The notes: a model not told the origin generated them from the letters alone. A stretch of DNA of 64,000 bases from Paraphysomonas bandaiensis (GCA_965644295.1 CBFFRP010000288.1:434001-498000); one strand, 5' to 3'. Positions 1 through 64,000 are shown, counted from the first letter of the stretch. Numbers and translations: made by a program.

Positions 1-588
1 TATAATCACTTTTCATTAAACCAGAGTAATTAAATAGCTGATGAAGTATGCACCCTCCCCCCTCGCGAATCTGCAAAGACTTTCCACTACATCTGACACC
101 TGAGTGAAATCTCTAAATGAACAGTACGACAGGGAGTATTATAGTCTCAGCATGTGTCGTCAGAGGAAAACATTTCTGATATTTTGACTAAGTTTATGCC
201 GTTGTTTCTAATCTATCTTTCATCCAAAAGACTACTAGACTTGCACAAGTGTGTTGCTGGTCGTTGGACTGAAAGAAGGATACTTAGTTGTCACAAAACA
301 CGCCTATTTTATGGAGATCTTCCACACATAAATGTAAAAACTCTAATTTTATCTCATAAACCACCTATTTTCAGAGTAAAATGGTAACTTCGTACTGTAC
401 ACTGTATAATTCGAGTATGAATATTCGTGTTTTTTATTATCCCTCATATGGGATATTATAAAACAGTTGAAAGTTTTAGGAGTGCTTCAATGATATGATG
501 ACGATAGTTGCTCCTAACATACACACAATTATTATCACAAAGAATTGAAAAATATCTTGATCTATACGAATTCTCACCTACAAAGAAA

Positions 589-1135
589 ATGTATAGAGGA
601 ATAGCTTTATTGTCTCTCCTTGTTGTCGTTGCATCTCAAGCCTCGGAGACAACGGATAATGGAATCATCGTATTTAGTCCTGAAACTGCAGAGGAGCTTA
701 TCTTCTCATCCCCTATCAAGGTGCGAGTATAAGTAATTGTAAAATGTATTAGCTGATGATGTTGAACTGTAGAAACATTGCTTGTTTTTCACAGATGCAG
801 ATGCGGACCATCATGATGATGCTGTCAGTATGTTCTCCTCCATTGCATCTCAGTACAATGGCGAACTCCTCGTCGTCAATGTTCCACATACAGAGGAGCA
901 AATTTTAAATCACTTTGGAGTGAAAACTGGTACGAAACTAACGATATTTTATTCTGCATTAGAATAACAATGAATATATGATGCAGATGATCTCCCGGCA
1001 CTTGTCCTTGTTGATGCATCAGGACCCTCTGTACAAACTTTCCCGTATGGTGGCGATGTGCTGGATGTCGTCCGAGTTGGTGGATTTATCGGAGCTTTGT
1101 ATAACAGTGAATTAAGCGCTGGAAATGACCTATGA
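589..1135 (+). CDS. Secreted/ER thioredoxin-fold protein (PDI b'-like, non-catalytic), 3 exons
   Basis: Exons 589-720, 773-929, 987-1135 join in frame across GT-AG introns. Signal peptide MYRGIALLSLLVVVASQA; PDI b'-like stretches (ELIFSSPIKKHCLFF, ILNHFGV, DLPALVLVD); no CxxC; ends GNDL. Confidence 0.7.
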
Positions 1136-1945
1136 GATAAATAGAATGAATATTCGGAGTAGCAGTGTGAAGTATATTTATGATTGGGTGGGAACTGTTG
1201 TGGCTTATTTAGTACTAGATGCACAAATTCGGTATATTGTATTAGTAGAAACGGCTTCAGTAAAACCATTCTTAAGTGTACATTCCAAATTGATTCCGTG
1301 TCCGCATAATAGCTAATTGTGCTAAACATGAGGTCCAGATTAACAACGCAACTACACAATATGTCAATCTGTAACTCAACAACAACAATGTTATATCTGT
1401 AGTAGTGATATTAGAATTTTGATTTAATATTGGTGATGTACTGTCAGAACACTTTAGTTGCTTGTGATTGAGTACTGTTAAGAATTGAGGACAGGTTACA
1501 TAGGAACAACCGAATATATATCAGAGATCATAGTAGTACAGCAGGAGCACTATCTTTTAGCTTGACTACTAGCTACTATATGTAAGTTTACGTGGTCAAT
1601 GAGCGATGAGTGTATTAATAAAATCACTTGGACATTAAGGGGTTAAACACAGTCTTTAGAACGGAAGTATTAGTGTATTAGTCAGTTAGTCAGCAACAGT
1701 ACGTAAAGAAAAGGTAAATTATCTTAGTAACAGCAAGTATATAGAGTAAGATTTCCCTTTATATCTTTTAATTAGTCAATACTAGTGATCTATTTGTAGC
1801 ATTTTATTCATACGTATAAGTCAGAGCTTAATCACTTACGTCGTGAAACACAAATATCCGTACTATTCAGCTCTTTGCATTATTATGATATACCATACAA
1901 CGTTAAAGTCAATAATGAACACTTCAATTACTTTAAATATATATA

Positions 1946-4384
1946 CTATGCAAGTCTCTTGCTCTTGTGTATCTGTCGAATAGTCGAGCCATTTTGTGTC
2001 ATATGCGCCCTTCGTGTCTTTTGGGCATGGAAAAATGCCAGACTATCCGGATCTTTTGACACAACTCTCTCCACCTCCAAGCGCTCAAATGCCTCCTGAT
2101 CATCGAGCTGATCAGATTCGTCTGGTATTCCGTTCTTGGCATCATCTTTAAAGTCGAATGTCTCCATGGTCCGTGACCCACCATAACCCATGTTCCACAT
2201 AGCAAACTCCTCAGCGAATGTGTCTCTCGCATCCTCAGCCGCCTCTTGGGCTTTGTGTAATGCGGACTTCACCTTCAATAGCTGTTCGTATCCATTCTTG
2301 TATGTACGTTTTGCTTCCTTAAGTTCCTTCATTAGGGCAAATTCATCTTCGTCGATGATCTCGTCAGCGTCAGATACTTTAATTCCCGAACTTTTCAGCA
2401 GCTCCACACGAGCATTCTTGGTCTCCGTGAGCTTCGCCTGGAGAATATCTATTGACTGTTTAGCGGAATTGACAGACTGAGTACACTCTCGACTTTTCGC
2501 CTTGAGCTCTTTAAGTGCTTGTTTAGTCGATAAGAGCCTGTTATATAACTTCTCGCCGTCAGTGCGGGCAAAAGCATCAATAGTTCTGGCAGATTTTCCA
2601 TCTGCTCCACGTCTAGAAGGGCTCTCCGCTCCAGTGCTCTCCTCTTCAGAGAACTCAACACGTTTACTGGCCTGCTTGGCAGTAGGTGAGGATGTGCTCT
2701 GAGGCTCGGTCACCTTCGATTCAGCTCGCATTCCCGTATCGACCAAGCCAGCTGGTACTGAATCTGCAGCAGCAACCCCCAGAGCAAAACCTGTTCGAGA
2801 GTGAGGATCGTCGTCCTCCTCTCCCACGTATTGTGCACTTGTACCGCTTCCATCCATGCCACCTCCGCTTTCACCACTGTTAAATTCTCCTGTTGAGTTG
2901 AGGAACTCCGACCCACCAGATACTGGTCGACTACCACCTGGTCGGCCATAAAATCCGTTATCATTGTAGTTTGCAAATGCTTCTTCTTTGGCAAGACGCG
3001 TCTCCTCTCGCGAAGCAAGAATCATTTTCTTAAACTGCTTGCATACTTCAAGCATTTTACGGAAACTGTCAATGTTGAGCATGTCCTCCTCCTCAACTTC
3101 ACTTGACTCGACATATGACTCAAGCATCTGTCGGATACTAGCCTGTTGCTCAGGGGTATAAGGTTCGTACCCCACTCCAGCCCTCTCTACCAAAGCATCG
3201 TGCATCAAAAGTTCTTGTTTAAGTGCCTTGATCAGCTTCGCTTGCTTTCGTATGAGTGCCTGTGAGTCCACCGTCTCCACTGTTGAAGTTTCGTTCTGAA
3301 CTCTCATCATCCGTGACGCCAAACGAAGGGTAGAGATGGTCTCCTCAAGATGATCTGACTCCCCCCAGATGCAGGCTATCATCAAAGTATTGCAGTTTGA
3401 TCCCAGTGCATCTTTTAGAATTGTCGTCAGTTTCGATTGTCTATATGGGATATGATGGCTGCGCCGAGCGAGAGCCACTACACACTGCTCGAGGTATGTC
3501 AAGGACTGATTAATTGACATACTCTCCTTACGAGTAACCTCATCAAAGCCTCGTCCATCAGGATGGTCAAGGGTTTTCTTAAGTCTCTCAGATCCTGCCA
3601 AGTCCACTAAATGGAGCTTTGAGTGAATCACACGCTCATTAATACCGGACTTCTGACGTTGTTGAACATACACAGTGAATATAGAGTGGGATCGATTAGA
3701 ACGTCGGTTCAGCTTATGCTGAGCAGTTGTCCGTGCAAGCTCTCCACTAAAGAGAAGATTTAGAGCTTCACTTTCATTAAATATTTCTACTTCATTGAGA
3801 CCACGAACGTGAACACCGCGCCCATCTTTTTCTTCTGCGATAGTGTACTCGCCACCTTGGTCTCTATTCGATAAATCTTTTAACAGATCGTATACTTTCT
3901 CACCATATAACTCGAGATAAGTACATGATACACGGTATTCATACTCAACACGAGAATTAATTTCACTAAATAACTGTCCTAGAGCTCTCGGTGCTACCCC
4001 TCTGTGCTCATAGCTATGTGTATCACCCATCTGTTCTCATATTAATCATGCGTCGACTAAACATACATCACCTACCATTGTAAATGTTTTTCCACTTCCA
4101 GTTTGACCATAACTTAATATAGCCCCATTGATACCGTCAATAACCCCCTGTACAGTGTCCCTCGCAAACATATCGTATATAGTGGATTGAGAGGCATTGT
4201 GAAAGATATGATCCAGTTTAAACTTAAAACTATTTTGTCTATTGTTAAGCATACCACTATTATCTTCATCATTATTCTGATTTATTTGTATAATATTCTG
4301 ATCCTCTACTATTGTGATATTATCTTGAGCAAAATGATGAGTTGGTCGTGTTCGTACACATACTTTAACTGCATTACGTTTCAT
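1946..4384 (-). CDS. Kinesin-9 family motor (KIF9/KIF6/KLP1-like), 2 exons
   Basis: Exons 4384-4076 and 4030-1946 (45-nt intron). P-loop YGQTGSGKT, switch I NRRSNRSH, switch II LVDLAGSER, HIPYRQSKLT; coiled-coil tail ending DPDSLAFFHAQ. Confidence 0.9.
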
Positions 4385-4848
4385 AGTATATGAAATAATA
4401 GATGATCAACTTCACTCAATGAGTATTTTAATAGTGATATTGCCAGTTAATCTTATATATAGGAGTGTACGTACAGATATTCACTGACTTCTAACATGAA
4501 GTGAAGGATAGAGAAGTGTGTATGAAGATGGATAAAACGGTCACATAATACTACAGCAGTATATGTGTAGGAATTCCTACATAGTATACGATATGTACAT
4601 GTGTGTATGGAATACTCTATAGCAGATTGTATAATATTGAAATACAATAGAAATACAATCTTTGATGATGTGTACGTACAGGAGGAGGAGTTGCTCATGA
4701 CAAGTACGGTATACCGCCGTATAGTAGACATCTATCCCTACCACTGTATAAGAACACTGACTTGTTGTTGGCTGAGAGGTTCTTCAGTGGTATCATTCCT
4801 CCATATTACTATAATTCATAGTCTCATATTTCGATCATCTTGATCAAC

Positions 4849-6204
4849 ATGAGTACCGAAGAACCTCCAAGTAATGCAAATGATGGATGTGTTGGACCTG
4901 CATCTGACAATGCAGGAAAGGCCTCTGCATGTGCAGGTTGTCCTAACCAGAGCGCATGTGCGTCAGGAGCAGGCAAGAAAACAGAGACACTAGGACTGGG
5001 TATTAAATCCATATAAAAACATATCATTCTAATAATTTCATATAGATAAACTTTCACAAGTAAAACATAAAATTTTAGTTTTGTCTGGAAAAGGCGGAGT
5101 TGGAAAGAGCACTGTATCTGCTCAGTTGGCTTTTACACTCGCCCAGCAAGGTAAACAAGTCGGGCTGCTAGATGTTGATATATGTGGTCCTAGTATCCCG
5201 CGTATGTTGGGGTTAGTAGGACAAGAAGTACATCAGAGCGCTTCTGGGTGGTCGCCAGTGTATGTAGATGACAACCTTGGAGTTATGTCAATCGGGTTTA
5301 TGCTCCCAACCTCTGACGATGCTATCATTTGGCGTGGGCCCCGAAAGAACGGTCTCATTAAGCAATTCCTCACTGATGTGGACTGGGGTCAGTTGGACTA
5401 CTTAATTATAGACACCCCTCCTGGGACCTCAGATGAACATATTTCGATTGTGCAATATTTAAAAGCTACCTCTGTGGACGGTGCGATAATTGTTACCACC
5501 CCTCAAGAGGTGGCTATGGCAGATGTGAGAAAGGAGATAAACTTCTGTCGTAAAACTGGTATGTATGGTATCCTACTTTTAATCAATAGGGGCTGTATTA
5601 TAATGCGATGTGTGTCCATGTATTCGCACTTCAGACTTGGTGTATACAGCAAATAAACAATAAGTATGAGTATATTTTACAGAATGATGTAGGTATAAAT
5701 GTGATTGGTGTGGTTGAGAACATGGCCAGTATATCTCTCGATCTGTCATCTTTGAGCACCCCATCCAGCGGCCTACGACTACTCAACAATAGGGGAGAGG
5801 ATATGACAGAGAGTATGCTATTGCGCATCCAGGAGCATTGCCCTGAACTTCTTACTCTCTCTCTTGCTACCAATTTGTTCTCCACCACAGATTCTTCTGG
5901 TGAAAACAATACCCCCGCAGGTAATTTCGTCAGTTTTATTTTTTATCACGGCACGTGTTTTGTGCTTTGTGTTTCGCTATTTTGTCACACATGGTAACAT
6001 AATATTTCTGTTACAGATATGGCGAAGCGGTTCGGGATACCATACTTGGGAAGTCTGCCAATGGACTCCAATATGATGCGGTCCTGTGAAGATGGCTTTT
6101 CCTTCCTAGAGCAGTTTCCGTCCTCCGTCGCAGCTGCACCATTCTCATCTATCGTCAACCAGATTCTTGCGGCTACTCCTGATGTCGATCATTCGAGTTC
6201 TTAG
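4849..6204 (+). CDS. NBP35: Cytosolic Fe-S cluster assembly scaffold NBP35/NUBP1, 4 exons
   Basis: Exons 4849-4999, 5046-5558, 5693-5920, 6017-6204 in frame. N-terminal four-Cys motif ([21 protein letters not shown]), [41 protein letters not shown]. Confidence 0.93.
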
Positions 6205-7733
6205 TTATTTGTTCAGGTATTAAAGCGAGCAAACTTCCTATTGTTATTTCGACTAGACTTCTTGCAACTCAAAAAGGAATATGGGGAATCTATGGTGCTG
6301 TTGTGGGAATACAATAAGCACGGTTGTCTAAATTCATTAATCTACCATGTGGACGTACAAGACTATCTCATCGAATATTACATAGTGTAGTTTTGCCTCC
6401 CACCATGCAAAGAAATAATTCATACCAAATTTTATTATCCCTATTTTGCCTTGTTTAGCTTTTTATCCCCATTTGTCTCAAAAAAAGCTTTTTTTGACCT
6501 GATTTTGGCTCAACAGAGCACTCATATCAGCACCGGGCAAATATATTGACTAATGACCATTTTCAGATGATTAAGATCGTTGTAAGAGAAGTTTAAGTTA
6601 GTCAAACTAGATAGATTACTTTATTATGATTGTATACACAATTGTGTGTGTTGTCATGTAACACATGTCAACAACATGATAAATTATTTCGTTCATGTCA
6701 ACCACTGCTCAACTTCCGTATCTTGAATCGTCATGATATAATACTTCAGTTTCACAGTTATAGCTATATAGCACCTTTGACTATTGACTACGTATTACTG
6801 TTTTTCACATTGTATTTAACGTATTCTACAGTACTATCTTAGAGAACCATACGTATTCCAACAAAATATATACATTCAACTTCAATATTCGGTTCAACAG
6901 AAGCTCACTTCTACCTTAATTATGATATTGACAGTCATTTGTATGTATGTGATACCAATATATTACACTATAATAGAGAAACCACAATGATGAGCCAACT
7001 ATCCAAAGCTGATCATCAAACACTCCAAGTTGTATTCCATCCTCCATCCTTCGACTGCTGCGTAGAAGATCATAATCAAGTCAGTGCAAGCGATCTATCT
7101 TCATATCCAGGACTTCGAAATAACTTCAAGAATATTATAGGAGAGATTAAGTACCATATATGATGCTATGATGCTATATAGGTGGTTAGGAGCAGTAGAA
7201 CCTAGTTGCTTCTCAGGATATTGTTCATTCGATCAGGTTCACTTGCAGAGATTATGTGAAGATGATGCTTATTAAGGCAATAAGAAGCCTCTCTTGCACC
7301 TACAACTGTTCACATTCATCATTACACTCATGTACAAATTTCAACACCTCGCAGTTGCTATTCCCTCAGTATTCCTCTGTGGTAGGAGTAATTTCGTTGT
7401 AGCTGTTACAGAAACTTGGGGTTTATTGCTTTGAGTTGATCTCTAGTACGTACTATTGCTACTCCCTAAGCATACAGTATACATATCATTGATTTGAAAC
7501 TATATGAGTTCTCATTTGTTTACTTAATGTTAATCGGGGAACATATATTTCTTACTACAGCAAGCATGCTACAATATAGCTTTTCAACGTCATGAGGATA
7601 AGCTACAATTTTGAGCGCGGGAAGATATAGCCTCCTTATTGCCCGTGGTTAAATATAACTATATGTGCCTTTTTACCCTGTTGTTGTTAAATGAAAAGCT
7701 CATATCACTATTGGGAAAATATAGCTCCTTATG

Positions 7734-7975
7734 AACGCAGTGAGCAAACAGAATGTTGATATATACCTGACATCTGCTGACTTCATGGGTTTTGAGTCCT
7801 TATGGTGAACAGCCCGGATGCTTAACTTCAGCAGACAGCCCAATACCGCAGATGCCCTTAAGGTGGGCCCATTCCCGGATGTCTGTTTATTTGTCAAGAG
7901 GCCTAAAAGACGTCTACACAAGTCCCTTGTGCAACACAATCAGTTGGCTATGAGTGGGCATAAAATATCTCCTGA
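7734..7975 (+). repeat. Dispersed repeat family, copy A (invariant core at 7761-7785)
   Basis: Aligns with 30598-30840. Core ATATACCTGACATCTGCTGACTTCA is identical in copies A-D. Confidence 0.9.
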
Positions 7976-8091
7976 CAATATAATAACAAATAACTTTCAT
8001 CATAGCTCACCATCTTATAAACTTTGTCACAATTTAAATATATCTGGCATTTACATATCATGAAGATAAGCACTTAATTTTTGTTTCTACA

Positions 8092-8633
8092 AAATTTTCT
8101 ATTTGTTCCTGCTGAAAATGGTAGTTGAGCCTACTAATTTTTTCAGATATTTTTGTTAATTACATTTGAACCTACTACTAAAAACGTTAGCAGCGGTAAA
8201 CATGTACACACGTACTAAAAGGTGTTGAGTAACCTAGGGAATTAGGTAAAGGGATAAGTACATATATATTAGGCGAAGAGACACGACCGTTTCTTCGCAT
8301 CGGGTTCATGACCATACTAAGCTGGGGAGTGGTGAATCCCCAGTCAGAATATCTATATCGGGGCGAGGGAACAATATATTGCAATACTATTGTTAGATAT
8401 CGCCTCACCAATAATATTGATGAAATTTTTAAACCTACCCAACAATACTATATTATTGCAATACATTGCAATAGAGTAGTATCGTTATTCAGCAATTAAA
8501 CACTTGTGTAGAGTAGTCGTCGAGTAGTAGGGCAGTGATGTCGGAATTTTAGTAGGTTCCAATGTAATTTTAAAATATCTGAAAAATTTCGTAGGCTCAA
8601 CTACCATTTTAAGCAGGAACAAACGGAAAATTT
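8092..8633. mobile_element. MITE-like element with ~86-bp imperfect terminal inverted repeats, nested in the 6544-9005 structure
   Basis: 8092-8177 (TTTGTTCCTGCTGAAAATGGTAGTTGAGCCTAC...) is the reverse complement of 8550-8633 at roughly 85% identity. No coding capacity seen. Confidence 0.6.
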
Positions 8634-9347
8634 AGAAGGTTTAAAAATGATACTCCGAAGAAACGCAATAATATAACATTGCGATTGTTGGAATACGTAT
8701 GGTTCTCTAAGATAGTACTGTAGAATACGTTATATACAATGTGAAAAACAGTAATACGTAGTCAATAGTCAAAGGTGCTATATAGCTATAACTGTGAAAC
8801 TGAAGTATTATATCATGACGATTCAAGATACGGAAGTTGAGCAGTGGTTGACATGAACGAAATAATTTATCATGTTATTGACATGTGTTACATGACAACA
8901 CACACAATTGTGTATACAATCATAATAAAGTAATCTATCTAGTTTGACTAACTTAAACTTCTCTTACAACGATCTTAATCATCTGAAAATGGTCAATTGT
9001 CAATAGCGATAAGGGGCATCTTTGGAGAGTAAAAAAATAAGTAAGAATGAAACCACAGTTAAAATCCTTATAATAATTATAATTATTAATTATAATGAAG
9101 GGACTCGGTGCTGCAATATTACTTCTGTTATAAGAAGTAAGGCAGGATAATATCACCGTTAATGAAAAATGTATAAAATTGTAAATAAATTTGTTGAAAA
9201 ATACAATACAGAGCATGTCGTGGTATACGTAAGCCTAATATATTCTATATATACTATGAAAGAATGCACAAAAATTGGCTCGATATACCACACGGAAGTA
9301 ATAATGGAAAACTACTTCCAAAAGATACACGCACAATTTCCAGTCAG

Positions 9348-10504
9348 TTAAAAGCGCTCAACTGAGTCATTTCCTCCTCTGCCCAACGACATTGTGGCTT
9401 CCAATACGTCACCATGCAGCCCCACCACATGAACCTTTCCAGCCTGATTTATGACATCAGCACCACCGGCACACAATACAGACTGGCGAACTGCTAGCAT
9501 GATATTGGACGTCTGTTTCCATATGCGACGGAGGGAATGGTAAGCCCAAGCGAGTGGTACAATTTCAGGTGGAAGACGCGGATTATCAACATATCGACTT
9601 TTTGATGGACAAGCGTCACATGCCTCATTGTGAACTTTGTGATAAGTCGCAGCACGATAACCATGTGTCTTCCCACTGTCAGAGATGGATGATACATCGG
9701 AAGAGCATTCCATACGCTCAATATCAAATTCTCCATCATAATATACGCACAATCGTTGGGATTTGCGGACGGAATTTTGAATTTTGCTGTGAACCTCATC
9801 AAACTCTTTATCTGACACCAGCAGATCGAAGTCTAGAATTGCCAGGACAAAGCTCTCTAATCTATTCAGTAAAGATAGAGATACTCCATCAAATATGTCC
9901 GCGAAGTCTCCATTATTTATCGAAAAGTCATCCCATACCTTACTTGCGACGAGCATGCACACTAGTAGTGTGTGTCTCCAGTTCAAAGCACACACTCTGA
10001 AGTCCTTGTGTGTATAAGATACGAGCCGTTGCATATATATGAGAGCAATTAAAACGCACTCATATTCCATTTGACTTTCTTCATGAATAATGGTCAAAAT
10101 GAACATCACAGACGCTAAGCAATTGCTCTGTTTAGATTGACAGGAGTGAGTTAACAGTAAACAGAGTACTTATAAGAATTTCTTACATCAGGATGAAGAG
10201 CTTCCGGAGTACATTCTCTGCAAAATAAGTTGTATCGAAAAGGAACTTCATATCCGCACTCCTTGGACTCATCAATCATAGACACTATCTGAGCACCAAT
10301 GCAACGAAGCGTCTCGTCGTCTACTGCACGAAAGCACGGCTTAGATAGACTTCGAGAATACATCGGTCGAAGTTTTCGAGGAGGGGTACATGATACAGAG
10401 TTGGCGGAGGGTGGACTGTCCTTTCCAATATCCTGATAGTACTTCTCAGCCAGATTGAAACTGGCTTTTGTATTGGTACCAACAGAGCTTCCTATAATAT
10501 CCAT
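9348..10504 (-). CDS. Cyclin Y-like cyclin, 2 exons
   Basis: Exons 10504-10187 and 10127-9348 (phase 0). Cyclin box ECVLIALIYMQRL, NWRHTLLVCMLVASKVWDD (ASKVWDD is typical of cyclin Y), LNRLE..L..LDFDL. Confidence 0.85.
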
Positions 10505-10641
10505 GGATATCGTTACAGGCAGAGCTTATGCTATAACAGCTATTCATAGAATGAGTAGTATCACTGTTGTAGTGAACTAATGACGATAGAAGAATGAATA
10601 GTTAAAATAAACCGTCAATATCATGTTTGAAATCGAGCGGC

Positions 10642-10715
10642 TGACGAGTTCATGATGTGACGTAATCCACTCCTCAGAAAATCTAGATATAGAACATTAC
10701 TACACGTCAGCCAAT
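10642..10715. promoter_or_regulatory. TGACG(T) x3 plus CCAAT cluster in the divergent promoter upstream of the cyclin
   Basis: TGACGA 10642, TGACGT 10658, ACGTCA 10704, CCAAT 10711; 140-210 bp upstream of the cyclin ATG. Confidence 0.45.
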
Positions 10716-11021
10716 AGAATCATGATGAATACAATTCGAAAATCTAACGTTTTGTTAGAAAAAAAAGGATAAAAGTCCATTTTTCGATTTCTAAGACAAT
10801 ATATTATTGATTTTTTCTAAAATGTAAGTTTTTGACTGCATGGTTGTCAAGATACTGTATATATCTACAAAATATTAACTTTTATTTCACAAAATTCTGG
10901 TTTTTAAACTGTACTATGAGATGAGCTGTACCATTGTTGTTGATATACTGTTTAGTATATTAACACAGTAACTATTAAGGAGTTAGGTCGACTCATTGGG
11001 ACTTCTCGATTAGGCTGTGAT

Positions 11022-12369
11022 ATGCATTCAAGGTCTACATTGTCTGGACCTTCAGGGTCTCGTAAAAGTGATACAGCTAATATAAGAAGGGGATCTCTTT
11101 CTTCAGGTACGGGACATGGTCATGGTCATGGAGCACCTCCTCCACCTCCTCCCCCCCCACCACCTCGACGGTCAAGTCATGATAGTAGAATGAAAAAATA
11201 TAGTAATTCTAAATATGCCATTGCATTAAATTCTATGGTCTTGTTGTTAAAAAAACAACACGCCATGTCTGCCCTAATGGAGCGAGCAAAATACTTTCAT
11301 ATCTGGAGACGGCATGCAGATAAAACTCACGAGTATTTGAAAGCAAGGAGTGAACGCACAACTGCGTGGATGCTGGCTGGAATAAATTCCGAATGTAATG
11401 TGGATTCGTCTCCTGTAAAGTCGGCGTCACGAATCGGCATTAGCATCATGAGGTGGATTCTCACAGCGAAAGTATTGAGAACTATTAGACGAGCCTGGAG
11501 TATATGGATGAAATATGTACGATTCGTAATTTGGTGTTCTATGTGAAATTAATGCTACACAATATTGTGCACGTTAGGTTGATGGCTTAAAAGCGGAAGA
11601 AGCCTCTAGGTGGGAAAGGAATCAGTTGAAATCTCTGTCAGAGGAGAACAGTGAGCTGAAAGATAAGTACCTTGAACTTAGGAATAAATTTAAGACGAAG
11701 GAAGAAATGTACCGAGATGGTAAGTCTTTTTTCATATTTTGTCTATCATTAATGTTGCGTACTTTTCTATGCAATCCTCATATATCCTAATTTTTGCTTC
11801 CTGTCTTTCATTTTTCCCGCTGCTTGTTGTATAACTTCTATGCAGGTATAGTAAAGAATCAAATCACAACCATATTTCGTTCCAGTTTAAAACACCTGAT
11901 TCGTAAACGATTCGACAGATGGTACCGCATCACTTGGGAAAGCAAATATGACGTTGAGATGCGTCGGCAAAGACTCAAGGTCGATGTTGGATTTCAGCAT
12001 ATCAAGAGCGAACGAGAGATGGTGAAGGAAACAGAAGTCATCAGTAGACGGTTGAAAACTAACCTCTTAGTTGTTCTGGGTTTCTATCAGTGGAAAGTGA
12101 ACTGTAAGGACGAACTAATTCATATGGAGAGAACCAGATATGCCGAGGAGAAAAAGATGATTCTCAAGGAGTTACTGTTACTGAAACAGGGCATGATGTC
12201 AATTAATAAGAAAGAAGAGCTGCTAGTTGAGGCAGCGAGATCCAGGGGAAAAAATATTTTTTCATCGTTGTTGACTGTTGGGGAGAAAATTGAAAACATT
12301 TCAAAATTAAGCTTGGATATTTCCAGCGACACTTGTAGTGAACACCCTTCACCACACCCTAGTAAGTAG
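11022..12369 (+). CDS. Uncharacterised coiled-coil protein with poly-Pro tract and F/W-xx-W repeats (possibly centrin-binding, Sfi1/POC5-like), 3 exons
   Basis: Exons 11022-11516, 11578-~11719, ~11846-12369 join in frame. Motifs YFHIWR, RAWSIWM, RFDRWY, GFYQWK. The function is a guess. Confidence 0.65.
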
Positions 12370-13373
12370 ATGCTCTGAAAAAATTTAGCTTGTTAGATTT
12401 AATTGTATGTAATGATGCTTGTTGTGCTTGTTGTTAATAATTTAGATCCACAGTTTCATGCATTTATCTTTTTCTAATAAACCTCATAAATTACACATGT
12501 ACACTTATTCGTTATCTTTTCTATTTTCTACTTCAGCTCATATCGGCTCTTTGGTGATGAGCATCTTATAACCATTTCTTACTACTTAGTAACACTTACT
12601 TAATACATATCCTTCATTGGAAACAATATGAGTTATACACCACTTTCTGTCAGTAGTTAGAAGTAGCTAACTGTAATCAGATGTGGTAGTTTAATTTATT
12701 TACTAGAAGTATGCATGGTTCTGAGTGTGCACAATGAAATTACGATCAAGAATAGTGTTAGTTGTTATTGATACGAAGATAAATAATAAACTGTGGTTCT
12801 GCAGTTTTCACTTCCGTCGTTTCAGACACCTGAAAATTCACAGACTGTGATAGTTCTGCGTTACCTCCTTCTATAAGAATACACTGCTTACATGACATAC
12901 GTAAATACTCCTTGTGTACATATTTACTGGTCTAACAAAGATCCAACCAATCACACATCACACTAACAAGGAATATGAACATTTTTGTGTATTTTAAAAA
13001 GTATACTCATATCGTAGCTTACGCGAACAAGTAGACCTTGCTTCTTTGAAATGGACAAAGGAGTCAAGGAGTCTCCAGGATGTTCGTGTCGTACTAATCA
13101 ATAATCAAAACCGATTTCTTCATCGTATCTGACAATGCAGATCTTTGCACCTTAAAGACCGCCCCCGATATATATATTTTTGTTTTAATTATGGTAAATC
13201 ATTTCAAAACAAAAAATAATATTCATATAGTATGAATTATGTATCTTACGGACCGTATTTCATAACTATCTAGAGTGACACGAAACACGTTACAGAACCT
13301 ATAAAAAGTAGTACTTCTACATCCATTGAGCATGTGTGCAAAGTATAATAACAAGAATACCTACAATGCAAAT

Positions 13374-14063
13374 CTATAGATCTCTAATATGAGGGGGGGC
13401 CTCTCCCTTAGCTCCATCGAACTCCTCCCACGATATAACTCCATCCTTGTTTTTGTCCTCTTTGTTCCATATCCATTTCGGAATTTCTGTGGTTTTCATA
13501 TAGGTAGCGTACCATTGCACCATTTCGGGGTGTGTAATTAGCCAGTCACCATCCGCATCTAACTCCTTAAATATATTGCGTGTGGGTCCATTGCTTGTGG
13601 GTGAGGTGCCACTCTGGTTTGGTGGGATGATATCTACACATTTTACCTCAAACTTCAGTGTAGCGCCTCCGGGAATATGCTTCCCGGCGCTTTGATGACC
13701 ATATCCAAGCTCAGGAGGAACGATTAACTATATAAACAGCACATAATTAGCACAACGTTTGAAACTTAACACGTTACTCACCGTCCGTTTCTCTCCGACG
13801 CACATATCTAACAATCCCTGCTCCCACCCTTGAATGACAGTCCCCGCACCAAGTACAAATTCAAATGGCTGGCGGCTTTTGTCAAACAGCATTCCTTTAA
13901 CCCCCGTTGCAGAAGAATCATCTATAGTGCCTCTATAATGCATTTTCATTCTATCTCCATTGGAAGATTTCCTTGTGCATTCCGCTGGAAAATAGGTGGT
14001 TTCCACCCGAAGGTCTGCAAATGCCAATGAATGTACAAGTAGCCAACAGATAAGATAAAACAT
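13374..14063 (-). CDS. ER FKBP-type peptidyl-prolyl isomerase with two EF-hands (FKBP7/14-like), 2 exons
   Basis: Exons 14063-13782 and 13727-13374. Signal peptide; [33 protein letters not shown]|[21 protein letters not shown]; EF loops DADGDWLI and [13 protein letters not shown]; ends IRDL. Confidence 0.92.
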
Positions 14064-14505
14064 TTCAGAGATTATTATCAATAGCTCAAGCTAAGTAATA
14101 TGTTTATAGCTACTGTGTAGAAGTGTGGCAGTGAATATATGCATACTGAATGGAATCTTGACGAAACACGAAAAACGCCTATGTGCATACAGCAGTATAC
14201 ACTGCTGTGTATACACAACATAAAACGGGAGATACTACCGGGTACGGATAAAAATATTTCCATATATCCGTCAATTCATAATATCTTTTTTGGAAACATC
14301 ATCAGAATACATTCAACTATAAAGAATTTTCTCATATCAACAATTACACTTCTTTTTCAACGTGGACTGTATGGAATTCTTGTGAAGATATGTATGAATT
14401 CTTTCATAGATAAGATCATTATTTCATTACGAATCATCGTATATATAATTCAATCAATAAGTAAACAAAGTAAAGAAGTAAACAATTTGTTAACAGGAAA
14501 ACAAA

Positions 14506-14781
14506 ATGAGAGATAAAGCTAACAAGAGTAGAGGAAACCAGGGAAGCTATAACACCTCCCATGAACGAAAACAAAAGGCTCCTAATCGTACTCTGGACCA
14601 GCAAAACCTTGAGCGCATGGAACGACGCGAAAGAAGGTTGAGACTTGCCATTATCATCTTGTTAGTTTACTAATATACATCATTCTTTAGGGCCAAAATC
14701 AGAGATCAGCTGTCTTTCGAACGGAAAGAACGAAATGCCCTCACTAATGCCAACCCAACAGCAATGATAGGGAATCACTAA
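14506..14781 (+). CDS. Small basic 73-aa protein, 2 exons (absent from the ORF track)
   Basis: ATG in AAAATG context; exon 14506-14636, 54-nt GT-AG intron with CTAAT branch motif, exon 14691-14781 in frame. MRDKANKSRGNQGSYNTSHERKQKAPNRTLDQQNLERMERRERRAKIRDQLSFERKERNALTNANPTAMIGNH. Confidence 0.6.
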
Positions 14782-16020
14782 CTTTTTGTTGGGAAATATT
14801 TTTTATCTGATCAGAAACCAACATCATTAACATTTTCGTACAGCAATGTTTTATTTAGGCGATGTTTTTTTTCGATTTTGTTGGATTTCGTAGCATCAGC
14901 ATTTTTATAAGTTCTTAGTACATCACAGAGATAATTATGATAAGAAACCAATTTAAGCGCAGTATTTTACCTTCTTTATTTGTCATAGCTATCTAAATTG
15001 CTACGAGGAGACTGACAACATCTTGACTAAGAATACCAAGGCAATGTAGTGAACATACCGCCCTGAATTGACCCTCCTAAAGATGAAAGTTTTTAGTAGA
15101 ATATGATGAACTTGAATACGATCAAATAAATAGAGGCTTAGCTGAATTAATTTACTAAACACACAGTATATTAGTGTAAATGCAAGTTCGTTTACTATTT
15201 GTATGGGGCGCACGTTCTGGATGTTCTACCGCCTGAGGAAGAATATTACAAGGAACATCAAGGTAATACCATACGTAGGAGTAATTGATTAATAAGAGTA
15301 TTCGCTGTTCAGTTACTTAAGTTTACTCACCCTTATACCAAGTCGTGATAAGTAGAACCCCAGAAACCCCGATAACCCATTTTCAATATCAATGGATCAA
15401 TGGCTCTAGAACTTACCGTTACAAATGGTAGTTACTTCCAGTTCAACAAAGTGAGTGCTTACCGCACCCTCTCTGGTCAACCAAAATAATTTAGTACTCC
15501 CTTGGGATAAAATAAAAGTGTATATTACTGCTACATTGATATATGTACAATAAATATACACCTTCAAGTCTGTTTACTCATCGGATCTACAATAAAGCGG
15601 GATTTCTTCGCTCATGCAGATGCATTGCATATATAACTATTTTGATGTAGCAAATGTGGGTGATTTATGAAGCTATTACAGTACAAGGATAAGAATAAAG
15701 TATGCTTTATCCTCTATGCATGAAATAGTGATTGATAGCAAATTGAACAAATGGTATTACATGACATGTTTATATGCTCTACATATAATAAAACTGTGAC
15801 ATATAATGGCAAGCAATGGCACTTTTATCATGGAAGTCGCATTACAACAGCAATCACTACTCCAATGTGAGAGATATACTAGTCTCATATCCCTGTAAAC
15901 CTCTTAAATATAATAATAACTGCTGTCGCGACATGTTTTCGAGCTACTTATATTCACATATAAATGATTCATTTACGTATAATATCTTTCCTTGGTGTGC
16001 CCTTAATATACTAGGCACTT

Positions 16021-16215
16021 TTCAACTATGCGACAGCTTTCAAGCAATTCCAATGTACTCCCCTTTCAGATCGGAGAAAACGTACAATAAACAACATAGA
16101 CGACCAGTTCCTCAATGATAAAAGTCCTCGCACAAAACTAACACACCACAGAGACTTTGAAACAGCCATCTTCAAGTTCAATTGCGTCTACCTAATCGGA
16201 TTCTTCAAACTGTAG
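16021..16215 (+). pseudogene. Possible degenerate hAT-like transposase fragment
   Basis: Start-less open frame containing SPRTKLTHHRDFETAIFK. It resembles, from memory, the PRAxIVHxxDFExAxxK block of oomycete hAT-like transposases. Not verified. Confidence 0.25.
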
Positions 16216-16691
16216 TTTGTAACTAACATTTTGGCACACTCAAGTAAAGGTGAAGTCGAGACGGCATAGTTATTTCATACTTTTCTCGTCGCAGATTTCA
16301 CTCACGATAGTTAATCAACTGCAATTATCGATATAAAGGTCACATTAACTCTACCTTGATTTAAATATTCAGCCTTAGTGTATTACCTTCCACATCTTAA
16401 CAACAGTTTGTCCACATATGCCACATTCACCTGAGGTTTTCCTATTGAAATTTCGTATGATGGCTCAAGTCTACTGAAAACTGTAAAATCTAGAAAAAAA
16501 TCTGATGTTAGTGCTGAAACCCCTTAAATATTATTCAATTTAGGTGAAATAGTGATATGATGTGTTAAAATAGAGGGTTTTCAGCGTAAGTGCTGATAGA
16601 CAGTCTGTGGAGTTAAGGTGATGGTGCTTAGAGTTGCATGTATGCATATAATCATCAATCACACATCTGATAATAGATTGTCGTTGCTCTG

Positions 16692-17537
16692 ATGCTGTCG
16701 AGAATAGCAGTCTCATCAAAGTCAGTAATTCACACCTGTAAGTTTAATAGTCGGCTCAATCAGTGCCTATACTTCTCTTCGATTCAGTCCCCACAATCGA
16801 AGTTGTCAGAGAAATTCTGGACCCTGCCTAATGCTATTACTTGTACAAGAATCGCGGCCTCGCCTTTATTGGCCATAGCAATTATGCACGATATGAAGGT
16901 AGTTGCACTTGCAGGATGTGCGGCTGGCGCCATAAGTGATTGGGCGGATGGCTTTATAGCAAAAAACTTCAATCTAAAGGTGACTTAATTTTGAGTGCTA
17001 TGATTCCTATGATTAGATTTCGTAGAGTGTATGGGGAGGCATTCTTGATCCGTTGGCGGACAAAGTTTTCGTTGGTTGCATCGCAGGAGGACTTGTATAT
17101 AAAAACCTATTTCCTGTGGAGCTGCTGGCTGTCATTGTTGGACGAGATGTATTTCTCATTTGCAGCGGATTGGTTTTGAGGGCACTTGAGAAAAATGAGC
17201 ACTCTGATTTCTTTGATACTACTGCAGAGAGTGCAACTTTCGAGATAACGCCAACCACATTCAGCAAGGTGGGTCGTTCGTTACCTTCCTGTACTACGAT
17301 TCTTCTAACACTCGCTGTTTTCAATTTTAAATGCAGATTAATACAGGCATACAGTTCATGCTTCTCTCTTCTACACTCTCTTGTTTTTCTTTCGGATATC
17401 CTACTCTTAGCACACTAGAACCTCTGTGGTACCTCACTGCTTTCACTACCATTGGGTCCGGCCTCCAGTACTTTGATGGATCAGGTATGAGGGTACGCTC
17501 CGTGGAAGAGAAGAGGGCACAAAGGTTTACGTGGTAG
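16692..17537 (+). CDS. Mitochondrial CDP-alcohol phosphatidyltransferase (cardiolipin synthase-like), 3 exons
   Basis: Exons 16692-16979, 17026-17268, 17337-17537. TLPNAITCTRI, SDWADGFIAKNFNLK|SVWGGILDPLADK (CDP-OH motif), IVGRDV, PTTFSK|INT; Arg/Ser-rich transit-like N-terminus. Confidence 0.88.
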
Positions 17538-18449
17538 TTGATATTAGAGGAATGCCTAGACAATTATACGTAGAATTCTTAGAAATGTCCCAATCTGTAC
17601 AAACCTTACCTCGTTCTTGTTGCTCCATTCATTTGAAATGTGTATTAATCTGAATTAAAGAGAAGGAGCTTGTTCAATCAGAAATAGAAGTGAAATAATT
17701 CAATTAACAACCATTGACAAAGATTTTGGAGATGGTGTTGTATTTTTGAAGATGCTAGTTTTGAGATCTCTGAATTATCTCTCTAGCACCCACATTATCA
17801 ATAGTAGAATCGCGAAACGTTTATACATTTTGGATTTGTTTTCAAGTCTGAAAAGTTGAACTGAAATTTTTTGCGACAGTTCGGCTGGGTGCTAATGCAG
17901 GGGGTGACATGTTGTCAAAACTCTCAGGATGATTTAATTTGGTCAACGCTGCAGCTGAGAAGGTTAAAGGTTAGTGTAGATTATCATGGGTAACACAAAA
18001 TCATCTATCATAAAATAAGGCCCAATAATCACTTATGAAGTGTAAGCATTTTATACTCTGTACTCTGCGAGTGTGAGAAAACATGACATGTTGAGATTTA
18101 CTGTTATAGAAATATTTAAAGTCATTTTGAGAATTTTAAGTCGCTATTAGTTGCTACAACATCGTTTCGTGACATAATGTAGAGTCTGCCGGTACCCGGT
18201 ACAGCCAAGCAACACATAGAATTCTACCTGTGAGTGATATAAATCCAATGAGCATTATTTTCGCGTTGAAAGTAGCTGGTACTCTATGACAAGCCTTATT
18301 ATTATAGTGCATAGATTCTACACTATCCACAAACAAGTTACAACGATTACAAGTGCATGCTCTTCTCAGCCCCATTTTATTACAAAGAAGACAATACGAT
18401 TGTCATCATATCAGTACAACTGCATCATTATTCATTTACATATACTGTA

Positions 18450-19764
18450 TTATGGACGTCTTATACGATCACCAAAGTAAGACTCCAAAATCGTAATAAT
18501 ATCATTGGGAATCTGAATAACAAAGTCAAACTTGGGTGCTTTAGTTACCACTTTATCTGTACTAGTTATATTCTCGTTTGATAGCATAGAGTGGGAACCT
18601 GTACTGCCGGTATCAGGTCGAAAGTATCGAAGAATTTCCGGTGATATATCATTCTTTAGGGCAAATATTAGAGCTGTCAGGTTTCTCATAGCTGACTCAG
18701 CAGCACAACTTGTGGGGCCCAACCAGGCCTCAACAGAGTCTGTGCGTAGCTCAAGTGGCTCTTTAAATTTACTGCTGCCATGAACAGAAGAACTATCGGT
18801 GACTCGGTGGTGTGTGAGAACAAAAAACGACAATTTCGGTGTTGTTCTTGTCACGAGGTCTGAGAGGGAGACGCATGAAGGAAACTGGTCAGATGTTGGG
18901 GTAGCAAGGTTCATGCCGCGTAATAAAGAGAATATGTCCCCACGCCCGCTGCGGAGGAAGGGGCACTCAACACAGCGAGTCGGCAAAACAAGGAAGAGGA
19001 GACCAGTCTTAGGTCTGAGGTGTAGACTGAGTCTGACAATATTCAGAGAAATAAGATAATGCATTCGCAGTCGCAAAATATAAGAGAAATATACCTGGCT
19101 AGCATCTCACCCCTTTTCTCCGGTGTAGAAACGCAGTTAACTACCTACAAAACAACTAATCAGAATGACTTCACTGAAACCCCAATATTTTAAATACCAT
19201 GGAGCATACAATGACATCATATAGTCCTTCGGGTGGGATATCAAAGAAGTCTATTTCCTCTATAGCTGAATGCTGAAAATAAAGCGTTACGCAACTAAAA
19301 CTATACCATATTTCATACCTGCGAATTAATATCGATCGCCCTAACATCTAATCCAGAATACTGCTTCAGCTGAATATTTATCGCTCCTACCTCCAATGTC
19401 TTCAGCTTCATCTTTTTACCATTACCGTATGCACCAAGTTTTTGTAAAGTTGAAACGACCCATTTACTCGTCTAGTATTGAAATTAATGACTAAACATCA
19501 AAGCACTGTGTATACCTTATGATGTCCAGTCGTTACCACGGAAGCTTGTTGGTAGCGATTGCGACCACCCAGCCTTTCTATTTCATTCATAATTTTCTCC
19601 TTTTCAAGCACACGTTCTTCTTCTGGTATATCATCAGTAATATTTCCCAATTTATTATTCAATTCGTGAAATTTGGATGTTATTATGCGGGCCTGACGTC
19701 TGGACTTTACTGAAGGGCCTCCTATAGGGACCGTACCTGTAAATAGCTTCCTTTTCCTTTTCAT
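18450..19764 (-). CDS. BMT2: 25S rRNA adenine-N1 methyltransferase Bmt2-like, about 5 exons
   Basis: Spliced product contains LGGRNRYQQAS, TSKWVV, TLEVGAI, VRAIDINSQ, IEEIDFFDIP, YDVIVCSMVVNCV...RGEML, LFLVLPTRCV. Confidence 0.85.
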
Positions 19765-21423
19765 TGCATATGATTAAAATCACAATGATTATAATTCACA
19801 ATGAATTGATATGAAGGTACAAGTGGTTTGTACATGAATTTATAGGCATTGGACACTGATGATTGAGGCTGTATCAGAGCCACTCCATACGTACAAGAGA
19901 AAGCAGGCAGGTTTTCTTAAAACTGGCAATTTTTGGTTTCGTATAGACGAAAACTGGTTTACAACTACTGTATATTTTGTACATGTAATTAAATTTCGAT
20001 GTCCACTCCTGTCCATGTCAACATACATAATCACAGCAAACTTGATGTCAATATCTAGATATGGATGTAATACCAGGCAAGATCAGTGAATGGGATGCAT
20101 ACCAGAACACTACATGAGAACTGTTAAGTAATGTTAATATATAGAACCATAGCTCGAATAACTACTACACGACTGGAGGAATGTGGGAGCATTAGAAGTA
20201 AAGGCCATCGCCAGCAACATATTCGACACCTCCTCTCAACATCGCACAGCATGCCTATGAGTGAAAGCCTTCAAGAGAGAGCTAGTTAACTTGTAAATCA
20301 ACTCAATACACGCTATAAACACAGTGTCATGCAGAGGCACAGCCCGTTGTCTTCTTCCGAAAGTATCGCAATTATCATTTTTATACAACCAGCACGTGAA
20401 AGCCCAAAAAGTTATGATCAAAGTACTTGTTTCATCTACTTGCAAATAAGTGTTCCTTGTTATCTTAGCGACAAATTGTGCACGATACATACATCCTCGT
20501 TCAAGTATTACACCACTACAGATGGCATGAATTACTTCAGAATTTATAAAAATCTCTAATAAAAGTAATGACAACATAAAGCATTACAGAGATGAATTAA
20601 GTATATAAAGACTGGAGTGGAGATTAGAGTTGAAGCTTTTATTTTAAAATTATTACGTAAGAACTTAAACTATGCGTTGTACGTAATGACATATGAACCA
20701 AAATGACTATTGACTGCCTTTAGTTATTTTCTTAAAATTATATGTTTTAGCTTAGTTAAATTGATTTCAAATTATTACTACCGCATTAATGGTCAGTAAT
20801 ACTTATATATAGTGACTACGGTTTAATTTCTAGCTGGTACTATGCTCCATCACAGCCAAATTACCACTAATTCTTGGAACATAATAGAGTTTATGAATGT
20901 TAATTCAAATATAAACCCAAGCCATTTCTTTCTTAGCATGACTGATATACTGACTCAATACATACCAAATTTCTTCCAAGGTTCATTTATCCAATTATAT
21001 CAGGTTTGGTAGTTGGTAGTTGGTATTGTTATAATTATTCAGTCTTGATCTATGCCCACATTACCATCAGTTGATGAAGAGATGTTTAATTCATCTGACT
21101 ACTGGAGAGAATATTACTTTTCTAATCTTACACACACAAGGCATAAACGAAATCAAAGAAATATTCGAAATTTTCCTTCTCTATTATATTCCATTCCGCG
21201 ACGTTTCATAACGTATGCAGTATCCAGTAACATACACCATATAGTTGTGACATATAGTTAGCTAGTCAACACTCCTCAAAAAATACAACATGTGACAGGT
21301 AGTGTAAAACAAGTGAAAAGGTGGTGTTGTTACACGAGCTATGATTATCTTAAAGAATATATATGAGTATTATACTTGTATATACAGAACAGCTCCTAGA
21401 ATCCAAAGATATCACCACACACT

Positions 21424-23252
21424 TCAAATATAATCACTCTTATAGTGCTTCAAATTCTGTCGCAAAATTTCGGCCACAGTCACAGCTCCAAAAAAATAAA
21501 TCATAGCCAAAAAGGATATGATCCCAGATATCTTGAGGGTAATAATCACAAAGCCGATAATATCTGTGTCTGACCACTCTGGACAGCGATACTCTCCTGC
21601 AGTGACATTGGCCCCAACTGGAAACTATATAGACAATATGAGCACAATAGATACCATACATTAAGGGCAAGCAACGTATAACATCATTGGTTAAACCTAT
21701 ATACCACTACTAAAGCATTTTACATCAAAATAAACTGTGCAATAACGAAAGATATGATCTCTTACATCATCGCAACAACAGCAACTTGCTAACTCCTGGA
21801 AACAAGCAATATCTTGAAGCGTACCCCTGCAGCGAAAATTTTAGAAACATGACAAAAGATTGACATCAATCAACTGCCACATGCGATGTAAGATACCCTA
21901 CGGACCTGTTGATCAGCGTGAAAGAATCAGACCACAGAATAGCAAATAGAATGCAAGCCACACCAGCTGCAGCTAATCCAATAAGAATAACCGAAAGTAA
22001 AAAAATTGACCTACGTGAATATATTACAAATTGTGACTAAAGGGCACATAACATGCCCTATTCTATTCTCATACATTCCCAGCATTATACGGGACTTCAG
22101 TCGACCAGCACCTATTCCTAGTGGCATTTGTATAACTTCAAATATACTCAATGACAAGAACACGTAGGGGACCCAATACGTGCTCATCTCTGAACCTTCC
22201 CCATTTCTCCCGTCGTATTTTCTATGTCAAATATGAACAATGTGTAGATGTGGGGCACATCAAAATACCTCATCCACCACGTCCAGGCCGCTACTGCCGA
22301 AGTTCCCCCAATCGGAAGCATCAGCAAGTAATTAATGGTGTCATTCATACTCTGGGTAATGACTGATGCCGTCAGGATAGTTGTGCATATATACATGGAC
22401 AGAGCAATCTGAAGCACATTGACGATACCCATAATACCCTGGGCGAGAATCAGGGTCCTGTCAAAAAAAGATTAACAACGTCTTCATGTTTTGTCACCCA
22501 ACAGTACGACATATGAAACTCTGCTTAATAATATATTACCTGCCCAGCTCCAGTGCATCGCTCTCAGCCCTGTTCCGAATTATAGCACAGTCTGTGTGGC
22601 CATACTTATCCATGCACCATTCGTCCAGAGAATTATAATCTGGGCCTCCAAAAATAGGTGCTACACATTCTCTGTCATACGTATCACCTTCACAGAAAAA
22701 CTGTCGGATCTACAAAAAACTTTCGTTAGTAGGTGTACAGACATACTATGCCAGCAAATAGACACTATGAAACACCATAGGTGCACGGCATGTTTACAAC
22801 AATCCAACCGAATGCATAGTGCTCCCAAGTGATAGTAAGCCATGAAATACCTCTGAAAAAGTAGGCTCCTGCCAGTAATGTTGAAACCAAACGCTAATGT
22901 AGACATAGAAATCGAAGCCAGCAATTGCAGCCAACACCATGGGACCAATGAACATCGTGATTCCCCAAAAATAGAAGAGTAGCAATTCAAACGATACCAG
23001 GTGAGCTCCGCGCATACCAATAATACATATCGTGGTCATGGCAACACCTACGATTCCAAGAACTAACCAATTGAAGAATATTGTATCAGTTGCTTGAGCA
23101 GACTGGTAAAATAAAGCGCACACTAGAAAAGAGAATCCCGACATAGCAATGAAACATATCGCAAGTATTAATGAGTTGAAAAACAAGATTTTCCTTGGAC
23201 TTTGTGTTATAAATACCCTCACTGGTGGAATGCTTTTGACTCTGTCCCACAT
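21424..23252 (-). CDS. Multi-exon multi-pass membrane protein, tandem tetraspanin-like
   Basis: Three TM helices (IIGMRGAHL..LLLFYF), a Cys-containing loop (FFCE..ECVAP..WCMDKYGHTDC), TM4, then a second hydrophobic unit with a CCCC loop; ends LKHYKSDYI. The 3' exon boundaries are approximate. Confidence 0.6.
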
Positions 23253-24783
23253 CGTTCGATATGAATAATCCCGCAACGGATCAGATCAGTATTTAAGAAC
23301 TACAAGATACAAGACTAGTTCAACAACTATTTCGTCAAGTATTCATACAATGAGAGCTCTGATCATTGAAGTGGATGATAATCCTCATATATATACGATG
23401 TAAATGTCAGTATCGTGTGATTTAATAGCTTCTATATGAGTATTTTTATATTTTAATTGTTGTATGTGGATTCCTGTAGAGAAGAGGTATACGGTGGTAT
23501 ACATTTCAGTATTATATCTTGGAGCAGCAGTGTGGTGGGTGGATATACAGGCAGCGGCACCATATCTACTGGGATCATATGATCAGAGATCCATATAAAG
23601 CAACAGGGTTATTGAAAGCGGCCTCTAGTGTATGAGGATTGGTATAAGCATAGCGTTTATTCTTTATGGGTGTTAGGTTTAGTATTTTATGAGAAAGAGA
23701 TCTTTCTAGGGTTCATTATACAGTCTTTGCTATTGATTTATCGCACAGTTGAGTGTTAATCTATGAAGCAAATATTGTACAGTGATATTCTCGGCTCATT
23801 CCTGTAGCATAGCTATCAGTGCATAAGTGTAGTACTAGTAAGCCGATAGAGTGTGGTGTTGAATCTTAGTAATACCATATGGTACTACATGATACTGCCA
23901 GAAACAAGTACATGTTCTATGTTCCATGCATACATTTGTGATGGATATGCTGCACATACTCTGAATATATTGGCCCGTTTTTAGTGATAAAACATCGAAC
24001 TTAATATATATATTAAAAAAGTTGGCTTATGTGGGGAGAATGACAATTTCACACAGGCTGTATACTTAATGATTGGGATACAGCTTGTTTATTGTTTAGA
24101 CGTTTCGACACACCTTTTACACAGTGTCATTTCGGTAGTAGCACTCAAAAGCTAATTTCTGTTACGTCATCACCCAAGATAGAAATTTGAAGTCAAGCTG
24201 TCTTTACTAGACCCAATGTGGTACTTAAGTGCTTAAAGATAAGTTAAGCTGCGGAATAGGATCGCAATGTATATATTATATATTACAAGCAAGCAAATAT
24301 TAATTCAGCTATTCAGAAGTAGCTCCTAGGTTATCAACAAATAAGCAACTATATTTAGCTTCTGTTGTACACACCAAGAATAGAACGGTATGAGGTCAGT
24401 GTTAGCATGTTTTGTTTTTGTTGAAATACTCGCTCTGCACTCTGGCTATCCTGGTGAGTGCCGGATAAATTTTCATTATTAAAAGAATGACAAAAGATAT
24501 TGGATGATGCTGTCTAATAGATACCTTTACTAGCAACGAATAATTTCTAGAAACAAGCATAATGTATATGCTTACACTTGTAGCAACAGTGCAGCAACAA
24601 CAAGCGAATGTGTGCTAGGTAAATGTTGTGTAAATTATTTCTTACATCACGACAGCAAAATGCATCGAGTAAAGAATTTTACTTGCAGCACAATAATACT
24701 CATTAGTTAATGTGAATAAGTACAATTCGCACGTAAATGCCAATCAAAATAGCAACGGATGTACACATCACTCATGCATCACT

Positions 24784-26312
24784 TTATTCTTCTAAGGACG
24801 CACCAATATCTCTCAGTCTTTCGAACTCAGACATGTTGTTGAGTATAGCCTTCCTCTTTCCAAGGTGATACCGTTGAGAGATAAGACGCTCCTGGGATAA
24901 AACGTCATAAATACTGGTAGTGTTGTGTAAAACGCATAACAACAGATATCGACATAACAACACACATTCATCGACAGATATATGCACTACTAGACAAACG
25001 ATAAATCAATTCCACACCTGCAGGGCCATAAGGGCGGATGAAGTTATAACAAATTTCTCTCTCCGCACAATATCGTAGACATTAGCATTCTGTCGAAACA
25101 CAAAGTTAGTCAAAAAGTACGGAGAGCTATGCATATGAAAATAACAACATAATATTCCATAACAGAAAATTAACTGCGGTCAGGCTATCGCCGACCATCA
25201 TCAGTCATTATCTACTACAGCATGCGTCACACCTCTAAACAGACATACCTTTTGTTCGATAGTCTTCACATGCTGGATGTTTCTACTCGCGACGGCTAAG
25301 TTCTTCTCCACCTCATCTACAACAAAATATAAGATGGAATATTTAGATACGTTGTAAATGTTAGGTGACGAGCTGGTCTGCAGCTCACAACAGTACAAAA
25401 TGTTTGGCATTAAAAACAGGAATAGGAATTTCTACAAGGTAAGCAACACATACAACAGGTTACCTACCATCCACAAACAAGGCCAAGGAACCAAGTAATC
25501 CGTGGCTGTCTAGTAGAGAAGTTAAGTCCTTTGTGCGGTGTGACTGAGGTAAAAAGAAGTCAGGTTTAGAACACAAATCATATGGTGTATATATGTCGAG
25601 TGATTGGTAAGGTACAAATTTAATAAAGCGTATATGTAGTTATGATACAATATAACTAATAGTAATATGTTCTGGTTGCTGTGTACTAAACTCTACTGAG
25701 TCATAAACATACCTCAAGCTCAAGCTTGTCGACAACAAATAAGTTACCCTCTCGGTACTTAGACGCTAGTGCCACCATCATCCCTAATGCCCTCATTTTC
25801 CTATTCAGACTAAACGAGAAATCTCTAAGGACTGGACCATGGGCTTTAGCGCCTCCGCGGCGGCCCGCGGCACGGTTCTGGCCAACACGCGCGCGACCCG
25901 AGCCTTTTTGCTGACGAATTTTACGGGTTGATCCACGAATATCTCCAACTCGCTTAGTGCATTGCGGCTGTCGTAGCTTTGCACGCTGATAACGGACAAT
26001 TTGGTGGATTATATCTTGTCGAATAGCAACTCCAAACACTCTGGGGTCGAGGGTAACAGACTCTGATGTGTTTAAATCGGGGTTCTTGAAGCTCTTAACA
26101 GGAATTGAAGTTTCTTGAAACTTAGGAGGAAATAAAAATTCAATAGGAGTAACAGGGCTCTCTTTCGGTGGCTCTAACACCGCAGTATCAGCCAGTTCAA
26201 GATTAGGGGGTACGGATGCAGCCAGTGACTCATTGGTGGTACATGTACGTCGAAAGAGTGAACCTACTCTAGACAGGCTACGTCGTGACGACATAATACC
26301 GAAAAGCGACAT
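24784..26312 (-). CDS. MRPL4: Mitochondrial ribosomal protein uL4m, about 5 exons
   Basis: Transit peptide; VFGVAIRQDIIHQIVRYQRAKLRQ, RKIRQQKGSGRARVG, GGAKAHGP, LNRKMRALG; later exons with ASRNIQHV and ANVYDIVRREK. Confidence 0.9.
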
Positions 26313-26752
26313 AATTATAATGCAATTATGACAGATATGGTGTAATGTACAGGCACGTCGCAGTCAATGAATTGCATTGAAATTAATTAGTTCAGTCTAT
26401 AGAGAGAGTGTATATATGGTATACACGTACACGGATGGAGTACAAAAAACATGCCCACTCTGAACTGCTACTGGCCTTCACTTCATCACTTCACAGATCT
26501 CATCAGCAGCAGCGACCAAAAGGTGTATGCTGCTGTCCGAGGTGTACATGTATATATACTATATACTGAATGTAGAGTATGATATACAGCAGCGTATTCT
26601 GTTTCTGCTTGTTCTTCACATATCTCGAATCGTCCCATTGCATACCGCATACACACTTAGTTTCCCACCTATCCACCTTAATCAACTTACATATCCCCGA
26701 TCGTGCTGCCTCTTCATAAACGAGTTGTTTGTTTAAACTCACTTTATCACGT

Positions 26753-27795
26753 ATGAAGGCACGGTTTCTATGCAATGGCAACAATGTCGAGATGGAGTGT
26801 AAAGAAGATTCGAGGATTATTGAGCTAAAAGCCAAACTTGAAGCCGAAACTCAGATTCCTTCTGATTTACAAAAGTGGGTGTACAAAGGAAAGATTGTGG
26901 CCAATGACACCACTCTTGAGTTATTAGAATTTGTGGATGGAGATGCCATTCATGTGTTGAAAGCAGCCGGTTCGAATTCTCCAAGTACAACTGCATCTTC
27001 CGCACCTGTGAATTCAACGATACAATCTCCCCCACCAACGACTGTGAAACCTGTACCTCATTTTGATCAGGCGATGCGATATTTGTTATCTCACAATTCA
27101 GACGAAGAATCAATTAAATCTTTCCTCGCCACAACTTCCAAAATTATATCTAATATTATAAACCATCCATTTGATGAAAAATATAGGAAACTGAAAAGCA
27201 CCAATCCAAACTTTCAAAAGAAAATTGGAAGTATGATAGGAAATGCCCAGGTACTAAATGCACTTGGCTTTCAGAGCATTGGTGAGGAGTGGATTCTCCA
27301 TTCCTCTGCAGCAGCTTGGGACAATATTGTCTCGTGTCAGGCCAAGTTGAATGTATTTATGGACAAACTGCGATTAATGCCTGCGAATAGCGGGAGTACT
27401 GCTGCCACAGCCACACAGGGTAAGCTTCTTGTAGATTCACTGTTTGTATTGTGTACGTAATTCTTATATACATGGCCAATACAAGTATTCATGTTTATAT
27501 TAGGCCCTACGTCATCCTTCCCACCGCAACCTCCAGCCACGCAACCTGCTCCCGCACCAGGCACAGATATGGATCTTCAGCAGGCTGCTCAGAGCTTGGC
27601 CATGAGCTTAATGGCTCTCGGGTCGCAGGGCGCATTGCCTCAGGTACCAACAGCATCATCTGAGCAAACATCAGGACAGCCATCGGAACCTCCACGAAGT
27701 GATACGAGCGAATCTGCTGACAAGGTATTCTGCACTATTATACACTGTGCCCATGATATCGATTGTAAAACACTGTCTTGCAGAAGGACTCGTAA
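26753..27795 (+). CDS. Ubiquitin-like + PUB domain protein (candidate p97/Cdc48 cofactor), 3 exons
   Basis: UBL (LKAKLE..IPSDLQKWVYKGKIV..D..L..DGDAIHVL) and PUB (KIISNIINHPFDEKYRKLK..N..F...LNALGF); low-complexity tail. Confidence 0.85.
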
Positions 27796-29502
27796 AGTAA
27801 AGTTTTCCTCAGTTCTGGTTGGCTACTAGGTGCTTCTCTCTGTGAAAGTGTACATGGCACTCTTTGTAGGCGATACGTGGCACTAAAGTGTATAGGTTTT
27901 AAAAGTGATATATAACATTGATTATGCAAATTGCATTATAAAAGATTCGTTATGCCGCAAACAATGTGTGATATCGCTCTGATGCCAGTTTATATTTAGA
28001 ATTAGTAGTAATTGGTTGATGTTCGGCGTATCTGCCTGCCTTATATCCCTTTTCAAAAGTTGAATCGAAGGATCAAATTGAAGAGTTCTAAGTTCTAAAT
28101 CCCGCTCTATCTAGTGTCTATAACTTGTGTGTGAACTATTGAAATATTCATGGGTAGAAATGGGACAATCATAATTCCGTAAATGATACTGTGGAAGTAA
28201 TAGGCACAAAGAGTACTATATTTGTGACCTATCGGAGCTAGTGCCATAATATTTGAGAGAATGACATGTAAAAGTTATTTGACACAACCATAGATAATCA
28301 ATAATAGTCGCCAAAGAGTTTGGTATATTCATATGCTGGTATTATATTTTCCGGTTAGCAGGTGCGCAGTTGAAAGAATATCTGTAATTGTAACTTTTCA
28401 ATACAAAGAACATAGCAACTAGCAACATCCCATACACCATACAGTATATATGATGTATTAAGTTGACATGTGTCCTAATATAGTTAGCATAAACTAAACA
28501 GTCTATCAACTGAGTTGTGCTTATTAGCTTATTAGAGCTCTATACTCAATATATGCTACTTTCGTGTTGGCAATTACAATATATATGGGTACTGGTATTC
28601 ATCGCAGCGGTAGATACATATTTGTATGAAATTTAAGATATGTGACCTAAGACTGTGCCAGAATGAGAAGTATATATTTCATATTAACAAGTATATCTTG
28701 CACTGTGTATCCAAGTTTGAAAACATTCGAAAACGCGGAAAATTGTAAAGGACTTGGGATGGATAACATCCAAGAGATATATGAGTGAAAGAATATGGTT
28801 CGCTTTTTCTTTAGTGTTAAGCCTTAAGGCCATATTGATACATTAAAATCACGACTTCGCTACAAGTAAACGACGTGGCTTACTTCTATGTATTGATACA
28901 ATTGACTACAATTGGCAGTACCAAGGCAAGTGTAGAAACTGTAATCATATGTTAACATTTGCTACTCTCAATTATTTTGAAGGTATGAGCGTCCACTCGT
29001 TTTCAAATAAAGACAGAAAAGTAAGAGATGAAATGTTTTCGATTTCTCACCATATTCTTAATAGATTTCGTATATAACAGTCATTTAACTTGCATTACAG
29101 ATTGAATAATAGTCTAATGTTGATGGCAGAAAAAGAGTGCTTTGTTATGTGTGATGATGACATTGAAAAACAATTTCACAGAGACTCCGAGTTATGTTCA
29201 TTGGCTCCGTATATCATCACACTGGACAGAAAAGTGGTCTTCTAGTATGCTTCATGTGCATTATTCGGCACTTTAGATCAACCATGGGAATAAAGCATCA
29301 ACAAGATAGTAAAGATCTGAGTTTCAGAGGGTCAAACCTAAGTGAAGTATCACTGCTGAGTTTTCTGTTTCAAGATCTGCTGGTTAATATCCTTCTACCT
29401 GTAGCCCAGCATTTTCATATAACCAGAGAGCATTTATTTCCTTTATATATAGTAAAAAATCTACTCCAAATAAGAAATCTGCGCGGTGCTTTGGCCCGTA
29501 TG

Positions 29503-29595
29503 GCAGAATTCGTCTAGTGGTTAGGACAACACGTTGTGGAGCCTACAACGTGGCGAAAGTCCGTGTAAACCTGGGTTCGATTCCCAGATTCTGCA
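29503..29595 (+). tRNA. tRNA-His(GTG) with 21-nt intron (29540-29560)
   Basis: Acceptor stem GCAGAAT/ATTCTGC; anticodon stem ACACG/CGTGT with GTG at 29536-29538; intron at canonical 37/38; T-arm CTGGGTTCGATTCCCAG; poly-T terminator downstream. Confidence 0.92.
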
Positions 29596-29653
29596 TATAT
29601 TTTTTTTTAGTATCGCATAGCTATGGCAAAATAGTACAAACAAAAAATATCTC

Positions 29654-29735
29654 TGTCAGAAGTGGGATTTGAACCCACGCCTACGAATAGAGCACGACCT
29701 GAACGTGCCGCCTTAGACCACTCGGCCATCCTGAC
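29654..29735 (-). tRNA. tRNA-Leu(CAG)
   Basis: Reverse strand GTCAGGATGGCCGAGTGGTCTAAGGCGGCACGTTCAGGTCGTGC...GTGGGTTCAAATCCCACTTCTGACA; long variable arm; T-run terminator. Confidence 0.95.
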
Positions 29736-30489
29736 ACTGTTACTCATCTTCGTAATATAATGTATATATAAATAGTATTTGTTGATATAAGTTACAGTGA
29801 GTAGTGAGTACTGGTCACAGTGCCCCTCTGTATGTGCGTAGATTTCATTAGGCTTGTTCAGGTAATGTGGACATGATGTGTGTTTCTATGCATCACTTTG
29901 CATTACTTTATGATAGAGAGTAAGCAGTGAGTGTATATATAAGCTTTACAATATGAGTATGATGAGACATGACGTTAGTGGCACACAGATATCTCCTTGT
30001 TGGAGGGAAGGAAGCGTGCCGTGGAGTATTGTATGAATGCCTCAGAGTAGGGTACATGGAACTGTACGTGAACACAGCGATGGTATGGAAGGACTGATAT
30101 CATCCAATCGAAACTGCATAGTTTGACTTAAGAATCTGCGACAATTTCTACAGCCACGATAAATCAGCAAGATTTCGTAGGAATGGGCTGTATGTATGAT
30201 CTCAACAGTGTGTTCAAACGTGATATACTAGATAACTTTGTTATACCCGTGTTCAACACCAATGAATTTGAATATATTCGTGTAGGTTATCATATAAACT
30301 GATGTTTGAAATAATTAGAATAACAAATACTAAATCAGAGAATTAATCTAAACCAGCTATACAAGATCAGTCTCTACTTTTATTATTTCAACCTAAACTA
30401 CATATCCTCCTCATCATTCATCAAGCACGCTCAAGTGAACGATCATCTTCTCGCCTCATGTACATTTAAGGGTAACTGAATCACTCCAG

Positions 30490-30959
30490 AAGTAGTGAAT
30501 GTCATATTACTAGCAATAGGTGTTTAAGAGTCAGAACTAATCCTACTATTTAAGCACAAGCACCTAAGTTCACCACTTTTGTTCTATCACTCAGAGCAAA
30601 CGCAGTGAGCTAGCATAATGTGGATATACCTGACATCTGCTGACTTCAGGATATATGAGCACTTGAGGCGAACAGTCAGGATTCTTGGCTTCAGTAGGCA
30701 GTCTAATATCCCGGATGTCCTTGAGGTGGGCCCATTCCCGAATGCCTGTTTCTTCGTCAGGAGGACCCTACGACGTCTACACTAGTGACATTTGTATTAG
30801 TGTCCCTTGTACCACACAAGCATTTGGCTATGAGTGGACAGAATGTTATCTGCTATCTGCTGTCTATGTTAGCGGCTCACGTTAGTTTCCCGAAAAAATA
30901 TCTCCGGTACTTATCCCCCAGAACACCACGAAAAGGTGCGAGTCCGACACGGTTAAGGG
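30490..30959 (+). repeat. Dispersed repeat family, copy B (longest, ~470 bp; core 30624-30648)
   Basis: Left end AGTAGTGAA...GAGTCAGAACTAA shared with 40204-40253 and 41104-41153; middle shared with copies A, C, D, E; right end ..CCACGAAAAGGTGCGAG..(A/G)AGGG shared with E and F. Confidence 0.9.
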
Positions 30960-31495
30960 TAGCACACGGAAAGTGCTCACGAAGTTTTAAGGGCAATAGC
31001 ATGTTAAGGGCTGGATTTCATTTTCAAAGTTGAATATCTGACGATGCTGCTCTTCATGGTATGCAAGTGAGATAGATGATACTTGATACACAATGAAGTG
31101 ATAAAACAACCACACATGTTGATAGGCTGGTGGCGTTTAAGCCTCCAATATTTTGAGTAAAGTATGTGTATCATACATTGTTTTTCCATATCATGTATCT
31201 AAAACGCTGTGAAGAGTCCACGTATTGCATTTTATAACAATATACTAAAGGTTGTAGAAAACGTCTTCGTTGCTAAAATTTTAACCGGTGTATCAAGCAA
31301 AATGAAACTCACACATATTTCATGTTAAAAATCTGATTTACTTAAAACTTGTAGATGAAAATATTAAAAGCAAGGCTTAAAGCAGTAGAATAAACTTCAA
31401 GTAGTCCCAAAAAGGTTGTAATATCATATATTGCCTTCAAAGTGACAAACGCTAAAAATTGTTTCAAAATTGGGGAAAACGTCATTCCAATTAAT

Positions 31496-34400
31496 CTAAT
31501 CGAACGAGAGGATTTCGGTCCACGTCATAAATCGGAGCTCGTCCAATGGCTTCACTTGACCAGCAGCCTTTAGAACGTTGGAGACCTCAACACTCTGGAG
31601 GGAATCCATTCCTAATGTGGAAAGCATATCAGTGCTGCTGATCTTGGCGGGGTCCAAGCCAAGAACACGAGCAATACGCTGTGATGTGCTCAGAGTCTTA
31701 GCACCTGACTCTTCTCCTGAGCTATCTGATTTACTGCGAATATAACATGAGGCAACAGCATGGTCGGAGAAGAGAATAGTGTTGAGTGACTCCAAACAGC
31801 TGTCGATGTGCTGGGGGCTGAATCCAAGTGATGTATTTGTGGCTTGCTGCTTCATCAGAACACCAACAGTGCCAATGAATCCCCACTGAATGGCCACACC
31901 GGGCAATCCCACTGCTCTGCGGGCCATACACACTCCCTCCATAGCTGAGTTGGCATAGGCGTAGTTGGTCTGGCCCGGATTTCCAAACAAAGCTGAGACT
32001 GAGCTCCACATGACAAAGTTCTCAAGAGAAGGGCAGTGAGCCCTCGTGCTAGCGTCCAAGTTCTTACACATATCCGCTTTTACACGCACGGTCTCATTCC
32101 AGTCATTCTCAGACAGTTTGTCGAAGAGGCGGTCGTTGAGCACCATACCCAAATGCCAAACACCGACAAGGTTTTCACCGACACTGGAAATGAACTCTTC
32201 ACACTGCTGCGGGTCCCTCAAATCTGCATGAGTTACAGTAACCTCGCCAAGTGTCAACCTCTGGTGGGGCTTTGGGTCGCTGCGCGAGGCAATAATGATA
32301 CGTTCGGCACCTCGCGACTGAAGAAAGAGCACCAGCTCCATTCCAAACCCTCCCAGACCACCAACTACCAGATGCGTTCCTCGGGTGCGGAAAGTACGAG
32401 ACACTTTAGGTACAGCCTCAGAATCACTGCCAAAGATTTTCGACTGATCGACGCGAACGATAACCTTTCCGATGTGCTTACCAGTACTGACATATCTCAG
32501 CGCCTGCTCCGTATCTTCAAACACGGTTGAGCACAACGGCTTCACCTCACCGGACTTGAGACCCTCAATCATCAATTCTCTCACCGGTTGCCAGAGTTGA
32601 GGCTTGGAAAACATATCACTTAAGTCAAAACCATGAATGCTGACATTTCTCTCAAACACACCCATGCCAATACGCATATTTTGTTGGATGTCGTACTTGC
32701 CAATCTCACAGAAATGGCCGTATTGTGCCACACAGTCCAGACCAGCCTGCAGCTTATCTCCAGACAGAGAGTTGAGAACCGCATCTACACCTCTTCCCTC
32801 AGTAAGACATAACACATCGTCGCGGAACTTAACACTGTGGGAGTCCAGAATGCAACGCTTGTCAATGCCTAAGTTAGCATGAACCCATTCCATTTTGGCG
32901 TGAGAGCACGTAGCAATGACATTGACTCCACGGAACTTGCAGATGTGGAACGCAGCCTGGCCAACTCCACCAGCAATAGAGTGAATTAAAACAGTCTGAC
33001 CACGACGAATATTAGCCTTTACAACCAGGGCATAATACACGGTGGAGTACACAACAGGGATAGTGCACGCATCCTCTAGAGAAAGTGAGGCAGGGATGTC
33101 CCACAGCAGATGATCTGTTGTCTTGATGTGACTGGCCATACATCCAGATGCAATTCCCATAACTGGCTTTCCAGCAACAACACCGCTAAACTCAAGACCA
33201 ATCTTGACATCTTCATTGCTAGTGAGTTTTCCGTAAGATAACATGACATCCTTGAAGTTAATTCCACAGAACTTTACCTCACAGTCAGGCTCAACGTCAT
33301 TCTCAACCCAAGTGAGGGACTCCAAATCGCCAGGTTTGGTAACCTTGAGATGGTATCCGCGGTTTTTCACATCTGGCTTCTGACGCAAAGGAACCTGATG
33401 GAATCCCCCAGGGGTGCCATTACAGCGGATAGACATTGGTAATTCTGGAACAATATCAGATGACTGCGTGGAAATTACTGGTTGATGGCCCATCACTGAG
33501 GAAATATCAAGGTCCAGCTGAACAGAGGTGTAGCCAGGTTCCTTACGAAGGCTGCGCACCATTCCCAGGTATCCTACATCTGATGTCAAAACTGTTGAGG
33601 GTACACCGGAGGAAATTTCATTGTAGGTCTTCACAGTTGCTCTGGGGTCAGCAAGAACATCAGTCTCGGCCTTGCGTGCAAGAAGAACCAACATTGAGGA
33701 ACTCTTGTCCGTATACCAAATTACAGAACTGAATCCCGCGTCAGTGAGCATGTCCACCCACTTGTCTTGGCTCAACCACCGTCCATGGGGCCTCTCATCA
33801 TCTACAGAACTGCAATCAACAACACTACCCCAAAGCAGTTGCGGTAGAGCGCCAATGTACTCCCGCAGAACAAGAAATCCATCTTCAGTAAGTGCAGAGT
33901 GCATAGCAGACAAGTATGAGGAGATATCTGGTGTACTGTACAGAGCATTACTGGAGATTATTACATCAATGTTTTCAGCGGTGATAGCTACTGAGGAATT
34001 CTGATACGAATAAGAAAGCATCTCATGTTCAATCATAGGGGACATGACCTTGTAAAGCGCATCCACACCAGTACTGTCTCCTACATGAACAACTGAATAT
34101 GATCGGGAGAGATTCTCTCTGATTATTTGAGAAATGATGTCTAGCCCATCCGTGCACCATTGACAAGAGAGAATGGGGTCAGAGGAGTACAGTTGGTCGC
34201 TGTAGCGAGGAACTGTGGAGCTGCTGGTGCTCTTCAGCACGTCAGCATGAACAGACTCCACATACAAGCGAATACTCTTAGTCGGTACCACGTTCTCTAA
34301 GTCGTCGGTTACGCTCCCAGTGGAGTCTCTTGCAGAAAGACATTGCATCAGCTGCTGCTTGAACTGCTCTTCATGCTCGAGCACATGACCACCATATGGA

Positions 34401-37400
34401 ACAAACTCTACACCTCGAATAGTCGGCTGCTTGTGTACCTTGCGGGCCAAAGTCGTTTTTAATCCGCGGATGACAACGTCTTTATTTCCAAAGGAACGTA
34501 AGTCACGATTAGATAATAGAAGATGATCAGCGTCCTTCACATTCTTGCAGTTGATGGATACAGCACCAATAGCGGTAGGAAGAGATAATCCAGTCGGCCG
34601 GTTCAAAAAGGCCTGTAGTATGTTGTCCAAGTATACGATCCAGTGGCTCGCCTGACGTAGCTGAACCTTGGTGCCATCGAAAGATCTCTTCTCGATACTC
34701 TGGAAATGTTCACCATACTCGTAACCAAAGCGAGCAAGACGGGCATATACTGCATCGCGATCAATCCACACGCTGTCTTCAGTCGATGCAGACTCTGTGC
34801 GATCAATACTGTGAGAAGGAATTTGGTACTCTGAAGCGATGGACCCCTGAGAGACAAGCTTGTCATCATGGTGAATTTTCCAGCCTTTCTCATCTGTTGT
34901 CACAACAAGTGACACCGACACCCCGTCCAAGATAATAGCAGAGAATATTTTGACATCCACAAAGTGAATTTCATCAGTGCCGTATGCAGACCAGGCACTA
35001 TACACATGGGCAGTAGCTGGAAGCAGCGATCTACCATCAATAATATGATCCATCAAAAACGCATCCTTTCCGGCAAGGTCGAACTTAATGGTGATAGAGG
35101 AGTTCGCAGAGCTTCGGTCGAAGTCCTCGAAAGTGGGTATTCTCCAGTCGGTATCATGATCCCACTGAAGATTCACACGGTGCTTCATAGGGACCATATG
35201 GGTCACACGTGGAAAATTGAAATGAACACCATGCAACCACAAATTATCTACAAGAGTTCTCATTGTATCAACTCCACTGGTGCCACGACGCATGGTTTCC
35301 AAAATACAAACGTCGCCATCATCCACAGCAGCGCGACAACGCTTGATGACACTTTTTAACAGTGCATGGGGGCCGACTTCTACGATCACAGTTCCCACAG
35401 GTAGAGATCGAACAACTGGATCGAAATTGACTTGGCCAATGATGTTTCTGGTATGGTAGGCCGCATTGGCATATTTCTCACAGTCATGGTCAACTCCATT
35501 TCTGCATTCCACACAGCTAGACGAGAGCCACCTCTTCGTACGCTCCACTGGAGGGGTATCGGTAATCACAGAGGACAGAATATCTTCAATCTTATCAGCG
35601 TTGTCACGAAAGAACTTAGAGTGGTAGGCAATGCCGTCAGTGGGGACAGTCCTCGCGAAAATACCTTTCTCTTGCAAAGCAGAAGCAATCTCCGAAATTT
35701 CACTGTCACTTCCACTGAGAGTCACGCCATCAGGTGAATTGTGGCATGCTATAACTGTGTCGGAGTACGGCTTGATTAGTTCTACAGCAGAGTCGTAAGT
35801 TAGCCCCACAGCAAGCATAAGGCCAGTAGCTTTGATTTTGTCACTCAGCTGACATCTCATAAAAGCAATGCGTGCAGCTTCTTTCGCAGAGGTGCAGCCA
35901 TCAGCATATCCGCAGGCTACTTCTCCCACCGAATGACCAAATATGAAATCAGGTTCAACACCAGATTCCTTGAGCATTGCTGTTAATCCAAGCTGTACAA
36001 GAGTAATACCGAATCCAGACCACTGCTTATTCATCCACTTATCCCCGACAGTAAACAGATCATCAACGTTCACTGGAAGCTCACTGCAGGCCTCTGTGAT
36101 GGTAGAGCGAAAAGTAGTATTGCTGTTGTCTTGCCACAGCTCAGTAGCCATTCCCTTCCACTGACACCCTTGCCCAGTATAACAGAAAGCCACCAATGGC
36201 TTCGTCGCAGGAACACTCGAGGTCGTCAGTTCTTTTCCATCAGCAGAAACCACTCCTCTCCACGGAAACTTGTTGGTGGCAGTGCTGCTACGCATAAGTA
36301 CCTGCCAGGCGGCGAGGTTGAGGTTCCCAGAGCTGTGATAGGCTTGAAGTGCTCCCTCGCTGCGGCCAAATATAAATCTTGTAGTTGACACATCGTCAAC
36401 AACTGGTCGGCCACCACTGCAGACCACCATATGCGCATTGGTACCTCCAAATCCAAAGTTATTTATCGCAATTAGAGGTGGTTCGCCCGAAGTTGTAGCA
36501 GTTGGAAGAGGCTGAGTGAAGTTGGCAACTCGCAAACGATCACTGATGATGGGCTCATGCAGGGTAGTGCCTTGGTAATGCAGATTGGTTGGAACTGTAC
36601 CCTCACAAACGATGCCCAATACTTTGATAAGTGACATCATGCCAGAGGCTCCTTCCGCGTGACCCATGTTTGACTTGACACTTCCAATTAGAGTGTTTCC
36701 ACGGGTCTTCACTGTACCATAGGCAGTGTCGATGGCACGTAACTCTTGGCCATCTCCAGCAACTGTACCCGTTCCGTGGGCTTCCACGTACACAACTTTA
36801 GAGGGATCAATGTTGAACTCAGTACACACGCTTTGGCAGAGAGCGATTTGTTGGTTGGAGTCCGGGTAGGTAATACCCTTCGATTTGCAGCCATCCGAGT
36901 TGGATCCTGTGCCCAGAATGCGCATGATCCCTACATTAGAGCAAACTGACGGAGCCTCCAAGAGAACAGCTCCAACGCCATCAGCACGCACATAGCCATT
37001 GGCGCGATCATCGAACGAGTGGCACTTGCCATCAGGTGAGAGCATTCCGTACGAGGCAAAGCTCTTGAATACACCTATTAAATATAAACAATATGAGATG
37101 TATCATATGGCGCATTACATCTGCACATTACCTGGGTCAGTAGCAATGGATACACCAGCCACTATTGCTCGTGACACTTTGCCTGACATTACATCGCGTG
37201 CCGCGATGTCCATAGCAACTAGAGAGCTAGAGCAGGCGGTATCTATCGTAAGGGAGGGACCAGTGAAGTCAAAGCAGAAGGAGATACGGTTAGCGAACAT
37301 TGAGTGTGAGCAGCCAGTGTTCTCATAACCAGTAATTGTACGGACATCTTTTAATAAGGCCTTGTGCATGTCACTGAAGCATCCACCTACATATACTCCA

Positions 37401-37708
37401 GTACTAGACCGTGCGAGATCCTCCATAGTGTAGCCGGCGTCACTAATCGCCTCATATACAACTTCTAATAGAACACGGAGCTGAGGATCCAGGCACGAGG
37501 CCTGTGCAGAACTGATGCCAAAAAACATGGCATCAAACTTTTGTATAGTTCCTATCTGAGCCTGCCTTGAAGGGAGACCAGCATACCCTTCGGGATATCG
37601 CGATGAATTCTCAGTTACAAGATCAACCCCATCGCACAGATTGCTCCAAAAACTACCTATAGACTCACTTGACGGAAACCTCCCACTGAATCCTGTTATG
37701 TAAACCAT
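31496..37708 (-). CDS. Type I iterative FAS/PKS, animal-FASN-like, KS-AT-DH-pseudoMT-ER-KR-ACP, no TE; copy 1 (2051 aa, intron 37075-37131)
   Basis: KS DTACSSS, EAHGTGT, GSVKSNMGH, NNFGFGGTNAH; AT GHSVGE, AYHS; DH HIIDGRSLLP, LDNILQ; ER LIHSIAGGVGQAA, GKHIGKV; KR GGLGGFG, GQTNYAYAN; ACP GMDSL near the C-terminus. Confidence 0.95.
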
Positions 37709-38418
37709 GATGATTATTCAATTCACAATAGTGTTAAAAATGAATTATCCAAACCATCTTTCTGATCAGTGACGACTTTGAATTGGATATGAAGTCATCA
37801 CATCATCCTTTTAGCTGCCATACATTCCAGGTGACGGTAAAGCTGCCTTCCCGCTCGTCATGTAATCAGCATCGAGAATAAGTGATGTCTGTCCAATTCC
37901 AATTCTCGTAAGCAGAGTGGTGCGCTCTCATCGAATGGTTATGTGTGATTATCATTTAATTGGCTTACGTGACGATAGCTTGACTTTGGTTACCGTCACC
38001 TCTCATATCTAACTGTTGGTTGTGTGCCACAGCAGCACATACACACATACAGTGATTACTGTCGAATAGATTATGCTTGGGATAATATGATTGGTGAATT
38101 AGTTATACAGCAAAAGTTGGTATTGTTTCTCTGTATACTGTATTCGTTATACTGTATTTTTCGGTATTACATGTATTCCTTATTCACATATGCCATAGGA
38201 TTCCTACCTCATACTTCAGCGAATTGACGAATGAAAATATAGTATTCTACATTTATTGGATGAGGCGTATTGTAACTGCTGACGTGTTATGAAGTGATAT
38301 GATTGGACTGGAAAGATATCCATCTCTGCACATACATGCATCTCACTACACTGACAGATCTAGATCATAACTAGACAATGAGTACAATATCATTGAGTTG
38401 ACTTAACCAGTGTTAACA
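37709..38418. promoter_or_regulatory. Candidate bidirectional promoter shared by FAS/PKS copy 1 and the questin-oxidase-like gene
   Basis: 710-bp head-to-head interval; mirror of the TGACG/CCAAT cluster at 43407-43638, plus TGACGT at ~38280. Confidence 0.5.
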
Positions 38419-39755
38419 ATGTCATATTACGTTGCTCCTCCATTATCGCCATATTTATCGAACTGGCTTCCGATGTCGAGAAAATGGCACTTTATATTTG
38501 GCGGATTCCTTCACAATCATCTCGCGCATAACTTTGTTGTAATGGGATGCAGCGGTCTAGACGATGCTGAATCAAATGAGAAAATGAAGGTGTGGAAGCG
38601 TGTCGGTATAATACTCATTTATTCTTAATCAATTTTACGCAGTGGTGGAATGATTTTTATGAAAATAAAACTGAGAGTCTTACTGGAACTCCCCTTGAGA
38701 CTGCTCACCCGGTTACTCCCGATATGCCAGCTATTACTTCAGAAAGCTGGAAAGATCATATACGCATGGATAATTATGAACTATATCCGGCTTATTTGCA
38801 GTACTTTGATGAGCAGATATCTTCCCTCGGGAGAGAGACTGTCATTCAACAACATGTTCCATACTTACTTTATGGCATTGCTGGTTCAGCGCTACACCCT
38901 ATTATCCATTTGGGGTATGCACTTGACGCCCAGCATGATGGTATGACTGCTGAGGGTCTCGCGAGCTTATGCTGCGGTTTCATGTCATTGTCTTGTGCTC
39001 CTATGACTGAGAATCTCTGGACAGAAAATGAGGACTCCAAAGGTATTATCGACAGTGCAATTTCGTTTCTTTCCACTGCCAAAAACTGCAACTTTTATTC
39101 AATTGCCAAAGATGCCGGGAAGACAACTCGTTACATGGAGCAGCCTATCGGCTCCTTTCAGCGTAAGGTCTGGGCTTTCGATGACCCTTCCCTACCACTC
39201 GGTGCAGAACTTAACTCTATATGTCCTATACGGATGCCAATTGTCAATGAATCTATTACACCCTCTGTCAAAGAAGCGACAGCTCTAGCTGCAGCCGCCT
39301 ATGTTGCCTCTGATTGTGAATTCTTCACTCTGCATGGATTGACAAGTCTCCACGGGCTGCTAGCTACACTCCCTCTCCTTTCTCCACGACACCAAAGAAC
39401 TGCTATCATCCTGTGGTTACGAGCTACGCTAGCTACTATAGTAGTCGTGGATTGTCCAGGTTCTGAGAAACTCCTTGGAATTCTGCAGCGGTGGAAGGAA
39501 TCAGAGGAGACTGCCCCTGAACCCTCCGAGACGACTCCTGTGGAGGAAGCGTGGTGGAAAGATGCTATCACGAAGGCCCTCACAAGTACAGATGAACATG
39601 CTCCGAAAGCAGTATACGCGCTATGGAGGTGGTCAGTGTTCAACGATATGCCGGAGCATTCCCACGTTCTCTTCAGGGAGGCGGCGGTAAACCAGATTCG
39701 GCCTGTGGAAGGTGGGGGACCCGAGAAACTTATATGGGCCGACAGGAGCGAGTGA
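38419..39755 (+). CDS. Questin oxidase-like (AflY/HypA/GedK, DUF4243 family) oxidoreductase, 427 aa, 2 exons
   Basis: Exons 38419-38589 and 38643-39755 (phase 0). Family-like motifs GFLHNHLAH, YPAYLQYFDEQI, ALHPIIHLGYAL, AEGLA, FFTLHGLTSLH, DEHAPKAVYAL. Confidence 0.82.
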
Positions 39756-40202
39756 GGGAAGATATTCTATAAACTTCGAAGTTTCGAACCCCATTACTTT
39801 ACAACTACATCAGTAGCGTTCAGCTTTTTCTTTATCATACGAATAAATTATATAATGTTTTTTTTTGGACTACAGATAACAAATAATATAGTTATTTAAT
39901 ATTCTGCTGACTTTGCTGGGATATTGTTAAAAAGATAAGAAATTTGTCGTTTGAGTTAGTTTGAAGTTCATGAATTTTGTTAAAGTGATACATCTCGTAG
40001 TAGTTTCTTATCGATTATATATACGCCAGCCATGTTCAAGTTAGTGAAGACAAGTTTTATAGTTGCATGTTTTATATTACTCAGCTAGTTAGCAGTCAAT
40101 AATGATGGTGTTCAGATAGGAGAGATAATTGAAGAAGGATTACAGATTCAAAACTATGACTCTTAGCTTAAATACAGGATGCCCATGATTACTGGTCATT
40201 GA

Positions 40203-41154
40203 TAGTAGTGAACGTCTTATCAGTAGCAATAGGCGAGGAAGAGTCAGAACTAAAAGGTCAGTGATATTATTTAGATCAGTCGCATCACAAGGTAACTATA
40301 ACAGTAAAATTTTACATCTTGTTGCAGACAAATAAGTAATATTTATGAAATATACTACATAGAAACGCTAGTCCAGCAATGTACCAGTTAAATTTAAATA
40401 ACTTAGTAGTTGTAGCTAGAGTAGACGCGGTGCATCTCCAGGGTTTTATAGTTTTAAATAACTTCTTTCAAGTTGCACAAATAGCTCCCGACCTGAATGT
40501 AGTGGGGCATATATATTACTTATGATATACGCTGCTAACAGTCAGATTTTATGAAAATGATTTTCAATACAAGTGTGGTACAGCTCGACTTATTATCAGC
40601 CACACCATCACCAAAGTGGGAGCCTTAATGAATAACTGCCACCTGTATATCCCCACCTGCCACAAGTCTCAACCTCATCAGTATATCGGGCAGTTTTTTT
40701 ATACAACCTGACTTACAGATATTCACAAGTGGTTCTAAAAGTGCAGATAAGAAGGGTGTTCTAAAAACTAAAACACGGAATTTGCTAAACATGGTGTCCC
40801 TTCGGAGTCAAGGACACCGTAGGACATACGCCCGTGAGTAGCTCCCACACATACTCAAGTGCGGGGGATTGGGCTGCCTACCGAAGCCAAGCATTCGGAC
40901 TGTTCACCACAAGGGCTCAAATATCCTGAAGTCAGCAGATGTCAGGTATATTATCATTCTGCTAGCTCACTGCGTTTGCTTTGAGTGATAGAGCGAAAGC
41001 GGTTACACCTTGGTGCTTGTGGTGACGCATAAAAGCAGCTTTAGTAGCGTTAAAAAGTAGGATATCAGATATAAGCACAAGTTAGTTTAACGGCAATGCT
41101 AAATTAGTTCTGACTCGTAAACACCTATTGCTAATAATAAAACATTTACTACTG
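40203..41154. mobile_element. Non-autonomous element bounded by two inward-facing ~50-bp repeat-family ends; contains copy C (40861-41154, minus; core 40927-40951)
   Basis: 40204-40253 is the reverse complement of 41104-41153 (paired coordinates sum to 81357). Termini (T/C)AGTAGT; flanking 8-mers GTCATTGA and GTCTTAAA match 5/8 (possible decayed hAT-type TSD). Confidence 0.5.
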
Positions 41155-43202
41155 GTCTTAAACATAATTAAACCTCTAGTTTCAATTTTAATTTAGAGTT
41201 TGTAGTATCTGTCTGATAATCGCACTCATTATGTTGGCTCGTGAATAATATTCTTCACAGCTTGTCACTGCACAAAACACCACTGTAAAACAAATGCAAA
41301 ACAAAATGAGTTCTCCTTTTCTCTGTTAGAACCGCCTCTTTTGCCCGCTTTGTGTCAATATGCTTGTAAGAGTGTATGAAAATGTGTTTACCAAAAGCGC
41401 GCTAGTTACGTATTTGGGGAGTAACTTCATTTCTCCTCTCCCCAGCTGAGTAATCCCGTCTTTGAATACATTGAACACATAAGAATATCGACACTTTGTG
41501 TTACAGTATGTAACTTATGAAGGAACGTGTGATATGGCCTTACGCAACATGTTGGTGTATGTCGTTTTAGCTGGTAGCTAAGTCGTGTAGTGCAATGTAG
41601 CTATTGCAGCAGCACTACTATTAGAATATATTCTAATGCAACAGTGGTTGTACATTGGTGCTTGAAGAGTGTGCAAATTTTTTTCGTTGTATAAAATTTG
41701 ATAAGATTTAGCGTCTTCGAACTAGTTTACATTGCTGATATTTACATATTCACACATTATGTATGATATAACGTATTCTGTACATATCATGTTATGCATA
41801 TATATAGCAAAATGGTTGATCATGTGATATATTTAGAATTTATATAAGTGTACACATACTTTACAATAAAATGACATTTCATGCATATATTAATCAGACT
41901 TAACAATGAAGGGTAGTAGTAAATAATGGTAACATATATATCCTTGACTACATATTTTGTGATACCAGGGTATCTAGTACAGGAGGTTCATCAAGTCCAG
42001 AAAGTGTGTCTACAGCCCTGGCTTGCTTCTCAAGGGCTGCATCAATCACAAGTATAATCACATCCCTCTTGCTTGATCTTCTTAACTCTACACCAATAAG
42101 ATAGATTTAAGCTCTGCCTTGCGACCCCTGCTTAGGCTCCTCCGCCATAAAAACAATCAACATCAATAAATGTATCTACAACTACTGACTAGCTATAAGC
42201 AACTTACCAAGTCAAGAAATTGCATCTTATTGTTAATTGTTAGTACTTTTCTATCTGCGATTCTCTGGCCAAAGTAAATGACGTCCATTCACTTTCAATA
42301 CCAACATACCAGTCTCATCTAGTTGACTGATGTTAATTCGTCATCAAGTAAAAAGGATGATAAATTGTAGTTGCTGCAAAATACATCTAGTTCAAAAGCA
42401 ACATACATACAAATTCTCTTAACATCGAAAGTTAATGGAAGCTGGTGGGCTTTCGGTAGTGTGGTTGTTAATATAAACCACAGTATTCCTGTGGAGATAT
42501 GAGTATTCGATTGAGTCAACAACATGTTTTGAGACAAAATGGGGATAATTTATTATTCTATGACTTACGTATTCAATTCATGCGCATCTCATGAATGTGT
42601 ATCTGAAAAGCAGTGCACTGCCTTATGTTTTCCAACAAAGATACTTTTAGACCGGAAGGATAAGTCTGCTTCTTAAGGCAATAACTTGAAAAGGCATCCT
42701 CGACTCGAGAGTAGTTTGAAAACTAATATAATTTTACAATTTATCATGCGTTGTACTCCAGGCTCAAAAATATATATGAAAAGCGGAATTTGAATCTCCT
42801 TCATTGACGGTATGAAATCCCGTCACACCCTCATTCTGAAGTTTACACAACTCAGTATCGGTTAAATTTCCAACGACTAAAACAGTTCACTCTAACACAT
42901 ATCGAAGGTATATCAGATGCAAAATGCATTAGTTATTCGTGCTAATGTCGTCATAGCAATAAAACACTCATGATAAATACTCAATTCCACAACAACAATC
43001 GTGGCCCGTATACTAGAGCATCAAGAGATCCAACCAAGCAATGGAAACTGCAGAATAAAGGACGTAGCAAATATAGAAGGAGTACAACTTGGAAGCAGTG
43101 TAGTGGGAAGTAAGCCGAACACTTTCAGTGTGAGGGTATTCCTTATAGATTTAGGAACATTTTCAGCAACATTTAAATTTTGTTCCTGGCAAAGTCGGCA
43201 GC

Positions 43203-43699
43203 AGGAATCCTATGGCATATGTGAATAAGAAATACATGTAATACCGAAAAATACAGTATAACGAATACAGTATACAGAGAAACAATACCAACTTTTGCTG
43301 TATAACTAATTCACCAATCATATTATCCCAAGCATAATCTATTCGACAGTAATCACTGTATGTGTGTATGTGCTGCTGTGGCACACAACCAACAGTTAGA
43401 TATGAGAGGTGACGGTAACCAAAGTCAAGCTATCGTCACGTAAGCCAATTAAATGATAATCACACATAACCATTCGATGAGAGCGCACCACTCTGCTTAC
43501 GAGAATTGGAATTGGACAGACATCACTTATTCTCGATGCTGATTACATGACGAGCGGGAAGGCAGCTTTACCGTCACCTGGAATGTATGGCAGCTAAAAG
43601 GATGATGTGATGACTTCATATCCAATTCAAAGTCGTCACTGATCAGAAAGATGGTTTGGATAATTCATTTTTAACACTATTGTGAATTGAATAATCATC
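43203..43699 (+). promoter_or_regulatory. Duplicated upstream region of FAS/PKS copy 2 with TGACG x5 and CCAAT x4
   Basis: TGACG/CGTCA at 43410, 43434, 43548, 43572, 43634; CCAAT/ATTGG at 43445, 43505, 43511, 43622; 12-bp inverted pair AGGTGACGGTAA (43407) / TTACCGTCACCT (43568). Confidence 0.55.
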
Positions 43700-46600
43700 A
43701 TGGTTTACATAACAGGATTCAGTGGGAGGTTTCCGTCAAGTGAGTCTATAGGTAGTTTTTGGAGCAATCTGTGCGATGGGGTTGATCTTGTAACTGAGAA
43801 TTCATCGCGATATCCCGAAGGGTATGCTGGTCTCCCTTCAAGGCAGGCTCAGATAGGAACTATACAAAAGTTTGATGCCATGTTTTTTGGCATCAGTTCT
43901 GCACAGGCCTCGTGCCTGGATCCTCAGCTCCGTGTTCTATTAGAAGTTGTATATGAGGCGATTAGTGACGCCGGCTACACTATGGAGGATCTCGCACGGT
44001 CTAGTACTGGAGTATATGTAGGTGGATGCTTCAGTGACATGCACAAGGCCTTATTAAAAGATGTCCGTACAATTACTGGTTATGAGAACACTGGCTGCTC
44101 ACACTCAATGTTCGCTAACCGTATCTCCTTCTGCTTTGACTTCACTGGTCCCTCCCTTACGATAGATACCGCCTGCTCTAGCTCTCTAGTTGCTATGGAC
44201 ATCGCGGCACGCGATGTAATGTCAGGCAAAGTGTCACGAGCAATAGTGGCTGGTGTATCCATTGCTACTGACCCAGGTAATGTGCAGATGTAATGCGCCA
44301 TATGATACATCTCATATTGTTTATATTTAATAGGTGTATTCAAGAGCTTTGCCTCGTACGGAATGCTCTCACCTGATGGCAAGTGCCACTCGTTCGATGA
44401 TCGCGCCAATGGCTATGTGCGTGCTGATGGCGTTGGAGCTGTTCTCTTGGAGGCTCCGTCAGTTTGCTCTGATGTAGGGATCATGCGCATTCTGGGCACA
44501 GGATCCAACTCGGATGGCTGCAAATCGAAGGGTATTACCTACCCGGACTCCAACCAACAAATCGCTCTCTGCCAAAGCGTGTGCACTGAGTTCAACATTG
44601 ATCCCTCTAAAGTTGTGTACGTGGAAGCCCACGGAACGGGTACAGTTGCTGGAGATGGCCAAGAGTTACGTGCCATCGACACTGCCTATGGTACAGTGAA
44701 GACCCGTGGAAACACTCTAATTGGAAGTGTCAAGTCAAACATGGGTCACGCGGAAGGAGCCTCTGGCATGATGTCACTTATCAAAGTATTGGGCATCGTT
44801 TGTGAGGGTACAGTTCCAACCAATCTGCATTACCAAGGCACTACCCTGCATGAGCCCATCATCAGTGATCGTTTGCGAGTTGCCAACTTCACTCAGCCTC
44901 TTCCAACTGCTACAACTTCGGGCGAACCACCTCTAATTGCGATAAATAACTTTGGGTTTGGAGGTACCAATGCGCATATGGTGGTCTGCAGTGGTGGCCG
45001 ACCAGTTGTTGACGATGTGTCAACTACAAGATTTATATTTGGCCGCAGCGAGGGAGCACTTCAAGCCTATCACAGCTCTGGGAACCTCAACCTCGCCGCC
45101 TGGCAGGTACTTATGCGTAGCAGCACTGCCACCAACAAGTTTCCGTGGAGAGGAGTGGTTTCTGCTGATGGAAAAGAACTGACGACCTCGAGTGTTCCTG
45201 CGACGAAGCCATTGGTGGCTTTCTGTTATACTGGGCAAGGGTGTCAGTGGAAGGGAATGGCTACTGAGCTGTGGCAAGACAACAGCAATACTACTTTTCG
45301 CTCTACCATCACAGAGGCCTGCAGTGAGCTTCCAGTGAACGTTGATGATCTGTTTACTCTCGGGGATAAGTGGATGAATAAGCAGTGGTCTGGATTCGGT
45401 ATTACTCTTGTACAGCTTGGATTAACAGCAATGCTCAAGGAATCTGGTGTTGAACCTGATTTCATATTTGGTCATTCGGTGGGAGAAGTAGCCTGCGGAT
45501 ATGCTGATGGCTGCACCTCTGCGAAAGAAGCTGCACGCATTGCTTTTATGAGATGTCAGCTGAGTGACAAAATCAAAGCTACTGGCCTTATGCTTGCTGT
45601 GGGGCTAACTTACGACTCTGCTGTAGAACTAATCAAGCCGTACTCCGACACAGTTATAGCATGCCACAATTCACCTGATGGCGTGACTCTCAGTGGAAGT
45701 GACAGTGAAATTTCGGAGATTGCTTCTGCTTTGCAAGAGAAAGGTATTTTCGCGAGGACTGTCCCCACTGACGGCATTGCCTACCACTCTAAGTTCTTTC
45801 GTGACAACGCTGATAAGATTGAAGATATTCTGTCCTCTGTGATTATCGATACCCCTCCAGTGGAGCGTACGAAGAGGTGGCTCTCGTCTAGCTGTGTGGA
45901 ATGCAGAAATGGAGTTGACCATGACTGTGAGAAATATGCCAATGCGGCCTACCATACCAGAAACATCATTGGCCAAGTCAATTTCGATCCAGTTGTTCGA
46001 TCTCTACCTGTGGGAACTGTGATCGTAGAAGTCGGCCCCCATGCACTGTTAAAAAGTGTCATCAAGCGTTGTCGCGCTGCTGTGGATGATGGCGACGTTT
46101 GTATTTTGGAAACCATGCGTCGTGGCACCAGTGGAGTTGATACAATGAGAACTCTTGTAGATAATTTGTGGTTGCATGGTGTTCATTTCAATTTTCCACG
46201 TGTGACCCATATGGTCCCTATGAAGCACCGTGTGAATCTTCAGTGGGATCATGATACCGACTGGAGAATACCCACTTTCGAGGACTTCGACCGAAGCTCT
46301 GCGAACTCCTCTATCACCATTAAGTTCGACCTTGCCGGAAAGGATGCGTTTTTGATGGATCATATTATTGATGGTAGATCGCTGCTTCCAGCTACTGCCC
46401 ATGTGTATAGTGCCTGGTCTGCATACGGCACTGATGAAATTCACTTTGTGGATGTCAAAATATTCTCTGCTATTATCTTGGACGGGGTGTCGGTGTCACT
46501 TGTTGTGACAACAGATGAGAAAGGCTGGAAAATTCACCATGATGACAAGCTTGTCTCTCAGGGGTCCATCGCTTCAGAGTACCAAATTCCTTCTCACAGT

Positions 46601-49600
46601 ATTGATCGCACAGAGTCTGCATCGACTGAAGACAGCGTGTGGATTGATCGCGATGCAGTATATGCCCGTCTTGCTCGCTTTGGTTACGAGTATGGTGAAC
46701 ATTTCCAGAGTATCGAGAAGAGATCTTTCGATGGCACCAAGGTTCAGCTACGTCAGGCGAGCCACTGGATCGTATACTTGGACAACATACTACAGGCCTT
46801 TTTGAACCGGCCGACTGGATTATCTCTTCCCACCGCTATTGGTGCTGTATCCATCAACTGCAAGAATGTGAAGGACGCTGATCATCTTCTAATATCTAAT
46901 CGTGACTTACGTTCCTTTGGAAATAAAGACGTTGTCATCCGCGGATTAAAAACGACTTTGGCCCGCAAGGTACACAAGCAGCCGACTATTCGAGGTGTAG
47001 AGTTCGTTCCATATGGTGGTCATGTGCTCGAGCATGAAGAGCAGTTCAAGCAGCAGCTGATGCAATGTCTTTCTGCAAGAGACTCCACTGGGAGCGTAAC
47101 CGACGACTTAGAGAACGTGGTACCGACTAAGAGTATTCGCTTGTATGTGGAGTCTGTTCATGCTGACGTGCTGAAGAGCACCAGCAGCTCCACAGTTCCT
47201 CGCTACAGCGACCAACTGTACTCCTCTGACCCCATTCTCTCTTGTCAATGGTGCACGGATGGGCTAGACATCATTTCTCAAATAATCAGAGAGAATCTCT
47301 CCCGATCATATTCAGTTGTTCATGTAGGAGACAGTACTGGTGTGGATGCGCTTTACAAGGTCATGTCCCCTATGATTGAACATGAGATGCTTTCTTATTC
47401 GTATCAGAATTCCTCAGTAGCTATCACCGCTGAAAACATTGATGTAATAATCTCCAGTAATGCTCTGTACAGTACACCAGATATCTCCTCATACTTGTCT
47501 GCTATGCACTCTGCACTTACTGAAGATGGATTTCTTGTTCTGCGGGAGTACATTGGCGCTCTACCGCAACTGCTCTGGGGTAGTGTTGTTGATTGCAGTT
47601 CTGTAGATGATGAGAGGCCCCATGGACGGTGGTTGAGCCAAGACAAGTGGGTGGACATGCTCACTGACGCGGGATTCAGTTCTGTAATTTGGTATACGGA
47701 CAAGAGTTCCTCAATGTTGGTTCTTCTTGCACGCAAGGCCGAGACTGATGTTCTTGCTGACCCCAGAGCAACTGTGAAGACCTACAATGAAATTTCCTCC
47801 GGTGTACCCTCAACAGTTTTGACATCAGATGTAGGATACCTGGGAATGGTGCGCAGCCTTCGTAAGGAACCTGGCTACACCTCTGTTCAGCTGGACCTTG
47901 ATATTTCCTCTGTGATGGGCCATCAACCAGTAATTTCCACGCAGTCATCTGATATTGTTCCAGAATTACCAATGTCTATCCGCTGTAATGGCACCCCTGG
48001 GGGATTCCATCAGGTTCCTTTGCGTCAGAAGCCAGATGTGAAAAACCGCGGATACCATCTCAAGGTTACCAAACCTGGCGATTTGGAGTCCCTCACTTGG
48101 GTTGAGAATGACGTTGAGCCTGACTGTGAGGTAAAGTTCTGTGGAATTAACTTCAAGGATGTCATGTTATCTTACGGAAAACTCACTAGCAATGAAGATG
48201 TCAAGATTGGTCTTGAGTTTAGCGGTGTTGTTGCTGGAAAGCCAGTTATGGGAATTGCATCTGGATGTATGGCCAGTCACATCAAGACAACAGATCATCT
48301 GCTGTGGGACATCCCTGCCTCACTTTCTCTAGAGGATGCGTGCACTATCCCTGTTGTGTACTCCACCGTGTATTATGCCCTGGTTGTAAAGGCTAATATT
48401 CGTCGTGGTCAGACTGTTTTAATTCACTCTATTGCTGGTGGAGTTGGCCAGGCTGCGTTCCACATCTGCAAGTTCCGTGGAGTCAATGTCATTGCTACGT
48501 GCTCTCACGCCAAAATGGAATGGGTTCATGCTAACTTAGGCATTGACAAGCGTTGCATTCTGGACTCCCACAGTGTTAAGTTCCGCGACGATGTGTTATG
48601 TCTTACTGAGGGAAGAGGTGTAGATGCGGTTCTCAACTCTCTGTCTGGAGATAAGCTGCAGGCTGGTCTGGACTGTGTGGCACAATACGGCCATTTCTGT
48701 GAGATTGGCAAGTACGATATCCAACAAAATATGCGCATTGGCATGGGTGTGTTTGAGAGAAATGTCAGCATTCATGGTTTTGACTTAAGTGATATGTTTT
48801 CCAAGCCTCAACTCTGGCAACCGGTGAGAGAATTGATGATTGAGGGTCTCAAGTCCGGTGAGGTGAAGCCGTTGTGCTCAACCGTGTTTGAAGATACGGA
48901 GCAGGCGCTGAGATATGTCAGTACTGGTAAGCATATCGGAAAGGTTATCGTTCGCGTTGATCAGTCGAAAATCTTTGGCAGAGATTCTGAGGCTGTACCT
49001 AAAGTGTCTCGTACTTTCCGCACCCGAGGAACGCATCTGGTAGTTGGTGGTCTGGGAGGGTTTGGAATGGAGCTGGTGCTCTTTCTTCAGTCACGAGGTG
49101 CCGAACGTATCATTATTGCCTCGCGCAGCGACCCAAAGCCCCACCAGAGGTTGACACTTGGCGAGGTTACTGTAACTCATGCAGATTTGAGGGACCCGCA
49201 GCAGTGTGAAGAGTTCATTTCCAGTGTCGGTGAAAACCTTGTCGGTGTTTGGCATTTGGGTATGGTGCTCAACGACCGCCTCTTCGACAAACTGTCTGAG
49301 AATGACTGGAATGAGACCGTGCGTGTAAAAGCGGATATGTGTAAGAACTTGGACGCTAGCACGAGGGCTCACTGCCCTTCTCTTGAGAACTTTGTCATGT
49401 GGAGCTCAGTCTCAGCTTTGTTTGGAAATCCGGGCCAGACCAACTACGCCTATGCCAACTCAGCTATGGAGGGAGTGTGTATGGCCCGCAGAGCAGTGGG
49501 ATTGCCCGGTGTGGCCATTCAGTGGGGATTCATTGGCACTGTTGGTGTTCTGATGAAGCAGCAAGCCACAAATACATCACTTGGATTCAGCCCCCAGCAC

Positions 49601-49912
49601 ATCGACAGCTGTTTGGAGTCACTCAACACTATTCTCTTCTCCGACCATGCTGTTGCCTCATGTTATATTCGCAGTAAATCAGATAGCTCAGGAGAAGAGT
49701 CAGGTGCTAAGACTCTGAGCACATCACAGCGTATTGCTCGTGTTCTTGGCTTGGACCCCGCCAAGATCAGCAGCACTGATATGCTTTCCACATTAGGAAT
49801 GGATTCCCTCCAGAGTGTTGAGGTCTCCAACGTTCTAAAGGCTGCTGGTCAAGTGAAGCCATTGGACGAGCTCCGATTTATGACGTGGACCGAAATCCTC
49901 TCGTTCGATTAG
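43700..49912 (+). CDS. Type I iterative FAS/PKS, animal-FASN-like, no TE; copy 2 (2051 aa, intron 44277-44333)
   Basis: Same motifs as copy 1. Exon 1 (577 nt) + exon 2 (5579 nt) join in frame (..TDPG VFKSFASYGMLSPDG..). Five amino-acid differences from copy 1 seen (N/D, V/L, T/I, L/I, S/R). Confidence 0.95.
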
Positions 49913-50233
49913 ATTAATTGGAATGACGTTTTCCCCAATTTTGAAACAATTTTTAGCGTTTGTCACTTTGAAGGCAATATATGATATTACAACCTTTTTG
50001 GATCTATGAAGTTTATTCTACTGCTTTAAGCCTTGCTTTTAATATTCAACTACAAGTTATATGAGTAAATCAGATTTTTACAAATTTTTGCTTATTTTGA
50101 ACTAAACATTACAGGAAGGAAATTGAATGAAATATATATTGCATGATGTAGGGATTAAATTTTAGCAACGAAGACGGTTTTCTACAATCTATACTAAATT
50201 ATTACAACACTTTTACACTGAAGCGTAACCTAG

Positions 50234-50359
50234 GATTAGAACTGCCCGCTGAAGACAAGTAATCGGGCTGAGTTCACCTTAAGTACTCAAAAATCCTGAA
50301 GTCAGCAGATGTCAGGTATATCAGCATTATACTTGCTCATTGTGTTTGCATTGAGTGAT
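50234..50359 (-). repeat. Dispersed repeat family, copy D (core 50297-50321)
   Basis: ATCCTGAAGTCAGCAGATGTCAGGTATAT with diverged flanks homologous to copies B and C. Confidence 0.88.
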
Positions 50360-51099
50360 TCATGTATAAAAGTCTTAGCAATAAGCGTCAAGAATCTGCA
50401 ATAGATAAGTAGCTAGATAAAGTGATTGATGCCGAATGTGTGTTCACATTATTCGACATCTGTGAGGGCTGTGGCCGAGAGGTAATGCGTTAAAGTTTCC
50501 ACATGGATACAATGTGATTAAACCTGTTATGATTGCCTAATTTTGGTTTCTCCTGATGGCCCATGTCATTGAGATTATAACAAGGCTTTGGCACTGCACT
50601 GTTCTCCAAGCTGTTCTTCAAGCATTGTCAAGTACATATGTTTTATCTTGCTTTCTAGAGGTGGTCATCGGAGCGGAGGTATACGGTTTCATACTAGAAT
50701 AAGTCACTCGGGAGAAGAGTGAAAGATAAATGCATATGTTGGACGAGTGCACACACAATGGAGGGAAGACATTGGAGTTCGCTTGAATTTTGGTAGATGT
50801 ATGTTTCATGCGTCAGGGTACAAAACTGCACAAGTGAGATCGCTTCGTGACTGTGAGAGGACTCGTCGATAGAGTATTTTTATAAATCAAACCTTATAAA
50901 ACAATTTTAGTAAAGCTTTCAATCTGTCATCTGCGTTTTCTGAAAAAGTGTGCCCTCTAATCTTTTACTTGATTTACCAAGTTTACATATATATATAACT
51001 TGGCCAATTTATCTAAAATATTAATTACGTTTCATCAAATTACTTATTTATTTTATCTTGATCTCTGCACCCTTCGCTACCAGCTCACACTCGAGACAT

Positions 51100-51550
51100 G
51101 AATTCACCGTCGAAATTGACTCCATATGGACACTGTCCAGATTCCCTTCTGGCTACTAGACAGACAACAGCACACAACTATTTCTCAAACTAGACTGTAC
51201 ACAGTCGCGCAACAACTGACCACTCTTATGAGGGCCTCGGGAAATGAAAAAGACAAATGCAATGGGTATGCCGCACTAGAGCCAAAACGAAACTTGGGCT
51301 TTTGACCCTAATAATTTTGCTTGCTCGGACTGCGGCAACCCCCTCAATTCCATCAACCACATGTGCCTCAACTGACCTCATCCACAGATGACTCAAATAT
51401 GTAAATCCGCATTATTCCAACATCACAAAAAATCTATTCATGCCCTGTGACGAGATACAACTGCCACACAGTGTGAGAGACGATAATCCTACAATCTCTC
51501 TCACAAGACATCAACCTCAATCCTTAGGAGCCCTGTCCCATACATAAAGT
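51100..51550 (+). pseudogene. Degenerate non-LTR retrotransposon (LINE) ORF2 C-terminal fragment
   Basis: 51322-51375 reads CSDCGNPLNSINHMCLN*, a Cx2Cx8Hx4C zinc knuckle with the last Cys replaced by TGA. C/A-rich strand; limits approximate. Confidence 0.5.
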
Positions 51551-51698
51551 CTGATTATTCAGAAATTGGCATGTTAATGTTAAAACGAAACAAGAAATCT
51601 ATCTTTAGTACTTAATACTAATATCCTACTATTTGACGCTACGGAGGCTGCTTGTGCGTCGCCGCAAGCACCAAAGTTCGACCACCTCCGCTCTCTAT

Positions 51699-52158
51699 GT
51701 CCTTAACATGAACTAGCTTGGATGCTTAACTGCAGCAGGTAGCCGAATACCCCGGATGCCCTTGAAGAAATCTACACAAGTGACACTAATTAGTGTCCCT
51801 TGGAACCACATAAGCATTTATTTGACTATGAGTGGGCAGACGTGTGCGGCTCACGTTAGTTTCCCGGAGAAATGTCACTGGTACTTATCCCCCTGAAAAC
51901 CACGAAAAGGTGCGAGTCCGACTTTGTTGAGGGTATACATATAATGTATGTCTTATTATAGTTGTAGAGGCCTTTATCTTGAAGATACTAAATTAAAACA
52001 AACCTAATAGCTACTACGTCGCGATCCGCCATGTTTAGAAGAGGGTCGGAGTTGGTGTGTTGGAGTGGAGAGGATTCCCCTCAACGAAGCCAAACTCGCA
52101 CCTTTTCGTGGTGTTCTGGGGGATAAGTACCAGTGATATTTCTCCGAGAAATAACATG
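51699..52158. repeat. Dispersed repeat family copies E (51699-51933, +) and F (52078-52158, -), tail-to-tail
   Basis: Both share GGTACTTATCCCCC..A.CACGAAAAGGTGCGAG...TTGAGGG with copy B and stop at the same position. Confidence 0.88.
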
Positions 52159-53002
52159 GAGAGTAAGAGGAAGAAAAGAGAAAGACGTATAAAAATTTCT
52201 ATATTTTTGTTCATCGTCGCTATGCGTGAGTCACCTATCAGGCTTGTGTAACAATTAATTGGTTTAAAAAATGATAACTGCCATTAATCATTAATTGACT
52301 GGCATAATTATATAGCATCTTAACCTGTATTGATATCATACCAATCATACTAGGTACAACCCCATTGTTTGTTAGCATAAAATAATTTGAACGTATATGT
52401 AGTCACTTTATCATTATTAACCATAATTATGCGACAGTATAATGGGCAGTATATACTTTAACCCAAAACAATACTTTTCGACCTATTATTGATTTACCAA
52501 TGGTCTTATAACCTGAGAATAGTGTTTTTGAATAAACATACACAAGAATTATTATTATTATTATTTCAAATTGTATGTAATATATATTGATGTATGGGTT
52601 AAGTAATCCGTTGGTAATTTAAGTTTAATAGAGCAGCACATATTAGAAGCAGTCGTGTATGTTATAATCAGTGTAAAAGTACAGCTGTGAGGTAAATTAA
52701 TGAAATTTAACAGTAAAGTACTTCCAGAGATACCTATATTATCAACTCATAACGTGTTTTACAGTTGTCTTGTACCCAGGGTACAGAATAACAAAGTCCA
52801 TGATAACGATTATTCACGTTTCAGCGAACTGCTTTAAGGTGAGTCACGTTTTCATCGACAGCCGAAAAATTCAGCATGTGCATATTTTAAACAAATCGGA
52901 CAGAACAAAAAATTACAGCATACATTGAAACAAGTCCTAAAATTCATACACCACTCCAACTTTCTTGACAATGAAGCAGACTCCATATTTTCTAGTCGAA
53001 AT

Positions 53003-56000
53003 CTAAGAACTGACATTTCCTATCACAGACAACGGGGGAGCATAAACCTGAGGAAGAAATCTTCTCTGTATGCTGTTAAAAGCAAATCTAGCCTAATTTC
53101 CATACTCATGTATTACTTCAGTAGTCTATGTAGTTTATATAGAGCACACATACCTTGCCAACATTCTTTTTAGCATTTTCTAATCGAACACCATGTACAC
53201 GAAGTATATCCAAGAGGTCCTTAGTTTCCGTTGCTGAGCCACAACATGCACAATTATTTCCATACACCCAATATTCGCAGTTACTTACAACTCAAGCCAT
53301 ATACATCCCTGACAAGTGAAGCTTCCTCAAGAGTAACCGACATACCTGCAGCACACACGATTTAACATCACATGATTTACTACACAGTAACCGAGGTACC
53401 AGTTCTATCTTTTGCACTTTTGCATGATGTCAGTCGCACGCCATCCAGTGCACGGGTCAATTTCGCTTGTGAATATAAATCTTACAAATAATCAACAGTT
53501 CGAAGGGTGTAAATACACACCTGCACAGGTCAGTATCTGGTAGGGCTTTCCACCCGCACCAACACTCTTTTGTACATGGTGCCGTAATTGACACAGAAGT
53601 CGTTCGACTCTACCTTCAAACGACAGACAATTCGAGGGGCTCTGTGCCAATAATCATTGTATAATTCAGAATCGTGTAAGAGGCATACCTGCAATGCAGC
53701 GCCGACAGTAATTAGGGTGGATTCCCTGGTATTCAATCGGTCCGCTAAGAAAGAAGTAACAACCTCCGACGAATTTCCCTGAGGGCACGTAGCGTTACAC
53801 ACGGAAGGTGTTTCCGAACTCTCATGTTCAACATGGCCGTGAATGCCCAACTCCACATCCCAGTCCAATTCATCCTCTTCATTTAACGTTTTTTCTAAAT
53901 CAGGAGACAATGTTTTCCTATTGGAGTTTGGGAAAAAGGTCTCCATCCACGACTCTCTTCTCTTTGGTGGACGTTTTCCAGATGAACTTTCTCTGGCGTC
54001 CGCTCGAGGAGCAGCACCCATGGAAAACATAGCAATAGATGGCGATCTTGTCTTTTTCGTATTTTGGGATATGTTATTGAGCTTGTCATTGATCTGGCGC
54101 TCGATATCAACAGCCATTAGGCCATCGACATCATCATCCTCATCCTCTGGTGACTGCTTTGTTATATCACTCTTATGGCAACCTGAAAAGTGCGTCTCAA
54201 TCACTTCGACTTCACTATCTAGTATGCTCCTCTGCCCTTCATATGGACTCTCAACGTCAAAATCATCATCACTATCTTCATCTATAGGGTCCCATATATT
54301 CATTTTGGAACTCTGTGAGTTCGACGAACGCCCAACTTCACTCACATCTGACTCCCTTCTCGAACTGACAATGGACATGCGCTTCTTGTTGTGTGTCGAC
54401 ATGAGTGACTGCGCTGTATCAGTTAAAAGCACCGCATGGCGACGCTGTCCAATTGTGGTCGAATAAGTACTGTTAAGTTGATCCACAAGTGTTTGTCGAA
54501 GAGGAAGCTCTGGTTGTTGTTTACTGTCAACCTCGGTGGGGCGTTCACTCTCAGTCGAAGCCGTCTCAATGTCAAGAGACTCGTGTCCACCACTGGACTG
54601 AACCGAAAAGCTCGGTACCATAGATAAAATCTTTTCAGATTCATCTATTGAGAGATCACTCATGCTTTTCATGTTATCAAAGTCTCCTCTCTCCAGGCGA
54701 AGGACAAGACTACAGTACTTTTCCATGCGTTGAAAGTTCTCCATGTTTATAATATCCTATTAAACAGCATACCTCCAGTGACGACAGATGGAAGCATAGG
54801 ACAAACATAAGAGGCTCACCTGCAGAGCGCTAGCGCGCTTACCCGCTACAGTTTCCGCATATGACTGCAACTCATTTATCCCAACAGAAAACATAACCGG
54901 AATGACAGGAATAGTCTTTCCCTCCCGTATTACCTGTGTCGTTCATCAAATCACAATCACATTACACACACACCAGAAACGGCGTAAACTTACCAGCGGC
55001 AGCGACTCAAACCATTTACTGATGAATCCCATATCGACAATCAAACACTGGTCCTCATAACCATCCACATGGGACCAGTATATAGACACGGATGCTTCAG
55101 GCCCCTGGCGCAAACACTACATCAAAAATACATACCAAGTACATTGACAAAGTACCACTGTGGATCGTCTACGACCAATTGAAGGACCAGTAGCGACTCG
55201 CTCTTCGTGAACTTTCAAATGTACACGGGTAAGGGTCTTTACTGTGCAGTACCTAACAACAGAATATAAAATACAAACCGCATCATAAAAACACTGACAT
55301 ATCTGATATCATTCCCAGCTCACTGCCTTGGGTCGATAAAAGACTTTCAAATTGGAACAACAATCCTACAGTGGCTATCCGCTCCATGGCTGCTGGAGAC
55401 ATTAGTTGAAGACGGGATACGAATCCTGTAGCCTACCAATAGCAAGATTACGATGTACAGATAAACATGTATTCCTTCTCACCACTGCGGAGAGACATTG
55501 AGACAGACACACATCAAGACGCTCCCGGGCTTTGAAAGCCAAACCTAGCAGCCTTTTGTCTAACGGAATCTCACGAAGACACCCCTCATTCCAAATCTAA
55601 TAATAATATCATTACATATTTTATTACAACACTGTATCGCACTGTATACAATCCGCCATACCTCATCAGGAAGGCGAATATCGTTCTCTGGAATTGGTAT
55701 CCTTCCACCAGATACCGACGAGAGTCTGGCATCGAGTGATTTCATGATATGCCATAGTCCACCACTTTTAAACTTAAGCGAGTGAGCAGCAAAAGCTCCC
55801 ACTGTGACAAAGTCACACAAATACGTTGATGTGAGTGAATCAGGTACGGCCGACTCTACGCCTGACATACTGAGCATATGAACATGGAGATTTACTGGTA
55901 TAAACCGAAGGGACTTGTCCTTCTTTTTCGCAGAACTCTTGAAAGTCGATGTAGAGGATTCGTAGACATACACTAACTCCCTCATACTTTCAATATTACT

Positions 56001-58457
56001 CTGCACCAAAGATAGAAGCTCCATTCTCCAATTTTCGCCCTTGTAGCTCTTCGGGATCGTTTCTATCGAAAACTGTTCCATCAATACCTAAAGCCTATAT
56101 TACACACAATATATATACAAGTCACAATCCAATAACACTACCTTTAGTTCCGACTTCCTTTCTTCAAGCAAACACTTCATAAATGCCACTGGAACGTCGA
56201 ACGTATATGGAGATTCCACCATCTCCTCTCCAATGTGGACGTCTCTCGGTGGATTGGCAGCTTGTGGTCCAGTGGTGACAATGCAGAACTCCCGAATCAT
56301 GACATCGCGACCGAATTGGGAGCCATCCTCCACATTCATATGACCGGATTCTGCTATACGAGATGCTTGCCGCACCGAATTAACTGCTGACAACTCGCTT
56401 ATCAGCTGCGTAAACGGGCGAATCAAATTCGACCGCACTCTGAACCTTCCTCCCAACCGTACAAAGTTCGAGGTAAGCTCCTTCACATTGATGTCAACCA
56501 CGATATCACTTTCACCAGAACGTTCCTCGGGGATCACATCACCATCGTTGACTTGTTGATCTTTCAAATATGATGACACCTCACCGCGGGTGTGATAAAA
56601 TTGTTTGTTTTTAATATAAGCTACTCCAATCAAAAACTGGTGAGATACAACTCCATCAGCACATTAGACGGTCAACACATGACAAGACCTACCTGATCTG
56701 ACAGCAGTGCACTATCAGCGCGAAAAGAAGAGTCAACACCACTCGCATTGTATATATCGAACCTCCACGACACATTACATTCAGGTGGAAAAACTGGCAC
56801 GATGAAACTGACGATAAACTTGGGATGCGATTCACAGGTCCTACAGTCAGATCGAGCGACCTCCACCCAGCTCTCTCCGCCATCTTCTTCTTGCTTATCC
56901 GAACCGCCATCCGTCCACTTCTTAGAGAGTCTAGCACTTAAACGCTCAACCATGCGGGTGGCAACACGTTTACTCGACCTTTTCGGCTTGCCTGGGCGAG
57001 ACGGAACAGACATGGACATGACCACGAATGTATCCCTTCCCGAAAACATTGAGGGGACAGGAATGCCCGTTCGTTTATCCACCAGCACCAGCTCTGAGCA
57101 AGAGATATGTAACTCACGACACGTACTTTGTGTAGACACCTGATCTACATATTCTGCAGACAAGGTCTCATTTTCTCTTCCATTATCTTTACCTCCACCC
57201 AACCACACCTTAAGCTTACTGGCACGTTTATTTTGACCAGACATGCGCTTCAAGTCGCTCTGCGGGGCAATAGCACTGTTGGCAGCCTCAATATCATGAT
57301 CACTCGTCTGAGACAGTGAGAGAGGGTTGGAGGTCGGCGACATCTCAACGCTGTGTACAGGTGAGCTATATGCGCTCTCTAACACAAATGAGTCGGGATT
57401 GATGATACTAGACTCTTCGCGCTCACTCGACTGCGTTTTCCTTGCAGCATTGGACAGATGGACTCTAAGGGGGTTTAGTAAAAACACAACCCAATATAAG
57501 AATGCAAGAAAATCCGGTAGCCAATAACTTAGGCTCTGAATTACACCCTCAACAGAGTTATTCTCCATTCCATACTCGCAGTCTGTGTAGAAGCATCCAG
57601 CAAGGCTTGCAGCCCATGACAGTTTGTAAAAATTCAGTGTGCCTGCTACGACGCAGAGTCCTAAGAGCCTCTCCAAAACAAGCTTCTGAAGCATAAGAGA
57701 ACGCGCACACCGAGGGTCTGCTTCCGGAGAAAGCTCCGATAGGTCAACACATTTGAATAGCATGCTATTCAGGTCCACCTTCCAAATCTCTTTATTCGAA
57801 GCACCTACAGAAGCGAAATCTAAGCGCTATACAACGAATTCAGGTGAATCTATACCTACCTTGGTGTGTAACGAGTAATCCACGACGGCAGCAAATGTAT
57901 ATAGGGCTAAATACCCTACCGCAATATATGTTTACGCACACCATGAATAATGCCATGCCAATAAAATACAAATTGGTTGACGTAGCACCGTTCCTAAACT
58001 GACCCTGTCTGTCAGATAAATATAGTACTCCAGCAGCCAGGCAACAAATAGATATCACTACATATATCCATTGGCATACTTTTCCCCACTTTTGACTGTC
58101 AACTACCCTGACGAATGGGTCAAGTACTTCCAACATAAGTCGGTATAGACTCAAATACCACCCAGCATAGCATGCCTGCTGTATTAAATTGAGTACCAAT
58201 GCTAACTTCTGCAATGAAATGGCACTCTTATTTATTTTTTCTGCAATGAACAGCAGTCCAGCCAGGATACTTGAGATACATATCAACATAGCGGCAAAGA
58301 AAGGCGGGTTTTCACGATCATATATAGCCCGCAAAAACAGTTTCCAGGAATTCTCACTACGATTCAACAACTTGGCAGATATTACATTACGGATTAGAAT
58401 GACAGTGAAAACCACTGAGTAGCATAGAAGGCCTATCAGTGCAGGGACTGAAAGCAT
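53003..58457 (-). CDS. 7TM receptor-like domain fused to C2-like domain and type I inositol polyphosphate 4-phosphatase (GPCR-INPP), multi-exon
   Basis: Catalytic GVRLTSCKSAKDRT at ~53401-53442; INPP4 motifs LRFIPVNLHVH, VTVGAFAAH, MSVTLEE, HGVRLENAKKNVG, FAFNSIQRRFLP. C2-like WVEVARSD..PKF..WRFDIY. Seven hydrophobic segments in 58457-57480; the last two are in the same ORF (56672-57778) as the C2-like region. Confidence 0.85.
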
Positions 58458-58810
58458 CACGAATCGAATATATAAACACTACAACATTGATAATACACAC
58501 AGATTCAAGTAACTTCAATAATAGTGGACACAGCACACGCAAACACTACAATATAATGATGTGAATTTCAGTACAAAGCTTTTAAAGCGATACCACAATG
58601 TATCAGTATCACAACTTTAGTGTAGCCCTGTGTCGTTATGAGACTGTTTGCTGTTGAATAATCTCCAACACAAACAACCAACCCATTATTCGTGCATTCG
58701 ACACTTTTTTGATGAGGGTACTGCTGGTGTCCGTGTAGTGTGTGTAGGTGTATATAAATACTGCTCTGTATGCAAGTCTAGGACTTCCTAGGAGTTCCTG
58801 CAGCATTCCT

Positions 58811-59613
58811 TGTATGTATGTATGTATGTATGTATGTATGTATGTATGTATGTATGTATGTATGTATGTATGTATGTATGTATGTATGTATGTATGTATG
58901 TATGTATGTATGTATGTATGTATGTATGTATGTATGTATGTATGTATGTATGTATGTATGTATGTATGTATGTATGTATGTATGTATGTATGTATGTATG
59001 TATGTATGTATGTATGTATGTATGTATGTATGTATGTATGTATGTATGTATGTATGTATGTATGTATGTATGTATGTATGTATGTATGTATGTATGTATG
59101 TATGTATGTATGTATGTATGTATGTATGTATGTATGTATGTATGTATGTATGTATGTATGTATGTATGTATGTATGTATGTATGTATGTATGTATGTATG
59201 TATGTATGTATGTATGTATGTATGTATGTATGTATGTATGTATGTATGTATGTATGTATGTATGTATGTATGTATGTATGTATGTATGTATGTATGTATG
59301 TATGTATGTATGTATGTATGTATGTATGTATGTATGTATGTATGTATGTATGTATGTATGTATGTATGTATGTATGTATGTATGTATGTATGTATGTATG
59401 TATGTATGTATGTATGTATGTATGTATGTATGTATGTATGTATGTATGTATGTATGTATGTATGTATGTATGTATGTATGTATGTATGTATGTATGTATG
59501 TATGTATGTATGTATGTATGTATGTATGTATGTATGTATGTATGCATGTATGTATGTATGTATGTATGCATGTATGTATGTATGTATGTATGTATGTATG
59601 TATGTATGTATGT
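58811..59613. repeat. (TATG)n microsatellite, ~200 units
   Basis: Pure tract with only two T>C interruptions (59545, 59569). Confidence 0.99.
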
Positions 59614-59700
59614 TTGAATTTCGAAATTTCTTGGGATGTACTGTGAGCTGTGAGGTGTTTATACTAGGGATTTACACTCTTTGGTATTCACAAATAAAAC

Positions 59701-60261
59701 ATGGACTGTCAGGATGATGAAGTAAGGAGTACGCCTGTGAGTGATTTCCGAACCCCTTCAAGGTCCAGGGCAGGGTCACAGGCTACCGGCCAGACCACAA
59801 AGAAGAGGAGGAGACAGGAGCGCGTCAAACTCAATCAGACAGGATTTTCTGCAAAGCAAATGCAGAAAGAATATCGAACTCCTGGAAGGAAGAAGAGAAA
59901 GTCGACCTCTATGGAACCGGCTTATGTCGATTCTGTGTTTGAATCAGTTGGAACGAGAGAACCCAGTCATGACGATATCTCGGAAAGTGCCGAATGGGAC
60001 GTAATTGTCAAGCACCCTCATCATTTTTGCAGCAAAATTAAGTCTGTACATCTGAACGAGGGAGTGTGGACTCCAATTCAGGTAAATAGCTTGAAATCGG
60101 CGATAAAGGATAACTTAAATAATGGACCGTTCGGAGGAGTTCACTGGGAAAAAGTTGCGTCGGCAGTCAAAACTCACTGTATGGAGCAATGCAAGGAACA
60201 TTGGTATTATATGCGTAATATTTATGAGCTGGAATCGTCGAACAGAAGTACGTTGTCTTAA
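59701..60261 (+). CDS. Small Myb/SANT domain protein
   Basis: WTPIQVNSLKSAI...HWEKVASAVKTHCMEQCKEHW (three-Trp SANT pattern); NLS-like KKRRR and RKKRK. Confidence 0.8.
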   Translation: MDCQDDEVRSTPVSDFRTPSRSRAGSQATGQTTKKRRRQERVKLNQTGFSAKQMQKEYRTPGRKKRKSTSMEPAYVDSVFESVGTREPSHDDISESAEWDVIVKHPHHFCSKIKSVHLNEGVWTPIQVNSLKSAIKDNLNNGPFGGVHWEKVASAVKTHCMEQCKEHWYYMRNIYELESSNRSTLS

Positions 60262-60674
60262 TAGTTATTATGTTAAATTCGATTTTCATGCAGAATTATC
60301 TTTTCTTTCCAAGTGTACCAATATACAGCGTAATAACCTAAATTACATTTCATGATTTGGAAATATAAAGTTATATCTAAAATCTGATATCTCCTAGTTT
60401 TGATTCTAGTCTCTCCATTGCTCAAATGGGGGGGGCATTATAGCAATCAATGCACGAGTCGCAAGTGAATAATTTCAAAACACTAGTAGATACTATCGCA
60501 TTTCTTAGCATTCAACAAACTGTAATTCATAAATTATAGTTGTATACATTAATCTTCAATGACAGAGCATGTACTATGTAATAGTTGCCAAATGAGAAAA
60601 AACAAAGTAAACTAAATGTCACAGATCTACTTTACTGTACCTTAACACTTAACACTATATTGTCGTGTCCGAGC

Positions 60675-63600
60675 TTAAAGCTGGTCATTTCCACTATCCT
60701 GTGAAGTTGTGGACAACAAACTTCTCGGTGAGTCGCTAGTTTGAATAGTAGCACGCTGGCGGAAGTCCACACGTTTCTGCTCTTGACCGCGCGGAGTTTC
60801 CAAGCCCTCATATCTTCTGGAACCAAGGTCTGGCATCGTAACAGAGTGCTCTAAACCTTTTTTCTTTTTAGACGATTGCTTTGGAGGAACTAAGACACCA
60901 GCACTACTAAGAGACAATGATTTTTTAATTTCTGGCTCATGTGTCGAAGCGTTCGATGATGGGATTGGACTATCGGTCATCTCAATGTTTACATTCTCAG
61001 GGCGGGCAGTATTGTCTCGCTGTAGATTTGTACCACTTCCATCTCCGAACAGTTTCTTTCCTATCGCAGCATGTTTTATCCCACTGCTCATTTTCGCTTC
61101 TGACCCACCTCTACTAACATTCCCCATTCCAAACCATGACGTTTTTCTTGTAGACGCACCACTTCCAGTTCGTATGTATGGAGAAGGGGTATCGACCGGG
61201 GATGAGCCTTTACCTTCAATAGACCCAGTTGATTGAGATCCAGTAGGAGAGGCCAACCATTTCGGAGTAGCCACGGTTGTTGACTGTCCCTGGTTATAGT
61301 ACTCAATGTCATCAAAGTCAACATCTACAGTCTCCTGCACAGGCTGTTCTTGGTTAGAACCAGATGTCTTGGTCTTACACAAACATCTCAAACAGCAGAC
61401 AGCAATAACAATAATAATAACTGCGGCGCCAATATAAAGGTACATTTCATTATCAGCAAATGCAGTACTGTCATTGGAATTCCTTTGAACGTCGTTTGCT
61501 GGAACGGATGTCGGAGCTCCTGTATTGACCACACTCAGAAGGATTTCATCAGAGAATCTTGGCTCAGTAAACACCACCTCAGACGAGTTGTTGATATACT
61601 GAGAACCTCTAATACCAGCGAGTGAAACAAAGTCTGTTGAAATATTAGGACCAGTATAGGATATGTTGATCTGGTCTTGAAGGGAATGGGCAAACTCATA
61701 AGGATCGGAAAACCCAAATTGTTCCATAACCGCAGTTACAGTAAAGTACACTTCTACCGCCACAGTGAAGTCCACTCCTAGTCTTCTACGACCAGATGAC
61801 CTTATACCCCATGTCACATGTACCAAAGACTGACGCATGTGCGTTTTCGAAGATCCATCGTGGCGAGAATAAATCAAATTATCAGGAGAGCTGGATGATA
61901 TAGAACTTGCTGGGACATCCTGAGAATCCACACTTGTATTAGACAAAGACACTATTAATACTCCGTCAGCACTCATTCCTTGCATCGATTCTGCCGTTAC
62001 ATTTACGAAGGCGCTCAAAGCAGGGTCATCATAGTTTTCCACGGGTTCGCCTATCACATCCTCCCATACCTCAAACGATACAACGGTTGATACCGGGATA
62101 CTGAAGGTCGGATTGGTGGACACTTCGGCCGGGGTCGGGCGCAGAGAAGGCAACGGAGAAGGGAGCGAAGATGGAATTAGTGAAGGGCATGCAGAGGGGG
62201 TATAAGAAGGTTGAGAGGAGGGTCTAAAAGTGGGAAAACGCGATGGTGTAAACGTCGGATATGCACTTGGGCAACGAGTGGGTAGTGCAGAGGGTTCAGA
62301 TGTAGGCAACCCACTAGGGGATGACGATGGGTTACGAGTCGGTTGAAAGGTCACAGGAGACCTACTGGGAACACCAGTAGGCTGGCCAGTTGGAATACTA
62401 GAAGGCAGTGTACTCGGGTGGCCAGACGGAGGAGATGTTGGGGCAGCACCAGGTGCCAAAGTAGGAAGTGAAGAGGGTTGGGCTGTTGGCTTATCAGACG
62501 GAGAAACAGATGGTTGAGTGGACGGAACATAAGTTGGAACACCAACCGGGTAACTGGTTGGCATCGTGGTCGGCAAAAATGAAGGGCAGTTTGTAGGTGA
62601 TCGAGAAGGTTGACAGGACGGAATTGACGATGGCGCACCAGAAGGTTGCCTAGATGGTTGAATTGACGGAAAATAGGAAGGCAGAACTGATGGCAAAGAA
62701 GATGGATCTCCAGATGGCTCCCCGCTAGGTTTAGTGGACGGATAGCTCGTGGCTTGACCAGTGGGCTCCGTAGAAGGCAAACTACTAGGAATTCCTGTGG
62801 GTAGTCCTGTTGGGTGGCCAGTAGGTTGTCCACTTGGCTGTGAGGTTGGCTGTCCAGTTGGCTGTCCAGTTGGCTGGCCAGTGGGTTGTCCACTTGGCTG
62901 TGAGGTTGGCTGTCCAGTTGGCTGTCCAGTTGGGTGGCCAGTGGGTTGTCCACTTGGCTGTGAGGTTGGCTGTCCAGTTGGCTGTCCAGTTGGCTGCCCA
63001 GTTGGCTGTCCTGTTGGAAGGTTAGAAGGTTGGCCAGTTGGCTGTCCTGTAGGGTGGCCAGTCGGTTGTCCTGTTGGGTGGCCAGAGGGTTGACCAGTTG
63101 GCTGTCCAGTTGGCTCACAAGATGGAGCTGATGAAGGAGAACAAGGCATAGAAGATGGGATTGATGTCGGCCCTGATGACGGAAGACCGGATGGCTCTCC
63201 TGATGGAACCGTGGTGGGAATTCTTGAGGGTACTGCAGAGGGTTGACCACTTGGTTGCCCACTCGGTAGTCCAGATGGAAGCCCCGAAGGATCACAGGAT
63301 GGAATCCCTGTTGGTATTGTTGAAGGAACGATACTTGGAGTTGATGAAGGATAGCTAGATGGCAAAGAAGATGGATCTCCAGATGGCTCCCCGCTAGGTT
63401 TAGTGGACGGATAGCTTGTAGGTTGAGCAGTGGGCTCTGTAGAAGGCAAACTACTAGGGATTCCTGTGGGTAGTCCTGTTGGGTGGCCAGAAGGTTGTCC
63501 ACTTGGCTGTGAAGTTGGCTGTGAGGTTGGCTGTCCAGTTGGCTGTCCAGTAGGGTGGCCAGTCGGTTGTCCTGTTGGGTGGCCAGAGGGTTGACCAGTT

Positions 63601-64000
63601 GGCTGTCCAGTTGGCTCACAAGATGGAGCTGATGAAGGAGAAGAAGGTACAGAAGATGGGATTGATGTCGGCCCTGATGACGGAAGACCGGATGGCTCTC
63701 CTGATGGAACCGTGGTGGGAATTCTTGAGGGTACTGCAGAGGGTTGACCACTTGGTTGCCCACTCGGTAGTCCAGATGGAAGCCCCGAAGGATCACAGGA
63801 TGGAATCCCTGTTGGTATTGTTGAAGGAACGATACTTGGAGTTGATGAAGGATAGCTAGATGGCAAAGAAGATGGATCTCCAGATGGCTCCCCGCTAGGT
63901 TTAGTGGACGGATAGCTTGTAGGTTGACCAGTGGGCTCTGTAGAAGGCAAACTACTAGGGATTCCTGTGGGTAGTCCTGTTGGGTGGCCAGAAGGTTGTC
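60675..64000 (-). CDS. Mucin-like type I membrane protein (5' end outside window)
   Basis: PTGQ/PSSQ tetrapeptide repeats with a 501-bp higher-order duplication; membrane-proximal domain with GRRRLG; [20 protein letters not shown]; Ser-rich cytoplasmic tail. Confidence 0.88.

What the first reader, a model, noticed from the sequence alone, without database searches (positions are those of the whole stretch)
43700..49912. Synthase resembles metazoan FASN motif-for-motif but is shorter, lacks a thioesterase and has a dead methyltransferase
Seen: WDHDTDW after the AT, DHIIDGRSLLPATA, FGYEYGEHFQSI, IPVVYSTVYYALVV, GVDAVLNSL..DKLQA, EIGKYD, GKHIGKVIV, GGLGGFGMEL, ANSAMEGVC..RR..GLPGVAIQWG. From memory these track animal FASN more closely than fungal HR-PKS or bacterial modular PKS. 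The MT region keeps DVIISSNAL..L..M...L..DGFLVL, but the SAM motif is degenerate (VVHVGDSTG). The ORF stops about 30 aa after the ACP serine. Inference: this is either a deep non-animal branch of the FASN/animal-FAS-like PKS lineage or a horizontal acquisition, and it needs a trans-acting release step.
Basis: partly seen in the sequence, partly recalled or inferred. Interest (0 to 1): 0.72.

Follow-up and report, generated by a model that had tools for sequence, protein, structure and literature searches.

The report
Chrysophyte cytosolic type I fatty-acid synthase
This is a real, expressed, two-copy gene for an animal-FAS-like megasynthase in the colourless marine flagellate Paraphysomonas. 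It is most likely the cell's own fatty-acid synthase, replacing the lost plastid pathway, and a 2024 preprint already reports such a synthase for this group of protists.

Summary
A two-exon gene (43700-44276, 44334-49912; about 2051 aa) encodes KS-AT-DH-pseudoMT-ER-KR-ACP and ends 35 residues after the ACP serine. Every catalytic motif is intact except the SAM motif of the methyltransferase. Spliced transcript contigs end 40-130 nt after the stop, so no thioesterase exon is spliced on.

A perfect 6815-nt inverted repeat carries a second identical copy (31496-37708, minus strand).

Among solved structures pig and human FAS are the best matches. In trees, however, the protein sits in a thioesterase-less clade of environmental, mostly unnamed sequences, some of them eukaryotic. 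Animal FAS groups with a bacterial clade instead, and a window-plus-animal clade is rejected (AU p = 2e-78).

The genome is Paraphysomonas, a colourless chrysophyte. It has no FabA/FabZ, no FatA/B thioesterase, no light-harvesting genes and no other FAS-like gene. Terpis et al. (bioRxiv 10.1101/2024.02.03.578753) already describe a type I FAS, acquired by gene transfer, in Picophagus, Leukarachnion and chrysophytes that stands in for the missing type II FAS.

Verdict: a new member of a known kind. The conserved lack of a thioesterase, the methyltransferase decay parallel to that in animals, and the palindromic duplication are added details. The release step is unknown.

The parts
43192..50006 (+). 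Right arm of a perfect inverted repeat. It holds the whole transcription unit of copy B, from 508 nt upstream of the ATG to 94 nt past the stop.
   Evidence: the repeat finder: arms 31402-38216 and 43192-50006, 6815 nt, 100% complementary, 4975 nt apart.
43700..44276 (+). Exon 1 of copy B: start codon and the N-terminal part of KS, including the active-site Cys (DTACSSS).
   Evidence: Translation. PF00109 4.7e-50 over residues 2-195. In-frame stop just upstream.
44277..44333 (+). 57-nt GT..AG intron, phase 1.
   Evidence: Sequence. Spliced out in contigs of runs X6, X7 and X15 (joint 44274>44332, skips 57, GT..AG).
44334..44833 (+). Start of exon 2: C-terminal half of KS, with both catalytic His (EAHGTGT, KSNMGH).
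   Evidence: PF00109 and PF02801 5.2e-32. Motif alignment.
45221..46183 (+). Acyltransferase domain: GHSVGE, with AYHS at the specificity position.
   Evidence: PF00698 6.4e-47. Motifs.
46328..46810 (+). Dehydratase core: HxxxGxxxxP with the His codon at 46361-46363, and DxxxQ with the Asp codon at 46781-46783.
   Evidence: PF21089 weak hit. Both motifs are conserved across the family.
47033..48055 (+). Pseudo-methyltransferase plus pseudo-KR region. The degenerate SAM motif I (VVHVGDSTG) starts at 47315.
   Evidence: PF13489 22.7 bits, below the cut-off of 27. Motif I is decayed here but intact in deeper relatives. AlphaFold model pLDDT 85.2. Best PDB matches are the human FASN psiME-psiKR region and EcPKS1/2, then the CurJ C-methyltransferase.
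48143..48952 (+). Enoylreductase: INFKD (LNF[KR]D in relatives), GGVGQAA, EIGK.
   Evidence: PF00107 and PF13602. Motifs.
49028..49534 (+). Ketoreductase: GGLGGFG plus the catalytic K, S, Y and N.
   Evidence: PF08659 1e-37. Motifs.
49730..49912 (+). ACP (LGMDSLQ, Ser codon 49805-49807), a 35-residue tail and the TAG stop (49910-49912). No thioesterase follows.
   Evidence: PF00550. The tail is 35 residues in the window and in nearly all clade relatives. Transcript contigs end at 49954-50043.
31496..37708 (-). Copy A, the identical second gene: exon 1 37708-37132, intron 37131-37075, exon 2 37074-31496.
   Evidence: ORFs of identical length (197 and 1849 aa) on the minus strand. 100% identical arm.
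38410..39755 (+). Questin-oxidase-like gene in the 4975-nt spacer between the two copies. It is a neighbour; a functional link is not shown.
   Evidence: PF14027 1.9e-30 on ORF 38592-39755. A second family member sits elsewhere in the genome, on C176. It is absent next to homologues P0002, P0006 and P0012.

Best explanation
The two identical genes encode a cytosolic, iterative, fully reducing type I synthase (KS-AT-DH-pseudoMT-ER-KR-ACP). It most likely serves as the de novo fatty-acid synthase of Paraphysomonas, a colourless chrysophyte that has lost the plastid type II FAS.

Inferred mechanism, by analogy with animal FAS: the AT loads acetyl and malonyl units onto the ACP, KS condenses them, and KR, DH and ER reduce each beta-keto group fully. 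The methyltransferase fold is kept only as a scaffold, so the chains are unbranched.

The protein ends right after the ACP, so the saturated acyl chain must leave by another route. Candidates are a discrete thioesterase (a type II thioesterase-like gene on contig C424) or direct acyl transfer. This step is inferred and not shown.

The gene belongs to a TE-less, non-animal clade of the FAS-like family. It is neither derived from nor sister to animal FASN.
For: - Gene model and expression: spliced contigs of 6.2-6.3 kb cover the gene through its 3' end. They end 42-63 nt past the stop. PolyA metatranscriptome contigs end at 50021 and 50043.
- All catalytic motifs of KS, AT, DH, ER, KR and ACP are intact, and MT motif I is decayed.
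- The pseudoMT region folds like the FASN psiME-psiKR region.
- There is no N-terminal extension before the KS.
- Organism: a neighbouring KIF9 ORF is 100% identical to an MMETSP1103 Paraphysomonas transcript.
- The genome has no FabA/FabZ, no FatA/B thioesterase and no LHC genes.
- The only other KS genes are giant modular PKSs, a PKS-NRPS hybrid, an ER-less module fragment and three stand-alone KS-type hits, of which two were scanned (KAS-like) and one (C298) was not examined.
- Kohli et al. 2016 found no type II FAS genes in Paraphysomonas (PMC5029157).
- Terpis et al. report a type I FAS in Picophagus, Leukarachnion and chrysophytes that explains the missing FAS II. A 2026 preprint repeats this.
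- The absence of a TE is conserved: a 35-residue tail after the ACP serine across the clade.
Against: - No biochemical data exist, and the product is unknown.
- No release enzyme is identified. The C424 thioesterase could equally serve the genome's PKS or NRPS genes.
- Deeper members of the same clade keep an intact methyltransferase motif and may be methyl-branching PKSs, so a FAS role is not a given for the family.
- Absence of FabZ rests on a six-frame HMM search of one assembly.
- I could not place named Picophagus or chrysophyte FAS I sequences in my tree, so identity with the published clade is inferred from organism and architecture.
Confidence: 0.65

Rival explanations
1. It is a specialised-lipid polyketide synthase, not the housekeeping FAS. 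It would make, for example, very long, hydroxylated or otherwise modified alkyl chains that are released or tailored by dedicated partners, perhaps including the neighbouring questin-oxidase-like enzyme. Fatty acids would then come from bacterial prey.
For: - There is no thioesterase, as in animal FAS-like PKSs, whose off-loading is mostly unknown (PMC10764717).
- Clade relatives have an intact methyltransferase.
- A questin-oxidase-family gene sits between the two copies.
- Kohli et al. allow that heterotrophic chrysophytes take fatty acids from their diet.
- In Nannochloropsis, FAS-like type I enzymes have been discussed as PKSs for long-chain diols (title and abstract only).
Against: - A full reducing loop plus a dead methyltransferase gives plain saturated chains.
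- The questin-oxidase neighbour is not conserved next to homologues, and a second copy lies elsewhere in the genome.
- Questin oxidases act on aromatic polyketides, which this enzyme cannot make (established knowledge).
- No other de novo FAS was found in the genome.
Confidence: 0.27
2. It is a direct offshoot of the animal FASN/AFPK lineage: either a deep sister branch or a gene transferred from an animal.
For: The best solved-structure matches are pig and human FAS (840 and 824 bits) and then the sea-slug AFPKs. Animal FASN proteins align over the full length at 30-31% identity.
Against: - In FastTree and IQ-TREE trees the window clade groups with another TE-less clade of environmental sequences and a bacterial clade.
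- Animals group with a different bacterial clade that includes a gene on a complete Thermodesulfobacteriota chromosome.
- The KS-AT and ER-KR partitions agree.
- The AU test rejects window clade + animals (p = 2e-78) and window + sister clade + animals (p = 4e-10).
Confidence: 0.04
3. The second copy, or the whole palindrome, is an assembly artefact, or the gene is a contaminant.
For: 100% identity over 6815 nt is unusual for old duplicates. I could not lay DNA reads on both arm boundaries.
Against: - The repeat lies inside a long contig (window at 434-498 kb of C288), with a unique 4975-nt spacer that carries a gene and with unique outer flanks.
- The gene has a spliceosomal intron.
- About 20 runs from 13 studies hold it.
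- Transcript contigs cross the outer arm boundary at 50006.
Confidence: 0.04

Closest known systems
[quoted passage not shown]
   Same: Both are large multidomain type I FAS homologues in the Chrysophyceae-related ochrophytes. Both occur where plastid type II FAS is missing, and the published one is proposed to be horizontally acquired. The window's organism is a colourless chrysophyte without FabZ.
   Different: I could not align their named sequences, so membership of the same clade is inferred. In the text I could read, the paper does not mention the missing thioesterase, the decayed methyltransferase motif, the palindromic two-copy locus or the closer bacterial relatives of animal FAS.
Metazoan fatty acid synthase (FASN; pig 2VZ8, human 8VF7)
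   Same: Same domain order KS-AT-DH-pseudoMT-pseudoKR-ER-KR-ACP. Same catalytic motifs and an inactive methyltransferase fold. It is the best match among solved structures.
   Different: The window protein has no C-terminal thioesterase and is about 450 residues shorter. Identity is only about 30%. It lies in a different clade, and monophyly with animals is rejected. The methyltransferase decay arose independently.
Animal FAS-like polyketide synthases (AFPK; EcPKS1/EcPKS2 of Elysia)
   Same: Both are thioesterase-less, iterative and FAS-like, with an unknown off-loading step (PMC10764717). They are the second-best structural matches, at 642 and 586 bits.
   Different: AFPKs form a clade with animal FAS and occur in molluscs and arthropods. 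The window protein is outside that clade and scores lower against AFPKs than against FASN.
Bacterial single-module FAS-like PKSs (for example on Thermodesulfobacteriota chromosome OZ244197.1, and in Caldilineaceae and Rhodothermales MAGs)
   Same: Same KS-AT-DH-MT-ER-KR-ACP single-module layout, 27-33% identity over the full length, mostly TE-less.
   Different: The ones I checked keep an intact SAM motif. They are uninterrupted bacterial ORFs, whereas the window gene has an intron and eukaryotic neighbours.
Nannochloropsis/Microchloropsis cytosolic type I FAS-like enzyme
   Same: A heterokont 'type I FAS similar to FAS from animals' of unclear role, present alongside or instead of type II FAS (PMC3499364; PMC13235166).
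   Different: It was not in my trees, so its relationship is untested. Terpis et al. state that FAS I is absent from other ochrophytes, so it may be a different lineage.

Membership tests
Metazoan FASN | Domain order KS-MAT-DH-pseudoME-pseudoKR-ER-KR-ACP with intact catalytic residues | tested here: met
   Pfam, motif alignments, fold of the pseudoMT region.
Metazoan FASN | C-terminal thioesterase domain | tested here: not met
   No PF00975 hit. The stop comes 35 residues after the ACP serine. Transcripts end just after the stop. There is no TE-like tblastn hit anywhere in the window.
Metazoan FASN | Falls in the animal FAS clade | tested here: not met
   Trees. The AU test rejects it, p = 2e-78.
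Animal FAS-like PKS (AFPK) | Forms a clade with animal FAS and is encoded in animal genomes | tested here: not met
   The organism is Paraphysomonas. The window clade is separate from the animal rows, which include TE-less ones. True Elysia AFPKs were compared only through PDB scores.
Ochrophyte FAS I (Terpis et al.) | Multidomain type I FAS homologue encoded in a chrysophyte, Picophagus or synchromophyte nuclear genome | tested here: met
   Spliceosomal intron and eukaryotic neighbours. A neighbouring gene is 100% identical to a Paraphysomonas MMETSP1103 transcript.
Ochrophyte FAS I (Terpis et al.) | Co-occurs with absence of plastid type II FAS in colourless members | tested here: met
   No PF07977 (FabA/FabZ), no PF01643 and no PF00504 in the genome. 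Kohli 2016 found no type II FAS genes in Paraphysomonas. FabI, FabD and FabG were not searched.
Ochrophyte FAS I (Terpis et al.) | Groups with the published Picophagus/Leukarachnion/chrysophyte sequences in a KS tree | not testable with these tools
The nearest relatives (P0001-P0006, 43-63% identity) are unnamed metagenome or Logan proteins, and the only named chrysophyte (Epipyxis, P0019) is in the sister clade.
Fungal HR-PKS / bacterial modular type I PKS | Closest similarity and grouping with LovB-type or DEBS-type synthases | tested here: not met
   LovB 229 bits and DEBS 232 bits, against pig FAS 840 bits. Actinomycete modules are the most distant rows in the trees. No fungal HR-PKS was in the tree.
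Functional C-methyltransferase-containing PKS | Intact SAM-binding motif I (ExGxGxGG) | tested here: not met
   The window has HVGDSTG. Relatives P0005, P0006, P0011, P0012, the Epipyxis clade and the bacteria keep the motif. The Pfam MT hit is below its cut-off.

The most novel reading that the evidence does not exclude
Chrysophytes made their own polyketide-to-fatty-acid transition, in parallel with animals. A horizontally acquired, methyl-branching, TE-less iterative PKS lost its methyltransferase activity in the Paraphysomonas lineage and became the sole de novo FAS after plastid FAS II was lost. It would release its product by a route unlike either animal FAS (cis thioesterase) or fungal FAS (MPT transfer), for example through a discrete type II thioesterase or direct transfer to CoA or lipid. 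The perfect palindromic duplication would be a dosage adaptation kept uniform by gene conversion.
Probability: 0.3. Interest if true: 0.55.

Novelty: new member of a known kind. Interest (0 to 1): 0.33.

Why it matters
It shows at the genomic level what the 'FAS I' of colourless chrysophytes looks like. It is an expressed, intron-bearing, duplicated gene with every reductive domain intact, no thioesterase and a dead methyltransferase.

This supports the idea that a cytosolic type I synthase allowed these protists to drop plastid fatty-acid synthesis.

It also corrects the impression that similarity to animal FASN means kinship with animals. The FAS-like family spans bacteria and environmental eukaryotes, and animals and chrysophytes sit on different branches. 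Methyltransferase decay apparently happened twice.

The open question of practical interest is how a TE-less FAS releases its product.

Tried and rejected
- A downstream thioesterase exon. No ORF of note lies in 49913-53529. No TE-like tblastn hit occurs in the window. Transcript contigs end at 49954-50043. Rejected.
- A FAS paralogue with a TE elsewhere in the genome. The C619 gene with a TE is a PKS-NRPS hybrid (ACP-KS-AT-ACP-C-TE-A...), and C544 is a KS-AT-DH-KR-ACP module fragment. Rejected.
- A conserved biosynthetic cluster with the questin-oxidase gene. It is not found beside homologues P0002, P0006 or P0012. Unsupported.
- A giant-virus origin. A scan of IMG/VR found no relative. The contexts of sister-clade proteins P0029 and P0033 look virus-like but were not proven.
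- The protein-atlas look-up gave only generic PKS clusters without taxa.
- Exact look-up of the window ORF in public assemblies returned nothing.
- A site-heterogeneous 'careful' tree (C20/PMSF) and a UFBoot run did not finish within the machine's limits. I fell back on IQ-TREE -fast under LG+F+G4 with SH-aLRT and AU tests.


Full report
**What is there.** The finding's range holds one gene in two exons. Exon 1 (43700-44276) starts with Met-Val-Tyr-Ile-Thr-Gly, which matches the KS profile from its fourth position. It carries the active-site cysteine (DTACSSS), and an in-frame TGA lies 12 nt upstream of the ATG. A 57-nt GT..AG intron (44277-44333) follows. Exon 2 runs from 44334 to the TAG at 49910-49912. 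The spliced product is about 2051 aa.

All searches, alignments, trees and the fold used the exon-2 product (1858 aa, window:44336-49909) or exon 1 alone. The first 193 residues, which hold the KS N-terminal half, are therefore not in the trees.

**Expression and the 3' end.** About 20 public runs from 13 studies hold the stretch, including polyA marine metatranscriptomes. Contigs of runs X6, X7 and X15 lack exactly the 57-nt intron, so they are transcripts. The X6 (6322 nt) and X7 (6183 nt) contigs cover the laid stretch through to their 3' ends at 49975 and 49954. They also run on beyond its first letter, to about 100 nt upstream of the ATG if colinear. Metatranscriptome contigs end at 50021 and 50043.

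No joint leads to a further exon. No ORF of note lies in the next 3.6 kb. Animal TE domains find nothing in the window by tblastn (best E = 0.6).

**Domains and residues.** Pfam gives KS, AT, a weak DH, a sub-threshold Methyltransf_23, ER, KR and PP-binding. In a 55-row alignment the following motifs are all present:
- KS histidines
- AT GHSVGE
- DH HxxxGxxxxP and DxxxQ
- ER INFKD (LNF[KR]D in relatives), GGVGQAA and EIGK
- KR GGLGGFG with K, S, Y and N
- ACP DSL

**The methyltransferase.** SAM motif I, ExGxGxGG, is intact in several groups:
- deeper members of the window's clade (P0005, P0006, P0011, P0012)
- the Epipyxis clade
- the bacterial relatives examined

It is decayed in the window (HVGDSTG) and its closest relatives (P0001-P0004), and the region is missing in P0009. 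It is also decayed, independently, in animal FASN.

An AlphaFold model of exon-2 residues 900-1240 has mean pLDDT 85.2 and pTM 0.86. Its best PDB matches are the human FASN pseudoME-pseudoKR region and the EcPKS1/2 modifying regions, followed by true C-methyltransferases such as CurJ and the citrinin CMeT.

**No thioesterase is the rule in this clade.** The tail after the ACP serine is 35 residues in the window and in P0002, P0003, P0005, P0006, P0011, P0012 and Epipyxis P0019. It is 38 in P0001 and 30 in P0029, against 328-358 in animal FASN. In the precomputed Pfam lists, PF00975 appears only in rows that the trees place in the animal clade, never in a window-clade, sister-clade or bacterial row.

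**Relatives.** Among solved structures the bit scores rank as follows:

| Structure | Bits |
|---|---|
| Pig FAS | 840 |
| Human FAS | 824 |
| EcPKS1 (AFPK) | 642 |
| EcPKS2 (AFPK) | 586 |
| Mycocerosic acid synthase | 393 |
| Dictyostelium PKS16 | 251 |
| DEBS | 232 |
| LovB | 229 |

The impression of 'animal FASN rather than fungal or modular PKS' is therefore correct as a statement of similarity.

The closest database proteins are unnamed environmental sequences at 43-63% identity (P0001-P0006, P0009). Animal FASN aligns at about 30%. P0006 sits among eukaryotic genes such as Ku70/80 and eIF4E.

A scan of bacterial genomes found full-length single-ORF relatives at 27-33% identity. One lies on a complete Thermodesulfobacteriota chromosome.

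**Trees.** FastTree on 131 rows and IQ-TREE on 55 rows by 1727 columns (LG+F+G4, fast search, SH-aLRT) agree on these groupings:
- The window clade (10 rows) is sister to a 16-row TE-less clade that contains Epipyxis (support 98.5).
- That pair is sister to a bacterial group of four (support 100).
- Animal FAS, including TE-less animal rows, is sister to another bacterial clade of eight (support 99.6).

The KS-AT and ER-KR partitions give the same main groups. AU tests reject a clade of the window clade plus animals (p = 2e-78). They also reject the window clade, its sister clade and animals together (p = 4e-10).

These analyses have limits:
- The model was site-homogeneous and the searches were fast.
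- No Elysia AFPK, fungal HR-PKS, Dictyostelium or Nannochloropsis sequence was in the tree.
- The 'bacterial' labels of short MAG contigs may be wrong.

**Organism and metabolic context.** A KIF9 kinesin ORF in the same window (1946-4027, minus strand) is 100% identical to a transcript of MMETSP1103, taxon 36769. That taxon is the genus Paraphysomonas, class Chrysophyceae. The next named hits are Mallomonas and Ochromonas.

The 62.6-Mb genome lacks several gene families:
- no light-harvesting protein genes
- no FabA/FabZ
- no FatA/B acyl-ACP thioesterase

Its KS-bearing genes are the following:
- the two copies described here
- giant modular PKSs on contig C80
- a PKS-NRPS hybrid on C619
- an ER-less module fragment on C544
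- three stand-alone KS-type hits; the two I scanned look like KAS, and the third (C298) was not examined

Phosphopantetheinyl transferases are present. The window's pair is therefore the only FAS-like fully reducing synthase found.

**Literature.** Three sources bear directly on the finding.
- Kohli et al. 2016 found no type II FAS genes in heterotrophic chrysophytes, including Paraphysomonas. They suggested dietary uptake or a different FAS pathway (PMC5029157).
- Terpis et al. report a type I FAS in Picophagus that forms a clade with homologues from Leukarachnion and from photosynthetic and colourless chrysophytes. They propose horizontal acquisition, and they note that it explains the missing type II FAS in colourless chrysophytes (10.1101/2024.02.03.578753). 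A 2026 preprint repeats this.
- Lin et al. 2024 define AFPKs as a clade with animal FAS. They found no animal FAS in choanoflagellates (PMC10764717).

The present gene is best read as the Paraphysomonas member of the ochrophyte FAS I. I could not test clade identity with named sequences.

**Mechanism.** The following are shown:
- an expressed gene
- an intact condensing and fully reducing domain set
- no active methyltransferase motif
- no thioesterase
- no N-terminal targeting extension
- no alternative FAS found in the genome

The following is inferred: cytosolic, iterative synthesis of straight saturated acyl chains from acetyl- and malonyl-CoA, as in animal FAS. The AYHS motif at the AT specificity position resembles the AFHS of animal FAS rather than the ASHS of the methylmalonyl-type module in the alignment.

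Release of the product is unknown. A multi-exon type II thioesterase-like gene on C424, with GHSFG and GSHF motifs, is a candidate, but it could serve the other megasynthases instead.

**Locus architecture.** The whole transcription unit is duplicated as a perfect inverted repeat (31402-38216 and 43192-50006, 100% over 6815 nt). The two copies lie head to head around a unique 4975-nt spacer. The spacer carries a questin-oxidase-family gene.

That neighbour is not conserved next to three homologues, and it has a paralogue elsewhere in the genome. I therefore do not treat the locus as a biosynthetic cluster.

The identity of the arms suggests recent duplication or gene conversion.

**Verdict.** The gene is ordinary in the sense that the family has been reported for this group of protists. 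The conserved lack of a thioesterase, the parallel methyltransferase decay and the palindromic duplication are modest additions.

Noticed in passing
G000 contig C80:195000-296000 (loci L011-L028): A cluster of giant modular PKS genes with open frames of 7292, 7347 and 12609 aa, holding at least 17 KS domains. This is an unusually large polyketide machinery for a colourless bacterivorous flagellate.
   Followed up: no
G000 contig C619:5200-18500 (L040, L042): A PKS-NRPS hybrid (ACP-KS-AT-ACP-C-TE-A...C-A) with an internal thioesterase, followed by a separate TE-like ORF. A near-identical TE-like ORF lies on C367.
   Followed up: partly
L051 (OZ244197.1, Thermodesulfobacteriota chromosome) and L043, L044, L047-L049: A clade of bacterial single-module FAS-like synthases is closer to animal FASN than any protist sequence in my trees (SH-aLRT 99.6). 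This bears on the origin of animal FAS, if the MAG assignments hold.
   Followed up: partly
L066 (P0029, GCA_013565615.1 contig) and the contig of P0033: Sister-clade synthases sit among densely packed small ORFs without Pfam hits, plus Peptidase_C48, thioredoxin, HNH and three Laminin_G_3 genes. GC is 35% in the one contig with DNA (L066). The context looks like a giant virus, but no hallmark gene was seen and IMG/VR gave no relative.
   Followed up: partly
window 38410-39755 (+): A questin-oxidase-family (PF14027) gene, probably with a short upstream exon, lies in the spacer of the palindrome. One paralogue lies on C176. This family is mostly known from fungal aromatic-polyketide clusters.
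   Followed up: partly
window 50006: Exactly at the outer end of the repeat arm, an environmental polyA metatranscriptome contig (X16) carries a 2-nt CT insertion. Strain contigs differ from the window at only 1-5 positions over the gene.
   Followed up: no
window 1946-4027 (-): MMETSP1103 holds two KIF9 variants, one 100% and one 89% identical to the window ORF. The transcriptome may contain two Paraphysomonas genotypes, or the gene has a diverged paralogue or allele.
   Followed up: no
window 60675-63950 (-): A 1091-aa open frame made largely of PT (Pro-Thr) disordered repeats (PF04886, 7 stretches), in a local GC-rich, strongly GC-skewed region.
   Followed up: no
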